From NCBI GenBank assembly GCA_016201505.1, contig JACQCQ010000006.1, positions 1 to 62,290 on the forward strand: 62,290 bases of DNA, in the 5' to 3' direction. Shown here piece after piece: positions 1-62,290 of this stretch; position 1 is the stretch's first letter, and each line of letters starts with the position of its first letter. The notes beneath the pieces were generated by a model. The model did not search any database. It worked only from the letters and a program-made list of their open reading frames with translations, and was not told where the DNA came from. The stretch is from Candidatus Sungiibacteriota bacterium. Its GTDB lineage: Bacteria; Patescibacteriota; Minisyncoccia; Sungbacterales; JACQCQ01. Made by a program: the position numbers and the translations under genes.

Positions 1-123
1 TACTACAACACGCTCCGGATTCATTCGGCCTTGAAGATGCCGCCGCATACATTTTACGAACAGGAGAAAACTCGGCTCTCCGAGCTTTCTTCCGGCCATA
101 ATTCTTTATCCGCAACTGTCTAG
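1..123 (+). mobile_element. C-terminal 40 codons of a DDE (integrase-core, rve-type) transposase; gene truncated by the window edge
   Basis: Frame +1 from base 1 reads YYNTLRIHSALKMPPHTFYEQEKTRLSELSSGHNSLSATV followed by TAG (121-123). The Y-N-x-x-R-x-H-S-x-L...P-x-x-F tail is typical of retroviral-integrase-like IS transposases. Confidence 0.5.
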
Positions 124-138
124 TTTTTCTGGGGCTTG

Positions 139-621
139 TCACTCCGGGCCCCGCCACATGGTGCGCGGGAAGACGAGGTGGAATTGGCGGAACTCTACCG
201 GGATCTCGCCTTGATGGTCGAAGACGAACTCGGCGTCCTCCTGGCCGTAGTGCCAGGCGTTGAGGGAGGGGTCATACTCGGCGCGGCCGAGCATGTCGTA
301 GCCGAGGATGGACTTCTCGTCTTCCCGCAGGAACGGGACGAGCTCGAGCTCCGCAACCGAGGTGATGATGCGCGGGCTGTGGCAGAAGAGCTTGAAGCCG
401 TCTTTCCGGAGGTCGAACTTGAGGTTCGGCTCCACGACGCCCGAAAGCTGTTTCGCCTTATTGACCAGGCCAAATGCATCGCGGTGCTCGACAGCCGCGA
501 CTTGCAGTTCAGCCAGGGTCAAAGCACCTCGAGCCAACTGCAAATCAATTTCGTGCATGATACCGGCGCGCTTCCTCAACCAGTCCGGCATCTGATCCGG
601 ACTCACGACGAGGTTTTCCAT
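139..621 (-). CDS. hypothetical protein (160 aa) in a visibly G+C-richer segment next to the transposase fragment
   Basis: ORF track 139..621(-). Residue composition is mixed (W, Y, F, K), whereas the mirror ORF 136..705(+) is E/L/V/R-rich and looks like an antisense artefact. No family recognised. Confidence 0.45.
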   Translation of the reverse strand: MENLVVSPDQMPDWLRKRAGIMHEIDLQLARGALTLAELQVAAVEHRDAFGLVNKAKQLSGVVEPNLKFDLRKDGFKLFCHSPRIITSVAELELVPFLREDEKSILGYDMLGRAEYDPSLNAWHYGQEDAEFVFDHQGEIPVEFRQFHLVFPRTMWRGPE

Positions 622-807
622 CGCCGTCTCCTTTTGACTTTACACGTCTCTATGTTGGGCCCCACCGTGCTACCCGCAACCATTGCGGTTTTGGCGTGCC
701 GCTAATTTGCCGACAATACATTATCATAGATGTAAAGGATGTCAAGTTTTAGCCCGAATGAGCTTAATATACTCGGCTTAAAGCGATTGTTTTCAGCACT
801 TTCCGTC

Positions 808-816
808 TGATATAAT
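808..816 (+). promoter_or_regulatory. extended -10 element (TGaTATAAT) upstream of uvrB
   Basis: ctgaTATAATggttgtttacgcATG: TG at 808-809, TATAAT at 811-816, 12 nt before ATG 829. Confidence 0.35.
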
Positions 817-828
817 GGTTGTTTACGC

Positions 829-2853
829 ATGCCAAACAAATTCAAACTTGTAGCGCCGTATAAACCGACTGGCGATCAGCCTCAAGCCATTGAGGCGCTG
901 GTGCATTCGCTTGAATCCGGCGTAAGAGACCAGACGCTACTCGGCGTTACCGGCTCCGGCAAAACATTTACGATTGCGAACGTCATCGAACGCGTCCAAA
1001 AGCCAACACTCGTCATTTCACATAACAAGACACTCGCCGCCCAGCTCTATCAGGAGTTTAAAGAATTTTTTCCCGAAAATGCCGTTCATTATTTCGTTTC
1101 CTATTACGATTACTACCAGCCCGAGGCCTATATCCCGCGGTCCGATACCTATATCGAAAAAGACTCAAAGATCAACGACACGATTGACGCTCTGCGGCAC
1201 GCCTCCACCGCGGATTTGCTTTCGCGAAACGACGTCATCATCGTAGCCTCGGTTTCCTGCATCTACGGCATCGGCGACCCGGAGGAATACGAAAAAATGG
1301 CGCTTGATATTAAACTGGCGCAAAAACTTTCTTCCCGCGACCTCGCCCGGAAACTGGTTTTACTTCAATACGTCCGCAATCCGATTGATCCGCGCCAGGG
1401 CAACTTCCGACTGCGTGAAGACGCGGTTGAAATTCATCTGCCATCCGGCGCGGAAGTCGTTCTGGTTGAGTTCCGAAGAGCCAAAATTATCTCGATTAAA
1501 AAAAGAAAATCAGAGTTTAATTCTAATTTTTCAAACTTCAGCACGCTCCGTATCTTCCCGGCCAAACACTTTGTTACTCCAAGACACAAATTATTGCTGG
1601 CCATCGAGCGCATCAAAGATGAACTAAGAGAACAGATGGAGAAATTTAAAAAAGAAGGCAAGGTTTTGGAACTCGAGCGCATCAAACAGCGCACAACTTT
1701 CGATATCGAAATGTTAAAACAAACCGGCATCGTCTCGGGCATTGAGAACTATTCGCGCCACCTTTCATTTCGAGACGCAGGCGATCCGCCATATACCCTG
1801 CTTGATTACTTCGCCCGCGCGAGCCAACAAGGCGCACCCGCTGCACCAAAAAAATCCCTCCACTACGATACTCTAGAGTATCCTAGTGGCGTTGATTTCC
1901 TGACCGTCATTGATGAGTCACACGTTTCTCTGCCGCAAATTCGTGGCATGTATAACGGTGACCGCGCGCGAAAAACGACGCTGGTGGACTATGGCTTCAG
2001 GCTCCCCTCCGCGCTCGATAACCGACCGCTGAAATTTGATGAATTCAGACAAAAAACCGGCCAGACAATTTATGTCTCGGCGACGCCCGCCGCCTATGAG
2101 CAATCTGTTTCCGCGGGCCATCTTGCCGAGCAGGTCATCCGGCCGACTGGGCTTCTTGATCCGGAGCTTGAGGTCCGCCCCACAGAACATCAAATTCGCG
2201 ATTTGGTAAAAGAACTAGAAAAGAGAAAAGCCAAAAACGAACGTTCATTGGTCATCGCTCTCACCAAACGGCTCGCCGAAGATATCGCCCAATATTTAGC
2301 TGACGCGGGATTAAAGACAACCTATCTGCACTCGGAGGTAAAAACGCTCGAGCGGCCGGATATTTTAGCCGATCTGCGAAGAGGCGAATACGACGTTCTG
2401 GTTGGCATCAATTTACTCCGTGAGGGGCTTGATCTGCCCGAAGTCTCGTTTGTGGCCATTTTAGATGCCGACAAAGAAGGCTTTTTGCGCAATGATACGA
2501 CACTTTTACAGATTATCGGCCGCACCGCGCGCCATCCCGATGGGCGAGTAGTTTTGTATGCCGATAGAGTTACGGATTCGATGAAACGAGCCATCGGCGA
2601 AACCAACCGTCGGCGCAAAATTCAGGCGGCTTACAACCAGGAACACGGCATCACGCCCACCGGAATTGAAAAAGCCATTCGCGCCTCGCTGTCTGAAGAA
2701 GCGGCGAGAAGGGAAGAGGCGGAAATCAAACTCGAAGGTCAGGCCAAAAAAATGCGCGAGGCTCTAACCCGCGAAATGAAAAAAGCCGCCAAAGACATGA
2801 ACTTCGAATTGGCGGCGCGCATCCGGGATCGGATTAAGAAACTAGGGGGTTAG
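829..2853 (+). CDS. uvrB: excinuclease ABC subunit B
   Basis: 674 aa. N-terminus FKLVAPYKPTGDQPQAIEAL, Walker A GVTGSGKTFT, helicase motifs DESHVSLPQIRGMY and GINLLREGLDLPEVS, and a C-terminal UVR motif (FELAARIRDRIKKL). Confidence 0.97.
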   Translation: MPNKFKLVAPYKPTGDQPQAIEALVHSLESGVRDQTLLGVTGSGKTFTIANVIERVQKPTLVISHNKTLAAQLYQEFKEFFPENAVHYFVSYYDYYQPEAYIPRSDTYIEKDSKINDTIDALRHASTADLLSRNDVIIVASVSCIYGIGDPEEYEKMALDIKLAQKLSSRDLARKLVLLQYVRNPIDPRQGNFRLREDAVEIHLPSGAEVVLVEFRRAKIISIKKRKSEFNSNFSNFSTLRIFPAKHFVTPRHKLLLAIERIKDELREQMEKFKKEGKVLELERIKQRTTFDIEMLKQTGIVSGIENYSRHLSFRDAGDPPYTLLDYFARASQQGAPAAPKKSLHYDTLEYPSGVDFLTVIDESHVSLPQIRGMYNGDRARKTTLVDYGFRLPSALDNRPLKFDEFRQKTGQTIYVSATPAAYEQSVSAGHLAEQVIRPTGLLDPELEVRPTEHQIRDLVKELEKRKAKNERSLVIALTKRLAEDIAQYLADAGLKTTYLHSEVKTLERPDILADLRRGEYDVLVGINLLREGLDLPEVSFVAILDADKEGFLRNDTTLLQIIGRTARHPDGRVVLYADRVTDSMKRAIGETNRRRKIQAAYNQEHGITPTGIEKAIRASLSEEAARREEAEIKLEGQAKKMREALTREMKKAAKDMNFELAARIRDRIKKLGG

Positions 2854-2952
2854 TACTTTTATTACGCCACATTCTATCAGCAGCGGGGATGATGTCGCGG
2901 GTTCACAGTTGTAAGCGATAAGCGCTCAAACAAATTTTTGTTTCTTTCGCAA

Positions 2953-5079
2953 TTATATCTTTTGCCGACGCAGGAGCAGGGCATTGACAGCGACAATAAT
3001 CGTGCTGGCCGACATAAATACAGCGGCGAGGGCGGGCTCGAGCAAGATACCTTTGAAAGCCAGTACGCCGGCCGCGAGAGGTAATGCAAAAATATTGTAG
3101 CCAGTCGCCCAGAAAAGGTTCTGAATCATTTTGGAATAGGTCATCCGGGAAAGTTTAATTATTTTAGCGATATCCCGAGGGTCATTCCTGACAAGAATAA
3201 TTCCGGCCGACTCTATGGCCACATTCGTCCCTGCGCCAATGGCAATGCCGAGATCGGCTTGGGTGAGTGCCGGGGCATCATTGATTCCATCGCCAACCAT
3301 GGCGACTTTTTTATTTCTCATCTGAAGTTCTTTCACCCGATCGGATTTTTGATGCGGCAGCACCCGGGCGAAGTATTCTTGAATGCCCAGTTCTTGGCTC
3401 ACCCACTTGGCCACATCTTCAGAATCGCCCGTGATCATAGCGGTTTTAACGCCAATGGTTTTTAAGACTTGAATGGCCTCCAGCGACTCTGCTCGAATAA
3501 TGTCAGCCAGAGCAATCGCCCCCCAGACCGCTTGAGCCTTAAGAACAAAAATAATGGTCTGTCCTTTTTCGCCGGCAGCTTGAACCGGCCTAGAAAGTTC
3601 ATCGGGAATATGCATCCCTATGTTGTCGAGAAGCACCGGCCCGCCCACCATCACCTCTTTTTCATCAACCAATGCTCTAACGCCTTTTCCTTTCAGTGCT
3701 TCGAATTTCTTTAGTTCTTTGAGTGAAAGCCCGCGTTCTTGGGCTTTTAGAACCACCGCCCGTGCAATCGGATGTTCCGATACAGCGTCAAGAGCAGCGG
3801 CCAATCCCAGGACTTCATCTTTAGTGTGGCCGCTTACAGGCCATATCTCTACGACGCCGAACTCACCCTTGGTCAGCGTTCCGGTCTTATCAAACAGCAC
3901 GATGTCGATTGATCGCGCGGCCTCAAGGGCCAGTCTCTGTTTTACGAGGAAACCGTTTTGTGCGGCTTTCGTCGTAGAAATCGAAGCTACCAGAGGGACT
4001 GCCAGCCCTAATGCGTGCGGACAAGCAATAACTAAAACGGCCACGAGCCGCGCCACCGCAAACCCCAGCGCAGCGCCGGAAAAAAGCCAAGCCATAAATG
4101 TGATGAAGCCCCCGACCACGGCGACAATGGTCAAATAGAGAGCCGCTCTGTCCGAGAGCACCTGCAGCCGTGATTTAGAAACTTGTGCTTCGGCGACTAA
4201 ACGCATGACCCCGGCCAGAAAAGTTTTTTCGCCGATAGTTGTTACACGGATCTTGAGGGCTCCGTCGCCGTTAACAGTTCCGGCAATAACAGAATCATTT
4301 TCTTTTTTAGATACCAGTCTTGATTCTCCGGTAACCATGGATTCATTAACATCAGATTCTCCGGCAATGACATTACCGTCGGCGGGAATTTTGGCTCCCG
4401 GCCGTGCGAGCACGGTATCACCTGCCCGCAGATCGGCGAGAGGAATAATTTCTGTTTTACCGTTTTTGATAACTTCGGCGGTATCGGGCAGCAGTTTCGA
4501 GAGTTCTTTCAGCGCACCCTGCGCCCCACTGACCGCGCGCATTTCCAGCCAGTGGCCGAGCAGCATGATGGTAATCAGCGTGGTAAGCTCCCAAAATAAG
4601 CCTTCGGTGCGCGCCCAGACGGCATAGACGCTCCAAAGATAAGCCGCCGAGATGGCAATGCCGACGAGCGTCATCATGCCCGGCAGGCGTGCCTGAATTT
4701 CTCTCCGGGCTCCGGCCAGAAAAACCCAACCGCCGTAGAAAAATACGATTGATCCAAACACCAAAGGCAGATACGCTGATCCCGAAAAATCGGGCGGAGA
4801 CCATTTGAAAATTTTCTCGACAATACCCGCGTACAGCACTACGGGAATGGTGAGGACAAGACACACCCAGAATTTTTTTAAAAACACTGCGGTACTGTGG
4901 CCGGTATGCTTATCGCGGGCAGCGTGATCCGTGGCGTCTTTTTTCTTTTTTATGGGGATGAGATTCATGCCGCATTCAGGACACATGCCCGGCGTATCCC
5001 GTTTTATTTCAGGGTGCATGGGACAGGTATATATCGCCTGCGGCGCTGATGGCTGACTGATATGGTCTTTATGATTCAT
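2953..5079 (-). CDS. heavy-metal (copper) translocating P1B-type ATPase, CPH-motif (CopB-like) subtype
   Basis: 708 aa. Phosphorylation motif DKTGTLT, hinge GDGINDAP, transmembrane CPH in ACPHALGLAVP, and N-terminal Cys-pair metal-binding domain YTCPMHPEIKRDTPGMCPECGM. Lies downstream of a CsoR gene. Confidence 0.93.
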   Translation of the reverse strand: MNHKDHISQPSAPQAIYTCPMHPEIKRDTPGMCPECGMNLIPIKKKKDATDHAARDKHTGHSTAVFLKKFWVCLVLTIPVVLYAGIVEKIFKWSPPDFSGSAYLPLVFGSIVFFYGGWVFLAGARREIQARLPGMMTLVGIAISAAYLWSVYAVWARTEGLFWELTTLITIMLLGHWLEMRAVSGAQGALKELSKLLPDTAEVIKNGKTEIIPLADLRAGDTVLARPGAKIPADGNVIAGESDVNESMVTGESRLVSKKENDSVIAGTVNGDGALKIRVTTIGEKTFLAGVMRLVAEAQVSKSRLQVLSDRAALYLTIVAVVGGFITFMAWLFSGAALGFAVARLVAVLVIACPHALGLAVPLVASISTTKAAQNGFLVKQRLALEAARSIDIVLFDKTGTLTKGEFGVVEIWPVSGHTKDEVLGLAAALDAVSEHPIARAVVLKAQERGLSLKELKKFEALKGKGVRALVDEKEVMVGGPVLLDNIGMHIPDELSRPVQAAGEKGQTIIFVLKAQAVWGAIALADIIRAESLEAIQVLKTIGVKTAMITGDSEDVAKWVSQELGIQEYFARVLPHQKSDRVKELQMRNKKVAMVGDGINDAPALTQADLGIAIGAGTNVAIESAGIILVRNDPRDIAKIIKLSRMTYSKMIQNLFWATGYNIFALPLAAGVLAFKGILLEPALAAVFMSASTIIVAVNALLLRRQKI

Positions 5080-5129
5080 AAATCTTCACCCCCCCGAATT
5101 TTCCCGACATGGGATTCTGGGGCGAGTGA

Positions 5130-5402
5130 TTATTTTTTCCTTTGGGCAAGTTTGTAGATCTTGAGAATTTCCTCGATGGCTCGATGCTCTTTTCCGCTTT
5201 TTATTTGTTTAATGACGTGCGTCGAAAGGTGGTTTTCAAGAATAAGATCCTCAATGCCCGCGAGCGCCTCCTTAACGGCGCTTGACTGTGTGATGATATC
5301 CACGCAGTATTTTTCATTCTCTACCATCGAAATAAGCCCCTGGAGCTGGCCGCGTATGATATTAAGCCGCCGCAGGGCCGCTTTTTTTATGAATTCTTTC
5401 AT
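5130..5402 (-). CDS. csoR: CsoR/RcnR-family metal-sensing transcriptional repressor (start taken at MKEFIKK, not the longer ORF start 5432)
   Basis: RRLNIIRGQLQGLISMVENEKYCVDIITQSSAVKEAL...ENHLSTHV is the DUF156/CsoR helix-bundle pattern with conserved Cys and His. A GC-tract palindrome lies just upstream, and the gene sits directly upstream of the Cu-ATPase. Confidence 0.85.
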   Translation of the reverse strand: MKEFIKKAALRRLNIIRGQLQGLISMVENEKYCVDIITQSSAVKEALAGIEDLILENHLSTHVIKQIKSGKEHRAIEEILKIYKLAQRKK

Positions 5403-5411
5403 ATTGACAGA

Positions 5412-5428
5412 ATACCCCCTGGGGGTAT
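5412..5428. promoter_or_regulatory. candidate CsoR operator, 17-nt perfect palindrome ATACCCCCTGGGGGTAT
   Basis: Read directly from the sequence. G/C-tract inverted repeats of the form TACCC-n-GGGTA are the known CsoR operator type. It lies between a TTGCAT (-35-like) and TATTCT (-10-like, 5409-5414 on the minus strand), 6 nt from the csoR ATG. Confidence 0.6.
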
Positions 5429-5463
5429 ACAATGCAAGCGTAGATTACACTAACAGCTCGTAT

Positions 5464-5718
5464 ATGATTAACACAATACAGGCATTAAAGGTCGCCGCCT
5501 CATGGGCGAGCATCGTTTATATCATCTGCTTTGGAGGCGTTGCACTCCTGCCGGGAATCAGGCCCTGGTTTATGGAGTACGCGCTCCACACGCAAATTGA
5601 CACCGGTACCAACGTGATGACACTAGCAACATTCATCACCGGTCTCATCGTTTGGAATATAATCGCGGTACTTGCCGTGTGGCTTTATATAGGGCTCAAT
5701 AATTACTTTAAGAAATAA
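5464..5718 (+). CDS. small membrane protein (84 aa, 2-3 hydrophobic segments), divergent from csoR
   Basis: In-frame ATG at 5464 within ORF 5161..5718; the upstream part of that ORF is antisense to csoR. Sequence MINTIQALKVAASWASIVYIICFGGVALLPG...ITGLIVWNIIAVLAVWLYIGL. Confidence 0.55.
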   Translation: MINTIQALKVAASWASIVYIICFGGVALLPGIRPWFMEYALHTQIDTGTNVMTLATFITGLIVWNIIAVLAVWLYIGLNNYFKK

Positions 5719-5722
5719 ATTT

Positions 5723-5860
5723 ATGATGGGATACGGATATGACGGCGACTGGGGAATGATGGGCGGCGCGGGGTTTTTCGGTCTTTTCACTTGGCTTGTG
5801 ATCACGATCGATCTCGTGCTCGTCGGCATCTGGCTCTGGCGGCAGATTTCAAAAAAATAG
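5723..5860 (+). CDS. tiny membrane peptide (45 aa), below the ORF-track cutoff
   Basis: ATG 5723 to TAG 5858-5860 reads MMGYGYDGDWGMMGGAGFFGLFTWLVITIDLVLVGIWLWRQISKK. It has one clear TM segment and starts 4 nt after the preceding gene. Confidence 0.4.
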   Translation: MMGYGYDGDWGMMGGAGFFGLFTWLVITIDLVLVGIWLWRQISKK

Positions 5861-5959
5861 CGAGCGCGTCCCAGTGATGCGGCGATCCAATCTAGGCACT
5901 AAACCGGCACCGACACAGAGGTGGCGTATGTAAAAGTGTAAAAACATCTAATCCGGGGC

Positions 5960-5988
5960 TTGACGCAAATCTAAAGAGATAGTAATCT
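5960..5988 (+). promoter_or_regulatory. candidate sigma70-type promoter for rpsT (TTGACG-17 nt-TAATCT)
   Basis: TTGACG at 5960-5965, a 17-nt spacer, and TAATCT at 5983-5988, 46 nt upstream of ATG 6035. Confidence 0.35.
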
Positions 5989-6034
5989 CACCGGGTATTT
6001 TTAACTTTGAGATTTACATTTTGAAATAGCCACC

Positions 6035-6310
6035 ATGCCAATCACGAAATCAGCTGAAAAGGCGCTTAGACAATCCATCCGAAGACGCGCACGGAACACC
6101 CTAAAAAAGGATGCTTTTAGGACTGCCATAAAAAATGTCCGGGGACTGGCCGCGGAAAAGAAAAAGAAAGAAATCGAAGCCGCCATCTCGGCGGCCTACA
6201 AAGCCTTGGATAAAGCTGCCAAAACGAACGTCATCTCGAAAAACACCGCGGCTCGCAAAAAATCCCGGCTTGTAAAATTTGTCGCGCGAACGCTCACGGC
6301 TACCCAATAG
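6035..6310 (+). CDS. rpsT: 30S ribosomal protein S20
   Basis: MPITKSAEKALRQSIRRRARNTLKKDAFRTAIKNV... is a typical S20 N-terminus; basic, 91 aa. Confidence 0.95.
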   Translation: MPITKSAEKALRQSIRRRARNTLKKDAFRTAIKNVRGLAAEKKKKEIEAAISAAYKALDKAAKTNVISKNTAARKKSRLVKFVARTLTATQ

Positions 6311-6374
6311 AAAGAAGCGAATAACTCTTGGCTCACTGCACGCGCGCATGCTCCATTCGGTCAAAATAAATCCC

Positions 6375-6408
6375 GTCTCCATTCTACGCTATAGCGTAGA
6401 ATGGAGAC
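6375..6408. repeat. 34-nt perfect palindrome GTCTCCATTCTACGCTATAGCGTAGAATGGAGAC (core ACGCTATAGCGT) between convergent rpsT and paralog P1; probable bidirectional terminator or protein-binding site
   Basis: Perfect self-complementarity read from the sequence. The same 12-nt core recurs at 7011, 29950, 30563 and 56791. Confidence 0.85.
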
Positions 6409-6429
6409 AAACACCCACATAGCTCGGCA

Positions 6430-6999
6430 TTATTTTGGCATCATCCCGAAGTGTTTGTATACCCGATACTCCTGATGGCCGAGGGATTTGGTTCTTAATA
6501 CTGTGACGAATTCTCGAATACGAAACACTGAAGCGATGAAATCTACTTCGTCTTCACAGGGCGAAGGATGAACAAACACGCTTTTGTGGAATTGAAAACA
6601 TCCCAAGTCGCAGATCTTCCTGCGCAGAGCATCGCGAGCTGTTTTGTGTCGCTCGGGTATGTCAAAAAGGATAACGTTCCAATACCCATCCCAGGATTTA
6701 AATTTTGCCAATTCTAAGTTCTCAAACTCAAATTTTTTAAGACGCGTCTTCCCGGCCTCTGTAATAGCCAGAACTTCATGCCTATTTTTATCCATTCGTA
6801 TTTCAATCAGCCTTCGCCTGCGCAACCGTCGCAGAGCTTGCTCAAGAGAGCGTTTTTTCAACTGACGACTTTTTGAAATAAAAGGTTTTAAGGCGATAGC
6901 GAGTCCGGGAAGTGTCGCTGCGGCAACACCAAGAGCCCCGCCGGTGAGAGCAGCCAAGATTGATTTCACGACTGCGCCCTTTTCTGTATCCCCCTTCAT
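6430..6999 (-). CDS. wHTH + Cas2/PaaX-like domain protein with hydrophobic N-terminal segment (paralog P1 of 3)
   Basis: 189 aa. N-terminal hydrophobic stretch ILAALTGGALGVAAATLPGLAIALKP, a basic wHTH-like block (LEQALRRLRRRRLIEI...ITEAGKTRL), and WDGYWNVILFDIPERHKTARDALRRKICDLGCFQFHKSVFVHP. The last matches the W-x-x-V-x-FDIPE...R...L...G...Q/H-x-SVFV pattern of PaaX middle domains and Cas2. Confidence 0.85.
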   Translation of the reverse strand: MKGDTEKGAVVKSILAALTGGALGVAAATLPGLAIALKPFISKSRQLKKRSLEQALRRLRRRRLIEIRMDKNRHEVLAITEAGKTRLKKFEFENLELAKFKSWDGYWNVILFDIPERHKTARDALRRKICDLGCFQFHKSVFVHPSPCEDEVDFIASVFRIREFVTVLRTKSLGHQEYRVYKHFGMMPK

Positions 7000-7007
7000 G
7001 TCTCTAT

Positions 7008-7025
7008 ATTACGCTATAGCGTAAT
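7008..7025. promoter_or_regulatory. 18-nt perfect palindrome ATTACGCTATAGCGTAAT overlapping the -10-like TAATAT of P1; candidate operator
   Basis: The minus strand reads ACGCTATAGCGTAATATagagacATG. The hexamer TAATAT (7006-7011) is 6 nt from the ATG at 6999. Confidence 0.55.
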
Positions 7026-7057
7026 GTACGTACACAAAAATGCGCCGGCGCCTTATT

Positions 7058-7945
7058 TTAGCACGAAAAAAGAATTGAATCGGTAATGGCGGAATAGGGA
7101 TCGTTCATGCCTATTTTGATTTTGGCGTCTGCTTCGAAGAATCGCTCGTACATAGCTTGAATTTCATCGATGGCCACGCGCCGCAATTTCTCGCGCCCTT
7201 TTTTCACGACAAACGGATGCAGATCTTTCGGTTCGATCGCTGGGTCAGATAATAGGAGAAGGGTCCGCAAGTGACCGACTAGACTTGCAAAAAGATAATG
7301 CCCATCGAGGCCTGATTCTTTTAGCCGCGCAAGGGCCCTTAGGGCCGAACGTTCATCAATTAAAAAGTAATCGAGGAAGGAGAAAATTTTCTCTTCGGGC
7401 AGAAATAGCGGCTCGCCGGATTCACCGCCGAGGCTCAACTTCTCTGCCTCATGCACCAGCTGCCACGTATTAGTGAAATTTGAGAGCAGATGCTCAAGGT
7501 CGTTACCCGAAATTTTTAAATTATGCGCCCCGACGTATCGCTTCAGCCAACCACGCGCTTCGGCCGGCGACATTTGCGGGAACTCCTGCGCTTTTACGTC
7601 TTTCGATTTTAAGAGTTTAGCCAGCTTCACGACATCCTTTTCGCTCCCCTCTTCCCAAAAGATGGCAACGATATTTACATCATCCCCCCAAGCGTTGAGT
7701 TCGGTTTTTAAAACTTTCTCCACGGGCTCCCAATTTAACAGCACACGCTCAATAATTAAGAGCTTTTTCTCCTGAAACAATGATTGCGATTTTCCCACGT
7801 CGCGGAGTGTTCTTGCATCATCAGTCTCTCCATCAAACCAGGCAACGTCCGGAGACTGGCCGCGCCGTTTTTTGTATTCGGCCAGAATTTCATGCAATTT
7901 TTCTCGGCTCCTGAATGAGTCTTCGCCGTAGAGGAAGTAAATCAT
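7058..7945 (-). CDS. holA: DNA polymerase III delta subunit
   Basis: 295 aa. N-terminus MIYFLYGEDSFRSREKL is typical of HolA. Size, helical C-terminal part and position fit a housekeeping replication gene. Confidence 0.75.
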   Translation of the reverse strand: MIYFLYGEDSFRSREKLHEILAEYKKRRGQSPDVAWFDGETDDARTLRDVGKSQSLFQEKKLLIIERVLLNWEPVEKVLKTELNAWGDDVNIVAIFWEEGSEKDVVKLAKLLKSKDVKAQEFPQMSPAEARGWLKRYVGAHNLKISGNDLEHLLSNFTNTWQLVHEAEKLSLGGESGEPLFLPEEKIFSFLDYFLIDERSALRALARLKESGLDGHYLFASLVGHLRTLLLLSDPAIEPKDLHPFVVKKGREKLRRVAIDEIQAMYERFFEADAKIKIGMNDPYSAITDSILFSC

Positions 7946-7980
7946 GCTTTAGCAAATAGGAAATAGCCGGTGGCAAATAG

Positions 7981-8814
7981 TTAAGCTGCTTGGCACTTGA
8001 GACAAAAGTGAGCTGACCTTTGGGCGATAACTTGGCGCGTGATTTTTGTTTGGCACCTACGGCATGGTTCATTTTCGCGGCCGTAGGCGGCCCGCTGCAT
8101 CTGAAAGTAACCGCGTGAGCCGTCGGGACGGCGATAGTCTTTCGTGCTCGCGCCCCCAGCCTTTATGCCTTCTTTTAGTATATGCTGTAGAGCTTCATAT
8201 AATCGCCCCGCTTCAGCTCTTGTCAGCCTGTTTCCTTTTTTATTCGGGTTAATACGCGCAAGCCATAAGGCTTCATCGGCATAAATGTTACCGACCCCGG
8301 CAACGCAAGTCTGATCGAGCAACAACGTTTTTACCGCCCGATTTCGCTTAATCTGGCTTCTAAAGTACTCTTTGGTGCAAAGCGGAGAGAGAGCATCGTG
8401 CGCTAACTTCCGTTGACTGAAAAATTCATCTAATTTCTCTTTTGGGACGATCCAGAATCTGCCAAACTTCCGTACATCAGAAAATAAAAGTTTAGTTCCG
8501 TTCGTAAAATTAATTTCGGCGCGGATATATTTCCTTAATTCATAATTCTTAATTCCTGATTCTAGTAAAAAGTGCCCCGTCATCTTCATATGCGCCACGA
8601 GGACCCGGCCGGAACTCAAATAAAACAAAATATACTTGCCGCGCCGGCCAATGGATGTAATCGAGTCGCCTTGTAAAAGACTGCTGATTGACTTAAATAT
8701 TTTTCTAGATTCAAACAACTGATGCGTATCACTTTTGACAGCCAAAATTGCCGCACCCACGGCTGTCTTTCGCAAGGCGCGCACTACGGTTTCGACTTCA
8801 GGCAGTTCGGGCAT
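7981..8814 (-). CDS. mutM: formamidopyrimidine-DNA glycosylase
   Basis: MPELPEVETVVRAL N-terminus (catalytic P2/E3), H2TH region, and C-terminal zinc finger CRRCQTKI...HFCLKCQ. Confidence 0.93.
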   Translation of the reverse strand: MPELPEVETVVRALRKTAVGAAILAVKSDTHQLFESRKIFKSISSLLQGDSITSIGRRGKYILFYLSSGRVLVAHMKMTGHFLLESGIKNYELRKYIRAEINFTNGTKLLFSDVRKFGRFWIVPKEKLDEFFSQRKLAHDALSPLCTKEYFRSQIKRNRAVKTLLLDQTCVAGVGNIYADEALWLARINPNKKGNRLTRAEAGRLYEALQHILKEGIKAGGASTKDYRRPDGSRGYFQMQRAAYGRENEPCRRCQTKITRQVIAQRSAHFCLKCQAA

Positions 8815-8977
8815 AAAACTTGAATATAGAATTATGAATCAATAATTAGAAACTAAGGCGATGATGATACTGATTACCAGCCTGCTGATAGGCTTCTTTT
8901 TCATATCGATTTCTTGGGGGACTACCGAATTTAAATTTAATTCTATCTTTCATTTGCCATTTACTAATTGCTCTTTG

Positions 8978-11587
8978 CTATTTGCTAAGTGACTTCATCT
9001 CTCCCCAGTTTGGGCCAACCTTCACATCAACCACAATCGGAACGCCGATATCGTACACCCGTTCCATGATGCCTTTAACCCTTGGTGCAACTGTACTCAC
9101 TTTATCCGATTTTATTTCGCAGAGAATATCATCATGCACCTGCATCAAAATATGCGCCGTATCTTTCGGCAATGCTTTAAAATATTTATCCACGTTAATC
9201 ATGGCCAGCTTTACAATATCCCCTGTCGCCGTCCCCTGAATTGGCGCGTTCATGGCCATGCGCTCGGCCTCGGCGCGCAGTCGCCAATTGGGCGAGTTAA
9301 TTTCGGGGATATAGCGACGGCGCCCCAACATTGTCTCGACATAACCTTTGCGCCGGGCCTGATCGAGCGTTCGATTCATAAACTCGCGGATTTTAGGGAA
9401 ATTTTTAAAATATTCTTCCATGAAGCGCTTAGCATCAGCCAGCGGCACGCCGGCAGACTCGGAAAACGCCCGCGACCCCATGCCGTATAAAACTCCAAAA
9501 TTAAGTGCCTTGGCCGCGTATCTCATTTCGGGTGTTACTTCCGCCAAGGTGCTGACATGATTGACCTCCATCGCGGTGAGCGCATGAATATCGCGGCCTG
9601 CGATAAAAGCTTCTTTCATCTTTTCGTCTCCCGCCATCGCGGCCGCCACCCGCAACTCAATCTGTGAATAATCAAACGAAACAAGCTCGTATCCCTGGCC
9701 GGCGACAAATGCCCGGCGAATGATACGACCGAATTCGGTCCTGGTGGGGATATTCTGCAAATTGGGGTTGGACGATGAGAGTCGGCCGGTTGCGGCAATA
9801 GTCTGGCTGAAGGTTGTATGCAGGGCGCCATCTTCGCCGACAAGCTCCGGCAGGGCGTCAATATAAGTGCTTTTTAGTTTGGCAACTTCACGGTAGTCGA
9901 GAATAGCGGCAATGATTGGGTGTGTGTTTTTAATTTTCGCCAGCTCCGAGGCATCAGTCGAAATGGCGCCGCCTTCGGTTTTTCTTAACCCCTTCGGCTC
10001 GAGCTTTAAATCATCAAATAAAACCTCCGCGACTTGCTTAGGCGAGTTGATATTAAATTCGCGTCCCGCCAGTTTATAGATTTTTTTCTCATAATCGTTC
10101 AGGGTTTTGGCCGTTTCATTCGAGAGCGTTTTTAGAAACGCCGTATCAATTTTCATACCGCGTGCCTCGACTTCCGCCAAAATTGGCACCATTGGCATTT
10201 CAATTTCGCTAAACACCTTCCAGAGTTCACGTTCTTTTAAGCGTTCACAAAGCGCCTCGCGAATTTTAAATCCGTGCCGGAAGGCAACAATATCCGAGGC
10301 CGGAATCCCTGCTTCGCGCGCCGCGCGATCAATTGAATAAACCCGCTCGCCAGCCTTTAATAAATAGAGGGCAATCAAAATATCGAAATCGTCTGGGTAG
10401 CCGAAGAAAGACTGGCTGCGGCGCAGGATTTCTTTCTCGCCAAAAAAAGTGCGTTTTCGATCTTGCTCGACGAACGTTTTTAGTTTGTTTGGCGGAAATG
10501 ATTCCGGGATGCGAAACAAGCCGCTTTTTATAGCCAGATACGCATCCGGCTCGTGGATATAAAAACCGACTTCCTGTTCGCGCGAAAGATTCTCATCTCC
10601 GGCCAAATCGGCTACTTCTTTCGACTCAACTTTCACCTCAAACAGGCCACCGGCCTGTTTGATTTTTGCTTTTTCTTCTGATTGGATATAGCCGAGCCTG
10701 CGCATCAACGAAGTGAAGCCAAACTCGCGGAAAAGTTTGCCGACCTCGTCAATCCCATGCGGCCCGTGCCACTCGGCATCTTTTAATTTGAGCACAATCG
10801 GCACCTCACGATTGATCGTCGCAAGACTCTTCGAAAACAAAGCTTCTTCTTTTTCTTTTGCCAGTTTTTCTTTTATGCCCGCCGAAATTTTGGCTTTTGT
10901 TAGTGAGGTATACAATTTTTCGATGGTACCGTATTTTTTAAGCAAATCCGAGGCTGTTTTTTCGCCGATACCATGCACCCCGGGGATGTTATCCGATGGG
11001 TCTCCTCGTAATCCTTTAAAATCAGTTAACTGATCAGGTTTTAGCCCGTAGCGCTCGCGCACGGCTTTCTCATCATAGATTACGGTGTCGGTCATACCCT
11101 TGCGCATGGTATAGACGCGGACATTTTTTTGAATCAACTGGAGCGTGTCTAAATCGCCGGTTACAATCACCACTTCGATATTTTTTTCCTTGTGGGCAAC
11201 TTGGTCGGCGATGGTGCCGATAATGTCATCGGCTTCGAAACTTTCTTTTTCTAAAACTGGGATGCCGAAGGCCTTGGTAAGGCGCCTGACTCCAGCGAAT
11301 TGTCCGATCAACGCATCCGGCGCTTTGGGCCGCTGGGCTTTATAGCGCTCGTAGGCGATATGGCGAAATGTCGGCCCGGCCATATCAAAAGCCGCCGCCA
11401 GATAATCCGGCTTTAATTCATCCAGGATGCGGAGAAGTATGTTGGCAAAGCCATAGATCGCGCCGGTCGGCTCGCCCTTGGTGTTTGTGAGCGTCGGCAA
11501 GGCATGAAAGGCGCGATGAATGATCGCGTGCGCATCAAGCAAAACCAAAATCTTTTTTTTATTTTTTGCTGATTTTTTTGCCGGCAT
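8978..11587 (-). CDS. polA: DNA polymerase I
   Basis: 869 aa. 5'-nuclease domain (LLDAHAIIHRAFHAL, GDPSDNIPGV) and family A polymerase motifs (DYSQIELRV, RRAAKALNFGVLYGM, QVHDDIL). Confidence 0.97.
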   Translation of the reverse strand: MPAKKSAKNKKKILVLLDAHAIIHRAFHALPTLTNTKGEPTGAIYGFANILLRILDELKPDYLAAAFDMAGPTFRHIAYERYKAQRPKAPDALIGQFAGVRRLTKAFGIPVLEKESFEADDIIGTIADQVAHKEKNIEVVIVTGDLDTLQLIQKNVRVYTMRKGMTDTVIYDEKAVRERYGLKPDQLTDFKGLRGDPSDNIPGVHGIGEKTASDLLKKYGTIEKLYTSLTKAKISAGIKEKLAKEKEEALFSKSLATINREVPIVLKLKDAEWHGPHGIDEVGKLFREFGFTSLMRRLGYIQSEEKAKIKQAGGLFEVKVESKEVADLAGDENLSREQEVGFYIHEPDAYLAIKSGLFRIPESFPPNKLKTFVEQDRKRTFFGEKEILRRSQSFFGYPDDFDILIALYLLKAGERVYSIDRAAREAGIPASDIVAFRHGFKIREALCERLKERELWKVFSEIEMPMVPILAEVEARGMKIDTAFLKTLSNETAKTLNDYEKKIYKLAGREFNINSPKQVAEVLFDDLKLEPKGLRKTEGGAISTDASELAKIKNTHPIIAAILDYREVAKLKSTYIDALPELVGEDGALHTTFSQTIAATGRLSSSNPNLQNIPTRTEFGRIIRRAFVAGQGYELVSFDYSQIELRVAAAMAGDEKMKEAFIAGRDIHALTAMEVNHVSTLAEVTPEMRYAAKALNFGVLYGMGSRAFSESAGVPLADAKRFMEEYFKNFPKIREFMNRTLDQARRKGYVETMLGRRRYIPEINSPNWRLRAEAERMAMNAPIQGTATGDIVKLAMINVDKYFKALPKDTAHILMQVHDDILCEIKSDKVSTVAPRVKGIMERVYDIGVPIVVDVKVGPNWGEMKSLSK

Positions 11588-12038
11588 TGAGTAGTCTAGA
11601 AAATTCTAAAATCCGCTCCTGGCTTGATTTATGTGTAAATCGAATGGCGAGATCGGATTTCGGCAACCAACGCGCCATCCGGCTGGCCCATTCGATAACG
11701 ATTATATTTTGCTTTGCTGTCAGATAATCGCCGAGGCGCAGAGATTTAAAATCAGTTTTTGATTCCAGCCGATAGGCATCGACATGAATCATTTTGGCGT
11801 AGCCGGATCTCTCGATGTCGTACTCATGAATCAAGACGAAGGTCGGCGAGAGAACTTTTTGTGCAATACCGAAGGCCTTAGCTAGATGTTTGGTGAAAGT
11901 AGTTTTGCCGCCGCCCAACTCACCGTCTAAAAATAACAAAAAGGCTCTGTTTTTGGGTTGATGATTCTTGGCAAACTCGGCTACGTTTTTTGCGAGGCCT
12001 GCTAGATCTTTTTGACGCACAACCATCAATTCCCCCAT
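11559..12038 (-). CDS. tsaE: tRNA t6A37 biosynthesis ATPase TsaE
   Basis: LFLDGELGGGKTTFTKHLAKAFGI...VLSPTFVLIHEY is the TsaE/YjeE signature. The 3' end overlaps the polA start by 29 nt. Confidence 0.9.
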   Translation of the reverse strand: MGELMVVRQKDLAGLAKNVAEFAKNHQPKNRAFLLFLDGELGGGKTTFTKHLAKAFGIAQKVLSPTFVLIHEYDIERSGYAKMIHVDAYRLESKTDFKSLRLGDYLTAKQNIIVIEWASRMARWLPKSDLAIRFTHKSSQERILEFSRLLNAGKKISKK

Positions 12039-12063
12039 TTAGTACCCGCATCGTATCAGATCG

Positions 12064-12120
12064 CCTAAAAAGAAGAAGCCCGCACGCGCGACCGACAGAT
12101 GTCGGTTGCGTGCGGGCTTC
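12064..12120 (-). terminator. intrinsic terminator downstream of 12136..12957
   Basis: GAAGCCCGCACGC (12075-12087) pairs with GCGTGCGGGCTTC (12108-12120), with an inner ACCGAC/GTCGGT stem. On the minus strand TTCTTTTT follows. Confidence 0.7.
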
Positions 12121-12135
12121 GTGAACTCTGAGAGT

Positions 12136-12957
12136 TCACTGAAGTTCCCACTGACTGAGGCACTGTTCAGCCCTCAGCGGGGGAAAATACGGGTAGACAA
12201 CGTACTCCCACCCCTCGTCGAGATACCCGACGCGGCCGTAGCCGATACCTCTCGCGGGGTCGATACCAAAAGACTGCACTGTGCACCCGCGATAGAGATA
12301 GCCTCGCTGTGGAGCGATGAGCCAGGCTTCGGCCATCACTGAGTAACGATAGTTACGAATATCGGTGCCGAGGGGTGGTGTATTGAGGACTACGGGTTCA
12401 TAGAGCGAGCCTCTCCAGGGCCGGATGACCGGCGCCTCTTCCGGATTCGACTTCCAAGTTCCGCAGGTGGTTCGGGTCTGTATGTCGGTGCACTTTAACC
12501 TCCAGCGCATCCCAATCAACTCGCCCGACCATGGTAGAAAGGTGATGTGACCCTTCAACGGATCCTGCTGGGCGCGAATTGCTGGTAGCGTTGGAAGCGA
12601 GACGTAAACCGCGCCGCCACACGCCGACGTCAGCAGGCCAATGGAAAGAAGAATGAGGAGTGGCCAGTAGTAAGGCGTTGAGCTCCTCGGCCTTTCCTTC
12701 ATGCGAATGACCTCGTGCCACACGATAAGCCCGAAGGCGATCAGCGCGAGGATGCCATAGACCGTATAGCGGAACTGTGGATGAGCCTTTAGAAAATCGA
12801 AGGCCGTGAGGCCCAGGAACTCGGCGCTCTGGACGATGTCGGAAAATCCGACCCCTTCTTCGGCGGGAAGCACCCAGTTGAGGCCAACCACCGCGAGGAA
12901 CACCGAGAACACGATGAGAAACAGGCCGCTAAAAGTCAGCTTGGCTACTGTCCACAT
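12136..12957 (-). CDS. hypothetical membrane protein (273 aa), visibly G+C-richer than its neighbours
   Basis: ORF track. Three hydrophobic segments in the N-terminal half and a Trp/Tyr/Arg-rich C-terminal domain. Has its own terminator. No family recognised. Confidence 0.6.
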   Translation of the reverse strand: MWTVAKLTFSGLFLIVFSVFLAVVGLNWVLPAEEGVGFSDIVQSAEFLGLTAFDFLKAHPQFRYTVYGILALIAFGLIVWHEVIRMKERPRSSTPYYWPLLILLSIGLLTSACGGAVYVSLPTLPAIRAQQDPLKGHITFLPWSGELIGMRWRLKCTDIQTRTTCGTWKSNPEEAPVIRPWRGSLYEPVVLNTPPLGTDIRNYRYSVMAEAWLIAPQRGYLYRGCTVQSFGIDPARGIGYGRVGYLDEGWEYVVYPYFPPLRAEQCLSQWELQ

Positions 12958-13085
12958 TGATTATTTTCCTTTCAAAGGTCGATTTTTAGCTTGTTCAGTC
13001 TTATGCAAAATTATATACCATATAATACGAAGAGTCAATAGTCGGCGATTGACGAGAGGCTAAAAGTGCGCTACGTGTAAAGCCT

Positions 13086-14222
13086 ATGATTCCGGAAGAA
13101 TCGATCCGCGAGGCCCAAACATTGATTGGCACCTCAAACCAAATCCTGCTGGCCCTCCCCCAAGCGACCTCTCCCGATACTCTGGCCGCGGCCGAATTCC
13201 TGTTGCGGAGGTTCGCTTTGATGGGGAAATCGGTCCGCGTCTCGCCCTATGTTCCCCAAAGCCGCGAGTGGGACTTTTTACCGACCAAGTCCCTCGAGCG
13301 CCTCTCCAATCCGTCGGGTGACACGGTGATTGTTATTAACACCGAGTCTTCCGCCATCAACGAAATTCGCTATGAAAAAGACGAGGATGAGGTGCGCGTC
13401 ATTATTTCGCCAAAAAATGAACCCATCTCGGCTTCCAGTGTTTCGATTTTAGAAAGCGCGAAGGAAATGGATTTAATTATTACGATCGGCGCAGAAAAGC
13501 TTGAGGCTCTCGGCGATTTCTACCACACCAACCCGAATTTATTTTTTGAAACGCCGATTATTGCACTCGATCATAGACCGTCCAATGATCACCACGGAAA
13601 TGCCAATGTCATTGACCCCGAAGCGGTCTCGCTGACGGAAGTTGGCTTTGGATTGATTGATGCCATACGCCCGCACATATTTTTTTCAAAAGACGAAGCG
13701 ACCTTAATTCTGGCCGGCATCCTTTCAAAATCAAAGAATTTTTTAGATGGCGTCATTTCGCCGAAAACTCTATTCCTCTCCAAAGCCTGCGTCATCGAGG
13801 GTGCCCGGCGCAAGAATATTCTTTCCGCCATGGGCGGCGCGTCCGCCGCGCCGGATGCCGCACTCTGGGGACGCGCCGCCATTCGGTCGCGCTATATTTT
13901 CCCCGAGTCTATTTTTATGGCCTGTCTCGTGAAGAAGGATTTTTTGGAAGCCAAAGCCGACGCCAAAGAAATTATAAATGTCATGCATAAAATTGACCTG
14001 CATTTGATCGAACCCAAAACCATCGTGCTCTTCTGGCAGGAACCCGGATCAGTCAATGTGAATGCCATCATTGAAATACGAAACGGCGATCTGCCGCGGT
14101 TCACGAGTGGGCTCGATGGCAGCCGCCAAAACGGATTCACGCGGCTTGACGGTATGTTTTACACCTTCGCCGAAGCCGAAAGAGAAGTGCTTTCACGCCT
14201 TGGGCGCCGAAACAGCCGCTAA
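13086..14222 (+). CDS. DHH-family phosphoesterase-like protein (NrnA-like) with a degenerate DHH motif
   Basis: 378 aa. LDHRPSNDHHGNANVIDP resembles the IDHH-x-x-N...D segment of NrnA-type DHH/DHHA1 proteins, but with DHR in place of DHH. Overall size fits. Confidence 0.5.
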   Translation: MIPEESIREAQTLIGTSNQILLALPQATSPDTLAAAEFLLRRFALMGKSVRVSPYVPQSREWDFLPTKSLERLSNPSGDTVIVINTESSAINEIRYEKDEDEVRVIISPKNEPISASSVSILESAKEMDLIITIGAEKLEALGDFYHTNPNLFFETPIIALDHRPSNDHHGNANVIDPEAVSLTEVGFGLIDAIRPHIFFSKDEATLILAGILSKSKNFLDGVISPKTLFLSKACVIEGARRKNILSAMGGASAAPDAALWGRAAIRSRYIFPESIFMACLVKKDFLEAKADAKEIINVMHKIDLHLIEPKTIVLFWQEPGSVNVNAIIEIRNGDLPRFTSGLDGSRQNGFTRLDGMFYTFAEAEREVLSRLGRRNSR

Positions 14223-14262
14223 TCTAGTGGGGCCTTTAGCCATCTGTTAGTATGAAGACATC

Positions 14263-15921
14263 GTGGTGCTCCAATTTGAAGAATCAAAACAACTAAAAAA
14301 ACTCTCCCAGCTTCGCGCGCGCGAGGAGGAAGAGTCGGCCAGGCAAACAGCCGAGAAACTCGGCCTGCCCTATCTTGATTTATCCGCCATTCCCATAACC
14401 ACCGAGGCTTTAAAACTGATTCCGTTTGAGACCGCGCGAAGACTCGGAATGGCGGCGATTCAGCGTGTCGGATCGAAAGTCCAGGTAGCGTTAAAAAATC
14501 CGCATAACCCCCAAGTCCAGGCTGAACTAAAGCGTCTGGAAAATGAACGGACGGAGCCCCAGCTTTTTTTGGTTTCATCCAGGTCGCTTGAGAAAGCCTT
14601 TAAAATGTACGACGAAATCCCGAAGGACCTCTCCGGCATTATCGGCCAGATCGATGTTTCCGCCGCCCGGCTCGAGTCATTTCGAACCGAAATCGTCTCG
14701 CTTGAAATGTTGCGCCAAAAAATCGGCGACATGGGCCATTCGACTATTTCAAGTTTGCTTGAAGTTATTATCGGCGGGGCTTTGGCGACTGAGGCTTCTG
14801 ATGTCCACTGCGAGCCGCAGGAGTCCGGCGTCAGAATCCGCTATCGGCTCGACGGCATCTTAATGGATATCGCCGACATTTCCAAAGAAACCTATAAATT
14901 CTTGCTCGGCCGGATTAAATTAATTTCCGAGCTCACCTTAAACATCAGGGAAAAAGCGCAGGACGGCAGATTCACCATCAAAACGCCGGACGGCGAAATT
15001 GAGGTGCGGGTCTCGACACTGCCGGGGCCGTATGGCGAAAACCTGGTCATGCGGATTTTAAATCCGACAGCCATCGGCCTTTCGCTTTCCGATCTGGGCC
15101 TGCAGCCCTGGATGGAAAAACAAATTGAAGCCGAGCTCAAAAAACCAAACGGCATGATCATTACGACCGGCCCCACAGGCTCGGGGAAAACCACCTCACT
15201 CTACGCCTTTTTAAAAAAGGTCCACCAGCCGGGGGTCAAAATCATTACTTTAGAAGACCCGATCGAGTATCATCTGCCGGGAGTTGAGCAAACCCAGGTG
15301 GAGGCGCAAAAAGGCTATGATTTTGCCAGCGGCCTTCGGGCGATTTTGCGCCAAGACCCGGATGTAATTTTAGTTGGCGAGATCCGCGACCGTGAGACGG
15401 CCGAAACCGCCATGCACGCCTCACTGACCGGTCACTTGGTATTTTCCACACTCCACACAAATAACGCCGCCGGCACCATCCCGCGGCTCATCGATATGGA
15501 AGTCAAGCCGAATATTATTGCCCCGGCCATTAATGTGGCCATGGCGCAAAGACTCGTAAGACGACTTTGCAATGATTGCAAGAAGGTGGAGCCGGCAACA
15601 GCCGCCGAGCTCGCGGTGATTAAAAAAGATTTGGAAACGTTACCCACCAATATTGAAAAACAGAACATGGCGGAATTAAAAATCGCGCATCCCGCGGGAT
15701 GCCAGGAGTGCCACGGCACCGGCTATAAAGGCCGCATCGGCGTCTATGAGTTGATTTTAATTGATGATGAAATGGAGCGGCTGATTGCGAAACAACCCTC
15801 GGAGGCGGATGTCAAAGCCGCGGCCTCAGAGCAGGGGCAGATCACGATGAGACAGGACGGGATTTTAAAAGTGATTGCAGGCGTTACGGATTTGGCCGAG
15901 CTGGAGCGTGTCGTCGGTTAG
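14263..15921 (+). CDS. pilB: GspE/PilB-family type IV pilus or type II secretion assembly ATPase
   Basis: 552 aa. N-terminal T2SSE_N-like region (LGLPYLDLSAIPITTEALKLIP), Walker A TGPTGSGKTTSL, Asp/His boxes, and a tetracysteine motif (CNDCK...CQECHGTGY). Confidence 0.9.
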   Translation: MVLQFEESKQLKKLSQLRAREEEESARQTAEKLGLPYLDLSAIPITTEALKLIPFETARRLGMAAIQRVGSKVQVALKNPHNPQVQAELKRLENERTEPQLFLVSSRSLEKAFKMYDEIPKDLSGIIGQIDVSAARLESFRTEIVSLEMLRQKIGDMGHSTISSLLEVIIGGALATEASDVHCEPQESGVRIRYRLDGILMDIADISKETYKFLLGRIKLISELTLNIREKAQDGRFTIKTPDGEIEVRVSTLPGPYGENLVMRILNPTAIGLSLSDLGLQPWMEKQIEAELKKPNGMIITTGPTGSGKTTSLYAFLKKVHQPGVKIITLEDPIEYHLPGVEQTQVEAQKGYDFASGLRAILRQDPDVILVGEIRDRETAETAMHASLTGHLVFSTLHTNNAAGTIPRLIDMEVKPNIIAPAINVAMAQRLVRRLCNDCKKVEPATAAELAVIKKDLETLPTNIEKQNMAELKIAHPAGCQECHGTGYKGRIGVYELILIDDEMERLIAKQPSEADVKAAASEQGQITMRQDGILKVIAGVTDLAELERVVG

Positions 15922-15972
15922 AGCCAAAGCTAGCCCATCCGGCGCACCATCGCGCAAAATAGTACCTATAAA

Positions 15973-15989
15973 ACACGATCGTGTATGAT
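15973..15989. promoter_or_regulatory. 12-nt palindrome ACACGATCGTGT abutting the -10-like TATGAT of paralog P2; candidate operator
   Basis: ACACGATCGTGTATGATagatacATG. Palindrome at 15973-15984, TATGAT at 15984-15989, then 6 nt to ATG 15996. Confidence 0.5.
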
Positions 15990-15995
15990 AGATAC

Positions 15996-16556
15996 ATGAA
16001 AAAGGGGGAATTCGCAAAATTAATTTTAGCCCTCCTTGCTAGCAGCACAATCGGCATCGCTGCGGCGACTATTCCTGGCGCCGCTGGTATACTGAAGATT
16101 CTGTTCAAGAGAAAAAGTCACGCCAAAAGGCATGCGGACCTTGCTCGCGCGTTACATAGATTAAGAAAAAGAAGAATGGTTAAGTTTAAGACAAAAAATG
16201 GAAAAACTTATCTTCAGATAACCGAAAGCGGCAAGACATACTTAAAGCACTTTGAATTAGAGGACCTAACATTAAATATACCAGAACATTGGGACGGGGC
16301 ATGGAGTGTCATTCTCTTCGATATACCAGAAACAAAGCGGAACGGACGCGACTCGCTGCGGGTAAAATTGCGGGATCTCGACTGCTACCAGTTCCATAAA
16401 AGTGTCTTCGTGCATCCAGCGCCTTGCGAAAATGAGATTGATTTTATCACCGAACTATTCCGGCTACAGCCGTATGTAACCGTTTTCCGAACCAAGTCGC
16501 TCGGCCGACAAGAATACAGAGCCCGCAGGTATTTCAATAATAAACTAACTCTGTAA
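15996..16556 (+). CDS. wHTH + Cas2/PaaX-like domain protein with hydrophobic N-terminal segment (paralog P2)
   Basis: Start taken at ATG 15996 (MKKGEFAKL), in frame with track ORF 15981..16556. Sequence includes IGIAAATIPGAAGILK, RALHRLRKRRMVKF...ITESGKTYL, and WDGAWSVILFDIPETKRNGRDSLRVKLRDLDCYQFHKSVFVHP. Confidence 0.85.
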   Translation: MKKGEFAKLILALLASSTIGIAAATIPGAAGILKILFKRKSHAKRHADLARALHRLRKRRMVKFKTKNGKTYLQITESGKTYLKHFELEDLTLNIPEHWDGAWSVILFDIPETKRNGRDSLRVKLRDLDCYQFHKSVFVHPAPCENEIDFITELFRLQPYVTVFRTKSLGRQEYRARRYFNNKLTL

Positions 16557-16603
16557 CCGAATCTTTCCATGCTCACCGATGTCTCGTGAAATCCCGCAAG
16601 ACA

Positions 16604-16633
16604 CCCTATTTACCACGATCGTGGTAAATAGGG
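16604..16633. repeat. 30-nt perfect palindrome CCCTATTTACCACGATCGTGGTAAATAGGG downstream of P2
   Basis: Perfect self-complementarity. Its core CACGATCGTG matches the palindrome upstream of the same gene. Confidence 0.85.
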
Positions 16634-16684
16634 CAAGAGTATGAGTTGAAAGAAAATAGGGACGTCATTGTATTCCCGCAAAGC

Positions 16685-16720
16685 AAAATGCCGCCTGACG
16701 CGAGCGGCATTTTGTGTGTC
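16685..16720. terminator. bidirectional intrinsic terminator
   Basis: AAAATGCCGC (16685-16694) pairs with GCGGCATTTT (16704-16713). A T-run follows the stem on both strands. Confidence 0.65.
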
Positions 16721-16793
16721 GCGACGCAGTAAGAATCTGAGAGCTCTCATGGTTGCCCCCCATTCTTGCGCACGAGACTTTAGGTGCGTGGGA

Positions 16794-16934
16794 TTACTTG
16801 TGCTGGCAAACGATCGGACCGTGACCGAACCCGAAGCAACGCGGGAAGTTGGGGTTCGGGTCAAGAAGCGCGATCATTGCGATGGGACCGAGACACGATC
16901 CTAAGAGCAACGCGACTCCTAAAAGTATCCTCAT
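16794..16934 (-). CDS. possible 46-aa secreted or lipo-peptide with a strong Shine-Dalgarno
   Basis: The minus strand reads cagaGAGGAGGccaagATG, giving MRILLGVALLLGSCLGPIAMIALLDPNPNFPRCFGFGHGPIVCQHK then TAA. The terminator at 16685-16720 follows. Caveat: the coding region itself contains a long hairpin and lies in an island that otherwise looks non-coding. Confidence 0.3.
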   Translation of the reverse strand: MRILLGVALLLGSCLGPIAMIALLDPNPNFPRCFGFGHGPIVCQHK

Positions 16935-17297
16935 CTTGGCCTCCTCTCTGCCAACTGGATCTCTTATCAAGCCCAGCGGGCTACCTTGGGAAAGTACCCG
17001 ACGAAGATTCTGTTTTGCAAAACGCTCGACCGACGAAGTGACCTTGGTGCCGACGTAGTCGGATCACGAGGAGTGTCGGCGAGTCGAGCTCTCGGCGGAA
17101 GAGCGAGACGCTTTTGCAAAACACGAATCGAGCCACCCAGAAAACTTGAGGCAAGGCCTCTCGCTTGGGAGCAGAGAGGTTAGGATAGACTCCTGGCACC
17201 GGTCCAGCCGGAGCCAGCCGGCCCTACGGCAACCTATCCCCTTACGGCTTGCGCCGTATTTTGCCTCAAGATTTCTGGGCGGCTCGTGTGTTACCAT
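16935..17297. ncRNA. candidate structured RNA or long structured leader in a G+C-rich non-coding island; class unassigned
   Basis: No credible ORF; only short overlapping ORFs on both strands. A 19-nt long-range pairing joins CCCAGAAAACTTGAGGCAA (17128-17146) with TTGCCTCAAGATTTCTGGG (17261-17279). Nested hairpins include CCTCTC...GAGAGG, GGATAG...CTATCC and CCGAC-GTA-GTCGG. CGGC-GCAA-GCCG forms a GNRA loop if transcribed from the minus strand. A TTTTGCAAAAC motif is duplicated. Confidence 0.25.
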
Positions 17298-17321
17298 AAA
17301 AAAGAGCTACTAAAAAGCTCT
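17296..17321 (-). terminator. hairpin AGAGCT/AGCTCT followed by a T-run on the minus strand
   Basis: The plus strand reads aaaaaAGAGCTactaaaaAGCTCT. On the minus strand a stem then TTTTTT is formed. What it terminates is unclear, because the nearest upstream minus-strand gene (tyrS) lies more than 3 kb away, so the function is uncertain. Confidence 0.3.
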
Positions 17322-17356
17322 AGAATTATATCAGAAAATAAAGCTTTGTCAATCCC

Positions 17357-18400
17357 ATGGTAAACCCGGGTAGGCGGCGTGGTATGAACCAAGAACTGGA
17401 AAAGGTAGAAAAAACCGAGGATAAAAATCTGGACTTGGCGCTCCGTCCCCAGCGCTGGGACGAGTATATTGGCCAGAATTCGGTGAAAGACAACCTGAAA
17501 ATTTTAATTGGCGCCGCCCAGGGGCGCGGTGAATCGATTGAGCATATTTTGTTATATGGCCCGGCGGGAGTTGGCAAAACTACGCTGGCCTATTTAATCG
17601 CCCGCGAGATGAATACAAACATTCGCATCACCTCGGGCCCGGCGATTGAACGCGTCGGGGACCTGGCCTCCATTCTGACAAACCTGATGCCGGGCGATAT
17701 TTTATTTATTGATGAGGCACATCGCCTAAACAAAATGATCGAGGAAGTTTTGTATCCGGCTATGGAGTCGCGCACACTCGACATTATTATCGGCAAAGGC
17801 CCTTCGGCGCGTACCATTCAACTCGATCTGCCGCCGTTTACCTTAATTGCGGCCACCACCCGCGTCGGGCTTCTGTCTTCGCCGCTGCGCTCACGTTTTG
17901 GCGTCACCTTCCGGCTTGATTTTTACACCAACGAGGATCTCGAAAAGATTCTAGCACGATCGGCGAAATTACTGACGGTTCAAATCTCAAACGATGCCCT
18001 GTCGCACGTTGCCGCCTGCTCACGCCAAACCCCGAGAGTCGCCAATCGGCTCCTAAAGCGCGTCCGCGATTATGCTCAAGTCCATGGCGACGGGAATATT
18101 ACCGGCACCACGGCCACTTCCGCGCTTAAACTTTTAAGTATAGATTTGCTGGGGCTTGAAGAAACCGACCGCCGGTTGCTACAAGCCATCATTTCAAAAT
18201 TTAACGGCGGGCCAGTCGGGCTCCAGTCGCTCGCCGCCGCCTGCTCCGAGGAAATCGACACGATTGAAGAGCTGCATGAGCCCTTCTTAATGCAGCTTGG
18301 GTTTATTGAGCGAACATCGAGGGGGAGACTTGCCACCCGCCGCGCCTACGAACACTTGGGACTCGCATTTCCCGAAACCGAGGCACGGCTCGCGCTATGA
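17357..18400 (+). CDS. ruvB: Holliday junction branch migration helicase RuvB (alternative start ATG 17384)
   Basis: [12 protein letters not shown], Walker [12 protein letters not shown], Walker B FIDEAHRL, sensor and winged-helix C-terminus. Confidence 0.97.
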
Positions 18401-18609
18401 TATTTACGATAAGTCTCATCTTATTTTCTATTTTTATACTCGGCTATCTGTTGTTTGGCTTGGCAATTTTATATCACCTGCGTGCCTACATTCTGCCCAA
18501 TTGGTATTTGGCGCGTACGGTCTCGGGACTCTTTATCGGCATTTCGATCGTATTCTTACTGCTCGCCGCATTTTATTTTTTTCAAATTCCCTGGGCCTCC
18601 TACCCATAA
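18397..18609 (+). CDS. small membrane protein (70 aa, two TM segments)
   Basis: Its ATG overlaps the ruvB stop (ATGA, 18397-18400). Strongly hydrophobic: [26 protein letters not shown]... Confidence 0.55.
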
Positions 18610-18612
18610 GCT

Positions 18613-19119
18613 ATGTCATTTCTGCATCTCGATGAAAACGAGGCGGTACAAATGGTGATTCGGCGTCACTGGTGGGCGCTTCTCACCCCAAGCGTTTCGG
18701 CGCTGGCCCTTTTGATCCTGCCCGCGCTCGTCGTCATCTTCGGCCAAAACATTATGGGCGCCATCGACCCGGCAATGATGCGCTTTGGCATCGCGGTTTA
18801 TTTTCTCCTGCTTTCGGTTTTTGTCTTTACCCTCTGGGTTGAGTATTATCTCGATGTCTGGATCATCACCTCGCGGCGCATTATCGACATCGACCAACTG
18901 GGCCTTTTCCGCCGCACCATTTCCGAATTCCCGCTCGATCGCATTCAGGATGTCACCGTTGAAGTAAAAGGTATCATCCCCACCCTGCTGCGATTTGGCG
19001 ATTTAAAAGTTGAAACGGCGGGCCACTTAAAATCGTTCGTCTTGCTCGATGCGCCAAACCCCGAGGCCGCCAAAAATCTACTCCTTTCAAACGTTGAAAA
19101 AAGCGAGACGGTTTCTTGA
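18613..19119 (+). CDS. bacterial PH-domain (YdbS/YdbT-like, bPH_2) membrane protein
   Basis: LHLDENEAVQMVIRRHWWALL, then two TM segments, then SRRIIDIDQLGLFRRTISEFPLDRIQDV, the typical bPH_2 arrangement. Confidence 0.7.
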   Translation: MSFLHLDENEAVQMVIRRHWWALLTPSVSALALLILPALVVIFGQNIMGAIDPAMMRFGIAVYFLLLSVFVFTLWVEYYLDVWIITSRRIIDIDQLGLFRRTISEFPLDRIQDVTVEVKGIIPTLLRFGDLKVETAGHLKSFVLLDAPNPEAAKNLLLSNVEKSETVS

Positions 19120-19163
19120 TTCTTGATTCTCGCGCTGCATACCCGCCAGCCTAAACCTCAGCC

Positions 19164-19874
19164 ATGTCAGGACATTCTAAATGGGCCCAAATTAAGCATA
19201 AGAAGGCCGTGGTCGACGCCAAGCGCTCGAACCTTTTTTCCAAATTGGTTCGTGCCATAATGATTGCGGCGCGTACCGGTGAAAATCCGGACATGAATCC
19301 AAGACTCAAGCTTGAAATTGACCGCGCACGGGAGTTTAATATGCCTGCCGAGAATATTGAGCGAGCGATTAAAAAGGCAACCTCGGCCAAAGAGGCTGAT
19401 TTGCTCTCTGAAGTTCTCTATGAAGCCTACGGGCCGGGGGGTGTGGCGATTTTGATTGAGGGGGTAACTGACAACAAAAATCGGACGGCCGCCGAAATCA
19501 AGCGGATTCTCGCCGATCACGGCGGGAAGTTGGCAGAAGCGGGGTCGGTTCAATGGCTTTTTGAACGAAAAGCTATTCTCATCGCCGACGCATTTCATTC
19601 CGACGAGATCGAACTTGGCCTGATTGATGCCGGCGCCGAAGATATCTCGCATGAAGCAGATGCCACTCTCATTCTTTCTCCGTTTGAAATCAAAGAAATT
19701 CTGGCGTATAAATTACGCGAACTGGACATTTCACTGCGCGAAATGAAGGCGGTCTACCTGCCAAAAAATAAAGTGGCGCGGGGTTTGGAGGCTGATCGTC
19801 TGGCAAGCCTGGTAGAAGCACTTGAAACGCACGATGATGTATTATCGGTATGGACGAACACGGCAGAAGATTAA
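19164..19874 (+). CDS. yebC: YebC/PmpR-family DNA-binding regulator
   Basis: MSGHSKWAQIKHKKAVVDAKRSNLFSKLVRAI is the invariant YebC N-terminus. Confidence 0.95.
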   Translation: MSGHSKWAQIKHKKAVVDAKRSNLFSKLVRAIMIAARTGENPDMNPRLKLEIDRAREFNMPAENIERAIKKATSAKEADLLSEVLYEAYGPGGVAILIEGVTDNKNRTAAEIKRILADHGGKLAEAGSVQWLFERKAILIADAFHSDEIELGLIDAGAEDISHEADATLILSPFEIKEILAYKLRELDISLREMKAVYLPKNKVARGLEADRLASLVEALETHDDVLSVWTNTAED

Positions 19875-20341
19875 AACGGGTTCTGGGTGTTGACCCGGGG
19901 ACAACCCGCGTGGGGTATGCCGTCTTGGAGGGCGCGAAAAATCACTCGGTGGTTGCATCCGGCGTTTTCACCGAACGGGGCACGAACCCGGCCCATCAAT
20001 TGTTCCTGCTTCATAAAAGACTTCGCGGGGTCATCAGACGCACAAAACCCGAGGCTATCGCCATCGAAAAATTATTCTTTTCGAAAAACGTAAAGACGGC
20101 GCTGGCAGTCGCCGAGGCCCGTGGCATAATTCTCTTGACAGCCGAAATGTCCAATCTTAGAGTGTACGAGTATACGCCGCAAGAAATTAAAATCGCCTTG
20201 ACTTCCAGGGGCAATGCAGATAAAAAACAAGTTGCGGCAATGATTCGCTTACTGCTCCATCTATCACGCTTGCCGAAATTAGACGACGAGACCGATGCTA
20301 TGGCCATAGCGCTGACGGCTCTCGTCAGCCAGCCTATATAA
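19850..20341 (+). CDS. ruvC: crossover junction endodeoxyribonuclease RuvC
   Basis: RVLGVDPGTTRVGYAVLE (catalytic Asp), AIEKLFFSKN, and a C-terminal DDETDAMAIAL (catalytic acidic residues). Overlaps the yebC 3' end by 25 nt. Confidence 0.9.
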   Translation: MDEHGRRLKRVLGVDPGTTRVGYAVLEGAKNHSVVASGVFTERGTNPAHQLFLLHKRLRGVIRRTKPEAIAIEKLFFSKNVKTALAVAEARGIILLTAEMSNLRVYEYTPQEIKIALTSRGNADKKQVAAMIRLLLHLSRLPKLDDETDAMAIALTALVSQPI

Positions 20342-20380
20342 CATCAAAGGTCGCAAACAAACGAACGTTATTCTAGAACA

Positions 20381-20533
20381 ATGGAACTTTACGACGAATT
20401 GCACGATCCTATAGCGGTCGAGACCAGCGAGGACGATGGAACGGGTGACGGAGACGACAAGTTGGGCGAGGACGCCGACGACGATGAGGAACTCGAAGAT
20501 GACGATGATTTCGATACCGATGACGATGAATAA
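20381..20533 (+). CDS. hyper-acidic 50-aa protein (28 of 50 residues D/E)
   Basis: ATG 20381 to TAA 20531-20533 reads MELYDELHDPIAVETSEDDGTGDGDDKLGEDADDDEELEDDDDFDTDDDE. A -10-like TATTCT (20369-20374) lies 6 nt upstream, and a strong terminator follows immediately. Confidence 0.5.
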   Translation: MELYDELHDPIAVETSEDDGTGDGDDKLGEDADDDEELEDDDDFDTDDDE

Positions 20534-20539
20534 ATAAAA

Positions 20540-20577
20540 GAGACCCTCCGACGTTACGTCGGAGGGTCTCTTTTTAG
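20540..20577 (+). terminator. intrinsic terminator
   Basis: GAGACCCTCCGACG-tta-CGTCGGAGGGTCTC followed by TTTTT. Confidence 0.85.
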
Positions 20578-20859
20578 ATAACATCTAGCCGCCGTCGCAG
20601 CAGACCTCCGGCATTAGCCTAAGGGTGAGTGCGATTATGACAGATAATCTTGAGCCGAGTTTGGAAGTGGATGCTTTGGCGCCTGCCCGCCAGTGCCTGT
20701 GCCATAAGACTCCGCCATATATCGCAAGAACACTCTATATCCTCACACTTTCCTAAGCTCGTCTAGCAGGCAGATGGCAGGCAGGGATTCCGCTGATCTC
20801 GCCAGCGTTTGCCTGAAGGCGAATTGCGAGATGCCACGGCCGTACGGCCCCGCGGGGCT

Positions 20860-22068
20860 TCATTTAATTCGCATGAACCTCGTCTTACCTACTCGCACTA
20901 CCATTTTTGCAGTAACGGACACGATCTGCTTTGAATCTCTAATTTTCTCGGCCAGGCCCTGCTTTGGGATAATCTCGACCGCCCCCTGCTCCACGAGCCG
21001 CCGAGCCTCGGATTTCGATGGAGCCATGCCAAGTGCCATCAGCAGGGCTACAATTTCATAGGATCCGGGGCGGAGTTCTTTTTGAAGAATTGCTGAAGGT
21101 AGCTCCTTTTTTGAAAATACTTTTATAAATTCAGCCCGCGACTTTTCGCCCGCAACCGCTCCGTGATAAAGACTGACGATGTCTTGCGCCAAATCTAACT
21201 TGATGTCCCGTGGGTTTTCGCCGGACTTCAGGCGTTTTTTAATCGCCTGGATTTCTGCGTCGTTTCGGTCGGTGGTAAGTTTAAAATAGAGCAGGATCGA
21301 CGAATCAGGTAACGACATAGCTTTACCAAACATTGAGTCTTGCGATTCTGTTACACCAATGTAATTGTCGAGAGATTTTGACATCTTTTCTTTGCCATCG
21401 AGCCCGGGTAGAATTTCAAATGTGATAATATCTTGCGGCGGCATGCCGAGTTTCTCCATCAAGTGCCGGGCTGCAAGAAAATTAAAGAGTTGATCGGTCC
21501 CGCCGATTTCTATATCAGCTTTTACGGCGACGGAGTCATAGCCTTGGAAAATCGGGTACAGCAACTCATGCAGCCAAACCTCGGTGCCGGCTTTCAAGCG
21601 CTTTGCAAAATCGTCGCGTTCTAAAATGCGTGCGGCGGTAAATTGACCGGCGAGTCGGATAATCTCTTCAGCGCTCAACTTGGAAAGCCATTGGCTATTT
21701 TTTCTAATCTCGGCTTTTTTTACATCAAGAAATTTAGCAACTTGATCAAAGTATGTCTTGGAGTTTCTCGCGGCTTCTTTAGCGGTCAAAGATTTTTTGG
21801 CATTGGCTCGCCCAGATGGGTCTCCGATACGGGCGGTAAAATCGCCGATAATAAAAACGACGGTGTGGCCGAGGTCCTGCAGAGCGCGCAGGCGGCGCAG
21901 CACGACGGCGTGACCCAGATGTAAATCGGGCCGCGTGGGGTCACAGCCGAGTTTGATGCGTAATTTTTTTCCGGAAGTTAATTTCCTTTCCAAAGATGCC
22001 CGGTCGATCGCGTTCACCGCATTGCGCGTCAGTATTTTGTGAACGCTGTCGGGGCTGGCTTTTTTCAT
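20860..22068 (-). CDS. tyrS: tyrosine--tRNA ligase
   Basis: HIGH-type motif (PDLHLGHAVV), KMSKS present, and a C-terminal S4-like domain (SKSEARRLVEQGAV). Confidence 0.96.
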   Translation of the reverse strand: MKKASPDSVHKILTRNAVNAIDRASLERKLTSGKKLRIKLGCDPTRPDLHLGHAVVLRRLRALQDLGHTVVFIIGDFTARIGDPSGRANAKKSLTAKEAARNSKTYFDQVAKFLDVKKAEIRKNSQWLSKLSAEEIIRLAGQFTAARILERDDFAKRLKAGTEVWLHELLYPIFQGYDSVAVKADIEIGGTDQLFNFLAARHLMEKLGMPPQDIITFEILPGLDGKEKMSKSLDNYIGVTESQDSMFGKAMSLPDSSILLYFKLTTDRNDAEIQAIKKRLKSGENPRDIKLDLAQDIVSLYHGAVAGEKSRAEFIKVFSKKELPSAILQKELRPGSYEIVALLMALGMAPSKSEARRLVEQGAVEIIPKQGLAEKIRDSKQIVSVTAKMVVRVGKTRFMRIK

Positions 22069-22147
22069 AATTTAAACTCTAGCGCACTTTTTCCACGCGC
22101 GCTACCGGCATTGAAAAAGGCGCCTCTTAGCATTACCCTGGAAAAAT

Positions 22148-24700
22148 ATGCGTCGTCGACGTCGTATGCTTGGGGTCAACTCCTGGAAAAAACTAATCTG
22201 GATTATTGTCGGTACAGCCGGGGGGTTACTCCTAGGCGGCGGCGTTTCAATTTACTTGGTTCTGGCGGGCGTGCCTGATCCGACTCGGCTGGAAGACCGG
22301 AAAATTGCCCAGTCTACCCGCATCATGGATCGCACCAGCACTGTCGTGCTCTATGATATCCACGGCGAGGAAAAAAGAACGGTGATCCCCTTTGATCAAA
22401 TCCCCGATTCCGTAAAAAAAGCTACCGTTGCTATCGAGGACGAGCGATTTTATTCGCACGGCGGCGTTGATATTCGGGGCATGCTGCGCGCCTTGTTGGT
22501 GGATATCACCTCCGGCAGTTTGAGAGAGGGCGGATCCACCATCACCCAGCAATTTGTAAAAGGAGCCTTACTGAAACCCGATCGATCGATTGTGAGAAAA
22601 ATCCGCGAGGCGATTATCGCCATCATTCTGGAATCGCGCTACTCCAAGGATGAAATTCTCGGCTTCTATTTAAACCAGATCCCCTACGGTGCCAACGCCT
22701 ACGGCATCGAAGCCGCGGCCCAAACCTACTTTGGCAAAAGCGCCCGAAATCTAGACCCGGCGGAATCGGCCTTGCTCGCCGCCCTGCCGCAGGCGCCATC
22801 TTATTATTCTCCTTTCGGTTCACACCGCGACGAGTTGCTGAAACGAAAAGACGTGGTGCTTGACCATATGGTTGACCTCGGATTTATTTCAAAACCGGAC
22901 GCCGCAGCGGCGAAAAAGGAAGTTCTCGAGATCAAGAAAGCCAAGCAAGACATACTCGCGCCTCACTTCGTAAATTACATCCGTGAATATTTAGCCCAAA
23001 CCTACGGTGAGGAAACTGTCGAGCAGGGCGGACTCACCGTCATTACGACCCTAAACTGGGATCTGCAGCAAAAAGCAGAAGAAGTCGTGCAGAACGGAGC
23101 TCTTAGAAATGACAACCTGATTGATGCCAAAAATTCAGCGCTCGTCGCCATGGATCCAAAGACGGGGGAAATTCTGGCCATGGTTGGCTCGCGCGATTAT
23201 TTTTCTGATCCCCTACCGAAAGGTTGCACGCCGGGCCTTAACTGCCAGCTTGATCCCCAAGTTAATGTGACCATAAAGCCGCGGCAGCCGGGCTCTGCAT
23301 TTAAGCCGTTCGTTTATGCGACCGCGCTTTTAAAAGGCTACACGGATAAGACCGTGCTCTTTGATGTTCCAACAGAGTTTAATGCGATTTGTAATCCTGA
23401 CGGCACGGCACCCGCCGGATATGACCCCCGAAACTGCTACATGCCGGGAAACTATGATGAAAAATTCCGCGGGCCGGTTGTTGTTCGCAATGCGCTGGCA
23501 GAGTCACTCAATGTTCCTTCGGTTGAGTTGCTCTATCTGGCCGGCGTTGAAAATTCGATTAAAACGGCCAACGCCATGGGCATTACCACGATCCAATATG
23601 ATCCGGCGCGCTACGGACTGGCCTTAGTGCTCGGCGGCGCGGAAGTGACACTGCTGGATATGGTCCACGGATACGGCGGATTCGCGCGCGATGGAGTACA
23701 GGCCAACCTGACCGGCATCATAAAAATTACCGATGCGAATGGAACGGTCCTAGAAGCAGAGCATATAAAGACTTCCGAGATCATCGACCCCGAAGTGGCG
23801 CGCATGATCAACGACATCCTTTCAGACAATAATGCACGACAGCCGATATTCGCTCCTCAGTCGTCGCTGTACTTTCCCGATCGGCAGGTCGCCGCTAAAA
23901 CTGGAACGACGCAGGACTATCGCGACGCCTGGACGATCGGCTATACGCCGTCGCTGGTTGTCGGGGTATGGAGTGGAAACAATAATAATAAGCCGATGAA
24001 ACAAAAAGGCTCCGGCGTGCTCGCCTCCGCCCCCATCTTCCACGCTTTTTTTGAAGCGGCCCTCGCGGGATCGCCTCCCGAACAATTTACCAAACCCGCC
24101 CCCGTCCAAACGGACAAGCCGATTTTAAGCGGCCTCTGGCGAGGGGGACAGGTCATTGTGATTGACAGGTTATCAGGAAAATTGGCGACAGCCGATACAC
24201 CAGAAGAGTTACGTCAGCAGATTACAGCGGGTGAGCCGCATACGATTTTATATTGGGTGGACAAAGATAATCCTCGGGGTCCTGTGCCGCAAAATCCTGC
24301 GGCCGATCCCGAGTACAGTCATTGGGAGTATGCCCTCAATCGATGGCTCCAAGTAAATCCAATCGGTCCCCCTAGCATCGTGCCGACTGAATTTGATCCA
24401 TTGCACACTGGGGCCACAAAACCACAGCTTCAAATACTTTTTCCTAAGGCTGGCGATGTCATCCAAAAAGGTTCAGCCATACATGTCAATCTGACTTTTT
24501 CTGTCAAATTTCCGATTCAGGAAATTACGTTTCTGGTGAATGATAAAATCGAAAAATCACTGACTTTTGGCGCCTCGCCGATCGCCATCGAAATTCCAAC
24601 CGACGACTTAGACGCGGGAGAAATTGAATTAAAAATCCGCATCCGTGATGTGGTTGAAAATTCAAACGAGGTAACGATCCCGATACTCCTTACACCGTGA
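22148..24700 (+). CDS. class A penicillin-binding protein (glycosyltransferase + transpeptidase)
   Basis: GT51 motifs EDERFYSHGGVD, GGSTITQQF and RKIREA. Transpeptidase motifs SAFKP and KTGTT. N-terminal TM anchor. Confidence 0.93.
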   Translation: MRRRRRMLGVNSWKKLIWIIVGTAGGLLLGGGVSIYLVLAGVPDPTRLEDRKIAQSTRIMDRTSTVVLYDIHGEEKRTVIPFDQIPDSVKKATVAIEDERFYSHGGVDIRGMLRALLVDITSGSLREGGSTITQQFVKGALLKPDRSIVRKIREAIIAIILESRYSKDEILGFYLNQIPYGANAYGIEAAAQTYFGKSARNLDPAESALLAALPQAPSYYSPFGSHRDELLKRKDVVLDHMVDLGFISKPDAAAAKKEVLEIKKAKQDILAPHFVNYIREYLAQTYGEETVEQGGLTVITTLNWDLQQKAEEVVQNGALRNDNLIDAKNSALVAMDPKTGEILAMVGSRDYFSDPLPKGCTPGLNCQLDPQVNVTIKPRQPGSAFKPFVYATALLKGYTDKTVLFDVPTEFNAICNPDGTAPAGYDPRNCYMPGNYDEKFRGPVVVRNALAESLNVPSVELLYLAGVENSIKTANAMGITTIQYDPARYGLALVLGGAEVTLLDMVHGYGGFARDGVQANLTGIIKITDANGTVLEAEHIKTSEIIDPEVARMINDILSDNNARQPIFAPQSSLYFPDRQVAAKTGTTQDYRDAWTIGYTPSLVVGVWSGNNNNKPMKQKGSGVLASAPIFHAFFEAALAGSPPEQFTKPAPVQTDKPILSGLWRGGQVIVIDRLSGKLATADTPEELRQQITAGEPHTILYWVDKDNPRGPVPQNPAADPEYSHWEYALNRWLQVNPIGPPSIVPTEFDPLHTGATKPQLQILFPKAGDVIQKGSAIHVNLTFSVKFPIQEITFLVNDKIEKSLTFGASPIAIEIPTDDLDAGEIELKIRIRDVVENSNEVTIPILLTP

Positions 24701-24977
24701 ATCGAACCCGCCGACTGTCTAATCCCCGTTCTTTCAGGACCTTTTGAATAGTCAGGCGCGCCGTGAATAGTTCTGACAGAGCCGAATGAGACGCGGCGCG
24801 AATTACAATAGCCGACGATGACTCAATTACCGAGCGAATGCTGCCTGCGGCGTTTGGATTTTTTTGAGCCACCGCCTCTCGGATGGCGGAAAGTAGGCCC
24901 GCGTTGTAGTGGGTCACGGATTTGGCTTGATGGGTGTAGTGTTTTCCCTCGAAATCTTTTTTAATAGACCGCAACAT
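24690..24977 (-). CDS. DUF721 (DciA-like) protein downstream of dnaN
   Basis: 95 aa. AIVIRAASHSALSELFTARLTIQKVL resembles the conserved L-x-V-x-V-x-S-x-x-W-x-x-E-L block of DUF721. Position after dnaN is typical. The 3' end overlaps the convergent PBP gene by 11 nt. Confidence 0.45.
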   Translation of the reverse strand: MLRSIKKDFEGKHYTHQAKSVTHYNAGLLSAIREAVAQKNPNAAGSIRSVIESSSAIVIRAASHSALSELFTARLTIQKVLKERGLDSRRVRFTV

Positions 24978-24982
24978 GGGGT

Positions 24983-26074
24983 TTAAGAAATCCGAATCGG
25001 CATTAATATGGTAAAAAACTGAGGATCTTGGTCATCACGAATCAGGGCTGGTCTGGTTTCATCAATCAGCGAGACGGAAATCTCACTTGACCGCAGGCCC
25101 TCTAGGGCATCGGAGAGATAGCGGTAATTAAATCCGATGCGTCCGCTTTTGCCTGAGACTTTAGCATTAATCTCTTTTGTGTGCTTACCGACGTCGGGAT
25201 TTAAAATTTCAAGCATCAGGTGATTGGGTCGGTATGATAGGACGACATCGTTTAGTTTTGATGAAAATACGCTCGAGAGCTTAACGGATGAGAGCATCTC
25301 ATCCCGCGGAATAAACAGCGAGGTCGAAAAATCTTTTGGGATTAAATTCTCATAATCAGGATACCGGTCTTGGATGAGCCGTGTCACAATTTTAACATTC
25401 TCTGATTCAATCGCTACCTGTCCTTCGTGAAACAGAAATGTTGTCTCTTGGTCTGGATCGGCAATTTTTACAAATTCTTGTAGGGGGCGTAGGGGGATAA
25501 TGGCAGAAGTTTCTTCGGTGGCGGCGAATTCACTGATTTTGGCTTCAGCTAAGCGAAACGTATCCGTGCCGGTAAGGGTCAGTTGTTTTTTCCCCGCGCG
25601 AAAAAAAAGGCCGCTGATACCGGGTTTAAAGTCAGAGGCGGAAATTGACGGTAGAATACGTAGTAATTGAGGAATTAATATTGAATTCTTAATCGTTACT
25701 TTAGTTTTACCTTTAATCTGGGGCATGATGGGAAAATCTTTTGAGATAATACCTCTTATCTCTGATTGAGAACTGTCTGTTTCTAGGGTAATAACACCCT
25801 CTTTTTCTTCGAGTGTGATTTTTTCATCAGGTAGGGTTTGTAGGAGAGAAGATAAAACACGTGGAGGAATAGCAATTGACCCCTCGCGCGCAATTTTAGC
25901 CGGGATTTGCACCTCGACCCCCATTTCTAAATTGGTGGCTTGGATCTTTAGCTTTTGTGAATCTGTTTTTATTAAAATATTACCAATTATTGGTAACGAG
26001 AGCTGTTTCCCTAAAAAACGTTCAGCAACGAGGAGTGCGTCGCGGAGTGTAGTTCGTAAGACTGTAACAACCAT
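24983..26074 (-). CDS. dnaN: DNA polymerase III beta sliding clamp
   Basis: 363 aa, directly downstream of dnaA. Three-domain length and typical N-terminus (L..AL..V......LPIL.NILI). Confidence 0.93.
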   Translation of the reverse strand: MVVTVLRTTLRDALLVAERFLGKQLSLPIIGNILIKTDSQKLKIQATNLEMGVEVQIPAKIAREGSIAIPPRVLSSLLQTLPDEKITLEEKEGVITLETDSSQSEIRGIISKDFPIMPQIKGKTKVTIKNSILIPQLLRILPSISASDFKPGISGLFFRAGKKQLTLTGTDTFRLAEAKISEFAATEETSAIIPLRPLQEFVKIADPDQETTFLFHEGQVAIESENVKIVTRLIQDRYPDYENLIPKDFSTSLFIPRDEMLSSVKLSSVFSSKLNDVVLSYRPNHLMLEILNPDVGKHTKEINAKVSGKSGRIGFNYRYLSDALEGLRSSEISVSLIDETRPALIRDDQDPQFFTILMPIRIS

Positions 26075-26274
26075 ATCTTATATCTATGTTAAATATTTTA
26101 CTTATTGTTGTTATTAGTACTCTTAATATGTGGATGATGAACTAAAAATTGTTTATCTATATATGTTTTTTATATATTAGCCGCCGTCATTACTTGTGGG
26201 TAAAATTTTATAACATGTGTGTAAGGTAGAGTGTGAATAGTTATTTTATTTTAGACCCCACATTCATCCACACC
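26075..26274. other. probable oriC (dnaA-dnaN intergenic, AT-rich with DnaA-box-like 9-mers)
   Basis: Compared with TGTGGATAA/TTATCCACA: TGTGGATGA 26129-26137, TGTGGGTAA 26205-26213 and TCATCCACA 26264-26272 (1 mismatch each), and TGTGAATAG 26232-26240 (2 mismatches). An AT-rich run spans about 26140-26185. An additional GTATCCACA lies at 27675-27683 at the dnaA 5' end. Flanking synteny is rpmH-rnpA-yidD-yidC-jag and dnaA-dnaN. Confidence 0.6.
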
Positions 26275-27684
26275 TTATACTTCATATATCTTCTCTTTAA
26301 TCATTTGTAGTTCATTTTCAATCATTGGATTATTTTTTAATTCGTTGGTGATTTTTTTACAAGCATGGATCACCGTCGTATGGTCTTTTTTACCCAACTT
26401 TTCTCCAATAAACGGAAAAGAACTTTTCATTTCTTCACGAAGGAGATACATAGCAATTTGGCGCGGTTTTACCACCTCCTTTTTTCGACTGTGATTTGTT
26501 AATGCCTTTTCTTCCACATCATAAAATTCAGCGACCGCTTTTAAGACTTTTTTGACTGAAGTAAATCTCCGAGGCTCTTGTGAGATATACGTGAGAATCC
26601 TTTTTGTTTCCTCTATTGTGATCGGGCTATTGGTTAATTTGGCGCTTATCACAATACGGTTTAAGGCGCCCTCAAGCTCGCGAACATTCGTTTTAATAGA
26701 GTCGGCAATGTACCACAGGGCCTCTTCGGGGATAACGATCCCTTTTTGGTCAGCCTTTGCCTTCAAAATCGTCATCCGCGTCTCGCGGTCGGGTTGGCCA
26801 ATATCCGCAATCATCCCACCCTCGAAGCGAGACCTAAGCCGTTCTTCCAGCGTCGGAATTGATTTGGGCGGGCGATCAGATGAAATTAATATCTGCTTGT
26901 TCCTTTCGTATAAAGCATTAAATATATGGAAAAACTCTTCCTGCATTTTCTCAGTGCGGGCAATAAATTGGATGTCGTCCATAATGAGCATGTCTACCGA
27001 GCGGTATTTTTCTTTCAGTCGCGACATCTCCTGATTTTTTAAAGCCTCTACAATCTCGCCCATGAAACGCTCTGCCGGAACGTATCTCACCTTTCGTGTC
27101 GGATTTTGTTTCATCATCTCGTTCCCGATCGCCTGGATCAGATGCGTTTTACCAAGACCCACGCCGCCATAAATAAAAAGCGGATTATAAGTTGTTCCTG
27201 GATTTTTAACGATCGATTGTCCTGCCGCGTGCGCTAACTCATTGAATGAACCAACGATGAAGGTCTCAAAGACGTAGCGCGGATTCAAATTTGTGTCAGG
27301 ATCGACCGAAAGATCCCGCAGCGAGAATTCCTCGTCGGGGATCACGACCCCCGGCTCGGGGGCATACCGTTTTTCGGCGGAGGGCCGGCGCCGGGATTCT
27401 TCCGGCGGCTGGTATTTCCCAATCACGTACTCAACATCCTTAATGTCATTATTTAAATTACGGATCGCGCGTAAAATTGATTTATGGTATTTAGATTTTA
27501 GCCATTCGCGGGCGAATCCATTGGGTACAGAGAGCGTGATAATGCCGTCTCGCAGGTCGGCAATCGCTGTTTGCTTGAACCACGTAATAAAGTTGGCTTT
27601 GGTTGTTGCCAATTCTATTTCTTGAAGCGCGTTGCGCCACAATTCTTCGTGGGTCATATGCGAGTTCGTTTTAAGTATCCACAT
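26275..27684 (-). CDS. dnaA: chromosomal replication initiator DnaA (possible true start at MTHEELW, 27657)
   Basis: Walker A GGVGLGKTHL, DDIQF, box VII/VIII, and C-terminal DNA-binding domain (PRQIAMYLLRE...DHTTVIHA). Confidence 0.97.
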   Translation of the reverse strand: MWILKTNSHMTHEELWRNALQEIELATTKANFITWFKQTAIADLRDGIITLSVPNGFAREWLKSKYHKSILRAIRNLNNDIKDVEYVIGKYQPPEESRRRPSAEKRYAPEPGVVIPDEEFSLRDLSVDPDTNLNPRYVFETFIVGSFNELAHAAGQSIVKNPGTTYNPLFIYGGVGLGKTHLIQAIGNEMMKQNPTRKVRYVPAERFMGEIVEALKNQEMSRLKEKYRSVDMLIMDDIQFIARTEKMQEEFFHIFNALYERNKQILISSDRPPKSIPTLEERLRSRFEGGMIADIGQPDRETRMTILKAKADQKGIVIPEEALWYIADSIKTNVRELEGALNRIVISAKLTNSPITIEETKRILTYISQEPRRFTSVKKVLKAVAEFYDVEEKALTNHSRKKEVVKPRQIAMYLLREEMKSSFPFIGEKLGKKDHTTVIHACKKITNELKNNPMIENELQMIKEKIYEV

Positions 27685-27792
27685 TATACTCTGCGTTGGT
27701 AATCTGGAAAGCGAGCTGAATTTCCGCCCAAATGGGGATAGACTGTTGGCTACTTGTGAATGTCAAAAAAATGATAGTATACTGTCTACCAC

Positions 27793-27927
27793 ATGTCTAT
27801 AACATACCAACCTAAAAAAAGAAAACGAAGTAAAACACACGGGTTTCTGAAACGATCAAGATCGCGCGGAGGGAAAAATGTCCTGTCTCGACGCAGGACG
27901 AAGGGGCGGCATCGACTTTCCGTCTAA
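27793..27927 (+). CDS. rpmH: 50S ribosomal protein L34
   Basis: ATG 27793 to TAA 27925-27927 reads [44 protein letters not shown] (44 aa, below the ORF-track cutoff). Canonical L34 sequence and position. Confidence 0.93.
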
Positions 27928-27932
27928 TCAGC

Positions 27933-28283
27933 TTGCGAATTTCCATGCCCCTACCAAAATCGGCCCGGCTTTCGAAAGATCGAGAAATCCAGGCGGTCTT
28001 TAAGAAATCAAAACGAGCGGAGAATGATTTTTTTATTCTCCGCGTGCATTATAAACAAGGCGCCCCCGGCAGGATGGCGATTGTTATCTCGAAAGGAGTC
28101 TCAAAAAAAGCCACCGACCGCGTGAGACTCCGCCGCAGAATATCTGAATGGGTGCGGCAGAATAAAATTCTCAAAACGAAGACCAGCGATTATGTCCTCT
28201 CGGTAAAACCGAGCGCTATGGGTATTTCTCGAACGCATTTTTATCAGTCGCTCGGCTCTTTATGGAAGCACCCTCAATTATGA
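27933..28283 (+). CDS. rnpA: ribonuclease P protein component
   Basis: LPKSARLSKDREIQAVFKK...ISKGVSKKATDRVRLRRRISE contains the RNR-type motif. Follows rpmH. Confidence 0.88.
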   Translation: MRISMPLPKSARLSKDREIQAVFKKSKRAENDFFILRVHYKQGAPGRMAIVISKGVSKKATDRVRLRRRISEWVRQNKILKTKTSDYVLSVKPSAMGISRTHFYQSLGSLWKHPQL

Positions 28284-28504
28284 AGTTCACACGCGCAATC
28301 TTTCATTTCTATCGAACGTTTTTTTCTCCAGCTTGGCACGGACTATTCGGGCCGGGCGCGGGCTGCCGGTATTATCCGACGTGTTCGCGCTATGCCGAGC
28401 GATCAATACAAAATTATGGGTTATGGCGCGGCAGCCTCAAGGCGGGAAGACGCATCCTGTCATGCAATCCATTTTCCAAAGGCGGGTTTGATCCGGTGAT
28501 ATGA
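28262..28504 (+). CDS. yidD: membrane protein insertion efficiency factor YidD
   Basis: FYRTFFSP...CRYYPTCSRYAERSIQNYGLWRGSLKAGRRILSCNPFSKGGFDPV is the canonical YidD sequence. Confidence 0.93.
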   Translation: MEAPSIMKFTRAIFHFYRTFFSPAWHGLFGPGAGCRYYPTCSRYAERSIQNYGLWRGSLKAGRRILSCNPFSKGGFDPVI

Positions 28505-28615
28505 CCCGCCAAAGTTTTTGTTAAGCTGATGTATATGAGAAAAATAAACATGAAACAACCGGGCTTTAGAAAATTTCTCGCGAAACAAAATAACATAACA
28601 AAAATTTAGGCGGGT

Positions 28616-29362
28616 ATGATTGGCGCGATTTATAACGAGATTCTTTACCGGCCGCTCGCGAATATCCTAGTTTTTTTCTATGCGGCTATCCCCTACCACG
28701 ACCTTGGTCTTTCAATAATTTTACTGACCATTGTTATTCGGCTGTTACTCTATCCCTTTATTGCCAAGCAAATGAAAGCCCAGAAGCAGCTTTCCGCCAT
28801 ACAGCCAGCATTAAAAAAAATTCAGGACCAATATAAAGACAACAAGGAGGAGCAGGCAAAAAAAGTTATGGAGCTTTACAAATCAAAGGGCGTCAACCCC
28901 GCTTCGGGCTGTTTGCCGTTACTCATTCAGTTGCCGCTCTTAATTGCGCTCTATCAAGTATTCCGGCAGGTCTCTGATCCGGCCTACTTCCAGACCTTTC
29001 TGGGCCAACTCTATTCATTTGTGCCGCACCCAACCTCAATAAATCCGACCGCTTTCGGTTTTATCAATTTGGCCCATACGAGTATCGTTCTCGGAATCTT
29101 GGCCGCGGCAACTCAGTTTTTCCAGGGCTATGTGATGACGCCATCTTCAGGAATTATCACAGGAGAAAAAAAAGTAGGGACCCCCAGCGCAGGAGATTCG
29201 TTCCAGAAAGCGCTTCAAATGCAGACGCTCTATATGCTCCCGATTATTATTTTTATTTTTTCAATCAAATTTGCTGCTGCCCTACCTCTCTACTGGGTGA
29301 CGCTAAACGTCTTCGGCATTATTCAGCAGGTGGTCACGAAAATCGATACGCCCTACATTTAA
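28616..29362 (+). CDS. yidC: membrane protein insertase YidC (short, Oxa1-like form)
   Basis: LSIILLTIVIRLLLYPF...KQMKAQKQLSAIQPALKKIQDQYKDNKEE...GVNPASGCLPLLIQLPLLIALY. Confidence 0.92.
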   Translation: MIGAIYNEILYRPLANILVFFYAAIPYHDLGLSIILLTIVIRLLLYPFIAKQMKAQKQLSAIQPALKKIQDQYKDNKEEQAKKVMELYKSKGVNPASGCLPLLIQLPLLIALYQVFRQVSDPAYFQTFLGQLYSFVPHPTSINPTAFGFINLAHTSIVLGILAAATQFFQGYVMTPSSGIITGEKKVGTPSAGDSFQKALQMQTLYMLPIIIFIFSIKFAAALPLYWVTLNVFGIIQQVVTKIDTPYI

Positions 29363-29425
29363 ATTTCTAAAAAATAGTAGACAAAAAGGCCATTTTTTGC
29401 TAGTCTCGAGCCAGAATTTTCCCCT

Positions 29426-29899
29426 ATGGCCCCCGCTGATTTGCAAGAAATGGAGACGAATGTATGCCGGGAAATTGAGAAGTTTTTAGAACTTACCAAA
29501 ATCCCGGGCAGAGTCACCCCCGAAGAATCAATGCACTTCGGGTTGCGTTTTAATATCGAAGTGCCAGACGCCAGATTTTTAATCGGCGAGCACGGCGCGA
29601 ACCTGGCCTCACTTGAATATTTGGTGAAAAAAATTGTCCAGAAAAAATTTCCCGATGGCCCTAATTTTTCGCTTGATGTGAACGATTATAAATTGCGTCA
29701 CGCCGAGATGCTCCGCGATGAGGTAAAAATGATCGCCAAAAAAGTCCGCATGTATCGAAAAGAAATTATTTTAAAACCCATGTCTTCTTATGAACGGCGC
29801 ATCATTCACATGTCGCTCGCCGAGTATCCCGATATTATAACGGAATCGGTTGGCGAAAACCCCGACCGAAGAGTCGTCATTAAACCGAATCCTCTCTAG
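29426..29899 (+). CDS. jag: Jag-like KH + R3H RNA-binding protein
   Basis: R3H motif YERRIIHMSLAEYPDIITESVGENPDRRVVIKP, preceded by a KH-like region. Follows yidC. Confidence 0.85.
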   Translation: MAPADLQEMETNVCREIEKFLELTKIPGRVTPEESMHFGLRFNIEVPDARFLIGEHGANLASLEYLVKKIVQKKFPDGPNFSLDVNDYKLRHAEMLRDEVKMIAKKVRMYRKEIILKPMSSYERRIIHMSLAEYPDIITESVGENPDRRVVIKPNPL

Positions 29900-29949
29900 T
29901 GAATCTAGTTATATTTATTACATCTAATTTATTAGTTCTACTCTATCCC

Positions 29950-29966
29950 ACGCTATAGCGTATAAT
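29950..29966. promoter_or_regulatory. palindrome ACGCTATAGCGT fused to a consensus TATAAT upstream of paralog P3; candidate operator and promoter
   Basis: ctatcccACGCTATAGCGTATAATgatgtagATG. Palindrome at 29950-29961, TATAAT at 29961-29966, then 7 nt to ATG 29974. The 19 nt CTATCCCACGCTATAGCGT are identical to the left part of the palindrome at 56780-56813. Confidence 0.55.
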
Positions 29967-29973
29967 GATGTAG

Positions 29974-30546
29974 ATGAGAAAAAATGAAATTGTAAGATCA
30001 ATCCTTATGGTATTGGCGAGTACGGGGTTGGTGGCTGCAACGGTGATGCTACCGGGGTTGGCAATAGCGCTTAAGCCGTTACTCACCAAAAAGCATTCCG
30101 GCATTAAGAGACTTTCGATTGAACGCGCGTTGCGTCGCCTTAAAACGCGCAGGATGGTTCAAATTACTCTTGATGCGGGGGGTAACGAGACTCTCTCTAT
30201 AACTGAAGCTGGCAGGGTGCGTCTACGGAGACTTGAATTCGAGGATTTAATCTTAAAAATTCCTAAATCCTGGGACGGTTACTGGAGTGTAATTTTGTTT
30301 GATATCCCTGAACGGCATAAAACTGCTCGGGACGCACTGCGCATGAAATTGCGCAGTCTCGGGTGCTTTCAGTATCACAAGAGTGTGTTTGTGCATTTTG
30401 TCCCCTGCGAAGATGAAGTCGACTTTATAGCGGAGACATTCCAAATTCGGCGCTATGTTACTGTGTTCCGGACACGATCTCTGGGCCACCAAGAGCATCG
30501 AGCGTATCGACACTTCCATTTGAAACCCCAAGCGCTCCGACGGTAA
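29974..30546 (+). CDS. wHTH + Cas2/PaaX-like domain protein with hydrophobic N-terminal segment (paralog P3)
   Basis: 190 aa. Contains LVAATVMLPGLAIALKP, ERALRRLKTRRMVQI...ITEAGRVRL, and WDGYWSVILFDIPERHKTARDALRMKLRSLGCFQYHKSVFVHF. Long identical stretches shared with P1. Confidence 0.85.
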   Translation: MRKNEIVRSILMVLASTGLVAATVMLPGLAIALKPLLTKKHSGIKRLSIERALRRLKTRRMVQITLDAGGNETLSITEAGRVRLRRLEFEDLILKIPKSWDGYWSVILFDIPERHKTARDALRMKLRSLGCFQYHKSVFVHFVPCEDEVDFIAETFQIRRYVTVFRTRSLGHQEHRAYRHFHLKPQALRR

Positions 30547-30551
30547 GCATA

Positions 30552-30585
30552 TACCCTATGCCACGCTATAGCGTGGCATAGGGTA
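30552..30585. repeat. 34-nt perfect palindrome TACCCTATGCCACGCTATAGCGTGGCATAGGGTA downstream of P3
   Basis: Perfect self-complementarity. Differs from the palindrome at 56780-56813 by a single compensated base pair. Confidence 0.85.
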
Positions 30586-30605
30586 GCGGCTCGAGGAAAA
30601 GCGAG

Positions 30606-31817
30606 TTACTTAACGCCCGCATTCGTTGCCGGGCCTATATTCACGCGCCAGAGTGTTGAATCTTTTTTGTTTATGAAATAGAGATACTTCTCGTCGGGGG
30701 TAAGGAAGAGATGTGTCATATCAAATTGCGAGTCCGTCATGAGTAGGGACGCATTTCCCGTTGAGGCCTCAATTTTTACGAGTGCATCGTGGAAGTTGAC
30801 TTTCCCTTGATACCAATCGTCCGGAAGCCGGATTGATCCATCGCTGTTTATCGTGTCAGCGCCAAGCGGCACCGCGCAGTAGGTACTCGAGCCAACCTGA
30901 TTCCAGGCACATTTTTCCGCCAGCGTGCGGATCCCCGAAACGTCAAGAATGGCAGACGTTTTTTGATTCACCAGTCTAAGATCCTGAAGATTTCCGGCGG
31001 CGTCCGTTGATGAATATAGAAGCAGATTTTTTGCGCCAGCCGGGAGTAACGAGAGGCCGGGTCTTGAAAGAAAATTCTTAGCCGAACCACCAATCGGAAT
31101 GACATAGGCAAGACCAGACACCGCGTAGGTCGGCGTTGTGGTCAGGATCAGGCTGTTGGGGTCAATCCAGCTGACGTGAAAATCCGGGATTGATGTCTGG
31201 TAGATTGTTTTTTGGCTTTTGCCTTTGGCATCCGTCGTGGCGACGCGCAAGGTACTCCCAATCATCTCTGTGTAGGCAATCATGCTTGATTTTGGCGACC
31301 AGGCAGCGCTCGTTACTCCCGGCGGCAGAAATGATGTGCTGGACGCGGCGGTAGTTTGGTTAAAATATTTAGTTCCTCTGGCGTCGCTGTAGCCGACCGT
31401 TGAGTAGGCTTTGTCCGCCGCCCACATAACGTTTGTAATTCCAACCACAGTCAGATTAGATATCGCCGTCTCGTGCCCTCCGTCTAAATCTGCTCTCATC
31501 AGATTCCCGCCGATTTTTTGGTAGAACAAGAGACTCTTTCCGTCACCCGCCAGCGTCGCGCCGATGACGGGCTCTTTGGTAATTTGGGTCACGCTCGCGT
31601 TTACAGGCTGATTTTGATCAGCCGTTCCCGTTTTGTTGCCCGTTGTCGCGCCCGATGAACTCGAGGAACTGCCGCCCCCGCCCGGGAAGGAAAGGAATTT
31701 CGTAATTGTGGTACTCACGGAATTCGGTGAAGTGATGCGCGAATAAATAAACCAGCCAATTAGAATAAAGAGAATAATGGCAACGATACCGACTGAAATT
31801 TTTGTGACTCTTGTCAT
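30606..31817 (-). CDS. membrane-anchored TolB-like beta-propeller protein (last gene of the secretion-apparatus operon)
   Basis: Start taken at MTRVTKISVG (31817), 2 nt after the upstream stop. Has an N-terminal TM segment and a Gly/Ser linker. Repeats resemble PD40/TolB blades (AAWSPKSSMIAYTE..., LFYQKIGGNLMRADLDG). Confidence 0.55.
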   Translation of the reverse strand: MTRVTKISVGIVAIILFILIGWFIYSRITSPNSVSTTITKFLSFPGGGGSSSSSSGATTGNKTGTADQNQPVNASVTQITKEPVIGATLAGDGKSLLFYQKIGGNLMRADLDGGHETAISNLTVVGITNVMWAADKAYSTVGYSDARGTKYFNQTTAASSTSFLPPGVTSAAWSPKSSMIAYTEMIGSTLRVATTDAKGKSQKTIYQTSIPDFHVSWIDPNSLILTTTPTYAVSGLAYVIPIGGSAKNFLSRPGLSLLPAGAKNLLLYSSTDAAGNLQDLRLVNQKTSAILDVSGIRTLAEKCAWNQVGSSTYCAVPLGADTINSDGSIRLPDDWYQGKVNFHDALVKIEASTGNASLLMTDSQFDMTHLFLTPDEKYLYFINKKDSTLWRVNIGPATNAGVK

Positions 31818-31819
31818 AT

Positions 31820-32449
31820 TTAGTAAGGCGGTCCCACGTAGGTACAAACTGACTTATCGCCAAATGCTGGTTTGTAGTTTACTGGACAGGATCCACTATT
31901 AGAAGAAATTATTCCCGGCCAGCAGCTTCCGGCGTATTTATCTTTTACGTACGGGCTGGGACACGTATCGCCTGTTGATGGGATAGATCCGGGCGGGAGA
32001 GGCGCATTATTTGGGATATTGGGGTTAGCGCTTTGTAAAGCTGGGATTTGAATACTCCCAATGTTTAACTGCACCAGATGCGGATTGATTGTGTAGAGAA
32101 TAATATAAGAGCTAAGGGCTAAGACGATGCCCCAGATGGCATTGGTGATTTTGGTGTTGGCTTCGCTAATCTTACTCGGATTTCCTGCCGCATAGATACG
32201 CTTAAGCCCGCCCCAGCTGATCATGAACACCGATGAGACGCCAATGAGGGCAAGACCTAATTTATAAATAAAAATGAGGATGGCGTAGGCGTTTTGATCA
32301 GAGGCGGTGGGGACGTCATTAGCCGCTTGTGAATTTCCAGTAGCCGGCCTATCGGCGGTAAATTGGGCATCGTAATCAGCCGCAAAAGCCAACGAAGCAA
32401 TAGATACAAACAAGAGACAGAAGATAATGGATGTCGCGAAGTATTTCAT
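31820..32449 (-). CDS. pilin-like protein (VirB2/TrbC-like topology) with a Cys-rich C-terminal extension
   Basis: Signal peptide MKYFATSIIFCLLFVSIASLAFA, two hydrophobic helices (AYAILIFIYKLGLALIGVSSVFMISWGGL and AIWGIVLALSSYIILYTI) separated by a short polar loop, then a tail with 5 Cys. The assignment rests on topology only. Confidence 0.4.
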   Translation of the reverse strand: MKYFATSIIFCLLFVSIASLAFAADYDAQFTADRPATGNSQAANDVPTASDQNAYAILIFIYKLGLALIGVSSVFMISWGGLKRIYAAGNPSKISEANTKITNAIWGIVLALSSYIILYTINPHLVQLNIGSIQIPALQSANPNIPNNAPLPPGSIPSTGDTCPSPYVKDKYAGSCWPGIISSNSGSCPVNYKPAFGDKSVCTYVGPPY

Positions 32450-32458
32450 AGGTCTTCG

Positions 32459-33781
32459 TTATTGCACACTGGCCGCAAATGAGCCGAATATACGGAATAG
32501 TTTATCAACCGCGCTTTGGATCGTGACTGAAATATCTTGATTCCCCCGGATACCGGCAGCGCTTCGCAAGGTAAGGAGTTCAGGTGAAGCGCCCTTATTT
32601 TCGAGAACCTGGTTATTGGCCACCCATTGGTATTGTAAATCTTTTACGTAATTTTTCGGCGCAAAAAACGGCTCGGCGATAAAGTCATTGGCACCCCCCG
32701 ACTGGATGGGTATGCTCGAAATGGCGCGCGAGCCGTCAATGCCAGAGAGCGGAATTTTTTGGTAAATCAACGCTTCGGGCTCTGCCAGCGGCAACGGGAA
32801 CGTCGCCTCTTGGGAGAATGTGCCGGAAATATTTTCCACTTTTACGGAAATCGTATCGACAAGCTCTTTAACCGCGGGAATCGTATAGGCGAATATGCTC
32901 TTGGCTTGGCCGGATTGAGATGGAATAATATCGCCATTTATTTTCCAGGTATAAACCAGTGAGTTGGCAATGGCGTCTGCATATGAGGGACGGGCTTGGA
33001 TGTGGATGGTGCTGCCCGGTGTCGCTAGAGCTTTCCCCTGATACCAGGTTGGCACGTAGGTATCCGCCCACCAATAAAATGAAATTGAAAGCGGAATCAG
33101 TGTTTTTGAAGCTCGAAGAACAGTGCCGTCAATTTTCGTGATAGCCAGATCAACGCTGGTTCCGGTCCCGGCCGCCCCGAGACTAAGCGAAAGAGTTTGC
33201 TCGCCTTTCCCCGACTTGGCTATTTTTCCATTTACCCGCCATTCAAATGTGGCAGCCGCGAGCGCATCTCCAAGCGACGTCGCGGTCAAAAGAACGGCCT
33301 CGCCCGGCGCCGGTGAATCGTTGGAGGTATTGATATTGATTTGTGAAAGTCCCAAGAGGCTTGCGCCCACTGCACTCAAGTTATTTTGAATATCTGCCGG
33401 TGAGAGTTGAACACTCATGTATGTCGTCGCCTCGACCGGATTCTGATTCGGGATTGTAGCTCTCACGCGTAGCGGGTAAGATCCAGGACTGGCGGGTGCT
33501 TGGAATGTAAACAGCGTTCTATTGATCCCCGTGACAGTTGGGATCGAGCCATTATTGAAGTACCAGTAAAAAGTGGCCGTTTTAGGATCTGCGCCGACGA
33601 GCGTGGCTTGTGCCGAGAGCTGGGCATTTGTAAACGTCGTTGTTGACGGGATGACCGTTAGATTGATGCCGACGGTGCTTGTCGCGCTTTGCGCCAGGAC
33701 CGAGGCGCCCGGCATCAAGAGCATACAAACCAAGGCCGTCTCCGCCAGCCAGTATTTTTTTATGAGCCAAAAAGTTTTCAT
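32459..33781 (-). CDS. secreted protein with four Ig/PKD-like repeats
   Basis: Signal peptide ...LLMPGASVLAQS. Four repeats of roughly 90-100 aa are each marked by (F/Y)xW..N(G/N): FYWYFNNG, FEWRVNGK, YTWKINGD, YQWVANNQ. Confidence 0.6.
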   Translation of the reverse strand: MKTFWLIKKYWLAETALVCMLLMPGASVLAQSATSTVGINLTVIPSTTTFTNAQLSAQATLVGADPKTATFYWYFNNGSIPTVTGINRTLFTFQAPASPGSYPLRVRATIPNQNPVEATTYMSVQLSPADIQNNLSAVGASLLGLSQININTSNDSPAPGEAVLLTATSLGDALAAATFEWRVNGKIAKSGKGEQTLSLSLGAAGTGTSVDLAITKIDGTVLRASKTLIPLSISFYWWADTYVPTWYQGKALATPGSTIHIQARPSYADAIANSLVYTWKINGDIIPSQSGQAKSIFAYTIPAVKELVDTISVKVENISGTFSQEATFPLPLAEPEALIYQKIPLSGIDGSRAISSIPIQSGGANDFIAEPFFAPKNYVKDLQYQWVANNQVLENKGASPELLTLRSAAGIRGNQDISVTIQSAVDKLFRIFGSFAASVQ

Positions 33782-34425
33782 TGGTTTGACATCCAGAGGG
33801 CGAATAAATACACCAGCGGGCTGATGCCGGAAAACAATATGTAGACCAGCTCCGAACCCGGCACGGCTTCTTCTGCTTTTTGCATGGCTTCAGATCCCGG
33901 AGTGTTGACCCCGGCGAGTTTCATAGCCCGCGCGCCGCTCGTCATCGAGGCCGGATGCAGTTGGTGCCCCACGCGCCAGATCCAGAGAAAGCCTACAATC
34001 ACATAATCAATCATGATCGCAATAAAGGGAATGATAAAATCAGCCAGATAGCCAATCAGTGAAAAGAATGAGACCGCCGCGAATAACAACAACCACTGCA
34101 TCGAGCCGATTTTCTTTTGGGCTTTTTGTTCCGCCTCTTCTGCCCGTTCGGCTTGGGCAAGCGTTTGTTGGCGCCGGCTTTGAGACAGAGCGAGGTAATA
34201 ATTTTCTTCGGCTATTTGCTGGGCTTCGGCGGCCGCCTGTTCCTCCAGGGCCGCGGCTTCAGCCGACCGCATTTTTTCCTGCCGAGCCTGCTCGGCTTCA
34301 GTCCGCTGGTACCACGCTTCATTATCGTCATGATAATCAGTCGCAGGCATCGGCTCGCGTCGCAACACATCCGCAGTCTCAACCGCTCCTAAAATATTTT
34401 CTCTTTTCGTTTCTGTGCTCGGCAT
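33778..34425 (-). CDS. membrane protein with an N-terminal E/A/Q-rich coiled coil
   Basis: 215 aa. AEQARQEKMRSAEAAALEEQAAAEAQQIAEE... is followed by 2-4 hydrophobic segments. Its stop overlaps the next start by 4 nt. Confidence 0.6.
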   Translation of the reverse strand: MPSTETKRENILGAVETADVLRREPMPATDYHDDNEAWYQRTEAEQARQEKMRSAEAAALEEQAAAEAQQIAEENYYLALSQSRRQQTLAQAERAEEAEQKAQKKIGSMQWLLLFAAVSFFSLIGYLADFIIPFIAIMIDYVIVGFLWIWRVGHQLHPASMTSGARAMKLAGVNTPGSEAMQKAEEAVPGSELVYILFSGISPLVYLFALWMSNQ

Positions 34426-34429
34426 AGGT

Positions 34430-36238
34430 TTAACTTGCAGCCAGTTCGGCTTTCGCCTGCTTGATTAATAGTAACTGCTTGGGGTCGGAGGTGATGACCT
34501 GGTCTTCCGTGTAGGAGGCGATAATTTTAATGGCGACGTGCTTAAGTCCCGCAAAGAAAATCCCCTCCCCGACGTCGGACTCAAGCAACAGAAATTTTTC
34601 CTCTTCCGTCAGGTTAAAGGTCTGGGCGACGGCCTCAATCGTGGCGGGAGATTGCTTGAGTAACAGCTGGATCGAGGAGTTCGTCACGATCGGCTTCCCG
34701 TAGGGAGAGCCCATGAAGTCCGCCACATCCTGCGTGATGGTCGAAAGACCCAGATAATATTTGCGGCCGCGTTTGGCAATGCCGTATAGAAACGAGGCGC
34801 CGTCCTCATGCCGCATCAAGACCCAGGCCTCATCCACCACCAGGAGCCGCTTTTTCAACTCGGCCCTGACCAGGTTCCATATATAATGAAGCACGATATA
34901 CATCGCGACCGGCCGCAGTTCTTCTTCCATGTCGCGGACCGAGAAGACCACCATCTTGGAGTTAATATCAATGTTTGTCGGCTGGTTTAAGAATCCGGCC
35001 CAGGTGCCCTCGGTGTATTTTTTGAGCCGGGTGGCCAGCCCCGCGCCGCCCTCGGTATTGGCGAGCACCAAGGCCAGATCAGACAGCGTGGGAAAATTGG
35101 CTTTTGAGAAATCGGAGTTGGGCGTAATGTCGCGCGAGGCGTAAGTTTCGGTAATAGCGCGGTCAAGCACCGAATCTTCATCGGGCGTTAGGCCGCCCAA
35201 CATAATGCGAAAGAGTCCGACCAAGTTGATGATGTTCGATCTTAAAATATCCGAGGGCGACTCATCTTCGCGCGGCGGCGGCAGGTCAAAGGGATTAATG
35301 TGATGGGGCGAATTTAGTGAAATGTTAAAATATCGTCCGCCGACCGTTTCAGCAAGATACTCATACTCGCGTTCAGGATCAATCACCACCACATCCGTTC
35401 CGATCATGAGCGAACGCAGGATCTCAAGCTTTGAAGCGTAGGATTTGCCGCTGCCGGACTGGGCAAACATAACCGAGTTGCCGTTTGGCATTGAGAAGCG
35501 GTCGAAAATGATCAGCGAGTTGTTGTGGCGGTTAACGCCATACATGATGCCGCGCGACGAGGTCAGGTCGAATGAGACAAAGGGGAAGGTCGAAGAGATT
35601 GGTGCCGAATTCATGTAGCTATGAATGAGGAGCTCGTCATTGTTTAAGGGCAAGGTTGATTGGAAGCCTTCTTCCTGCTGGAAGAGTGCCGGCTTCAGGT
35701 AGACGAGTTTGGCTTCCAGCGCAGACTTAATTTGCGTTTCCAATTTATTTAACTCGGTTTCCGAGTCGCCGTAGATTGTAATGTAGAGGGCGAAGTTAAA
35801 TAATTTTTCGGTGGCTTGCTGGAGCTTGTCTCTTAATTCTTCCAGATCGCGGTAGGCGGTATCGAGCACCGGATCGCGCACCAAACCCTTTTCTTCTCTG
35901 GTGGCGAGCTGGGATTGGACTTGGGCCACTTTCTTGCGTAGCTGGTTTAAGACGTTCGATGTATCCACGGGGTGGACAAACATGGAAATGTCGAAGACCT
36001 TATCGAGATTGATGATCGGCGTAAACCAGTTGGTGTGCAGATACCGCGGGTAGGAAAAGGCAAAAAGAGTTCGGACCAGTTTTTCACCAAGTTGCAACGA
36101 AGATGGATTGACTTGCAAAGCCGAGGGCGAGATGATATCGCGCAATGATAATTCGGCCGTGCGGTAAATATCCTCGGGGAAAACGGCCAGTATTTCATCA
36201 GCCTCATTCTTTTTAGATTTTAGAAAATCAAACGCCAT
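34430..36238 (-). CDS. VirB4/TrsE-type type IV secretion ATPase, C-terminal about 600 residues (lacks the usual N-terminal domain)
   Basis: Walker A FAQSGSGKSYASK and Walker B RLLVVDEAWVLM. The segment ISPSALQVNPSSLQLGEKLVRTLFAFSYPRYL...DISMFVHPVD matches the mid-region of Gram-positive VirB4 proteins such as Tn916 Orf16 (from memory). Confidence 0.9.
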   Translation of the reverse strand: MAFDFLKSKKNEADEILAVFPEDIYRTAELSLRDIISPSALQVNPSSLQLGEKLVRTLFAFSYPRYLHTNWFTPIINLDKVFDISMFVHPVDTSNVLNQLRKKVAQVQSQLATREEKGLVRDPVLDTAYRDLEELRDKLQQATEKLFNFALYITIYGDSETELNKLETQIKSALEAKLVYLKPALFQQEEGFQSTLPLNNDELLIHSYMNSAPISSTFPFVSFDLTSSRGIMYGVNRHNNSLIIFDRFSMPNGNSVMFAQSGSGKSYASKLEILRSLMIGTDVVVIDPEREYEYLAETVGGRYFNISLNSPHHINPFDLPPPREDESPSDILRSNIINLVGLFRIMLGGLTPDEDSVLDRAITETYASRDITPNSDFSKANFPTLSDLALVLANTEGGAGLATRLKKYTEGTWAGFLNQPTNIDINSKMVVFSVRDMEEELRPVAMYIVLHYIWNLVRAELKKRLLVVDEAWVLMRHEDGASFLYGIAKRGRKYYLGLSTITQDVADFMGSPYGKPIVTNSSIQLLLKQSPATIEAVAQTFNLTEEEKFLLLESDVGEGIFFAGLKHVAIKIIASYTEDQVITSDPKQLLLIKQAKAELAAS

Positions 36239-36247
36239 CCCAGTCTA

Positions 36248-36562
36248 TCAACTTTCAGAGACGCCAAGCGCCGTTTTTCGGCGTGTGTACTCTTTTAGTC
36301 TTAATCCTAAAAATCTGCGACCTTGTGTGCCTTTGAGGTAATGCTCTCGGCGCTTGGCGTCGTCTTGATTTAAACAGGCTGCGTAATAAACAAGCTCGAA
36401 TGGCAATCGAAACTTGGTCGCAACAGAATAACCTCGTTTGTGTTCTTCTACTCGTTTTCGAAGATTAGGCGTATAACCAATATATCTTTTTTTATCTTTC
36501 ATACTTTCTAGTGCATATGTATAGGAGAACACACTGGAAGTTGTATTACTGGGCATAATCAT
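36248..36562 (-). CDS. stand-alone GIY-YIG nuclease-domain protein lying between the two VirB4 pieces
   Basis: 104 aa. FSYTYALESMKDKKRYIGYTPNLRKRVEEHKRG carries the GIY...YIG...R...E motifs. Its start overlaps the upstream stop (ATGA), and its stop is 9 nt from the VirB4 ATPase ATG. Confidence 0.85.
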   Translation of the reverse strand: MIMPSNTTSSVFSYTYALESMKDKKRYIGYTPNLRKRVEEHKRGYSVATKFRLPFELVYYAACLNQDDAKRREHYLKGTQGRRFLGLRLKEYTRRKTALGVSES

Positions 36563-37236
36563 ATGGTTTCCTCACTGGTTGGTTTCTCTTTTTCCAACTC
36601 CTGCATATTGTACAAACTGTAGAAAAGCTCAATTAGTTCATCCGTTTTTAAAACGGCGCTGCGTACTCCGATGCGCTGGAGGCCGAGTTGCACAGAGTCG
36701 ACTCTCTGCAGAAGCTGGATTTTATTTTGCGCGAACTCGTCGTCGCTTTTCGTTTTGGCGGATTGGTTTTTGGAAAACAGAGAAGAAAGAAAATGCGCCG
36801 CTCCGGCCGGATTTAGGTTTATCGGCTCAAAGGGAACGACAATATAGAAAGATTTCGCCACGATATTCGACAGTTCAACGAACCCGCGCACGAACTCGAT
36901 GTATTCTGCGGTCTGGAGTTTTAATAAGTCATTGTCTTGCGCTTTTTCAAATTCGCGGAGGGATGAAAGGTAGGGCTCGATGTTCAATTTGCGGGATTGA
37001 ATCACGAACTGAAGCGAAAAATCAACCGAATTCAAAAAGTTCTGGTACTGGAAAATAATCGCATCCTGTTCCTCGGGAGATTTCAGCGCAAAGTTAAAAG
37101 CCGAGGCCATCAGGACCATACACAGGCGGCCGTTTTTCATCACAATCAGACCATCGCGGATTGAATCAATCACCAAAAAGTCCTGCGAGGCGCGGGCTGA
37201 TTTTGATTTTTTCGATTCTTGAGGGGCGGTAACCAC
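36559..37236 (-). CDS. VirB4 N-terminal domain encoded as a separate 225-aa protein
   Basis: DFLVIDSIRDGLIVMKNGRLCMVLMASAFNFALKSPEEQDAIIFQYQNFLNSVDFSLQFVIQSR matches the N-terminal module of Gram-positive VirB4/TrsE proteins (D-I-x-Y...E-D/E...F...FLN...Q). 225 + 602 aa is about the length of a full VirB4. Confidence 0.65.
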   Translation of the reverse strand: MVTAPQESKKSKSARASQDFLVIDSIRDGLIVMKNGRLCMVLMASAFNFALKSPEEQDAIIFQYQNFLNSVDFSLQFVIQSRKLNIEPYLSSLREFEKAQDNDLLKLQTAEYIEFVRGFVELSNIVAKSFYIVVPFEPINLNPAGAAHFLSSLFSKNQSAKTKSDDEFAQNKIQLLQRVDSVQLGLQRIGVRSAVLKTDELIELFYSLYNMQELEKEKPTSEETI

Positions 37237-37256
37237 GAATGTTTACAAGAATTGTA

Positions 37257-37658
37257 TTATTCCAGGTTCTCTTTTATATCCAGGCTCCAAGCCAAATCCT
37301 GCAACTTGGATTCGGTTAACTTGGGGATTTTAGAGAGCGGAGTTTTAGGCGTTGCGGTCGGCCCTTCTTTTTTCGCCGGCTGCTGCTTCCAGAGGTATAG
37401 ATGCGGGTGGGTGTAGAAGCCGATGGCGTTCATGACCACTTTCGGAAATGGCACGTTGTTTAATTTAAAAAAGGCCAGAGCCAATGAAAACAAGCCGATG
37501 GGAACAGCCAGCACGATAAAAATATAAAAATTGAAAAGATAGTAAAAAATAACTAAGAGACCGGCTCCCACGGCTAGGTACATAAATTGTTTCAGCGTCA
37601 GCGGGCCGATAATTTTATCCTCGATGTCGATAAATTGCGGGACTTGGTATTGTCTCAT
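37257..37658 (-). CDS. PrgI-family (VirB3-like) type IV secretion membrane protein
   Basis: MRQYQVPQFIDIEDKIIGPLTLKQFMYLAVGAGLLVIFYYL is the characteristic PrgI-family N-terminus, followed by two TM helices. Confidence 0.85.
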   Translation of the reverse strand: MRQYQVPQFIDIEDKIIGPLTLKQFMYLAVGAGLLVIFYYLFNFYIFIVLAVPIGLFSLALAFFKLNNVPFPKVVMNAIGFYTHPHLYLWKQQPAKKEGPTATPKTPLSKIPKLTESKLQDLAWSLDIKENLE

Positions 37659-37662
37659 GATT

Positions 37663-38119
37663 AGGAAATAGGCATTGGGTAATGGGGAATGGATAGGTAT
37701 GTCATAGACGATTGAGACTTGTTATTAAAGCATTCAGCATTTTCATTATGGAAGTTCTGCTCTGCGAGAACCTGTCAAAATTGGATGTATTCAATAGGCC
37801 AACGTTTTTGCTTACCAGCAATTGAGTTTCTAATTCTGCAGCTGAACCTCGAGCAATCCTTAAAAATTGATTGTACTCCTTAATATTTTTACGTGACCAT
37901 CCTTCAGCAATATTAGAAGCAATTGAAATCGCCGCCCGTCTAATTTGGCTCGTCAACCCATACACTTCAGATTTTGGATATAATTCTGTCATACGATATG
38001 TTTCAGTGGTCAGCTCAATTGACTTTTGCCACACCAGTAATTCTCGATACGAATTCATGTTCCATTCGCTGTTCCCCGTTTACCGTCCCTCATTTCCCAT
38101 TCGCTATCCCCCATTTCCT
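37663..38119. mobile_element. four-helix-bundle gene cassette bounded by imperfect inverted GGGAAT/AGGAAAT-word arms (IVS-like insertion)
   Basis: The left arm AGGAAATAGGCATTGGGTAATGGGGAATGGATAGG (37663-37697) pairs with the right arm whose reverse complement is AGGAAATGGGGGATAGCGAATGGGAAATGAGGG... (ending at 38119). The outer 7 nt are perfectly complementary. The first 12 nt are identical to the hairpin at 48681. Confidence 0.6.
37702..38058 (-). CDS. four-helix-bundle protein (23S rRNA intervening-sequence protein / Avd-like family)
   Basis: YRELLVWQKSIELTTETYRMTELYPKSEVYGLTSQIRRAAISIASNIAEGWSR...RIARGSAAELETQLLVS is the canonical TIGR02436-type sequence. Confidence 0.9.
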   Translation of the reverse strand: MNSYRELLVWQKSIELTTETYRMTELYPKSEVYGLTSQIRRAAISIASNIAEGWSRKNIKEYNQFLRIARGSAAELETQLLVSKNVGLLNTSNFDRFSQSRTSIMKMLNALITSLNRL

Positions 38120-39032
38120 AGCCGACTGGTTCACGGTATGGATCGGACGCCTCGTAGGTTTGGGTTTTTGGCGCCGGAGACGTTGCCGGCTTTACAAGCG
38201 GCGGCAGTTTTTCGGGTGCGGGCGGCGGAGGCACAATAATTTTTGGCGTTTGAGGTTCGGTTACTGGTTCTGGTTTTTTAATTTCGGGACTAGGTGCGGG
38301 CACTGGGGTGTGCATGATACCAGACTCCTGCGGCATGGTTTTTATGACCGGAACGGGAGCCGGTTTTGGTTGTAGGCTCGGCATCTCTGGTGTCTCTCGT
38401 GCAGGAGGCGCCGGGGGTTTTGCAATATCCGGCAATTTTTCCGGCAGAATTTCTTTTAAGATGATTGGCGCTTCGGATTTTGGTTCCGTTTGAATCGGCT
38501 TTGGCGTAAATGTCGGCCTTGGCACTGGAGTTTCAAGCGTCATTTGGGGTGCCGCTGTTTTAATTTCCGCTATGGGCGCCGGCGCGTTCGGCGTTTTTAT
38601 TGGAATAGGCACTACCCCCGGACTTTTTGTTTCTTTGGCCATTTGGGTTTCCCGTTTTAATTCCGCCAGCGATGCGGGTTTCTCTTCTGGAATGAGAGGA
38701 CTATTCATTTCTACTTTATGAAGTGTTTTTAAACTTTCGCGGATTGGCGAGAAGAGTTGATGATTTACGTCCTCGGCGATCAAAATGGCTTTATCTCGGG
38801 AAACGCCAAGCGAAGACTTGATGTTGTCAATAAATTCCCGCGCGGGAGACGCGCCGACGAGCACGAGACCGATTTCGTAGCTTAAGTCCCCCACGATATC
38901 AATCGGCAAGGCGTATTTCTTACCGATACTCATGATAATTTGCGAAGTCTCTTGCGCTTCGTAGATTCTCGCGATATCGATCGGGAGAGTTTTATATAGT
39001 TCGATCAGCTGTTCTTTCGATATTTTTCTCAT
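38118..39032 (-). CDS. protein with a helical N-terminal domain and a long Pro-rich tail
   Basis: 304 aa. The N-terminal roughly 105 residues look ordered and the remainder is P/A/E/K/T-rich (PAPIAEIKTAAPQ..., PPPPAPEKLPPLVKP). Its start overlaps the upstream stop by 4 nt. Confidence 0.65.
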   Translation of the reverse strand: MRKISKEQLIELYKTLPIDIARIYEAQETSQIIMSIGKKYALPIDIVGDLSYEIGLVLVGASPAREFIDNIKSSLGVSRDKAILIAEDVNHQLFSPIRESLKTLHKVEMNSPLIPEEKPASLAELKRETQMAKETKSPGVVPIPIKTPNAPAPIAEIKTAAPQMTLETPVPRPTFTPKPIQTEPKSEAPIILKEILPEKLPDIAKPPAPPARETPEMPSLQPKPAPVPVIKTMPQESGIMHTPVPAPSPEIKKPEPVTEPQTPKIIVPPPPAPEKLPPLVKPATSPAPKTQTYEASDPYREPVG

Positions 39033-41641
39033 GGTTGTGTTTGTTGCTGCTGCGGTCCGGTCGCTGGCGGAGGTGGGACTTCGGCTGCGGCAGCCGCCGT
39101 CTCGCCGGCCTTATTCGATAATGGTATTTCATTTCGGACAGAAGTTTGTGCGTCCGGATTTGAAGTGAGAGTTTGGGCCATACCTTGGAATCGAGGGATA
39201 CTTCTAAGTTTTCTTACTGCATACCGCATATTAGTACCCCTTGTGCTGTCGTAAGCATCAAGGATTTTATCAGACTGCTCCCTATCCCATTGCTGGTAGC
39301 GCGCAGTTTTCTCGCCCGGGTCAGTGATAGCATCAAACGAAGGAATTATATAACCCGAAACCATGCGTTTCTGCCCCAGCCATCGATTCATCTCTTGACG
39401 TTGCTGGTTTTTATCATCAGGGAATATGCTCGTGATGCGTTCGAGTGTTTCTCGGAGATCTCGATCACTGCCCGTCGTAAGCGTCACGTTGGTCTCGGGG
39501 TGCTGGATAGTAACCTTATTGAAGTGCTCATCAGCCCCGTCATTTAGATTGGCGTCTAAACCAAGGCCAGCTCCCTGTTTAATGATTTTGCCAAGCTCTT
39601 TTACTCTAAACAGATCGCTGAATATATTCCGCATCGTATTAATGTTGGTCAGCGCCAGAGGCAGAGCCGCACGGAAGACTCCGTTCTTTTCGAAGGTTTC
39701 AGCGCTGATTTTTCTTTGATCGTCTGCCGACATGGAGGCAATCGTCTGCGCCATGCCGCGCATCATGGCTTCGGCTCTCTCCCGCTCATCAGGCTTGCCG
39801 CTCTTAAGAAGCGCCTCGAACTGATTCTCGGGCATATCCCTAATGTTTTCATTGCCCGTCAGAACGCGGGCTTTCTTGCTTAGATCAGATCCGATCGCCT
39901 CCAGCACCTTGCTTTGGTTCTTGGGACTCAATTGCTCAAAGCCTGTTTGATCTCGAATGTCTGCTGACTCTTTGTCTGCAAAAGTATTGCGCAGTTGAAC
40001 AGGCTTGGCATCTTCAATAAACTTCTCCTTTACATTTTTAGCCGCTGATTCAAAGAGCCCGGAGGCTACTCCTGTTTTAATAAACCTTCCGCTGGAATCC
40101 GCAGCCGCTTGCAGAGCAGCAACGCGCGCCTTCTCTCGGTCATCACGCAGTTTTTTGTCTCGTTGCGTAACTGTCAGTAACGGCGCGGCCGCTAATCTGC
40201 CAAGACCCGGGAAAGCTGAAAGTCCTGTCGCTGATTGCACACGAAGCCCAAGTCTTGCGAGCGGAGCGGCTCCCCAACGCACTCCCGCATTCTGCAACTT
40301 CGTCTGGCCCCAATTGCGCAATTGCTTACCGTACTTCATGACACTGCTTGATCCGGCAATGCCCATCTTTTGCGCCACAATTATGGAAATAAATAGGAAG
40401 CTCACGCTAAGGATGAATTGTAGCCAGATGCTGAGGGGTTGGGCTACGGGTTGTCCATTAATATTTGCGAGTGGAGGCGGGATAGCATTTATCAAGGAGC
40501 GCGATACGAGAATTGAAAACATGAAAAACAAGGCAAACGCGGGGTAGTATAGGGAATATTTTATGAGGTTGTCTCTCCAGGGATTCCACATTTGGCCTTG
40601 TGTATAAGGAATCAGTGTTGAGAGAAAGGCCAGCGGACTGACCATCATGAGAAAAGCCAATACCGTAATTCGAACAATCAGAAAAATGGTGGCAGCAAGT
40701 AAGGCAAACAGGCCAACTGGATAAAAGATAAGTTTTAGAGCCAAAGCTTTGCCCACCAGCGAGAGCGTATCATTGTTCTCGCTTATCTGGTTGTTTACGG
40801 TGAGGAGTGCGGCACTAGCGCTATCGCACTTATCGCTATTTTCTTTGGTATAATTCAGAAAGACTGCTTTACACGCTTCAAACCTATCCGCTTCGGCTTT
40901 TTTAAGGCCCTCATTTCCCGCATAAGCCGCTGGTGGTGTTAGGGCAGCATTAACGGGCAGTGTGGGATCAAGCATCGTACGAATGACATCCCCCATCGAT
41001 TGATCTTTTTGCTGGATACGGCCAATAAAGAGATCGCCCAGCGCGTTCGTCACCTGCACGGTAAATTGAACAATGGGAAAGCTGAAGTTGATAATTAAAG
41101 CAATCAGAACTACTTTCCCAATCATTTCTTTTTTGAATGTGCCGACATCAAAAATAGTGCCGAGCGCCATCACGATCAGGATGATGATGAAAAATAAATT
41201 CGCAACATCGCGCGAAATTTGCCAGCCGGCTTGAATTGCGGGAGTGGCTGATAGATTGGCCCGTGTTTCATCAAGAGCCATGCTGAAGAGGTAACTGGCT
41301 ATGCCATAGACGAGATAGGCTAAGCCGTCGAGAGTCTTGATACCCGCCAAGATAAAACCGCAGGCATACAATTTCCAGCTCAAGACGTTGTATCCGCAGC
41401 CCAAGTTGGGTGAGACCGTTGGTGTTGTGGCCGGGCTGCCTCCAGTCAGATTAGTTTTCTGCAAATCACTCTGTTGCGCTTGTGCCGCGGGACTTGACGT
41501 TTTTTCATACTCGAATTGGCCAAGGTCTGGCGGAGAAGCCGGGTTTGCATTTTGTGCCAAACTGATGGCCGGCATCAAAAGGCCTAGGCTGATAGAGGCG
41601 AGTAAGAAAGTATTGAGAATTGTTTTCAGGATTTTGCTCAT
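39029..41641 (-). CDS. large polytopic membrane protein; possible VirB6/TrbL functional analogue
   Basis: 870 aa. Signal peptide, at least 7 hydrophobic segments in residues about 90-470, then a soluble roughly 400-aa C-terminal domain ending in QQQQTQP. The assignment rests on topology and operon context only. Confidence 0.4.
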   Translation of the reverse strand: MSKILKTILNTFLLASISLGLLMPAISLAQNANPASPPDLGQFEYEKTSSPAAQAQQSDLQKTNLTGGSPATTPTVSPNLGCGYNVLSWKLYACGFILAGIKTLDGLAYLVYGIASYLFSMALDETRANLSATPAIQAGWQISRDVANLFFIIILIVMALGTIFDVGTFKKEMIGKVVLIALIINFSFPIVQFTVQVTNALGDLFIGRIQQKDQSMGDVIRTMLDPTLPVNAALTPPAAYAGNEGLKKAEADRFEACKAVFLNYTKENSDKCDSASAALLTVNNQISENNDTLSLVGKALALKLIFYPVGLFALLAATIFLIVRITVLAFLMMVSPLAFLSTLIPYTQGQMWNPWRDNLIKYSLYYPAFALFFMFSILVSRSLINAIPPPLANINGQPVAQPLSIWLQFILSVSFLFISIIVAQKMGIAGSSSVMKYGKQLRNWGQTKLQNAGVRWGAAPLARLGLRVQSATGLSAFPGLGRLAAAPLLTVTQRDKKLRDDREKARVAALQAAADSSGRFIKTGVASGLFESAAKNVKEKFIEDAKPVQLRNTFADKESADIRDQTGFEQLSPKNQSKVLEAIGSDLSKKARVLTGNENIRDMPENQFEALLKSGKPDERERAEAMMRGMAQTIASMSADDQRKISAETFEKNGVFRAALPLALTNINTMRNIFSDLFRVKELGKIIKQGAGLGLDANLNDGADEHFNKVTIQHPETNVTLTTGSDRDLRETLERITSIFPDDKNQQRQEMNRWLGQKRMVSGYIIPSFDAITDPGEKTARYQQWDREQSDKILDAYDSTRGTNMRYAVRKLRSIPRFQGMAQTLTSNPDAQTSVRNEIPLSNKAGETAAAAAEVPPPPATGPQQQQTQP

Positions 41642-43107
41642 CGCTGGAAAATATTACCCAGTCCCTTATTGATCATCTGGCCGACGGCGGTGTTGACAAT
41701 GCTCGCAATCGCTTGGCCGATTTCATTGACCAAATCACGTTGGCGGTCATTTGATTGAATCAAAGATTTCAGCGGTTCGGCTACGATCGAGCCCGGCGTC
41801 ACAATAGAGCCATTGGCATTCTGCTGGCCGTAGAATCCGTTGTTGGCAATGGTTTGAGTTCTCCAGGCGTTGACCGCGGCCGTCTCATAAGCCGCTTTGG
41901 CGTCTTGTGCATTAATTACAGTCTGGACGTAATCACGATTCGGGCTTTGAGCCGCGATCCAATCAGAAATCGGGTAGTTACCGGTGTACGGCGAATAAAA
42001 TTGCGTGTATAAAGCCAGTTGCGGATTGGCTACGTTACAAGCCAGGCTTATGGAGATGTTATTGGAAAATAACGCCGGACCGACGATGGGCGGGAAGTAG
42101 TTGCAGAAATTAATGCCGGTGATTTGCGAGACAAAGATACGCGCCGCGTTTTCGGCGATTTTTTTCGGGTCGGCCGTAAAACTTTGCACGAACTGCGGCG
42201 CGCCGAAGTTGCCGGTTAAAATCCAGCGGATGACCATGTCATGCGCGAGCCGTATCACCTGACGCTCGAGGGCGGTCGCGATGCTATCGAGGCAGTATTC
42301 TTTTTTTACGAGGGCGGCCACATCTTTTTCCGTTTTGGTATTTTCTCCCAAAATCTTCGTCAATATGGTGTCTGTTTTTGCATGTGCAACGCTTTCGGAT
42401 ATGGATAGAAGTAGATCATGCACGGGGATTCCTGTTATCACACCCGCAGTGTCTACTACCTCCGTGCCGCCGTAATCGAATACTTCGTCTGCATAACTTC
42501 CAACGTTACTCGCGACTGTATCCGCCGTTTGACTTGCATCTTCCGTCATGAATTGCCCCACAGCCACTGACCCAGAAGTACCGGCGGTTTCAGTTTCCTC
42601 GACAGCTTTATTGGCAAAATCAGTGCTGGCTTTGTCAAGCGCGTCAGATGAAGCTTGGGACTGCGCGGTGTTTACTACAGAACTTTGACTAATGTCTTGC
42701 TTGATTTCGGTTTTGAATAAACCCCTCAATTGGTCTTGGGCATATTTTTTAGCCCCCTCAACGCCGCCGACTTTAGCCAGTACTGCGCTGACGCCATCTT
42801 TTACCGCGCCGCCAATAGCGCCCTGCGCGATGTTGGCAATATCACCGCCGTTGACGCAACCCGCCCCCGGGATAAATCCCTTGAGGAAACTGGTGATACC
42901 GCTGTCGACCCCGCTATCTACTACGCCGCTTGCCGGCAGATTATTATTGATTTCTTGCAGAACTTGGTCTCCCGTTCCGGGCAGTCCGCCCTGCTCTTGG
43001 GCCAAAGACACGCTGGGCACGACCAATTCAAGCCCTAACACCAGGCATAACCCAATTCCGATCAATCTATTTCTCCAAAAATGAAAATTCCGATTCATGG
43101 TTACCAC
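41638..43107 (-). CDS. secreted hypothetical protein (489 aa)
   Basis: N-terminal signal/anchor [24 protein letters not shown] and a Gly/Ala/Val-rich N-terminal part. 4-nt overlap with the next gene. Confidence 0.6.
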
Positions 43108-44087
43108 CGAAACGTCAAAATGGCTGAATCATGCGATTTAAACTTGACCCCGAGACTGTTGAGCCGCGCAGGAATGGTTGTATTAAAAAGGTCGGCTAAC
43201 TTTTTGCCGGTTACTTCGTAGTCTTGGACCGCGATGATGGCCGACATCGGATCTTTTTGGGTATTGGCGAACGTTTTGTAAATAAATTTTTCTTTGCCGA
43301 TCAGCTGCAAAATCTGCAGGTGGAGATCTTTGACAGGCGCGGGGACTGGGATGGCGGCAATGGCCTGAAACGAGGCCTCGGCCGCCGCGGCATAATAATT
43401 GAATAATCCGTAGCGCGATGCGCTGTTCGGATTGCGCGAAATCTGAAACATCAGCTGAATCGGGTCTTGTCTCACGCCGGCCGAATGTTCACGCAAAATT
43501 TCCGCCATCGAATTAAAATAGTCGCGGATGGCGTCGGGGCTTGCGTCCCCGCCGACTCGAATTTGATTGGGACTTACAGCGCCCGCGGTTTCCGAGGCGG
43601 TTTCATAATTTGATCCGAGCGATTGGATATTTTGCAGCGAGGTCTGAATATCGGGCGATGGCTGAAGCGTGTTGGCGAGTGCGCCCGAGTTGATGATGGA
43701 TTCAGCAAGCTGTGAAGTCAGACCCGCCGATCCGGCAGTCGAGTCGGGGTTTAAGTTTCCGCAACCTTTGACTGTCGGGTCACAGCCCTTTTTCACCTCA
43801 TCACCGTCAGAAACCCCGTCACCGTCGGTGTCGGGATTGTTCGGGTCCGTATGCCAGAGGGTCTCCTCCCAGTTTTTCAGCCCGTCGTGGTCTGGATCAA
43901 CGAGTAAGCCATTAGCCTCGCCGTTGCCGCCGACCGCCGCCGAGAGCCGATTTTGGATAGCCTCCCCGCGGTGCTTCAAAGCGACGTATTCGATCGCAAA
44001 AAATAAGACCAAGAGACCGGCCAGCAACAGCAAAACCACCACGAGCTTTCGCCTGTACGCCAAAATCGCATGGACGATATTCGCCAT
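43101..44087 (-). CDS. membrane-anchored protein with thrombospondin-type-3-like calcium-binding Asp repeats (first gene of the operon)
   Basis: TM anchor [17 protein letters not shown], then [35 protein letters not shown] (DxDxDG repeats). Confidence 0.6.
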
Positions 44088-44099
44088 GACTTAATTATA
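44088..44099 (-). promoter_or_regulatory. consensus -10 (TATAAT) 6 nt upstream of the operon's first ATG; probable leaderless transcript
   Basis: The minus strand reads TATAATtaagtcATGGCG. TATAAT corresponds to plus-strand 44094-44099, and the ATG is at 44087. Confidence 0.45.
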
Positions 44100-44338
44100 C
44101 CAGCATAAGGCTGGGATAATCTGTTAATAACTCTTCATTTTTAATAGTCTGTCTGTGGGAAGTCGTTAAAGCGGGGTTCTGGGCCTTAACCCAATGATGG
44201 AAATTGAGTAGTCTCCCCCTCATCTTTGTATAGGCGCCCAGATTGACCTCGCATTTTAGCTGTTGAGATGAGGTGTTACCTAAAACCCAGCCTGGAGGCA
44301 ACGGTAACTGGGTGAGGCAGACGCGGCATTAACTGTAT

Positions 44339-45175
44339 TTAATCCCCTTTTTCCAATTGCGAAACAATGGCTATCCAGTCAAGCAATGAAAGTGTTTCTG
44401 GTCGCCGATTCGGGTCAATGCCGACGTCGCGCAATAGTTTTTCTAATTTTTGTTTAGAAGAAAATTGTGCCAGTCCGTTTAGAATAGTTTTTCGCTTAGT
44501 CTGGAAAGCTCTGCGCGCAATTTCAAAGAACTTTTTCTCCGGTATATGGTGGTGGGTAAAAAAATTCTTTGAGATCGCAGAAATTGAAATAAGGGCAGAG
44601 TCAATCAGGGGTGGTGGCCAAAATGATTCCCGCGAAACGGAAAATAATTTTTTGGGTCGGCCGTAAGCCTGGACCGAAAGCGCCAGGAGATTCATCTGCG
44701 GCGGGCGCGCCATCATGCGCTCGGCCACTTCCTTTTGGACCATCAATATAATTTCTTGTGGCGGCGAAACTTCGGCCAGCAATTTTCGGATAAGCCGCGA
44801 AGTTAAATAATACGGGATGTTGGCGATGACGCGGTATTCGCGGATGTCGCGGAAGAATTTTTCGGCGAGCCGCAAGATATCGTCTCTCACCAGTTCAATA
44901 TTTTTTACTCCGCGTTGCCTGATTTCTTTTTCTAAAACTTCAAACATTTGTCTGTCCTTTTCAACCGCCATGACGCGTTTTGCGCGTTTGGCTAAATCAA
45001 AGGTGAGTATCCCCAGTCCGGGGCCAATCTCGAGAATAGTCTCGCTTGGTTTTACATCGGCCTGTGCCACAATTTTTTTTAAGACGTTTTGGTCAATTAA
45101 AAAATGCTGGCCCAGCAATTTGTTGGGACGCAGTCCGGCCGCGATCAGCCTCGACTTAATTTCAGAAGTTGTCAT
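44339..45175 (-). CDS. rsmA: 16S rRNA (adenine1518/1519-N6)-dimethyltransferase
   Basis: PNKLLGQHFLIDQNVLKKIV, SAM motif ILEIGPGLGILT, and NIPYYLTS. Confidence 0.93.
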   Translation of the reverse strand: MTTSEIKSRLIAAGLRPNKLLGQHFLIDQNVLKKIVAQADVKPSETILEIGPGLGILTFDLAKRAKRVMAVEKDRQMFEVLEKEIRQRGVKNIELVRDDILRLAEKFFRDIREYRVIANIPYYLTSRLIRKLLAEVSPPQEIILMVQKEVAERMMARPPQMNLLALSVQAYGRPKKLFSVSRESFWPPPLIDSALISISAISKNFFTHHHIPEKKFFEIARRAFQTKRKTILNGLAQFSSKQKLEKLLRDVGIDPNRRPETLSLLDWIAIVSQLEKGD

Positions 45176-47138
45176 ATTCGTTTTCTAAATATTCATCATC
45201 AAGATCATTATAATTTCCGGACATCGCAATGGCCGTCTCGGGCAGTTCACGCAAAAATCGCGAGGGAGGGTTGGCTTGCAACGCGCCAAACAGCATGCGG
45301 CGGCGGGCCCATAAAATATAGAGTTTTTCTTTGGCGCGGGTGATGCCCACATAGCAAAGCCGCCGCTCTTCCTCAAGCTCTCGCGGGTCAAGCATGGCTC
45401 TACCATGCGGGAAAATCCCCTCCTCCACCCCGATAATAAAAACCACGCGAAACTCAAGACCCTTGGCGGCGTGGAGTGTCAGGCAGTGCACCGCATGAGT
45501 ACCCCGATCGATGGCATCGGTCTCCTGAATTAAGGCGATATCCTCAAGCAGTTTTTGGTAGGCTTCTTCCGGCGGAAATTGATCATAACGCGCGGCGAGC
45601 GAAATAAATTCTTTGACGTTCTCCCAACGTTCCTCGGCGTTTCGCGATTCGTCTTCGAGATAGACCTCGTATTTTATTTTTTGAACCAGATGCAAAATAA
45701 ATTTGGAAGGCGTCAGGCTGGCCATCTCTTTTTTCAGTTCCTGCGTGAGCGACTCAAATTTTTGGTAGACTTCTTTTTCTTTAGGTGTCAGGGCATCTAT
45801 ATCGGATGCTAAAATTTTAAGCATCAGAATTTTGCCGATGCCGCGCGGCGGCGTATTCGCTATACGTTTTAGCGAGACCGTGTCCGCGGGGTTTTGCAGC
45901 ACGCGCAAGTAGCCAATGATATCTTTTACCTCGCGCCGCAGGTAGAATTTTGTTCCGCCGACGATGCGGTAAGGAATGTCGGCGCGCAAAAACATTTCTT
46001 CTACCACACGCGATTGGGCGTTGGTGCGATAGAGCACGGCAAAATCTTCATACTGATGTCCTTTGGTTCTTAACTCCGCAATTTTTTCCGCGATGAAGGC
46101 GGCTTCTTGGCGTTCATCCGACAGCGGGACGAGAACTATTTTTTCACCTGCGGGGTTTTCGGTCCATAATTTTTTTTCTTTTTGCAGGCTGTTTTGCGAA
46201 ATAATGCCGTGCGCCGCGTCGAGGATGGTTTGGGTTGAGCGGTAATTTTGATCGAGCACGATCACTTTCGCATCGGGCCAGTCTTTTTCGAATGAGAGAA
46301 TATTGGTGAAGTCCGCGCCGCGCCAAGAGTAAATCGATTGGGCATCATCGCCGATGGCAAAAATATTCCGATATTTAGCGGCCAGGAGTTTGATTAAAAT
46401 GTATTGCGCGTGATTTGTATCCTGATACTCGTCGATGTGAATGAATGGGTATTGGTCTTGATACTCTTCGAGCGTCTTGGGATCATTTTGAAAAAGTAAA
46501 ACCAGTTGCATTAAGAGATCATCAAAATCCATGCCGTTTGAAGATTTCAGTCGGGCTTGATATTCGCGATAAACGCGGGCGATTGTTTTGGCAAATGGGC
46601 CCGGTTCAATTTCATACCCCTCCGGCCCAATCAGCTGGTTCTTTAATGATGAAATGATGTTTTGAACCGTGCCGGCTGGGTATTGCTTGGTTGAAATATC
46701 AAGCGAGCTCATAACATCTTTAATCAGTGAGAGCGAATCATCCTCGTCAAATACTGAAAACCGCGCGAAAAAGCCTATCTTTTTCGCCTCCTGGCGTAAA
46801 ATTCTTAGGGCAAAGGAGTGAAATGTGCCGATGAATGGGAATTGGGTGATGGGCAATGGGGAATAGTCATTCGGTAGCGGAGCCCTATGGCCTATTTCCT
46901 TCTTCCCATTCCCTAGCAGCTGCTTAATTCGGCCCCGCATCTCATCGGCCGCCCTATTGGTGAAAGTAACAGCCAAAATATGCTGGGGTGAGACGCCTTT
47001 TTCAATCTGGTAGGCCACCCGGTGGGTCAGCGCCTTCGTTTTGCCTGATCCGGCGCCAGCAATGATTAAAACCGGCCCGTCGGGGGCGAGAACGGCTGCT
47101 TTTTGGCGCTCATTTAAGCCCTCAAGAATATGGTTCAC
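45162..47138 (-). CDS. pcrA: UvrD/PcrA-family ATP-dependent DNA helicase with a repeat-encoded insertion between motifs Ia and Ib
   Basis: GAGSGKTKALTHR (motif I), AVTFTNRAADEM (Ia), GTFHSFALRIL, DEYQDTN (II), YRSTQTIL, TLHAAKGLEF and VGITRAKEKL. Confidence 0.92.
   Translation of the reverse strand: MNHILEGLNERQKAAVLAPDGPVLIIAGAGSGKTKALTHRVAYQIEKGVSPQHILAVTFTNRAADEMRGRIKQLLGNGKKEIGHRAPLPNDYSPLPITQFPFIGTFHSFALRILRQEAKKIGFFARFSVFDEDDSLSLIKDVMSSLDISTKQYPAGTVQNIISSLKNQLIGPEGYEIEPGPFAKTIARVYREYQARLKSSNGMDFDDLLMQLVLLFQNDPKTLEEYQDQYPFIHIDEYQDTNHAQYILIKLLAAKYRNIFAIGDDAQSIYSWRGADFTNILSFEKDWPDAKVIVLDQNYRSTQTILDAAHGIISQNSLQKEKKLWTENPAGEKIVLVPLSDERQEAAFIAEKIAELRTKGHQYEDFAVLYRTNAQSRVVEEMFLRADIPYRIVGGTKFYLRREVKDIIGYLRVLQNPADTVSLKRIANTPPRGIGKILMLKILASDIDALTPKEKEVYQKFESLTQELKKEMASLTPSKFILHLVQKIKYEVYLEDESRNAEERWENVKEFISLAARYDQFPPEEAYQKLLEDIALIQETDAIDRGTHAVHCLTLHAAKGLEFRVVFIIGVEEGIFPHGRAMLDPRELEEERRLCYVGITRAKEKLYILWARRRMLFGALQANPPSRFLRELPETAIAMSGNYNDLDDEYLENEYDNF
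46833..46911. repeat. GGGAAT-word palindromic element inserted in frame inside pcrA
   Basis: The terminal 9-nt arms GAATGGGAA (46833-46841) and TTCCCATTC (46903-46911) are perfectly complementary. It shares GGCAATGGGGAATAG (46852-46866) and GCCTATTTCC (46890-46899) exactly with the intergenic hairpin at 48680-48770. It encodes roughly ...GNGKKEIGHRAPLPNDYSPLPITQFPF... Confidence 0.65.
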
Positions 47139-47623
47139 CGGGTGCTATTTTACCCCGGATTAGCTTAATTAGAAAAGAAAAGCACCCCAGGGCCACCCAG
47201 AGCGCTCAAACGACCAGAGACTTCTCCGACCAGATATGAAATTGTAGCTAGTTCCCGAAAGAACCAAAAAATGAACAGATTTCGACGCAATCCTGCAGAG
47301 CTCGTTGGTTCGATGGACCGAAGGTCCGATAGGTTCTGCCAGACTATTGCTTCGCTCGTCTTCCATAGTACATCTATAGGACATTTAATCAATCCAGCTT
47401 TATCCACACCCGGACGAATGTCCTTTAGATTGTCCTTTAGGTTCCGAGTCGGATGATTTGTGGACGATTTTTGATTGTAGGCTGGCTCGCCGGCTGGTAC
47501 TATTGGTTCGTACCGCTTGATGACCAACTGGTACGCCTGAACTCACCGCGGTACGTCTATGGAAAATGAAAACTGGCCCGGTTGTTCTCGTCTTTGCTCG
47601 CGAGCCAATCGGGAAATAACCAA

Positions 47624-48682
47624 ATGAAGTCACCGATTTTAAGACCAGCCTCGGCTGGGATTCTGCTTGTATTGATACTCATCGGCGCTTTAGCAGTTCG
47701 AGCGGACGCAGCGCAGGCCGGGTTTATCTCGGAGCTGATTAAGTTTTTTACCAATGCCGCCGCGACACCAGCCGGCAAAGCCGATTTTATTAATGAAACA
47801 AAGGCCGCTTCGAATGCGGCACCCGTGCTTTATGCCATCCCCAATCCCGAAGCCGCGAAAATGAATCTAAGTCAATTACCCGATCTTGCCTTCATCCAAA
47901 ATGACTCGCTGGTCGCACCGGCCAATCCACTCGGCAGTATTCAAGATCAAGACAACGCCGGCCGCATTTTTGTCTATACCGTGAAACCGGGCGATACCCC
48001 CTCTGCCATCGCCAAATCATTTAGCATCAGCGTCAATACGATCCTGGTCGCCAACAACCTAAAAAATGCCTCGTCTATTAAGATCGGTGACCAATTGGTT
48101 ATTCTGCCAATCTCGGGGGTGACCTATGTCGTAAAAAAAGGAGATACGATCGAGTCGATTGCAAAAAAATATAATCAGACGGCTTCAGACATTCTCTCAT
48201 ATAATAATTTACCCATTGGGGGGACGTTGGATCCCGGCATAGAACTGATTATTCCGGATGGCGAATTGAACGTTGAAAGCCTGCCAAGCCCCGGTGCATC
48301 AGAGCGTTTTGCATCGCTGCCGAATTTGAAAGGTTATTTCATCCGGCCGATTGGAGGCGGCATTAAAACCCAGGGTATTCATGGAAACAATGGCGTGGAT
48401 TTGGCAAACTCCTGCGGTACGCCTATCATGGCGGCGGCCGATGGCGTGGTGCTACTTGCCAGGATAAATGGCTATAACAGTGGATTCGGAGACTATATTG
48501 TTATTGACCACGCCAACGGAACGCAGACGGTCTATGCGCATATTGGGAAAAGTATGGTCACACCGGGTGAGAATGTGACAGCGGGCCAGATCATTGCGCT
48601 TATCGGCAATACCGGTAACACCAAAGGCTCAACCGGCTGTCACGTGCATTTTGAAATTCACGGCGCGCGGAATCCATTTTAG
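47624..48682 (+). CDS. LysM-domain M23-family peptidoglycan metalloendopeptidase
   Basis: Start taken at MKSPILRP (signal peptide). Two LysM repeats (YTVKPGDTPSAIAKSF, YVVKKGDTIESIAKKY). M23 motifs HGNNGVDLA, DHANGTQTVYAH and HVHFEIH. Confidence 0.9.
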   Translation: MKSPILRPASAGILLVLILIGALAVRADAAQAGFISELIKFFTNAAATPAGKADFINETKAASNAAPVLYAIPNPEAAKMNLSQLPDLAFIQNDSLVAPANPLGSIQDQDNAGRIFVYTVKPGDTPSAIAKSFSISVNTILVANNLKNASSIKIGDQLVILPISGVTYVVKKGDTIESIAKKYNQTASDILSYNNLPIGGTLDPGIELIIPDGELNVESLPSPGASERFASLPNLKGYFIRPIGGGIKTQGIHGNNGVDLANSCGTPIMAAADGVVLLARINGYNSGFGDYIVIDHANGTQTVYAHIGKSMVTPGENVTAGQIIALIGNTGNTKGSTGCHVHFEIHGARNPF

Positions 48683-48770
48683 GAAATAGGCAATGGGGAA
48701 TAGGGAATAGGGAATGGGAAACAAATCCAGCGATCACTTTTCTCCCTATTGCCTATTTCCTATTGCCTAT
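48680..48770. repeat. empty GGGAAT/AGGAAATAGG-word hairpin between the convergent M23 peptidase and comM genes (overlaps both stop codons)
   Basis: GGAAATAGGCAAT (48682-48694) is perfectly complementary to ATTGCCTATTTCC (48748-48760). The left arm continues as GGGGAATAGGGAATAGGGAATGGGAA. It probably acts as a bidirectional terminator. Confidence 0.75.
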
Positions 48771-50296
48771 ACTTCCCGCACGGGACGGTAACGGAGCGCC
48801 TCGAGGAGGTGGTCTTTTTTTATGCGGGCCTCGCGAGCTAAATCGGCAATGGTGCGGGCAATTTTTAAGACCCGATGGTAGGCGCGTGCCGATAAGTGGT
48901 ACGTATCAACGGCTTTGCGCATGACTTCTTTTCCCTCCTCATCAATGGCGGCGTGGAGTTTCACCTGCCGAATACCCATCTCCGCATTTTTTAGAATTTT
49001 ATCTTTGGTAAACCTTTGAACTTGAATCGCGCCCGCCCGCCGAATCCGCTCGCGAACATCGAGCGACGATTCACCCGGTGGTTGATTTTCTAATGTCTCA
49101 AACGGAAGATTAGGAACATGCACATGCAGGTCAATGCGGTCCATTAAGGGGCCGGAAACTTTTCGCTGGTATTTATGGATCTCGCCGGGCGAGCAGATGC
49201 AGTGGATTTTTGTGTTGCCCAAATTGCCGCAGGGGCAGGGGTTCATGGCAGCCACTAAAATGAAATCGGCCGGATACTGGACCGTTCCTTGCACGCGCGA
49301 GACGGTAACATGCCGCTCTTCCAATGGCTCGCGCAGGGCCTCTAACACGGGCCGCTGAAATTCCGGAAACTCATCCAGAAACAATACGCCGCGATGCGCC
49401 AAAGAGATTTCGCCCGGACGCGGAAAGGTACCGCCGCCGATAATTGAAGCGGCAGACGCGGTGTGGTGCGGCGAGCGAAAGGGTCGCGTATGCCGAACGC
49501 TGCTCGTTTTCGTAAGCCCGGCAGCAGAATAGATTTTCGTAATTTCGATGGCCTCATTGAGTGAAAGCGGCGGCAGAATCGAGGCCAGTGCTCGGGCGAG
49601 CATTGTTTTTCCCGTGCCCGGCGGACCAAAGAATAAAATATTATGCCCGCCGGCTGCTGCAATTTCGAGTGCGCGTTTCGCCGATTCCTGGCCGCTGATT
49701 TCAGATAGATCGGTTAGATTAGTATCCCAATCCTCCGCCGATTCTAAAAAGGGCTTTGGCTCGGCGGGAGCCATAAGCCTTCTCTTCTCCAGATGCTGCA
49801 GACATTCCTCGAGGGCAGAAACGCCGAAAATTTTTAGATCGCGGATGAGGCAGGCTTCAGCCGCATTTTCCTTGGGTAGGTAAAGTTCGTGAAAGCCGAG
49901 GTCTCTCGTCAAAAGCGCGATGGCGAGGGCCCCACGTACCGGTTGGATCTTCCCGTCAAGGCTTAATTCTCCGATGAATAATTTTTTCTCGGCATCGAAA
50001 GCTGCCTGTCCTGAAGCCAGTAAATAGCCGAGCGCGATGGGAAGATCAAAAGCCGGACCCTCTTTTTTTAAATCCGCCGGCGCTAAATTTACAATTACGC
50101 GCTGAGGTTTTTTGTGCGGCGCTAAAGCGCCAATATTTTTAATGGCTGCTGCAATTCGCTCTTTTGATTCCTGCACTTCTTTGTCGGCAAGTCCGACAAG
50201 CGAAAATAGGTAGAGGCCCGGTGTAATATCCACTTCGACGCGAATTAACTCCGCATCAAGTCCGGTGAGCAGCGCTGAATAAATTGTATGAGCCAC
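48767..50296 (-). CDS. comM: YifB/ComM-family Mg-chelatase-like AAA+ ATPase
   Basis: 509 aa. N-terminal Lon-protease-like domain, Walker A GPPGTGKTMLA, LFLDEFPEF, and a C-terminal ChlI-like domain. Confidence 0.92.
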   Translation of the reverse strand: MAHTIYSALLTGLDAELIRVEVDITPGLYLFSLVGLADKEVQESKERIAAAIKNIGALAPHKKPQRVIVNLAPADLKKEGPAFDLPIALGYLLASGQAAFDAEKKLFIGELSLDGKIQPVRGALAIALLTRDLGFHELYLPKENAAEACLIRDLKIFGVSALEECLQHLEKRRLMAPAEPKPFLESAEDWDTNLTDLSEISGQESAKRALEIAAAGGHNILFFGPPGTGKTMLARALASILPPLSLNEAIEITKIYSAAGLTKTSSVRHTRPFRSPHHTASAASIIGGGTFPRPGEISLAHRGVLFLDEFPEFQRPVLEALREPLEERHVTVSRVQGTVQYPADFILVAAMNPCPCGNLGNTKIHCICSPGEIHKYQRKVSGPLMDRIDLHVHVPNLPFETLENQPPGESSLDVRERIRRAGAIQVQRFTKDKILKNAEMGIRQVKLHAAIDEEGKEVMRKAVDTYHLSARAYHRVLKIARTIADLAREARIKKDHLLEALRYRPVREV

Positions 50297-50377
50297 AGTA
50301 AGAAATAAATTCTAAATCCTAAACTTTTATTTGGGATTTTTGGTTTAGCATTGGATTAGAAATTAGATATTAGAAAT

Positions 50378-50752
50378 TCAGTCGCCGGCGTGTTCCATAT
50401 CGAACCGAGCGGCGGGATTGGCGGCTAGGCGCTCTGCGGGAATAGAATTCGCGCAATTCTCACATATTCCATACCCGCCGTTTTCGATTTTCTCGAGCGC
50501 GCGATTTACTTCGCGGAGCCGGTCCTCCAGGGCATCTTCAGTCTCAAGCCGCGTACCAAATTCTTCCACCTCGTCGGCATTTTCATCAGCAATATTGTCG
50601 CCCTTCGTCCCCCTGTCGGTTAATTCGGGGTAGGTTACTCGCCAATTCTCGGGATTCTTGGGGTCGGGTTTGGCAATATTCTGGAGGCTTCGCTCGAGTC
50701 GTCCCTGCTCTTTTATCAGTGCCTCTTTCAATTGGGGTATGTCCGCTTTCAT
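50378..50752 (-). CDS. DksA/TraR-family zinc-finger protein
   Basis: Coiled-coil N-terminal part, then YGICENCANSIPAERLAANPAARF (C4-type finger region with one CxxC retained). Confidence 0.7.
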   Translation of the reverse strand: MKADIPQLKEALIKEQGRLERSLQNIAKPDPKNPENWRVTYPELTDRGTKGDNIADENADEVEEFGTRLETEDALEDRLREVNRALEKIENGGYGICENCANSIPAERLAANPAARFDMEHAGD

Positions 50753-50790
50753 AGTAACTTCATTATTTCATGCTGACTTTCTTGTCGCAA

Positions 50791-51726
50791 TCAGCTGGCT
50801 TGGTAGAGACGGCTGATGATAATCTCGAAACTTTCTTCTGAAGTTGTAATGATGATGTAATTTTTTGCCGGAAATAAGCCGTAGATCAGCTGAATATCGC
50901 CCCCGGCGTCAAGTGGCAAAATGCGGTAGTTGATGTTGCGGTAGGTTCGGTCTTGAAACGGCAGAATCGAGGTCGGCGGCTGGCCCGAGACAAAAAGTCC
51001 TGACCAATCGGCGGCCAAATGTCCTTCAGCCGAGAATAATGCTTGGAGGGCACGGCTGGCATCAGTTGTTTTGATAATGAGGCCAAGCTGGCTTTTACCT
51101 GTCACACTTCTAAACAAAATCGGCATAATGGGACCATCCAGCGCTGAAAGAAAGCCGAAAGGCGCATTGATATGGACTAATTTAAAAAAGTCTACTCCGG
51201 AAAGCGAGCCCATTGGGCTGCCATTCCTTTGGTCAATCAGTACGAGCCGCGTCAGAAAACCCGGAGGCGCATCCCCTAACGCCGCATCTTGAATCTTTGA
51301 GATCAAATTAAAATTAAAATCAGAGGTAACGGAAATCTCGGACGTCCGATCGATGGAGAAAAAAGGTAAAGACACAGGAGCCGAAGCCTCATGCCCCGTT
51401 GCAGCGATGATCTTTTGGTAGATGAGATAGCCGGCCAGCACCAAAATGCCGGCCATAATCAGGCTGATGAGACCGATGCCGATCCAACGCCCCCAGTTGA
51501 GGTTCGTTCTTTTTTTAGGATGGCGTTCGGACTCAACTTGCGAAGAAAGCATCTGGACAAGCGAGGGCTTGGTCTCTTTCAAAAACTGCGAAATATCAGA
51601 CTTCATCGTCCGAATGCCGGGGGTCACGTCTTTTAGTTTTTCTGCCGGGTTTTCACCCGCTTCGAAATGCGGAAAATCCTGTTCTGGCACAGATATAATT
51701 TTGCTTATAGATTGAGCAGACAACAA
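50791..51726 (-). CDS. hypothetical membrane-anchored protein (311 aa)
   Basis: ORF track. Single TM segment IGIGLISLIMAGILVLAGYLIY. No family recognised. Confidence 0.6.
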   Translation of the reverse strand: MLSAQSISKIISVPEQDFPHFEAGENPAEKLKDVTPGIRTMKSDISQFLKETKPSLVQMLSSQVESERHPKKRTNLNWGRWIGIGLISLIMAGILVLAGYLIYQKIIAATGHEASAPVSLPFFSIDRTSEISVTSDFNFNLISKIQDAALGDAPPGFLTRLVLIDQRNGSPMGSLSGVDFFKLVHINAPFGFLSALDGPIMPILFRSVTGKSQLGLIIKTTDASRALQALFSAEGHLAADWSGLFVSGQPPTSILPFQDRTYRNINYRILPLDAGGDIQLIYGLFPAKNYIIITTSEESFEIIISRLYQAS

Positions 51727-51736
51727 GCTTTAACGC

Positions 51737-53965
51737 TTAGTGACGCGGTCTCCGGTCGTGATGTTCGCGCCGGAACGTTGGCGAACCTCCCCGGCGCGGC
51801 CCGCGATCATCTTCGAGTCTGCCAGCGTAGGGATTGGGATTGGCGGCTTTGGCGGCCGCTACGTCTTCATCCGAATAGCGGCCGGGTACGTCTTTTAGCG
51901 AAAGATTAATGCGTCCCTGGTCATCGATATTTTTTACTTTGACCGGAATGACGTCGCCAATGTTTACTATATCAGTTACGCGACTCACTCGGTACGGCGC
52001 GAGTTCTGAAATATGCACCAAGCCTTCTTGCCTCGGCCCAACTTCGACCATGGCGCCGAATTCAAACAGGCGCGAGACGCGGCCTTCCAGCAATTCGCCG
52101 GGCATGATTTCGCGCGTAATTTTTTTGATCCACTCGATGGCTTCAGCGCTTGAGTCCTGACTGCGCGCCGTCACAAATACCGTTCCGTCATCCTCGATAT
52201 CAATTTGCGCGCCGGTCGTATCAATAATTTCATTGATGACTTTGCCGCCCGGCCCAATCAAATCGCGAATTTTATCCGGGTTGATTTTTAAGGTCGTAAT
52301 GCGCGGCGCGGTGGGCGAAAGTTCTGGGCGCGGCTCCGCAATGGCTTGATTCATCACCTCTAAAATCTCCAGCCGGGCTTTTTTAGCTTGTGCCAGGGCC
52401 TCTTTTAAAACCGGCACGGTAATACCTTCAATTTTTACATCCATCTGAAGCGCGTTCACACCATTTTTGGTGCCGGCCACTTTTAAATCCATGTCGCCGT
52501 GATGATCTTCCGGTCCCTGGATGTCGGTTAAAATTTTATAATGACCTTTCCCGTCCATCATGAGGCCCATGGCGATACCGGTGGCCGGTTCTTTAATCGG
52601 CACGCCGGCATCCATCAAGGCGAGTGACGCGGCAGTGACTGCGGCCATGGAAGTTGAACCATTGGAAGTCAGTGTTTCAGAAACAACCCGAATGGTGTAA
52701 GGAAACTCTTCGCGTGAAGGCATAACCGTCTCGAGTGCCCGTTCAGCCAGCGCCCCATGCCCGATTTCTCTGCGGCCCCCGCCCATTCTGCCGACCTCGC
52801 CGGTCGAATATTTGGGATGATTGTAGTGATGCATGAAGCGCTTTTTGAACTCCCCCTCCATGGTGTCGAATAATTGCTCTTCCGATGGCGCACCGAGCGT
52901 CACGATTGATAAGAGTTGTGTTTCACCTCGACTAAACATGCCCGAGCCGTGCACGCGCGGCAGTACGCTAACTTCAGCCGACAAGGCGCGCAATTCATCC
53001 ATTTTGCGGCCGTCAATGCGCTCGTTACCCGCGATTGCCCGGCGATGCACGATATCGTTTACGGCTTCATGGAAGACATGCTCTAAGGTATTCGTGCCCG
53101 CCGCCTCGCCGAACATTTCAGTCGCCCGCGTTTTCCATTCGGCCTCTAGCTCATCACGCTTGGCATATTTTTCCAACTTTTTGAGACCGGAATATAAAAT
53201 TTCTTCAAGCCGCGGCTCGAAATCATCTTTCATAAATTGAGTCATCTCGTGTGAGGGTTCGGCCAGCGGCACCATGACTTTTCCTGTGGTATGTTCGGCG
53301 ATGATAGCCTTCTGGAATTGAATTAATTCATGGATTTCTTTTTCGGCGAGCTCGAGGGCTTCAACTATTTCGCCCTCCTCTATTTCTTTGGCACCTGACT
53401 CAATCATGTTGATCTTGCCTTCGGGCCCCGAGACGAGTAAATCTAAATCCGCTCCCTCTCGTTCCTCGTAGGTTGGATTGACGATCAGTTTTCCATCTTT
53501 TTTTCCGATGCGAATGCCGGCCACCGGCCCATTCCAGGGAATTTCCGAAATGGCGAGCGACAGTGAAGCGCCGACGAGTGCCGGGATATCGGGATCGTTT
53601 TTCCCGTCAAAGGCCATGACCGTGGTCACGACCTGTGTTTCATTTCGCATTCGGGGGTCAAATCGCGGCCGGATGGTGCGGTCAATCAAGCGGGTCGATA
53701 AAATCGCCTCATCCGTCGGGCGGCCCTCGCGCTTCATGAATCGCGAGCCGGAAATGCGGCCGGCGGCATAGAATTTTTCTTCGTAGTCGCAGGTTAACGG
53801 AAAAAAGTCGCCGCCTTCTTTGGGGGTTTTCGACATAACGGAGATGGCCAGCACCAAGGTGTCGCCGTAGCGCACCGCCACCCCATTGGCATTATGCGCA
53901 AATCGATCCATTTCGACGCTTAACTCTTTTCCCCCAATCGAGAGGGCATATTTTGTTGGTTTCAT
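51737..53965 (-). CDS. pnp: polyribonucleotide nucleotidyltransferase (PNPase)
   Basis: 742 aa. Two RNase PH domains, a KH domain (IRDLIGPGGKVINEI) and an S1 domain (GRVSRLFEFGAMVEV), plus a basic C-terminal tail. Confidence 0.97.
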   Translation of the reverse strand: MKPTKYALSIGGKELSVEMDRFAHNANGVAVRYGDTLVLAISVMSKTPKEGGDFFPLTCDYEEKFYAAGRISGSRFMKREGRPTDEAILSTRLIDRTIRPRFDPRMRNETQVVTTVMAFDGKNDPDIPALVGASLSLAISEIPWNGPVAGIRIGKKDGKLIVNPTYEEREGADLDLLVSGPEGKINMIESGAKEIEEGEIVEALELAEKEIHELIQFQKAIIAEHTTGKVMVPLAEPSHEMTQFMKDDFEPRLEEILYSGLKKLEKYAKRDELEAEWKTRATEMFGEAAGTNTLEHVFHEAVNDIVHRRAIAGNERIDGRKMDELRALSAEVSVLPRVHGSGMFSRGETQLLSIVTLGAPSEEQLFDTMEGEFKKRFMHHYNHPKYSTGEVGRMGGGRREIGHGALAERALETVMPSREEFPYTIRVVSETLTSNGSTSMAAVTAASLALMDAGVPIKEPATGIAMGLMMDGKGHYKILTDIQGPEDHHGDMDLKVAGTKNGVNALQMDVKIEGITVPVLKEALAQAKKARLEILEVMNQAIAEPRPELSPTAPRITTLKINPDKIRDLIGPGGKVINEIIDTTGAQIDIEDDGTVFVTARSQDSSAEAIEWIKKITREIMPGELLEGRVSRLFEFGAMVEVGPRQEGLVHISELAPYRVSRVTDIVNIGDVIPVKVKNIDDQGRINLSLKDVPGRYSDEDVAAAKAANPNPYAGRLEDDRGPRRGGSPTFRREHHDRRPRH

Positions 53966-54104
53966 TTTTTCTAGTACGAAGAGCGATGGAAGAGGGTGAG
54001 CCTTCAGTTTACTCGTTTGCTTGTTGCGCGACCTTTGGGTCGCCTCAGTTACAACTTGGCAACTAGCAAACTAGTCAACTGTACGGCTCATTCCTCACCG
54101 CAGC

Positions 54105-54707
54105 TTACTCTCCGTTTGGGTTAACGTGCTCTCTCGGCGCCTCATTGTTATTTTGATACGCTGCTTCGCGCCGCGGCCGGCGAAATGAGGCCGACCGCAC
54201 CATTCGAATCGTGTATTTTTCAGGTTCCGCGCCAAGATCGGTAAAGTCATCGGTCATCTCCTTTAATCTGGCAGAAGCCGACCGGCCAAAGGCCATAACT
54301 TCAACCTGAACGCCGAGCGCCTGTCGGATGTATTCAAGTAGGGGAATGTAATCCCCGTCCCCAGATACAATTACCACCGCATCGACTAGGTTCGCAAGCC
54401 GGATGGCGTCGACCGCGAGCCCAACATCCCAGTCGGCTTTTTTCATGCCACCCGGAAAAATCTGCAGGTCTTTTACTTTTAACTCGATGCCGATTTTGGT
54501 GAGCGCTTCGAAAAAGCCTTTCTCTTCGCCCGATTCGGTGGCAATCACGTAGCCGATGGCGCGGATTAATTGTCTGCCCGCCGTCGCCGCTTTTAAGATG
54601 GCGCCAAAATTAACCCGCGCGCCATATAAGTTTTTGGCCGAGTGATATAAGTTCTGCACGTCAAAAAGAATGGCGACGCGCTGATTTTTGTGTTTTATGA
54701 CTGACAT
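54105..54707 (-). CDS. NYN-domain (LabA/DUF88-like) protein located between rpsO and pnp
   Basis: VAILFDVQNLYHSAK...VIVSGDGDYIPLLEYIR are the characteristic NYN/LabA acidic motifs. Confidence 0.8.
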   Translation of the reverse strand: MSVIKHKNQRVAILFDVQNLYHSAKNLYGARVNFGAILKAATAGRQLIRAIGYVIATESGEEKGFFEALTKIGIELKVKDLQIFPGGMKKADWDVGLAVDAIRLANLVDAVVIVSGDGDYIPLLEYIRQALGVQVEVMAFGRSASARLKEMTDDFTDLGAEPEKYTIRMVRSASFRRPRREAAYQNNNEAPREHVNPNGE

Positions 54708-54774
54708 GAGTTTCGCAACTAGCCAATGGCAAATAGCCGCTCGTTACGAATATTAAAAATAAAAAATATTAAAA

Positions 54775-55077
54775 TTACTTTTTGGCTAGAGTTTTTACTG
54801 GAACGGCGGGCTGGACTTTCAACCCTAGTTTCTTTGCAACTTGAGCATAGCGCTTCGGCTCGGACTGCGAAAGATAATTCATTAAGCGGCGGCGTTTCGA
54901 GACCATCGCCAAAAGACCTCTCCGCGAATGATTATCCTTCGGGTGCTTTTTTAAGTGGCCTGTTAACTTCTCAATTTCTTCAGTTAAAACGGCCACCTGC
55001 ACCGCCGAAGAGCCGGTATCGGTCGCATGTGTCCGGAAGGCTTCAATGACTTTCGATTTTCGCTTAGCTTTTAACAT
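54775..55077 (-). CDS. rpsO: 30S ribosomal protein S15
   Basis: FRTHATDTGSSAVQVAVLTEEIEKLTGHLKKHPKDNHSRRGLLAMVSKRRRLMNYL is the canonical S15 sequence. A short C-terminal extension is present. Confidence 0.95.
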   Translation of the reverse strand: MLKAKRKSKVIEAFRTHATDTGSSAVQVAVLTEEIEKLTGHLKKHPKDNHSRRGLLAMVSKRRRLMNYLSQSEPKRYAQVAKKLGLKVQPAVPVKTLAKK

Positions 55078-55196
55078 TTAAACTGTCCACCGACTACTGT
55101 CTACGGACTACGGCTCAACGTTTTATTTTCTGTAGTCAGGAGTCTGTGGTCGGTAGCCGGTTTAAAAAGAGTATCACATTTTACGTAAATTGCAAG

Positions 55197-55226
55197 ACCC
55201 TACGCGACGGCTTCGTCGCGTAGGGT
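55197..55226 (-). terminator. hairpin downstream of 55236..55601
   Basis: ACCCTACGCGACG-gctt-CGTCGCGTAGGGT, a 13-bp perfect stem with a weak T-run on the minus strand. Confidence 0.55.
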
Positions 55227-55235
55227 TCCCGCCCC

Positions 55236-55601
55236 CTACCGTGGCCTCAATGCAGACTTATGAACGTACTCGAACCAAAAGTCTGCCGAGGCCCCATTCT
55301 CCCCAGAAGAAGAATAGAGGAAACGGACCACGCGAAGGATCTCGAACCCATTGGGGTCGCTTCCCCCCGCCTTTTCGAACAACTCGCGGATGGTACTACC
55401 ACCACTGCCAAAGCCAGGCGAAAAAGGGCCGTGGAATGCAATCGTTCGAACTGCGAGAGGGTCGCTGAGTCGCGCGTATCCATCACGGTTGCGGTAGATC
55501 TCCTCCTTGGTCCCTGAGCAAAGTCCCTCTGCTTCGACCTGGCTCATGCCAAGCAGCATGACGGTCAGTATAGCTATCAAAACTTTGGTCATGGTGGTCA
55601 T
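55236..55601 (-). CDS. small secreted hypothetical protein, G+C-richer than its neighbours
   Basis: Start taken at ATG 55601, preceded by AGGAGGAAACC. Signal peptide MTTMTKVLIAILTVMLLGMSQVEA. No family recognised. Confidence 0.6.
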   Translation of the reverse strand: MTTMTKVLIAILTVMLLGMSQVEAEGLCSGTKEEIYRNRDGYARLSDPLAVRTIAFHGPFSPGFGSGGSTIRELFEKAGGSDPNGFEILRVVRFLYSSSGENGASADFWFEYVHKSALRPR

Positions 55602-55731
55602 GGTTTCCTCCTGGACCAATCGAGTTTCGCAAACATTAAACTATTTTTGCTGTACTGACAATATATGAGCCTAAGTCAAAATAATGTCGTACAATATGAT
55701 TAAAGCAACTCTGAAGAGTCGTTTTAATCAG

Positions 55732-55769
55732 TCTGTATTGTGCAACCCTAAAAAGTCGCACAATACAGA
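55732..55769. promoter_or_regulatory. 12-bp perfect inverted repeat TCTGTATTGTGC-14 nt-GCACAATACAGA, 8 nt upstream of the recombinase ATG
   Basis: Read from the sequence. It lies inside the 5' extension of track ORF 55684..56748, which argues for the start at 55777. Confidence 0.45.
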
Positions 55770-55776
55770 CCACTCT

Positions 55777-56748
55777 ATGAAGCTCCAAGATCTAAAAAAA
55801 GACTACTTAGAATCGCTCGAAGTTGAAAAAGGCCGGTCGAAGCTTACGATCCGGAATTATGACCACTACCTCTCACGCTTTTTGGCGTATGCCAAGATTG
55901 AGTCCCCTACTAAAATAACCGAATCTCTGATTCGCGAGTATCGGCTCTATTTAAATCGGCTGGATAAAAACGGGACGCTTAAAAAACAGACACAAAATTA
56001 TCACTTGATCGCGCTGCGCAATTTCCTGAAATACTTATCGAAGCGTGATGTGGAATCACTTGCTGCCGAAAAAATAGAGCTTGCGAAAACTCCGTCACGC
56101 GATCTTGAGTTTATGGAGGAGGATGAGCTCTCGCGATTACTCAAAGCACCCGAAGCCAATAATCTGCGAGCTTTGCGCGACCGGGCGATTATCGAATTAT
56201 TTTTTTCGACCGGACTGCGTCTTTCCGAACTCACCAACTTAAATCGTGATTCGGTTAATTTAAAAAGGGGTGAGTTCTCTGTTCGCGGTAAGGGTGATAA
56301 AATTCGCGTGGTTTTTTTATCCGATACCGCGCGCGACGCGCTTAAAAAATATTTGGATAAACGCGAGGATGTTGACCCCGCCATGTTTGTGCGAATTGTT
56401 CACCCCGTTAGAAATAGGAGACGAAAAACATCTGCCAGCTCCGAAGCAAATAAAATTTCTAACGGGGTAAAAAAGGCCGGCACCGAGGATAACCTGCGAC
56501 TCACTCCCCGTTCGGTTGAGCGCATGGTGAAATATTATGCGGCCAAAGCCGGTATTACAAAGCGAGTAACGCCGCACCAATTGCGTCATTCGTTTGCCAC
56601 CGATCTTCTGCGAAATGGCGCGGATATCAGATCGGTCCAAGCTCTGCTTGGTCACTCGCACATCACGACGACGCAAATTTATACCCATGTCACCGATAAA
56701 GGCCTTCGCGAAATTCATCAGAAATTCCACGGCAAAAATCTTAGATAA
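55777..56748 (+). CDS. XerC/XerD-type tyrosine recombinase with a roughly 30-aa repeat-encoded insertion
   Basis: N-terminal SAM-like domain (YLESLEVEKGRSKLTIRNYDHYLSRF). Catalytic residues R (GLRLSEL), HQLRHSFAT, and LLGHSHITTTQIYTHV (Tyr). Start taken at MKLQDLKK. Confidence 0.88.
   Translation: MKLQDLKKDYLESLEVEKGRSKLTIRNYDHYLSRFLAYAKIESPTKITESLIREYRLYLNRLDKNGTLKKQTQNYHLIALRNFLKYLSKRDVESLAAEKIELAKTPSRDLEFMEEDELSRLLKAPEANNLRALRDRAIIELFFSTGLRLSELTNLNRDSVNLKRGEFSVRGKGDKIRVVFLSDTARDALKKYLDKREDVDPAMFVRIVHPVRNRRRKTSASSEANKISNGVKKAGTEDNLRLTPRSVERMVKYYAAKAGITKRVTPHQLRHSFATDLLRNGADIRSVQALLGHSHITTTQIYTHVTDKGLREIHQKFHGKNLR
56402..56468. repeat. 14-bp perfect inverted repeat (ACCCCGTTAGAAAT ... ATTTCTAACGGGGT) inside the recombinase coding sequence
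   Basis: Arms at 56402-56415 and 56455-56468, with a 39-nt loop. It encodes ...HPVRNRRRKTSASSEANKISNGV..., an insertion relative to Xer recombinases as I recall them. Confidence 0.7.
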
Positions 56749-56779
56749 CTTCATCTTCCGTTACGTACTCCGCTGCATA

Positions 56780-56813
56780 TACCCTATCCCACGCTATAGC
56801 GTGGGATAGGGTA
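56780..56813. repeat. 34-nt perfect palindrome TACCCTATCCCACGCTATAGCGTGGGATAGGGTA between the recombinase and the C39-like peptidase gene
   Basis: Perfect self-complementarity, from the same family as 30552-30585. Confidence 0.85.
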
Positions 56814-56854
56814 AGACAGATTGTTTTGAATCCAGTGTCGTTTAAAATGGAACT

Positions 56855-57505
56855 ATGAAAAGAATTGGCTGTTTCCTCGGTCTTTTTTTGTGGCTTTCTG
56901 CTCTTCCGGCGCTCGCTGTCCAGGAAGCCGACACCACCACAACGCACTTTTTCTCGCTTTCAGTTCCCTTCGTGGTGCAAGCGCCCTTTGGCGATTGGTC
57001 TTCACCCTGGCAAGATTTTTGCGAAGAAGCTTCAATCACCATGAGCTACTCATATCTCACCGGCAAGGTCCCGGACAAATATGAGTCGGCCCTCGTTATG
57101 TTACGGCTCGCCATTTTTGAGATGAAAACACTAGGCTACGACAAAGATACCGATGTGCGCGACACCGAACGCATGATGCACGAGTATTTTGGTTATATGA
57201 AAACGCTGATTCTCAAAAATCCATCCGTTGCTGACATTAAAAATGCACTCTTATCAGGAAATTTAGTATTGGCGCCCTTTGACGGACAACTGGTCGATAA
57301 TCCCTATTACGTCCCGCCGGGACCGCGGTATCACATGGTGGTTATTAAGGGCTACGACAATGATAATTTCATTGTGAATGATCCGGGCACGCGCCACGGC
57401 GAAGGATTCCGCTATCCGATTAATTCGTTTATGAACGCGATTCATGACTTGGTCACCGGCGATATTAGAGAGGGTCCAAAATCAGTTCTGGTCATAGAGA
57501 AATAG
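56855..57505 (+). CDS. secreted C39-like (peptidase_C39_2 / BtrH-like) cysteine peptidase-fold protein
   Basis: Signal peptide, then FFSLSVPFVVQAPFGDWSSPWQDFCEEASITMSYSYL (the VP-x-x-Q-x-P...W...C-E-E-A-S pattern), and later HMVVIKGYDNDNFIVNDPG. A -10-like TAAAAT (56843-56848) lies 6 nt upstream of the ATG. Confidence 0.65.
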   Translation: MKRIGCFLGLFLWLSALPALAVQEADTTTTHFFSLSVPFVVQAPFGDWSSPWQDFCEEASITMSYSYLTGKVPDKYESALVMLRLAIFEMKTLGYDKDTDVRDTERMMHEYFGYMKTLILKNPSVADIKNALLSGNLVLAPFDGQLVDNPYYVPPGPRYHMVVIKGYDNDNFIVNDPGTRHGEGFRYPINSFMNAIHDLVTGDIREGPKSVLVIEK

Positions 57506-57507
57506 GT

Positions 57508-57541
57508 CTACCGATAAGGTACTATAGTACCTTATCGGTAG
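57508..57541. repeat. 34-nt perfect palindrome CTACCGATAAGGTACTATAGTACCTTATCGGTAG downstream of the C39-like gene
   Basis: Perfect self-complementarity with the same central CTATAG as the ACGCTATAGCGT family. Confidence 0.85.
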
Positions 57542-57612
57542 TGTCTCTGTGAGCCCGCGAATTTATTGGTAAACTTGCCAAAACCTGTTAGAGTAGGCCT
57601 CGTATAATCACT

Positions 57613-57684
57613 GCCCTCGTAGTGAAATGGATATCACCACTGCCTTCGAAGCAGTTATTGTAGGTTCGAGTCCTGCCGAGGGCG
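57613..57684 (+). tRNA. tRNA-Arg (anticodon TCG), CCA not encoded
   Basis: Manual cloverleaf: acceptor GCCCTCG/CGAGGGC, D stem GTGA/TCAC, anticodon stem ACTGC/GCAGT with loop CTTCGAA, T arm GTAGG-TTCGAGT-CCTGC, discriminator G followed by CAA. Confidence 0.85.
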
Positions 57685-57701
57685 CAAGGAATTAACTGCA
57701 A

Positions 57702-57772
57702 GCCCCCATAGCTTAATGGTAAAGCTGCGGACTCTTAATCCGTTGATCTAAGTTCGATTCTTAGTGTGGGCA
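57702..57772 (+). tRNA. tRNA-Lys (anticodon CTT), CCA not encoded
   Basis: Manual cloverleaf: acceptor GCCCCCA/TGTGGGC (one C-U mismatch), D stem GCTT/AAGC, anticodon stem GCGGA/TCCGT with loop CTCTTAA, T arm CTAAG-TTCGATT-CTTAG, discriminator A followed by TAA. Confidence 0.8.
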
Positions 57773-57779
57773 TAAAGCT

Positions 57780-59324
57780 ATGAAATCTCACAATAAAGAA
57801 AATAAAAATTTCGTAATTCCGAAAGAAGTCTCGGCGGTTTTGCGGACACTTCAGGAAAATGATTTTGAGGCCTATATAGTTGGCGGATCGGTGCGCGATC
57901 TTTTGATTGGCAAAACGCCTGGCGATTGGGATGTAACCACCAATGCCTCGCCCGAGGAGATTGTAAAATTATTTCCCGATTCGTTTTATGCCAACAAATT
58001 TTTTACGGTCACCGTAAAAACTAAGTCAGATGATCCGCGTCTCGCCGAAATTGAAGTAACAACCTATCGCAGTGAAGCCGGATATACCGACCAGCGCCAT
58101 CCGGATGCGGTGCGTCCCGCCAAATCGTTGGAGGAGGATTTGTCGCGCCGCGATTTTACGATTAACGCCATAGCATTGGAAGTAAGAAGTGAGAAGTTAG
58201 AAGTTGGATCAAAGTCGAACCTTAAACCTCCGACCCCCAACCTCTATCATGTCATCGATCCATTTGGGGGTATGAATGATCTCGAAGCAAAAATTGTGCG
58301 TACCGTTGGCGATGCCAAAGAACGATTTTCGGAAGACGCGCTGCGCATGCTGCGCGCTGTACGCATCGCGACTGAACTCGATTTTACCATCGAAGAGAAA
58401 ACTTCATCCGCCATTAAAGAACATGCCGGCTGGCTGCGCGCGATTGCAAAAGAGAGGATTCGCGATGAACTTCTTAAAATGTTTGCTTCTCCAAATTCAG
58501 CCCAGGGCATTCAGGCGCTCCATGATCTAGGGTTGCTTTCAACGATTATGCCGGAGCTTGAAGAGGGCCTCGGTGTTGGCCAAAACAAACATCATGTCTA
58601 TACCGTTTGGGAACATAATGTCTTTGCGCTCCAATGGGCGGATAAGGAAAAATATTCAGTGCCGGTGAAAATTTCAGCTCTCCTGCATGATGTGGCCAAA
58701 CCCCGTTGCAAGCGCGGCGAGGGACCGGATTCAACCTTCTATCAGCATGATGTGGTCGGCGCAAAAATGGCGACGAATATGCTTGAGACTCTCCATTTCC
58801 CCCGCGAAGAAATTATTACAATTGCTAAACTCATTCGCTGGCATTTATTTAAGTATGATCCCGATGAGGGCATTACCGACTCTGCCATTCGCCGGTTGAT
58901 TCGCAATGTCGGAGCGGAAAACATCGCAGACTTGGTCCTGCTGCGCATTTGCGATCGCATGGGGTCGGGCGTCCCCAAGGCCGTTCCATATCGGCTGCGG
59001 CACTTTAAATTCCGGGTTGAAAAAATTCTTCGCGAAGAGGAAGCGCCCTCGCCTAAAATGCTAAAAGTAAATGGCGAGGATGTAATGGAGATTTTGGGTA
59101 TCGAACCCGGCCCCCAGGTCGGATTTATGTTGGCGGCACTGCTTGAAGAAGTAATTGACGATCCGACAAAAAACAGCAAAGATATATTAGTTTCTCGAGT
59201 TCGCGAGTTAGGCCAGTTTTCGATTGATGAATTAAAAAAGCTCGCCGAGTCGGCGGAGTCTAAAGTCGAGCTGATCGAAGATGAACGCGAACAAGAAATT
59301 AAAAATAAGTATTACGTGCAATAG
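57780..59324 (+). CDS. cca: CCA-adding tRNA nucleotidyltransferase with HD domain
   Basis: AYIVGGSVRDLLIGKTPGDWDVTT, RRDFTINAIA, and an HD region (LLHDVAKP...). The ATG is 7 nt after tRNA-Lys. Confidence 0.9.
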   Translation: MKSHNKENKNFVIPKEVSAVLRTLQENDFEAYIVGGSVRDLLIGKTPGDWDVTTNASPEEIVKLFPDSFYANKFFTVTVKTKSDDPRLAEIEVTTYRSEAGYTDQRHPDAVRPAKSLEEDLSRRDFTINAIALEVRSEKLEVGSKSNLKPPTPNLYHVIDPFGGMNDLEAKIVRTVGDAKERFSEDALRMLRAVRIATELDFTIEEKTSSAIKEHAGWLRAIAKERIRDELLKMFASPNSAQGIQALHDLGLLSTIMPELEEGLGVGQNKHHVYTVWEHNVFALQWADKEKYSVPVKISALLHDVAKPRCKRGEGPDSTFYQHDVVGAKMATNMLETLHFPREEIITIAKLIRWHLFKYDPDEGITDSAIRRLIRNVGAENIADLVLLRICDRMGSGVPKAVPYRLRHFKFRVEKILREEEAPSPKMLKVNGEDVMEILGIEPGPQVGFMLAALLEEVIDDPTKNSKDILVSRVRELGQFSIDELKKLAESAESKVELIEDEREQEIKNKYYVQ

Positions 59325-59398
59325 ATACAAGTGACAGGAGACAAGAAACAAGTGGGGCGGGTTGGTAAAATCGCACGTTCACTCGCCTAAGTTTTTAT

Positions 59399-59469
59399 CG
59401 GGCCATAGTGTAGCGGTAGCACGAGTCCTTCGGGAGGATTTAGCCCCGGTTCGATTCCGGGTGGCCCGA
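59399..59469 (+). tRNA. tRNA-Pro (anticodon CGG), CCA not encoded
   Basis: Manual cloverleaf: acceptor CGGGCCA/TGGCCCG, D stem GTGT/GCAC, anticodon stem AGTCC/GGATT with loop TTCGGGA (G37), T arm CCCGG-TTCGATT-CCGGG, discriminator A. Confidence 0.85.
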
Positions 59470-59532
59470 CAGATAAAAATTTAGGCGGGCAAGGGTGCGC
59501 CTGCCTGTCGCGAGACAGGTGTAGACTGGGTT

Positions 59533-59597
59533 CTCCGCCAGCCGGCTCCGCCAGCCGGCTCCGCCAGCCGGCTCCGCCAGCCGGCTCCGCCAGCCGG
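59533..59597. repeat. five perfect tandem copies of the 13-mer CTCCGCCAGCCGG
   Basis: Copies start at 59533, 59546, 59559, 59572 and 59585. The array begins 64 nt downstream of tRNA-Pro. Confidence 0.95.
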
Positions 59598-59693
59598 CGG
59601 ACTAGTGCCCCGACTGAAACTAGGATCGAGATTCTCGATTGGCTCTTCGACAAGGATCAATCACGGGATCTTAATCTTAGAAAGGAAAAATAC

Positions 59694-60422
59694 ATGCGTT
59701 TTTACGAGAACGTTTCGGCGTATCTTTCCACCGTCGATGACGGGCCTATGGGCAGTTCAACCAACCGGGTCGGCCAATATGCCGAGAATCGAGAACGATT
59801 TTTGGCAAAGAACGGCATTGCGCCCGGCCAGCTCGTTTTGGGCGGTCTCGTGTCAAAAGACAGAATTGGTCTCGTGACGAAAGTCCCGCCGACCCAGCGC
59901 GTTCCGGACACCGATGCGCTGGTCACCAAAATCCCTGGCATCGCGCTTGGCATGGTGCATTCCGATTGCTTCCCGGTGTATCTGCGTTGGCCGTCGGGTA
60001 TCGCACTCGTACACGCCGGTTGGCGCGGCATTTCTCTCGGCATCGTATCGAAGACCCTAAAGCGCTTAAAAGCTCTGGGTGTGGATCCCTCGCTGCTCGC
60101 CATCCAGATCGGTGTTGGCATCCAACAATGCCATTTCGTCATGCAGGATGACGAAAATGGCGTGAGTCATTTCCTGAACGATCGCGATCCCTCGCTTGAC
60201 TACCGGCGGCACATTAAAAGGGTGGGCGAGCTGTTCTATGTTGATCTGCGTGCCGTTGCCCTGGTCCAAATCCACGCAACCTATAAAGCCTTCGGCCTTA
60301 CGGTTCTCCCTGGCCAGATGAGAGCCTCGAAAGAATGTTCCTTTTGCGGGGAAGGAAGTTTCTACTCACAACGGAGACAGCCAACTCCAGGCCACAACAA
60401 TCTCTCGGTCATGGTGTGCTGA
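59694..60422 (+). CDS. pgeF: YfiH/PgeF-family (DUF152, laccase-domain) protein
   Basis: TDALVTKIPGIALGMVHSDCFPVYL...ALVHAGWRG matches the D-A-x-x-T...ADC-x-P...HAGWRG signature. Confidence 0.85.
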   Translation: MRFYENVSAYLSTVDDGPMGSSTNRVGQYAENRERFLAKNGIAPGQLVLGGLVSKDRIGLVTKVPPTQRVPDTDALVTKIPGIALGMVHSDCFPVYLRWPSGIALVHAGWRGISLGIVSKTLKRLKALGVDPSLLAIQIGVGIQQCHFVMQDDENGVSHFLNDRDPSLDYRRHIKRVGELFYVDLRAVALVQIHATYKAFGLTVLPGQMRASKECSFCGEGSFYSQRRQPTPGHNNLSVMVC

Positions 60423-60434
60423 AACGACCGAGAT

Positions 60435-60479
60435 CCCCGCGCCGGTCCGCCGGCTGGCGGATCGGCGCGGGGCCTTTTT
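60435..60479 (+). terminator. intrinsic terminator after pgeF
   Basis: CCCCGCGCCG (60435-60444) pairs with CGGCGCGGGG (60463-60472), with an inner stem TCCGCC/GGCGGA, followed by CCTTTTT. Confidence 0.85.
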
Positions 60480-60552
60480 AATTCAGCCCAAATACGTTAT
60501 ACATTCGAGAGGTGGGCTTCATAGTACAGCTCCCATGTCCCGATAGATTTTC

Positions 60553-60626
60553 GGGGATATAGTAAAGTGGCATTACACCTCATTCGCATTGAGGAGGCTC
60601 GGGTTCGATTCCCGATATCTCCACCA
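60553..60626 (+). tRNA. tRNA-Ala (anticodon CGC) with encoded CCA
   Basis: Manual cloverleaf: acceptor GGGGATA/TATCTCC including the G3:U70 alanine identity pair, D stem GTAA/TTAC, anticodon stem CCTCA/TGAGG with loop TTCGCAT, T arm TCGGG-TTCGATT-CCCGA, then ACCA. Confidence 0.88.
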
Positions 60627-62141
60627 ATCGCAACTTTCGCCGTTTTGGGAAAGCATTGCCTCGCGGCTTCGCCGCTCGGCAGGGGCGCGTCCCGCAAGAC
60701 GGGACGCGGCAAAATCCCACGGCTCACCAAACGAAACGGAAACGGATTTGTCCAAAAGTAAGGGGTTCGTTCCGATCTTTTGGACAAATGCCTTGATTTC
60801 AGGAAAACTGTCGCTCGCCGACAGTTTTTCGGCTTTATTAGCGTCTAAAATCCACGCCCGCAAGGGTTGGAGCCAATTCTTTCCCGTTTGTCCAAAATCC
60901 TCCAAATCGTTCGCAAGAGAAACTTTTTGATTCAGAAGTTGCTCCTTTTTCACCAAGTAGTTTTCTTTGGGAATATCGCCGTCAATGTAGGCGGAAACGA
61001 GCTTGTCCAGTTTCTCTTGCGTTTCAGAAAGTTTATTTTTCAGATTCTGGACAAACTTTTGCGACGAGTGATTTTGCTCTCTTTCCCATTCGTCAACTTG
61101 CTTTAACATTTTATCCGTCCACTCATCGCAAATGGCAACGCTTTTGAGCCGTGCCTTCAGTTGCGCGGCAAGGTCTTTTTCTTGAATATACTTTTGCGAA
61201 CACGCGCCTTTCTTTTTGGTACAGCGATAGTAGCGATATATGCCGCCGCACTTGCCGCGCGAAAATTGCGCCGTGATTGCCGAGCCACATTCGCCACAAG
61301 TGAGTAAGCCGGTAAATGGGAAATCGTGGCGTTGTTTGCTTTTTCTTGGTTTCGCTTTACGGCGCAATACTTCCTGCACGGCTTCAAAAAGCGTTGAGGA
61401 AAGAATTGGCTCAAAGCGTCCTTCGTGATATTCGCCCTTGTGCTTCACTAAACCTAAATATGCTTGATTAGTAAGCATTCTTGAAATGGACGCTTTGGCA
61501 AGTGGCGTTCGGTTTTTTGTTTCCAAACCAAGTTCAGCCAAAAACTCCGCCAAACTTCCGAGAGTATGTTTTCCGGTGGCGAATTCCTCAAAAGCGCGAA
61601 CGATAACTTTTGAAAGTGTCGGGTGAGGTTCAATAGTTCTCGTTTTTGTATTATTCACATAACCAAACGGCGCTTTTGTTAGCCATTCGCCACGGCGGAG
61701 TTTTTGGCGGATACCGCGATTGATATTTTCAACCAAGTTATCAGAATAGTATTTTGATTGACCAAACGCCACTTGCAACATGAATAACCCTTGCGGCGTG
61801 GGCTCAAACCAAAATGTCGGAAAGCGCAAAGAAACTATTTTTTGCGTATCCACGAGATAAATGACTTTGCCGCCGTCCACAGAATTACGCGCCAATCTGT
61901 CGGGGTGCCATGCGAGTATTCCAACGCCTTCCATTTTCTCAATTTCGGCAATCATGGCGGCAAACATTTGCCTCCCTGGTTTCTTTGCGCTTTTCGCCTC
62001 GGTAAATTCTGCAAGAATTTCCACATTTTCTCTACGCGCATATTCCCGCAATTCAAAGAGTTGAGCTTCATTACTCATAATTTGGTGGTCGTCATCTTCA
62101 GTTGATTTTCTAGCGTAGAGAAAATATTTTGGTTTGAGCAT
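60573..62141 (-). CDS. large serine recombinase (start taken at MLKPKYFLYARKST; the last roughly 60 codons run through the left repeat and antisense to tRNA-Ala)
   Basis: Resolvase catalytic domain (YARKSTEDDDHQ...HPDRLARN), recombinase domain, zinc ribbon (CGECGSAITAQF...YRYYRC), and a coiled-coil region. Confidence 0.88.
   Translation of the reverse strand: MLKPKYFLYARKSTEDDDHQIMSNEAQLFELREYARRENVEILAEFTEAKSAKKPGRQMFAAMIAEIEKMEGVGILAWHPDRLARNSVDGGKVIYLVDTQKIVSLRFPTFWFEPTPQGLFMLQVAFGQSKYYSDNLVENINRGIRQKLRRGEWLTKAPFGYVNNTKTRTIEPHPTLSKVIVRAFEEFATGKHTLGSLAEFLAELGLETKNRTPLAKASISRMLTNQAYLGLVKHKGEYHEGRFEPILSSTLFEAVQEVLRRKAKPRKSKQRHDFPFTGLLTCGECGSAITAQFSRGKCGGIYRYYRCTKKKGACSQKYIQEKDLAAQLKARLKSVAICDEWTDKMLKQVDEWEREQNHSSQKFVQNLKNKLSETQEKLDKLVSAYIDGDIPKENYLVKKEQLLNQKVSLANDLEDFGQTGKNWLQPLRAWILDANKAEKLSASDSFPEIKAFVQKIGTNPLLLDKSVSVSFGEPWDFAASRLAGRAPAERRSREAMLSQNGESCDWWRYRESNPSLLNANEV
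60637..60760. repeat. left inverted repeat flanking the serine recombinase gene
   Basis: 60637-60681 is 45/45 identical to the reverse complement of 62246-62290. It is followed by a hairpin with a different sequence but equivalent structure, and a second conserved block (AAAATCCCACGG, 60711-60722 versus 62205-62216 reverse complement). Confidence 0.9.
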
Positions 62142-62164
62142 AATTTTATAAATTATTATTTTAG

Positions 62165-62290
62165 ATACGAAAACGACAAATTCATTTCCTTTTCTTTTTG
62201 TTCGCCGTGGGATTTTAGGGCTTTGCGCCTTGCGCAAAGCCCGAATGCCGAGCGGCGAAGCCGCGAGGCAATGCTTTCCCAAAACGGCGA
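62165..62290. repeat. right inverted repeat flanking the serine recombinase gene (runs off the window)
   Basis: It is the reverse complement of the left repeat. Perfect identity extends exactly to the window edge, so the true extent is unknown. Confidence 0.9.

Follow-up and report, generated by a model that had tools for sequence, protein, structure and literature searches.

Gene organization of the virB4 segment

The window, a stretch of 62,290 nucleotides from a Candidatus Sungiibacteriota bacterium, carries a chromosomal type IV secretion system (T4SS) operon of Patescibacteria (CPR). Checking its open reading frames confirmed the presence of three minus-strand ORFs in the virB4 segment: a stand-alone, TrsD-like VirB4 N-domain protein of 225 aa with a GTG start (36559..37236), a GIY-YIG nuclease of 104 aa counted from its first ATG (36248..36562; Pfam PF01541), and a VirB4 ATPase piece of 602 aa with a P-loop domain (34430..36238; NF045971 and Pfam P-loop_TraG). 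Directly upstream, on the same strand and in the same operon, lies the gene for a PrgI/VirB3-like protein (37257..37658; Pfam PF12666, E=8.3e-11), which is syntenic across related loci. The junction between the N piece and the GIY-YIG gene reads '...ACC ATA TGA TT ATG CCC...', with a real ATGA overlap, and nine nucleotides, TAGACTGGG, separate the GIY-YIG stop from the ATPase ATG; the coordinates of the three ORFs, the overlap and the gap are all as an earlier note on this DNA had described them. Since GIY-YIG homologues start with MPSNTTSS, the second ATG (36556), located 2 nt past the N-piece stop, is probably the start of this gene, giving a protein of 102 aa. Both VirB4 pieces are full length when compared with the close relative L001 (225 vs 229 aa and 602 vs 605 aa), and the GIY-YIG ORF aligns to its ~101-aa family across 88-100% of its length, which indicates that the three-ORF layout is not a chance pattern.

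Identity of the two VirB4 pieces

The ATPase piece matches the CD1110-family VirB4 model NF045971 (positions 181-733 of 752, E=4e-108) with 362.6 bits, above the curated cut-off of 325 bits, in agreement with a VirB4 of the Gram-positive CD1110/TrsE type, and it also matches Pfam P-loop_TraG (E=2.8e-25, 89.2 bits against a cut-off of 25.8). The N piece gives weak NCBIfam matches to positions 95-233 of 894 of VirB4_plasma (E=1.5e-8) and to positions 11-129 of 752 of CD1110 (E=1.9e-5), and matches the stand-alone TrsD/TraD family with E=4e-6. Its score against the curated TrsD/TraD model NF041427 is 26.8 bits, below the 200-bit cut-off, and we regard it as a remote TrsD/TraD homologue rather than a member as that model defines one. 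The NCBIfam position ranges indicate that the two pieces are collinear and non-overlapping on one VirB4 profile.

A local Pfam scan assigned the N piece to no family; PF26593 (TraC-like) is precomputed for an identical protein (P0001) and its relatives, being assigned to all but one of the best 120 of 2,491 N-piece homologues, and these best 120 are all 189-242 aa long and all from Patescibacteria. The AlphaFold model of the N piece has a mean pLDDT of 74, and in a Foldseek search against the PDB its top 14 matches are TrwK/VirB4 chains of R388, with probabilities of 0.99-1.0 and 178-192 aligned columns. The profile matches and the structural comparison bear out the proposal that the 225-aa protein is a homologue of the VirB4 N-domain, and the matches of the 602-aa protein the proposal that it is the remainder of VirB4. 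Instead of sharing one polypeptide, the N-terminal and ATPase domains lie in separate ORFs, with a stop after the N piece. This is the arrangement of TrsD/TraD-type systems, where a VirB4 N-terminus homologue of ~200-230 aa is encoded beside virB4, here with 225 aa and directly upstream of the ATPase gene. The operon context is also that of a VirB4, with PrgI (PF12666) directly upstream, a gene order conserved across loci, and an 870-aa upstream protein whose homologue in L005 shows a faint match to TrbL_3.

Two-gene VirB4 in related Patescibacteria

We compared the window with 123 related Patescibacteria loci holding both VirB4 pieces. The pieces are separate genes in 123/123 of these loci and fused in none, with a median spacer of 10 nt, and none of the 123, including L156, L001, L005 and L093, has a GIY-YIG gene at the VirB4 junction, which leaves the window as the only one of 124 operons with such a gene at this site. 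Among the closest relatives (71-75% identity), the junction consists of a 4-9-nt spacer or is taken by another small ORF. In L156, at 75% identity, the N-piece stop is followed by 9 nt and the ATG, and in L001 and L005 by 5 nt and the ATG, in all three without the GIY-YIG gene; L157 and L038 carry a 23S_rRNA_IVP ORF at this junction, and L025 one of the GxxExxY/PDDEXK_3 type. The stand-alone N piece is encoded in at least 594 stretches of species-representative Patescibacteria genomes.

A TrsD homologue and VirB4 encoded as two genes have been published for Patescibacteria and for pGO1-type Gram-positive systems, and no T4SS component is more abundant in Patescibacteria than the TrsD homologues, of which 1,664 of 2,272 adjoin virB4 (PMC12102498). 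The N piece is one of these TrsD homologues already reported beside virB4. The window shares with TrsD plus TrsE/VirB4 of pGO1-type systems and with the Patescibacteria pair (Quinonero-Coronel et al., 2025; PMC12102498) a ~200-230-aa N-terminus homologue directly upstream of the ATPase gene, a shortened VirB4 ATPase and a neighbouring PrgI/VirB3 gene, being an ordinary Patescibacteria member that differs in nothing essential in its VirB4 pieces and only adds a GIY-YIG cassette in the 2-nt spacer.

Judged from these comparisons, the split of VirB4 is ancestral, already published, older than the GIY-YIG gene and owes nothing to it, and relative to the related genomes the GIY-YIG gene was inserted later and specifically in this lineage. 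The earlier note had read the locus as a GIY-YIG insertion that split virB4 and that the host tolerates by making VirB4 as two polypeptides. Its view of the gene as an insertion stands, given the absence from the junction in 123/123 loci. Its view that the insertion created the split does not, as the same 123 loci are split without the gene and none is fused; and the idea that the host copes in this manner lacks support, the split predating the insertion. In the relatives the two pieces are separate genes irrespective of a GIY-YIG gene, the very finding that the note had named as fatal to its reading.

A sequencing or assembly error, such as a frameshift or a chimeric join, could in principle have broken one virB4 and produced spurious ORFs, an explanation for which nothing speaks beyond the unusual layout. 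We give it practically no weight: the two-gene layout is found with intact stops and starts in 123 independent assemblies, both VirB4 pieces are full length compared with their relatives, and the GIY-YIG ORF is itself full length and 66-77% identical to 119 listed ~101-aa family members from across Patescibacteria.

The GIY-YIG protein

The GIY-YIG ORF carries the catalytic domain at residues 13-82 (Pfam PF01541, E=1.8e-13). Its best solved relative is the UPF0213 protein BH0048 (PDB 1ZG2_A, 107 aa), matched over residues 13-83 with E=4.1e-5, and there is a weak match to Slx1 (E=0.85). Comparison with Pfam and the PDB revealed no DNA-binding domain beside GIY-YIG in the 104-aa protein, and the model for group I intron endonucleases scored 18.2 bits, against a cut-off of 56 bits. 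Together, these matches indicate a bare single domain of ~100 aa of the UPF0213/YhbQ/Slx1-like class. The dN/dS of the family is about 0.12, with a dS of about 1.6, and the protein is under purifying selection.

Phage GIY-YIG endonucleases measure about 200-250 aa and include a linker and a DNA-binding domain; the site that they target is the cognate locus in genomes without the enzyme. The window protein resembles SegA-G and I-TevI of T4-like phages in its GIY-YIG catalytic domain, in its intergenic position between conserved genes and in its variable presence among relatives, and differs from them in being a bare ~100-aa domain and in that copies of its family occupy unrelated loci, having only a (T)ATG at the junction in common. 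The likeness to split phage genes that had been drawn for this locus therefore fails on anatomy, the DNA-binding domain being absent.

A family of cassettes at start codons

The whole inserted cassette spans ~318 nt (36239..36556, minus strand) and comprises the ATG, the ORF, the stop and a 9-nt tail, all of which are absent from the empty junctions in L001, L005 and L156. Its exact boundaries and any target-site duplication are inferred from empty-junction relatives, none of which is above 90% identity. We aligned 10 related copies of the cassette from 9 different sites. Besides virB4, these are secE/nusG, purB/purF, two positions before dnaB that are possibly orthologous, HD/DUF72, the position before AbiEii, PMT_2/GSDH, SIMPL/hypothetical, and the position before clpB.

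All 10 copies share the orientation of the gene that follows, with 0-1 nt between their end and an ATG, and the right end is ...AC(T/G)(G/T)GG(T), followed by ATG, in 10/10. This ATG is the start of the downstream gene in at least 8 of the 10 copies (by annotation, and by homology in the window), for example that of PurF, whose protein begins MCGIAG. In the L149 copy the following ATG opens just a 7-codon ORF, and in the L086a copy the downstream start is ambiguous, the gene calls differing between records and the flanking ATG being in frame with the longer call. The termini are near-invariant in the 10 copies, whereas the nucleotide identity of the ORFs to that of the window is only 59.5-76.5%. 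No copy without an ORF was found among the sequences examined. An ATG is present at both ends in 10/10 copies, and TATG at both ends in 7/7 copies with a T before the 3' ATG; this repeat could be a target-site duplication or, equally, part of the element. The family occurs at many unrelated genes in Patescibacteria, with near-invariant ends and covarying helices.

This distribution bears on whether a free-standing GIY-YIG homing endonuclease gene split an intact virB4, leaving the host to make two polypeptides. The position of the ORF, exactly between two parts that follow each other along a single VirB4 profile, and its absence from relatives are what such an event would produce. However, all 123 related loci are split without the gene and none is fused, the two-gene form is known from the literature as TrsD plus VirB4 (PMC12102498), the protein has no DNA-binding domain (104 aa, with the Pfam domain at residues 13-82), and the family members lie at unrelated genes and so have no cognate homing site, 10 copies occupying 9 sites instead of one locus across genomes. 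We consider homing at a cognate locus, and the splitting of virB4 by it, exceedingly improbable.

Conserved helices within the cassette

RNAalifold predicted three helices in the aligned copies, all given here on the minus strand. Helix P1 pairs CCCAGTAATACAACTTCCAG (36534..36553; codons 2-8 of the ORF, inverted repeat I2) with CTGAAAGTTGATAGACTGGG (36239..36258), an inverted-repeat arm formed by the last codons, the TGA stop and the 9-nt tail that ends directly at the ATPase ATG; it corresponds to alignment columns 4-23 with 303-322 and contains compensatory changes. Helix P2 pairs 36522..36533, overlapping inverted repeat I1, with 36439..36450, the codons of the R-x-EEH motif (columns 24-35 with 107-118), and its column pair 25/117 is G-C in four copies and A-U in four. 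Helix P3 pairs 36349..36358, inside the 14-nt perfect inverted repeat I3, with the inverted-repeat arm at 36263..36272 (columns 199-208 with 289-298), and shows compensatory changes in 5 of its 10 pairs.

Across the 10 copies, 92.8% of the cells in the three helices are paired, against 34-44% when the partners are slid, and 13 pairs show a compensatory change, against 2-4 with slid partners. On four of five measures the observed values were reached by 0/500 shuffles, a control that overstates significance, the aligned copies being related, and the slid-partner control is free of that weakness. In the window copy P1 is merely 75% complementary, weaker than in the other copies. Because single changes to G-U and to A-C are about equally common, the helices are compatible with RNA or with DNA of either strand, and they may act either in single-stranded DNA or in RNA, there through RNase III processing of the kind that rRNA intervening sequences undergo.

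Other cassettes at operon junctions

A second cassette of the same general kind lies at 37662..38120 on the minus strand. It contains a four-helix-bundle 23S_rRNA_IVP ORF at 37702-38058 (Pfam PF05635, E=8.7e-37; also matched by TIGR02436), which is enclosed by complementary 30-nt arms (37662-37691 and 38091-38120) that reach from the upstream gene's stop codon to a point 3 nt short of the PrgI ATG, and it is absent from the equivalent junction in L001. In the window and in 22 related T4SS loci, junctions between operon genes are filled by 23S_rRNA_IVP, PDDEXK_3 and GIY-YIG ORFs, which are always co-oriented; the flanks are clearly complementary in about 16 of the 23 junction cassettes tested. 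The T4SS operons of L007 and L040 have a more distant GIY-YIG ORF upstream of prgI.

The protein might instead have an accessory function in secretion, for instance as a nuclease partner of the ATPase, and be kept at this site by selection instead of being a selfish insert. The gene is tightly packed with the operon genes and in all likelihood co-transcribed with them, the protein is under purifying selection, and the distant GIY-YIG ORFs of L007 and L040 would fit such a role. We nevertheless find it hard to credit, since the gene occupies the virB4 junction in only 1 of 124 operons, its closest family members adjoin nusG, purF, dnaB, clpB and others, and unrelated small ORFs take the same junction in other genomes.

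Relation to rRNA intervening sequences and other elements

By analogy, the cassettes resemble rRNA intervening sequences, here placed in protein-coding operons. ORF-bearing 23S rRNA intervening sequences of Leptospira and Coxiella encode an S23p/23S_rRNA_IVP ORF and are excised by RNase III (PMC4990558), and CPR rRNA genes contain non-intron insertions with GIY-YIG or 23S_rRNA_IVP ORFs that were judged to lie outside homing (PMC11270868). The common features are a small ORF, complementary termini able to form a long stem (seen here in the compensatory changes of P1 and in the 30-nt arms of the 23S_rRNA_IVP cassette), a sporadic distribution, and the same protein families, 23S_rRNA_IVP and GIY-YIG, of which the window has one cassette each. 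In contrast to the rRNA elements, which sit in rRNA helices, both window cassettes lie between protein-coding T4SS genes; the GIY-YIG cassette lacks non-coding arms and forms its stem from its own first and last codons, and it abuts a host start codon; any RNase III processing is hypothetical here.

This resemblance suggests that the cassette could be a passive hitch-hiker, its terminal helix being an RNase III processing or mRNA-stability element, with copies spread by ordinary recombination or by horizontally transferred operon segments, and with a GIY-YIG protein that works in cellular repair and not in mobility. The layout matches that of the ORF-bearing rRNA intervening sequences with their RNase III-cut terminal stems (PMC4990558), the CPR rRNA insertions were placed outside homing (PMC11270868), and the bracketed layout recurs around three protein families unrelated to one another, an argument against the encoded protein being the shared mobility factor. 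Against this, precise insertion at start codons of at least 9 unrelated sites with near-invariant ends is hard to obtain via general recombination, and the covariation of P2 and P3 within coding sequence exceeds what a simple processing stem would call for. We keep this as a tentative possibility, somewhat on the unlikely side.

Short elements such as Correia/NEMIS of Neisseria, ERIC and RUP/BOX likewise have terminal inverted repeats and lie between operon genes. Once transcribed, their stems can serve as targets of RNase III; the elements are non-coding and rely on a transposase encoded elsewhere. The GIY-YIG cassette differs in being filled by a conserved ORF under purifying selection. It keeps 20-nt imperfect inverted termini in its copies, as IS elements and MITEs do, and no transposase of a known class, encoded or acting in trans, could be assigned to it: its only ORF is the GIY-YIG domain, and Pfam and NCBIfam gave no match to a transposase family. 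We know of no transposase-like function for single-domain GIY-YIG proteins.

Proposed origin of the locus

The explanation that we favor, and hold to be quite probable as a whole, is a natively two-gene VirB4 into which a GIY-YIG cassette was later inserted at the ATPase start codon. In an ancestor of this genome, the cassette would have entered exactly at that codon, turning 'TGA TT ATG GCG' into 'TGA TT ATG-[cassette]-ATG GCG'. Presumably having neither a promoter nor a ribosome-binding site of its own, it would borrow the translation signals of the host gene via the upstream ATG, and ribosomes would be passed on to the displaced host ATG by termination-reinitiation, the stop codon being 9 nt upstream; alternatively, P1 may loop out the ORF and bring the host leader beside the host ATG. 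Under this translational model, which we infer, insertion at a start codon would be nearly harmless, and copies could survive in tightly packed genomes for that reason.

Going further, the cassette may be an autonomous minimal mobile element, whose structure-specific, Slx1-like nuclease would recognize its own three-helix fold, insert at (T)ATG, duplicate the ATG and capture the host signals, with P1 and the stop keeping the host gene translated. Cassettes with 23S_rRNA_IVP and GxxExxY ORFs would be its parallels, and all of these would belong to one so far unrecognised class of parasites of start codons or gene junctions, with rRNA intervening sequences as a special case. We put this forward as a speculative and rather unlikely extension.

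Significance

The idea of a selfish nuclease splitting VirB4 is wrong, and the two-gene VirB4 is the normal, published and ordinary state in Patescibacteria. What is new is the GIY-YIG cassette itself: a gene-sized element of ~318 nt with a coding sequence that also serves as a conserved three-helix structure, found always in sense orientation and at start codons. The genes concerned are unrelated and often essential (dnaB, nusG, purF, clpB, virB4), and the genomes are among the smallest and most compact of bacteria. Such inserts can mislead annotation, as 'split genes' or spurious 'operon partners', and are worth masking or flagging in analyses of CPR genomes. If capable of moving by itself, the cassette would be among the smallest autonomous elements known, and the long-unexplained ORF-bearing rRNA intervening sequences would be linked to a wider class of operon-junction cassettes.

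VirB4 pieces in the window

The minus strand between 34430 and 37236 encodes three tightly packed ORFs, namely a TrsD-like N piece of 225 aa (37236..36559), a GIY-YIG ORF (36562..36248; Pfam PF01541, E=1.8e-13) and an ATPase piece of 602 aa (36238..34430). The three ORFs, the ATGA overlap between the first two and the 9-nt gap before the third were all confirmed in the sequence, and profile matches bore out the gene identities proposed in the earlier note. Family homologues of the GIY-YIG protein begin with MPSNTTSS, so the second ATG (36556), located 2 nt past the stop of the N piece, is the likelier start of this gene. A tblastn search of the window returned no GIY-YIG, N-piece, ATPase or 23S_rRNA_IVP copies besides the originals.

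The ATPase piece matches positions 181-733 of the CD1110 model with an E value of 4e-108, exceeding the curated cut-off, as well as Pfam P-loop_TraG. The N piece aligns with the N-terminal part of two full-length VirB4 models of NCBIfam, Mbov_0397/VirB4_plasma (positions 95-233 of 894, E=1.5e-8) and CD1110 (positions 11-129 of 752, E=1.9e-5), and also matches the stand-alone TrsD/TraD family of NCBIfam (E=4e-6); both pieces are collinear, without overlap, on a single VirB4 profile. A local Pfam scan assigned the N piece to no family, and its alignment profile retrieved nothing among the PDB sequences at E<=1. Using an alignment of 24 sequences, an AlphaFold model of the N piece was obtained with a mean pLDDT of 74.3. 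The top 14 PDB matches of this model in Foldseek were all TrwK/VirB4 chains of plasmid R388 (probability 0.99-1.0, 178-192 aligned columns), and structural similarity of the model to VirB4 N-domains was therefore found. Together with the N-terminal NCBIfam matches, this likeness identifies the 225-aa protein as a homologue of the VirB4 N-domain.

VirB4 as two genes in Patescibacteria

The earlier note had proposed that insertion of the GIY-YIG gene split virB4, in the manner of phage genes interrupted by homing endonucleases. Homologues of the N piece number 2,491, and the best 120 of these are all 189-242 aa long; where their source is named it is patescibacterial (e.g., Sungbacteria, Giovannonibacteria and Ryanbacteria), and all except one carry PF26593 (named TraC-like), an assignment that comes from precomputed annotations only. 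When one genome per species was scanned, a relative of the N piece proved to be encoded in at least 594 stretches; the records kept were all from metagenome-assembled or uncultured genomes, with taxon labels, where present, of Patescibacteria groups; a metagenome scan contributed 45 further loci. The two pieces are separate ORFs in all 123 loci that contain both, with no fusion, and the spacer between them has a median of 10 nt and measures at most 40 nt in 93 of the 123. The GIY-YIG gene is absent from this junction in the numbered related loci L156 (75% identity; stop, 9 nt, then ATG GCA TTC TTC...), L001 (Ca. Sungbacteria, 73%) and L005 (71%), both with 5-nt spacers, and L093 (71%), with a 4-nt spacer. 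Since relatives are split without it, the split is independent of the GIY-YIG gene, and these comparisons show it to be ancestral. With all 123 loci split and the closest ones lacking GIY-YIG at the junction, insertion as the cause of the split is refuted, while the gene identities and the reading of the GIY-YIG gene as an insert stand, the latter owing to the empty junctions of relatives. The split itself is already known from a publication: Quinonero-Coronel et al. described 2,272 TrsD homologues in Patescibacteria, of which 1,664 were associated with VirB4; elsewhere, TrsD is known from Gram-positive systems of the pGO1 subclass (PMC12102498).

A GIY-YIG cassette at the ATPase start codon

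Judged from the empty junctions of relatives, 'TGA TT ATG GCG' became 'TGA TT ATG [CCCAGT...ACTGGG ATG] GCG' in the window, which implies an insertion of about 318 nt placed exactly at the ATPase start codon and flanked by ATG on both sides. Sequence comparison thus shows that the cassette (36239-36556, minus strand), formed by the ORF and a 9-nt tail, is a late insertion. Its product is a bare domain of about 100 aa and differs from the phage Seg and I-TevI enzymes in that it has no DNA-binding domain. The best solved relative is the UPF0213 protein BH0048 (107 aa, 1ZG2, E=4e-5), and the match to Slx1 is faint. Family members of about 101 aa, 66-77% identical, are spread over distant Patescibacteria groups (Nealsonbacteria, Doudnabacteria). 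The GIY-YIG ORFs have a median dS of about 1.6, that is, saturated synonymous divergence, with a dN/dS of about 0.12, and codon comparisons show purifying selection on the protein. A role as an accessory of the type IV secretion system (T4SS) was rejected by its distribution, the gene occupying this junction in 1 of 124 operons.

Genomic look-ups of family members added nine copies to that of the window, at eight additional sites: at the junctions secE-nusG, purB-purF and HD-domain gene-DUF72 gene, immediately in front of dnaB (in two genomes, where the copies may be orthologous), upstream of an AbiEii gene and of clpB, and downstream of a PMT_2 gene and of a SIMPL gene. All copies are oriented as the downstream gene. 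Including the window, the right end ...AC(T/G)(G/T)GG(T) is followed immediately by ATG in 10 of 10 copies, and in at least 8 of 10 this ATG is the start of the downstream gene, according to the annotation or, in the case of the window, to homology. At purF it opens ATG TGT GGA ATA GCC GGA, the MCGIAG of PurF; it is the start of nusG and dnaB, and for clpB it coincides with the annotated position. The clear exception is L149 (2804-2840, local coordinates), where the adjoining ATG opens a 7-codon ORF only, the start of the next annotated gene being 123 nt further downstream; L086a is ambiguous, its gene calls varying by record and the flanking ATG being in frame with the longer call. At the left end, in L140, L145 and L149 (around 2501-2511), the upstream host gene runs 11 nt into the cassette and stops at a TAA inside its 5' arm, CC(C/A)GTAATAC, so that a stop in a second frame comes from the cassette.

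A search of the window together with about 150 loci found no ORF-less copies of the cassette termini, and five viral-contig matches to the 3' terminus were discarded as all being one phage coding sequence. Long TrsD-VirB4 spacers occur in L006 (312 nt, 3965-4284), L012 (198 nt, 6633-6850) and L029 (234 nt, 2804-3051); they contain no recognisable ORF or family, an ORF in L006 having no Pfam match, and may be decayed cassettes.

Structure of the cassette ends

Across the ten copies the first 30 nt or so and the last 22 nt or so are almost invariant, and over the whole ORF the nine other copies share 59.5-76.5% nucleotide identity with that of the window. The ends are complementary: the 5' arm CCCAGTAATACAACTTCCAG (codons 2-8) pairs with the 3' arm CTGGAAGTTGATATACTGGG (last codons, stop and 9-nt tail). 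Compensatory changes in this terminal helix were observed in L140 (CCCCGT with ACGGGG), L138 (CTTCCCA with TGGGAAG), L147 (CTTTCGG with CCGAAAG) and the divergent paralogue L086b (CCCCGTACCACAG with CTGTGGTACGGGG). The RNAalifold consensus predicts three helices, P1 formed by the ends, P2 (columns 24-35 with 107-118) and P3 (columns 199-208 with 289-298). Within them 92.8% of cells are paired, versus 34-44% with partners slid by 1-3 columns, and 13 pairs show compensatory changes versus 2-4 after sliding; on four of five measures none of 500 column shuffles attained the observed value. Scanned against Rfam at E<=1, the region 36100-38250 gave a single chance snoRNA-like match, which places the helices outside any known RNA family. 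Single changes of the G-U and A-C types are about equally frequent in the helices, favouring neither RNA nor single-stranded DNA.

Other cassettes at operon junctions

The T4SS-like operon of the window (19000-43200, minus strand) is syntenic with other Patescibacteria loci. Its genes encode, in order, a 489-aa protein, an 870-aa VirB6-like protein, a 304-aa proline-rich protein, PrgI, the TrsD-like protein, VirB4 and proteins of 215, 440, 209 and 413 aa, an order kept, leaving aside the 215-aa protein, across the loci examined; among the flanking proteins, those scanned (870, 304 and 215 aa) gave no Pfam family. Small junction ORFs, always in operon orientation, belong to three families in 22 related loci and the window: GIY-YIG, 23S_rRNA_IVP (four-helix-bundle, TIGR02436) and PDDEXK_3 (GxxExxY, TIGR04256). 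Cassettes of this wider class have landed repeatedly at the TrsD-VirB4 junction, which is occupied by a PDDEXK_3 ORF in L025 and by a 23S_rRNA_IVP ORF in L038 and in L157 (72% identity with the window), where the ORF ends TAA TT ATG GCA.

A second cassette of the window separates the 304-aa gene from prgI and carries a 23S_rRNA_IVP/four-helix-bundle ORF (37702-38058, minus strand). With its 30-nt complementary arms (37662-37691 and 38091-38120, minus strand) it fills 37662-38120, starting at the upstream gene's stop and ending 3 nt short of the prgI ATG. At the same junction this ORF is absent in L001 and a family member is present in L005. The two 1-kb intervals of 36001-38000, which hold both cassettes and prgI, have GC contents of 0.44 and 0.425, the neighbouring ones from 30001 to 44000 ranging over 0.478-0.538. 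Of 23 cassettes tested from related loci and the window, 20 had cognate 5' and 3' flanks that paired more strongly than non-cognate controls did on average, the difference exceeding 12 kcal/mol for 16; duplex energies were -34 to -58 kcal/mol in 18 of 23, versus control means of -14 to -33 kcal/mol.

One T4SS operon, L025 (1072-3522), has cassettes in three consecutive junctions, 23S_rRNA_IVP before prgI and PDDEXK_3 in both prgI-TrsD-like and TrsD-like-virB4, and several other operons have two (L105, L106, L110 and L013 being named with it as multi-cassette loci). Upstream of prgI, the T4SS operons L007 (5100-5387, after the 304-aa gene) and L040 (5133-5402) contain GIY-YIG ORFs of a more distant subfamily (89-95 aa), which has a common 3' motif of its own, AC(A/G)GGGTGCTCAA(A)TTTTG, and complementary flanks.

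Proposed mechanism and significance

The copies compared form a cassette family with conserved pairing ends, whose members lie in sense orientation at start codons of genes unrelated to one another. In the window, a GAGG precedes the first ATG by 7 nt. The cassette would have no expression signals of its own, its upstream ATG taking over the leader of the host gene. The displaced host ATG could be served by termination-reinitiation from the stop codon 9 nt upstream; alternatively, P1 might loop the ORF out. Where spacers are of a few nucleotides, only start-codon insertions may be tolerated, which would account for the pattern even if the primary target were merely (T)ATG.

ORF-bearing rRNA intervening sequences (IVS), with an S23p/23S_rRNA_IVP ORF, share with the operon-junction cassettes the layout of an ORF bracketed by a terminal stem, which in the IVS is cut by RNase III (PMC4990558). 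Searches of the open-access literature for GIY-YIG, four-helix-bundle and GxxExxY cassettes at operon junctions or start codons yielded rRNA-insertion and IVS papers only, with no account of a cassette located at the start codon of a protein-coding gene. The cassette appears to be a novel form among IVS-like or MITE-like elements; that it is an autonomous mini-element targeting start codons is a tentative idea, which we consider rather unlikely.

With the split already known, the interest lies in the cassette and not in the division of VirB4. In L092 a PDDEXK_3 ORF occupies the nusG-rplK junction (1398-1784), and secE-nusG of the same contig holds a GIY-YIG cassette: such cassettes colonise even the most conserved bacterial operon.

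Follow-up and report, generated by a model that had tools for sequence, protein, structure and literature searches.

The inverted repeats around the large serine recombinase gene at the right end of the window, by which we mean the whole 62,290-nucleotide stretch of Candidatus Sungiibacteriota DNA analyzed here, probably belong to the tRNA-proximal recombinase module of an integrated mobile element from a CPR/Patescibacteria family (we put the probability of this reading at roughly 0.62). Homologous loci display three types of junctions, namely tRNA-core-arm, P-core-arm, and P-core-host, where P is a promoter-like box. These have in common only a core of 3–9 nt that matches the tRNA end, as would be predicted if they were attL, an internal attP-like site, and attR, respectively. 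The element is therefore probably 3.5–5.5 kb in size, and neither a 1.65-kb transposon nor a Hin-like switch.

The recombinase and its reading frame

According to the list of open reading frames, the recombinase gene extends from 60573 to 62141 on the minus strand and encodes 522 amino acids from an ATG at 62141. The N-terminal catalytic domain matches PF00239 (Resolvase; E = 1.6e-21, residues 7–153) and contains the nucleophile serine in the motif YARKSTEDD, while the C-terminal part matches PF07508 (Recombinase; E = 4e-14) and PF13408 (Zn_ribbon_recom; E = 8.5e-12). In an alignment of 31 sequences the motifs YARKST and DRLARN are invariant or nearly so, and the cysteines C282, C285, C307, and C314 are invariant. 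Relatives in the PDB are SPbeta SprA/YokA and the A118 integrase, with alignments to residues 18–455 of SprA and to the C-terminal domain of the A118 integrase. An exact protein look-up with the recombinase of the window returned no record.

As originally noted, the reading frame runs antisense into tRNA-Ala, and its stop codon (60573–60575) lies inside the tRNA gene. The arm next to the tRNA is open in the frame of the gene in all 63 loci compared, the stop follows 9–355 nt past the arm in 58 of 61, and the C-termini of the family proteins read WW, encoded by CCACCA, and ESNP or DSNP, encoded by the T-arm. Judged by these frames, the recombinase ORF has no stop codon of its own and takes it from the target.

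The inverted arms in the window

The tRNA-Ala(cgc) gene occupies 60553–60626 on the plus strand (ARAGORN; 66.7 bits with the Rfam tRNA model). It is intact, with G3:U70 and an encoded CCA, and would represent the host half of an attL-like junction. Its last bases, CCACCA (60621–60626, plus strand), correspond by comparison with relatives to the core common to all junction types and are the presumed crossover region. They are followed by the downstream arm (60627–60752, plus strand), the putative element half of attL, which lies wholly within the minus-strand recombinase ORF. The upstream arm (62175–62290, minus strand) is presumed to be the element half of the internal attP-like junction and also the 5′ leader of the recombinase mRNA. 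That these repeats are real was confirmed by a repeat finder, which returned arms of 116 nt each (60637–60752 and 62175–62290) with 82% complementarity and a spacing of 1422 nt, and by pairwise alignment, in which 60637–60681 and the reverse complement of 62246–62290 were identical at 45/45 positions up to the last base of the window. This outer 45-mer forms a single inverted pair with no further copy in the window, and shuffled sequences give an expectation of 0 matches. Likewise, no further copies of the arm or the recombinase were found within the window, which contains neither box P nor the distal junction.

The left repeat had been described as beginning 11 nt after the CCA of the tRNA. 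Its coordinates from 60637 onward hold, but the start is only apparent, because the window ends there and truncates the partner. In L006, L089, and L093, three relatives with the same outer arm sequence as the window, the arm starts at CCACCA: both arms continue through AAGTTGCGATTGG into the terminal CCACCA of the tRNA. The true arm is therefore about 132 nt long and starts inside the tRNA, at 60621, and the contig end cuts the upstream arm approximately 16 nt short of its expected outer end. By analogy with L004, L007, L089, and others, the missing sequence would lead into the core and then into box P or another tRNA.

Both hairpins that had been noticed in the arms exist. The one in the downstream arm, CGCGTCCCG-caaga-CGGGACGCG (H3, 60686–60708), is of the type found in L004 and L104 according to folding and subfamily comparison, and its counterpart in the upstream arm, GGGCTTTGCGC-ctt-GCGCAAAGCCC (62218–62242), is of the L006/L089/L093 type, which points to a mosaic origin. 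The inner halves of the two arms differ (82% identity), each matching a different natural lineage. A further hairpin, H2, is common to both arms. In the downstream arm (GCCTCGCGGC-ttc-GCCGCTCGGC, 60658–60680) it was found by folding and by compensatory changes in the subfamily, and in the upstream arm (62247–62269) by folding. The second conserved block further inward, AAAATCCCACGGC...GGATTTGTC, was also confirmed in both arms; read on the opposite strand, it encodes the conserved C-terminal peptide ..SVSFGEPWDF. Folding placed a closing stem around the hairpins in the arms of the window; in the subfamily no consensus for a long-range closing stem was recovered, and a search for known RNA families gave no Rfam match for the arms or the upstream region.

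A family of similar loci in CPR genomes

Inverted arms of 107–159 nt surround the recombinase gene in about 70 of 80 homologous loci, all of them in CPR genomes. The 63 pairs with arms of at least 100 nt have a median arm length of 134 nt; arm identity reaches 95% or more in 39 of them and 100% in 13, and a more distant large serine recombinase in L001 is flanked by arms as well. In 67 of the 80 loci the 3′ end of a tRNA or tmRNA gene abuts the 3′ end of the recombinase gene, which together with the intact tRNA-Ala of the window is what an integrative element targeting tRNA genes would be expected to show. The targets comprise tRNAs for Ala, Glu, Ser, Arg, Lys, Leu, Gly, Pro, and Val as well as tmRNA, and the overlap between arm and tRNA 3′ end in the relatives is 4–7 nt. 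The arm thus corresponds to the last ~130 nt before the tRNA, holding two to three GC-rich hairpins and the C-terminal codons, and an inverted copy of it precedes the recombinase gene. Outside the upstream arm of the relatives lies box P, which reads tTCrAA, 18 nt containing GGTTCG.GCAAAG, TAgwAt, and 5–7 nt, and is conserved in 54 distinct sequences. Across all loci, the arm-gene-arm unit is the sole conserved part.

The family extends to at least 581 loci in species-representative genomes and to more than 5600 (5661) homologous protein clusters. Its architecture was also observed in the interior of long contigs built by various assemblers in many unrelated assemblies, among them the complete chromosomes CP060229.1 and OY970382.1. 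Apparently, this is a large and undescribed family confined to CPR/Patescibacteria; no description of it was found in the searched literature on CPR/Patescibacteria serine recombinases, tRNA/tmRNA, and inverted repeats.

Junctions, cargo, and occupancy

At least 12 loci contain a second, inverted copy of P and the region upstream of it (107–360 nt, 98–100% identical), which adjoins host DNA. This copy is located 1.1–2.8 kb further on, past variable cargo genes, and ends at the core in L004, L007, L008, L012, L021, L036, L051, L072, L073, L076, L080, and L082. This distal junction was seen in 12–15 of about 35 loci with more than 3 kb of upstream sequence and is suggested elsewhere only by contig breaks. 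The second copy of the promoter region ends 3–9 nt into the arm. At the two arm ends, the cores (CCAC, TCAC, and others) are oriented oppositely and in most cases are not palindromes, whereas those at the tRNA junction and at the distal P-core-host junction, 3.5–5.5 kb apart, are direct repeats. Hence 12 relatives possess a direct-repeat distal boundary together with variable cargo, as known from tRNA islands. Viewed as recombination of the attP × attB type, three of the four half-site combinations were observed, which share nothing but the 3–9-nt core.

The sequence reached by the distal copy is informative in several genomes. In L004 it points into a tRNA-Ser(tga) gene 47 nt away, so that the empty site would be a Val-Ala-Ser tRNA operon, and in L007 and L008 the copy faces terminator-like hairpins, which is what the former 3′ flank of a tRNA should contain. 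Among close pairs, L069 and L072 have the tRNA in common and not the upstream region, with homology stopping 33 nt before the arm, whereas L069/L071 and L046/L051 have the upstream region in common and not the tRNA. Presence and absence at the same tRNA also differ among genomes. At a conserved divergent pair of tRNA-Ser(cga) and tRNA-Glu(ttc), the Ser gene carries the element in four genomes and the Glu gene in another four, and the free tRNA end has the same core followed by an ordinary flank; the compared genomes represent different species, and this occupancy polymorphism is thus evidence at the family level only.

The cargo is encoded on the strand opposite to the recombinase in 12 of 12 loci and is non-homologous between close relatives. 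A larger conserved upstream element such as a phage or an ICE was ruled out, as no protein family is common to more than 4 of the ~35 upstream regions and no relatives on viral contigs were present in IMG/VR. A conserved second gene in or beside the module, which would be a candidate directionality factor, was not found either. Searches for an empty site or a circular form from the same lineage as an occupied locus were negative. For the lineage of the window, the neighboring PgeF/YfiH-like protein had no homolog with more than 36% identity in the protein database, and among the fetched loci a search with the sequence beyond the distal junction yielded only tRNA-to-tRNA matches and one uninformative, rearranged match between L072 and L079.

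The properties of box P and of the presumed attP were analyzed separately. In L004, a sigma-70 scan did not call box P, which has 8/12 matches, and a terminator-like hairpin is present just upstream of the box in both copies. Convincing dyad symmetry of the presumed attP was rejected, as complementarity around it reaches 0.32 at best with a background of ~0.24. The GGTTCG motif within box P is not a pseudo-tRNA, because T-arm pairing is absent and the distance of the motif to the core exceeds that in real tRNAs by 6 nt; from its sequence, it could possibly be a mimic of the binding site.

Orientation and contig ends

The suggestion that the segment occurs in both orientations was borne out in the family. 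In L077, the tRNA is on the 5′ side and P on the 3′ side of the gene, an orientation that can be resolved because the arms of this locus are only 90% alike. In addition, a pattern search for the order tRNA, arm, and recombinase 5′ end retrieved 23 metagenome contigs, each of which has a tRNA or tmRNA at this place; two of them, L092 and L104, are decayed copies without a second arm to mislead the assembler. In contigs with perfect arms, the orientation could be an arbitrary choice of the assembler. Among the species representatives the bias between the orientations is ~70:1, and no regulated neighboring gene is evident.

Contigs ended in the arm in 12 of 79 loci and within 300 nt upstream of it in 20. 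That the window breaks off within the upstream arm is due to these repeats, which assemblers cannot traverse. The concern that the right repeat is part of a larger repeated or collapsed region is thus justified insofar as the repeat causes the contig end, but the repeat itself is biological and recurs in more than 70 independent assemblies. Some contigs, such as that of L038, end exactly at the outer arm end although k (141) exceeds the arm length. Many database contigs of 1.5–1.8 kb consist of the arm-gene-arm unit alone. In L089 and L106, the unit is situated between tmRNA and tRNA-Val, with no P on either side.

A possible mode of integration

The large serine recombinase would perform the crossover at the core, and the element would span from tRNA-core-arm (attL) to P-core-host (attR). 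The P-core-arm junction would then duplicate, inside the element and in inverted orientation, the attP predicted for the circular form. The proximal P would drive the recombinase, in which case the leader of the mRNA would be the exact complement of its 3′ end, and the distal P might restart transcription of host genes severed from the tRNA operon by the insertion. The rest of the element of the window, comprising P, cargo, and attR, would be located on another contig. Our best guess for the spare attP copy is a dual role as operator for autoregulation and as a second recombination site. With the latter, the element might integrate either way round or recombine with another tRNA gene, and no excision factor would be needed. 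To our knowledge, the canonical rules for large serine recombinases, which allow attP × attB only, explain neither the kept inverted attP copy nor an interconversion of orientations.

A more far-reaching version of this model, which we consider doubtful in its entirety, regards the family as two-site serine-integrase elements. The circle would contain two inverted, identical attP regions that part the recombinase and swappable cargo modules, and one intact attP would remain in the chromosome beside the expressed recombinase. Through this remaining site, the element could act with no need for an excision factor. The enzyme might recognize the universal T-arm/acceptor end (GGTTCGA...), a motif that box P would mimic; this would explain how one family uses at least 10 kinds of tRNA-type genes. 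Lacking its own stop codon, the recombinase would reveal through its C-terminus which partner is joined at the core. If true, integration in either orientation, capture of a second tRNA gene, chromosome inversion or reshuffling between tRNA genes, and exchange of cargo modules would all be feasible; L089 and L106 suggest chromosome reshuffling via capture of a second tRNA.

Alternative explanations

The recombinase could instead flip its own gene between the arms and thereby switch its own expression. One orientation would be driven by box P, and the other only by read-through from the tRNA, opposed by P. The resolvable orientation of L077 and the 23 contigs, decayed copies included, are consistent with such a self-contained invertible segment, and contig ends like that of L038 would be explained by two flanks in one population. 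Nevertheless, a Hin/Gin-like switch as originally envisaged fits poorly with the strong orientation bias, the size of the enzyme, the length of the arms, and the position of box P outside of them, and no other gene is under its control. Furthermore, the hairpins change their sequence and keep their shape, unlike protein-binding sites; integration, and not inversion alone, is evident from the distal junction and from the occupancy polymorphism; and the other orientation could equally arise from integration via the second attP copy or from RecA-mediated exchange between the arms. The arms are 4–5 times longer than any invertase site that we are aware of, and we know of no large serine recombinase that recombines two like sites. 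We therefore regard this alternative as unlikely.

Another possibility is that the repeat acts as RNA, with the complementary 5′ leader and 3′ end forming a panhandle or local hairpins that control translation or stability. Because the ORF itself lacks a stop codon, cleavage of the message would give a non-stop mRNA. Strong structure of the arms is indicated by folding z-scores of −5.6 and −4.8 (upstream arm) and about −2 (downstream arm) and by the pairing in H2 and H3, which is kept through two-sided changes: 90.5% of the cells are paired, compared with 73% in shuffles and 33–49% after displacing the partner by one to three columns. The presumed transcription start of P is at the core, so that the whole arm would be leader, and the open frame through the arm with its stop beyond it would also be in line with this function. 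However, RNA folding leaves the shared core, the three junction types, and the distal P copy unexplained, no Rfam family matched, and the closing stem is not clearly conserved. A role as RNA complements the integrated-element reading rather than replacing it, and as a full explanation we judge it distinctly improbable.

If the element were a minimal transposon-like unit of 1.65 kb, the arms would be its terminal inverted repeats and only the arm-gene-arm unit would move. The exclusive conservation of this unit across all loci, the 1.5–1.8-kb contigs, and the P-less unit between tmRNA and tRNA-Val in L089 and L106 agree with this view. Yet the inverted, mostly non-palindromic cores at its ends are not what a conservative serine-recombinase crossover of 2 bp would produce, since this leaves direct repeats, and the direct repeat that pairs with the core of the tRNA junction is found 3.5–5.5 kb away, at the distal P-core-host junction. 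Box P, 33 nt outside the upstream arm, is conserved family-wide and thus belongs to the element; the arms can hardly be the outer ends of the mobile unit. The short contigs are the expected product of assembly breaks at both arms, and the arrangement in L089 would also be expected if the internal attP copy recombined with a second tRNA-type gene. A minimal transposon is thus very improbable. Nor does an inverted duplication of the tRNA flank, the third of the original proposals, account for the repeats: only 3–9 nt of the tRNA end are in common, and what is truly duplicated in inversion is the element's own arm and, separately, its promoter region. An assembly artefact, be it a fold-back or chimeric contig end or a collapsed duplication, might have been suspected from the identity up to the last base of the contig and from the very common arm-side contig ends in the family, but can be dismissed because the inner arm halves differ and match different natural lineages and the same layout recurs in long contigs of unrelated assemblies, complete chromosomes among them.

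Comparison with known recombination systems

Serine integrases (A118 integrase, SPbeta SprA, phiC31, and Bxb1) have a similar domain set, consisting of the resolvase catalytic domain with its YxRxS serine, the recombinase domain, and a zinc ribbon with an inserted coiled-coil. The gene likewise lies beside the attachment site, and the junctions would fit a conversion of attP × attB to attL and attR with a short shared core and no target duplication. The sequence similarity to the solved serine integrases is distant (E about 1e-10). The CPR element is tiny, is not a phage, and targets the 3′ ends of many tRNA and tmRNA genes. It differs further in that the ORF crosses the crossover site and takes its stop from the target, that the element retains the entire attP region internally as a second, inverted copy, and that no conserved candidate for a directionality factor is present. 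The original remark that long inverted repeats are unusual for a serine-integrase element proved correct.

Tycheposons of Prochlorococcus and tRNA islands are similar in being small cargo elements at tRNA 3′ ends, with variable cargo and tandem arrangement at tRNA clusters. A minority of tycheposons, 27 of 937, carry a large serine recombinase (10.1101/2020.12.28.424599), and the searched passages of that paper contain no mention of an inverted internal attP, arms around the integrase, or an ORF extending into the tRNA. These elements mostly use tyrosine integrases, are bounded by direct repeats of a tRNA 3′ segment, and belong to a different host phylum.

Among the remaining serine recombinases, none of the TnpX, TndX, and IS607 families was recovered as a close relative of the CPR recombinase. 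TnpX (Tn4451), TndX (Tn5397), and the IS607-family enzymes move small or medium-sized elements via a circle into multiple targets; these elements are not known to carry long inverted repeats flanking the recombinase gene or to specialize in tRNA ends, and the IS607 enzymes are small with an N-terminal DNA-binding domain. Hin, Gin, Cin, and Pin are serine recombinases of ~190 amino acids with a C-terminal helix-turn-helix, which act on 26-bp sites with the help of an enhancer, and the flip regulates a neighboring gene. In the Hin system, the recombinase gene lies within the segment bounded by the inverted repeats, and both orientations occur in nature. The CPR recombinase, in contrast, is a 522-residue enzyme with recombinase and zinc-ribbon domains, and its arms of 107–159 nt, whose palindromes vary in sequence, are not short sites. 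A resemblance restricted to the layout exists with the yeast 2-micron plasmid (FLP/FRT) and similar circles bearing two large inverted repeats, as the predicted CPR circle would consist of two unique segments, recombinase and cargo, and two inverted repeats of 170–500 nt, each with a recombination site. FLP, a tyrosine recombinase, amplifies the copy number by flipping identical sites, whereas the enzyme class of the CPR recombinase normally does not recombine identical sites and the CPR circle is itself only a prediction.

Implications for CPR genomes

Much of bacterial diversity falls within the CPR/Patescibacteria, whose genomes are tiny and for which hardly any genetic tools exist. An integrase family that is widespread, compact, and apparently self-sufficient would offer itself as a basis for developing such tools and as a source of new integrases; its targets, the 3′ ends of tRNA genes, exist in every cell. 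For serine-integrase elements, we found no description of an inverted spare attachment site, an outward promoter that would repair the interrupted operon, or an integrase ORF that ends in the target. This layout suggests that element movement and genome rearrangement might take place without a directionality factor. On a practical level, the arm repeats are a systematic cause of contig breaks beside tRNA genes in CPR assemblies, and about 40% of the examined loci end there.

Recombinase gene, inverted arms and family distribution

The minus strand encodes a large serine recombinase of 522 aa (ATG at 62141, stop codon at 60573-60575) with Resolvase, Recombinase and Zn_ribbon_recom domains, which is distantly related to SPbeta SprA and the A118 integrase. 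According to a repeat finder, the gene is enclosed by inverted arms of 116 nt (60637-60752 and 62175-62290) that are 82% complementary and spaced by 1422 nt. As originally predicted, the outer 45 nt of the arms align identically as far as the window's final base; this 45-mer has no further copy within the window (0 expected by chance). The two hairpins of unlike sequence but equal shape and the inner conserved block were also confirmed, the latter being the antisense of the codons for a conserved C-terminal peptide (..SVSFGEPWDF). The recombinase frame is open across the left arm, and its stop codon lies inside the gene for tRNA-Ala(cgc) at 60553-60626. Our preferred reading of the feature is that an integrative element of 3.5-5.5 kb, with the 3' ends of tRNA genes as its target, has its recombinase end here. 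The left arm is then best taken as the element side of attL, and the right arm as part of an internal inverted attP-like copy, which would double as recombinase promoter and leader.

More than 5600 protein clusters are homologous to the recombinase. Among the best 120 of these identities were 60-91%, and all named matches belonged to Parcubacteria or other CPR lineages. With each species represented by a single genome, a scan retrieved at least 581 loci, the 80 best of which formed our locus set; all stem from Patescibacteria-type MAGs except a few with doubtful labels. No relative was found on viral contigs, and no description of the family or its architecture in the searchable literature. 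Inverted arms around the recombinase gene are a family trait: they measure 107-159 nt (median 134), and of 63 complete pairs 13 are 100%, 39 at least 95% and 58 at least 90% identical. In 67 of the 80 loci the recombinase gene is immediately followed, on the other strand, by a tRNA (Ala, Glu, Ser, Arg, Lys, Leu, Gly, Pro or Val) or tmRNA gene, whose final 4-7 nt are overlapped by the outer end of the arm. At locus L001 a second, more distant large serine recombinase (2402-4126; 502 aa) is enclosed by arms of its own, 122 nt long and 99% identical, and abuts tRNA-Ser(tga) of the same operon, so that two superfamily elements stand in tandem.

Junctions and extent of the element

On contigs that extend further, a conserved box, P, stands before the upstream arm; it consists of tTCrAA, 18 nt with a nearly invariant GGTTCG.GCAAAG, TAgwAt, and 5-7 nt before the arm. 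P looks like a sigma-70 promoter, judging by its sequence, and would start transcription at the first bases of the arm; a generic promoter scan missed the weak version in locus L004. Twelve loci (L004, L007, L008, L012, L021, L036, L051, L072, L073, L076, L080 and L082) contain a second, inverted copy of P plus 107-360 nt of the sequence upstream of it, 98-100% identical and located 1.1-2.8 kb further upstream; it was seen partly in three more. This distal copy runs 3-9 nt into arm sequence and then passes into host DNA. Three junction types are thus present, tRNA-core-arm, P-core-arm and P-core-host, and the core, which equals the tRNA end (e.g., CCAC, TCACAAA or CCGCA), is the sole sequence common to them. 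The first and the last are direct and P-core-arm is inverted, the pattern expected from recombination of attP (P-core-arm) with attB (tRNA-core-host flank) to attL and attR, with an extra inverted attP copy retained within the element. The position of the crossover and a circular form of the element are inferred. The spare site might serve autoregulation, a second integration, or recombination with other tRNA genes. Tool results underlie both the junction logic and its generality.

This attP-attB reading is supported by three more findings. The cargo genes between the P copies are unrelated between loci (a transporter, HAD hydrolases, a methyltransferase fusion, a surface protein, an ammonia-lyase and others), and in 12 of 12 loci they and the recombinase occupy opposite strands. 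The distal P of L004 faces tRNA-Ser(tga) at a distance of 47 nt; without the insertion the site would therefore form a Val-Ala-Ser tRNA operon, whose downstream tRNA would regain expression from the outward P of the element. In L007 and L008 the distal P faces terminator-like hairpins, such as a tRNA's former 3' flank should contain. At L021 the C-terminal part of another recombinase-like ORF (12-524) reads straight into the distal-junction core, as if a further element were stacked there.

No conserved protein family was found upstream of the recombinase module. Loci L069 and L072, whose elements are about 95% identical, have the same tRNA, but their homology stops 33 nt short of the arm; in L069/L071 and L046/L051 the tRNAs differ, and at least 170 nt upstream are shared. 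Element pairs of about 95% identity thus show that the tRNA side and the upstream side can be exchanged independently. In L051 (3600-3839), L021 (3600-3843) and L001 (2201-2310) the region before P contains other GC-rich hairpins besides a long conserved one, CCAAAAATTTCCTT...AAGGAAATTTTTGG; none of them matches an Rfam family.

Mobility and orientation

A divergent tRNA-Ser(cga)/tRNA-Glu(ttc) pair is kept in eight genomes, with the element at the Ser end in L041, L043, L051 and L065 and at the Glu end in L020, L055, L076 and L078. The free tRNA end has an ordinary flank that opens with the same core. This differing occupancy is comparative evidence for mobility of the element; no empty site or circular junction was obtained within one lineage. 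Degenerate tRNA-type genes adjoin the arm in L080 (~5518-5590) and L057 (~1830-1900), namely a pseudo-tRNA-Ser and a pseudo-tmRNA end, and in L002 (1625-1645) the gene is cut down to a 12-nt stub, GCAGGTCCACCA.

The original prediction also considered a Hin/Gin-like invertible segment. Both orientations do occur among the relatives, but a pure switch fails at least one test. Only L077 among the 80 species-level loci is reversed, with the tRNA on the 5' side of the gene and P on the 3' side, an assembly that could be resolved because its arms are only 90% alike. A pattern search (tRNA T-arm, arm, recombinase 5' codons) retrieved 23 contigs from metagenomes, all of which have a tRNA or tmRNA gene at that place. 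Two of them, L092 and L104, are decayed copies that lack the second arm, and the adjacency of tRNA, arm and recombinase 5' end is therefore not an arbitrary assembler choice. L092 (7773-8082) retains tRNA, arm and just the first 13 recombinase codons; in L104 (10599-12146) the 3' part of the gene is replaced by anti-sigma-like zinc-finger sequence. The window's upstream arm has its closest relatives in L089 (9229-11398) and L106, where a tmRNA and a tRNA-Val flank the module, both with their 3' ends towards it, and the promoter box is absent on either side. Recombination of the internal attP copy with another tRNA-type gene would be expected to yield this layout. The rare orientation could stem either from a flip in place or from integration through the other attP copy. 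A minimal transposon of about 1.65 kb, bounded by the arms, likewise fails at least one test, as does an artefact.

Arm structure, reading frame and contig end

In the window's subfamily the pairing of hairpins H2 and H3 within each arm is kept despite changes on both sides: 90.5% of cells are paired vs. 73% in shuffles and 33-49% with slid partners, and double changes occur in 8 of 12 pairs. These substitution patterns suggest that what is constrained is the fold of a single RNA or DNA strand and not a sequence bound by protein. The window's element is a mosaic: between 62290 and ~61000 it shows 93-96% identity to the L089/L006 lineage, and between ~60997 and 60650 an identity of 95-98% to the L004/L005 lineage. 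Accordingly, its arms carry two alternative H3 hairpins and are only 82% alike, unlike the nearly identical arms of most elements.

Within the downstream arm, none of 63 loci has a stop codon in the recombinase frame; the two remaining frames lack stops in just 37 and 16 loci. The stop codon follows 9-355 nt past the arm in 58 of 61 loci; since the frame is open to that point, the family has C-termini such as WW (from CCACCA) and ESNP/DSNP (from the antisense T-arm). Any meaning given to this stop-less ORF would be interpretive.

Of 79 loci, 12 have contigs that stop at the upstream arm or within it, often at k-mer-like repeat lengths (33, 71, 83, 90, 99, 99 or 131 nt), and in 20 further loci the contig stops within 300 nt upstream, in the second repeat. 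The end of the window is one more contig break at a repeat. Judging from L006, L089 and L093, the last base of the window should be followed by some 16 further bases of repeat, AAGTTGCGATTGGTGG.

Other features of the window

Among 5.8 billion proteins, no homolog of the PgeF/YfiH-like protein encoded beside the tRNA (59694-60422) exceeds 36% identity, so that the host lineage is otherwise unsampled; no close relative of the host was found in the database. A 13-nt unit, CTCCGCCAGCCGG, forms five tandem copies (59533-59598) directly after tRNA-Pro(cgg), the last being complementary to part of a terminator-like hairpin (60435-60472) that follows the PgeF/YfiH-like ORF. The G+C content is 0.39-0.44 at 25001-27000 and 36001-38000 vs. 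about 0.50 elsewhere in the window.
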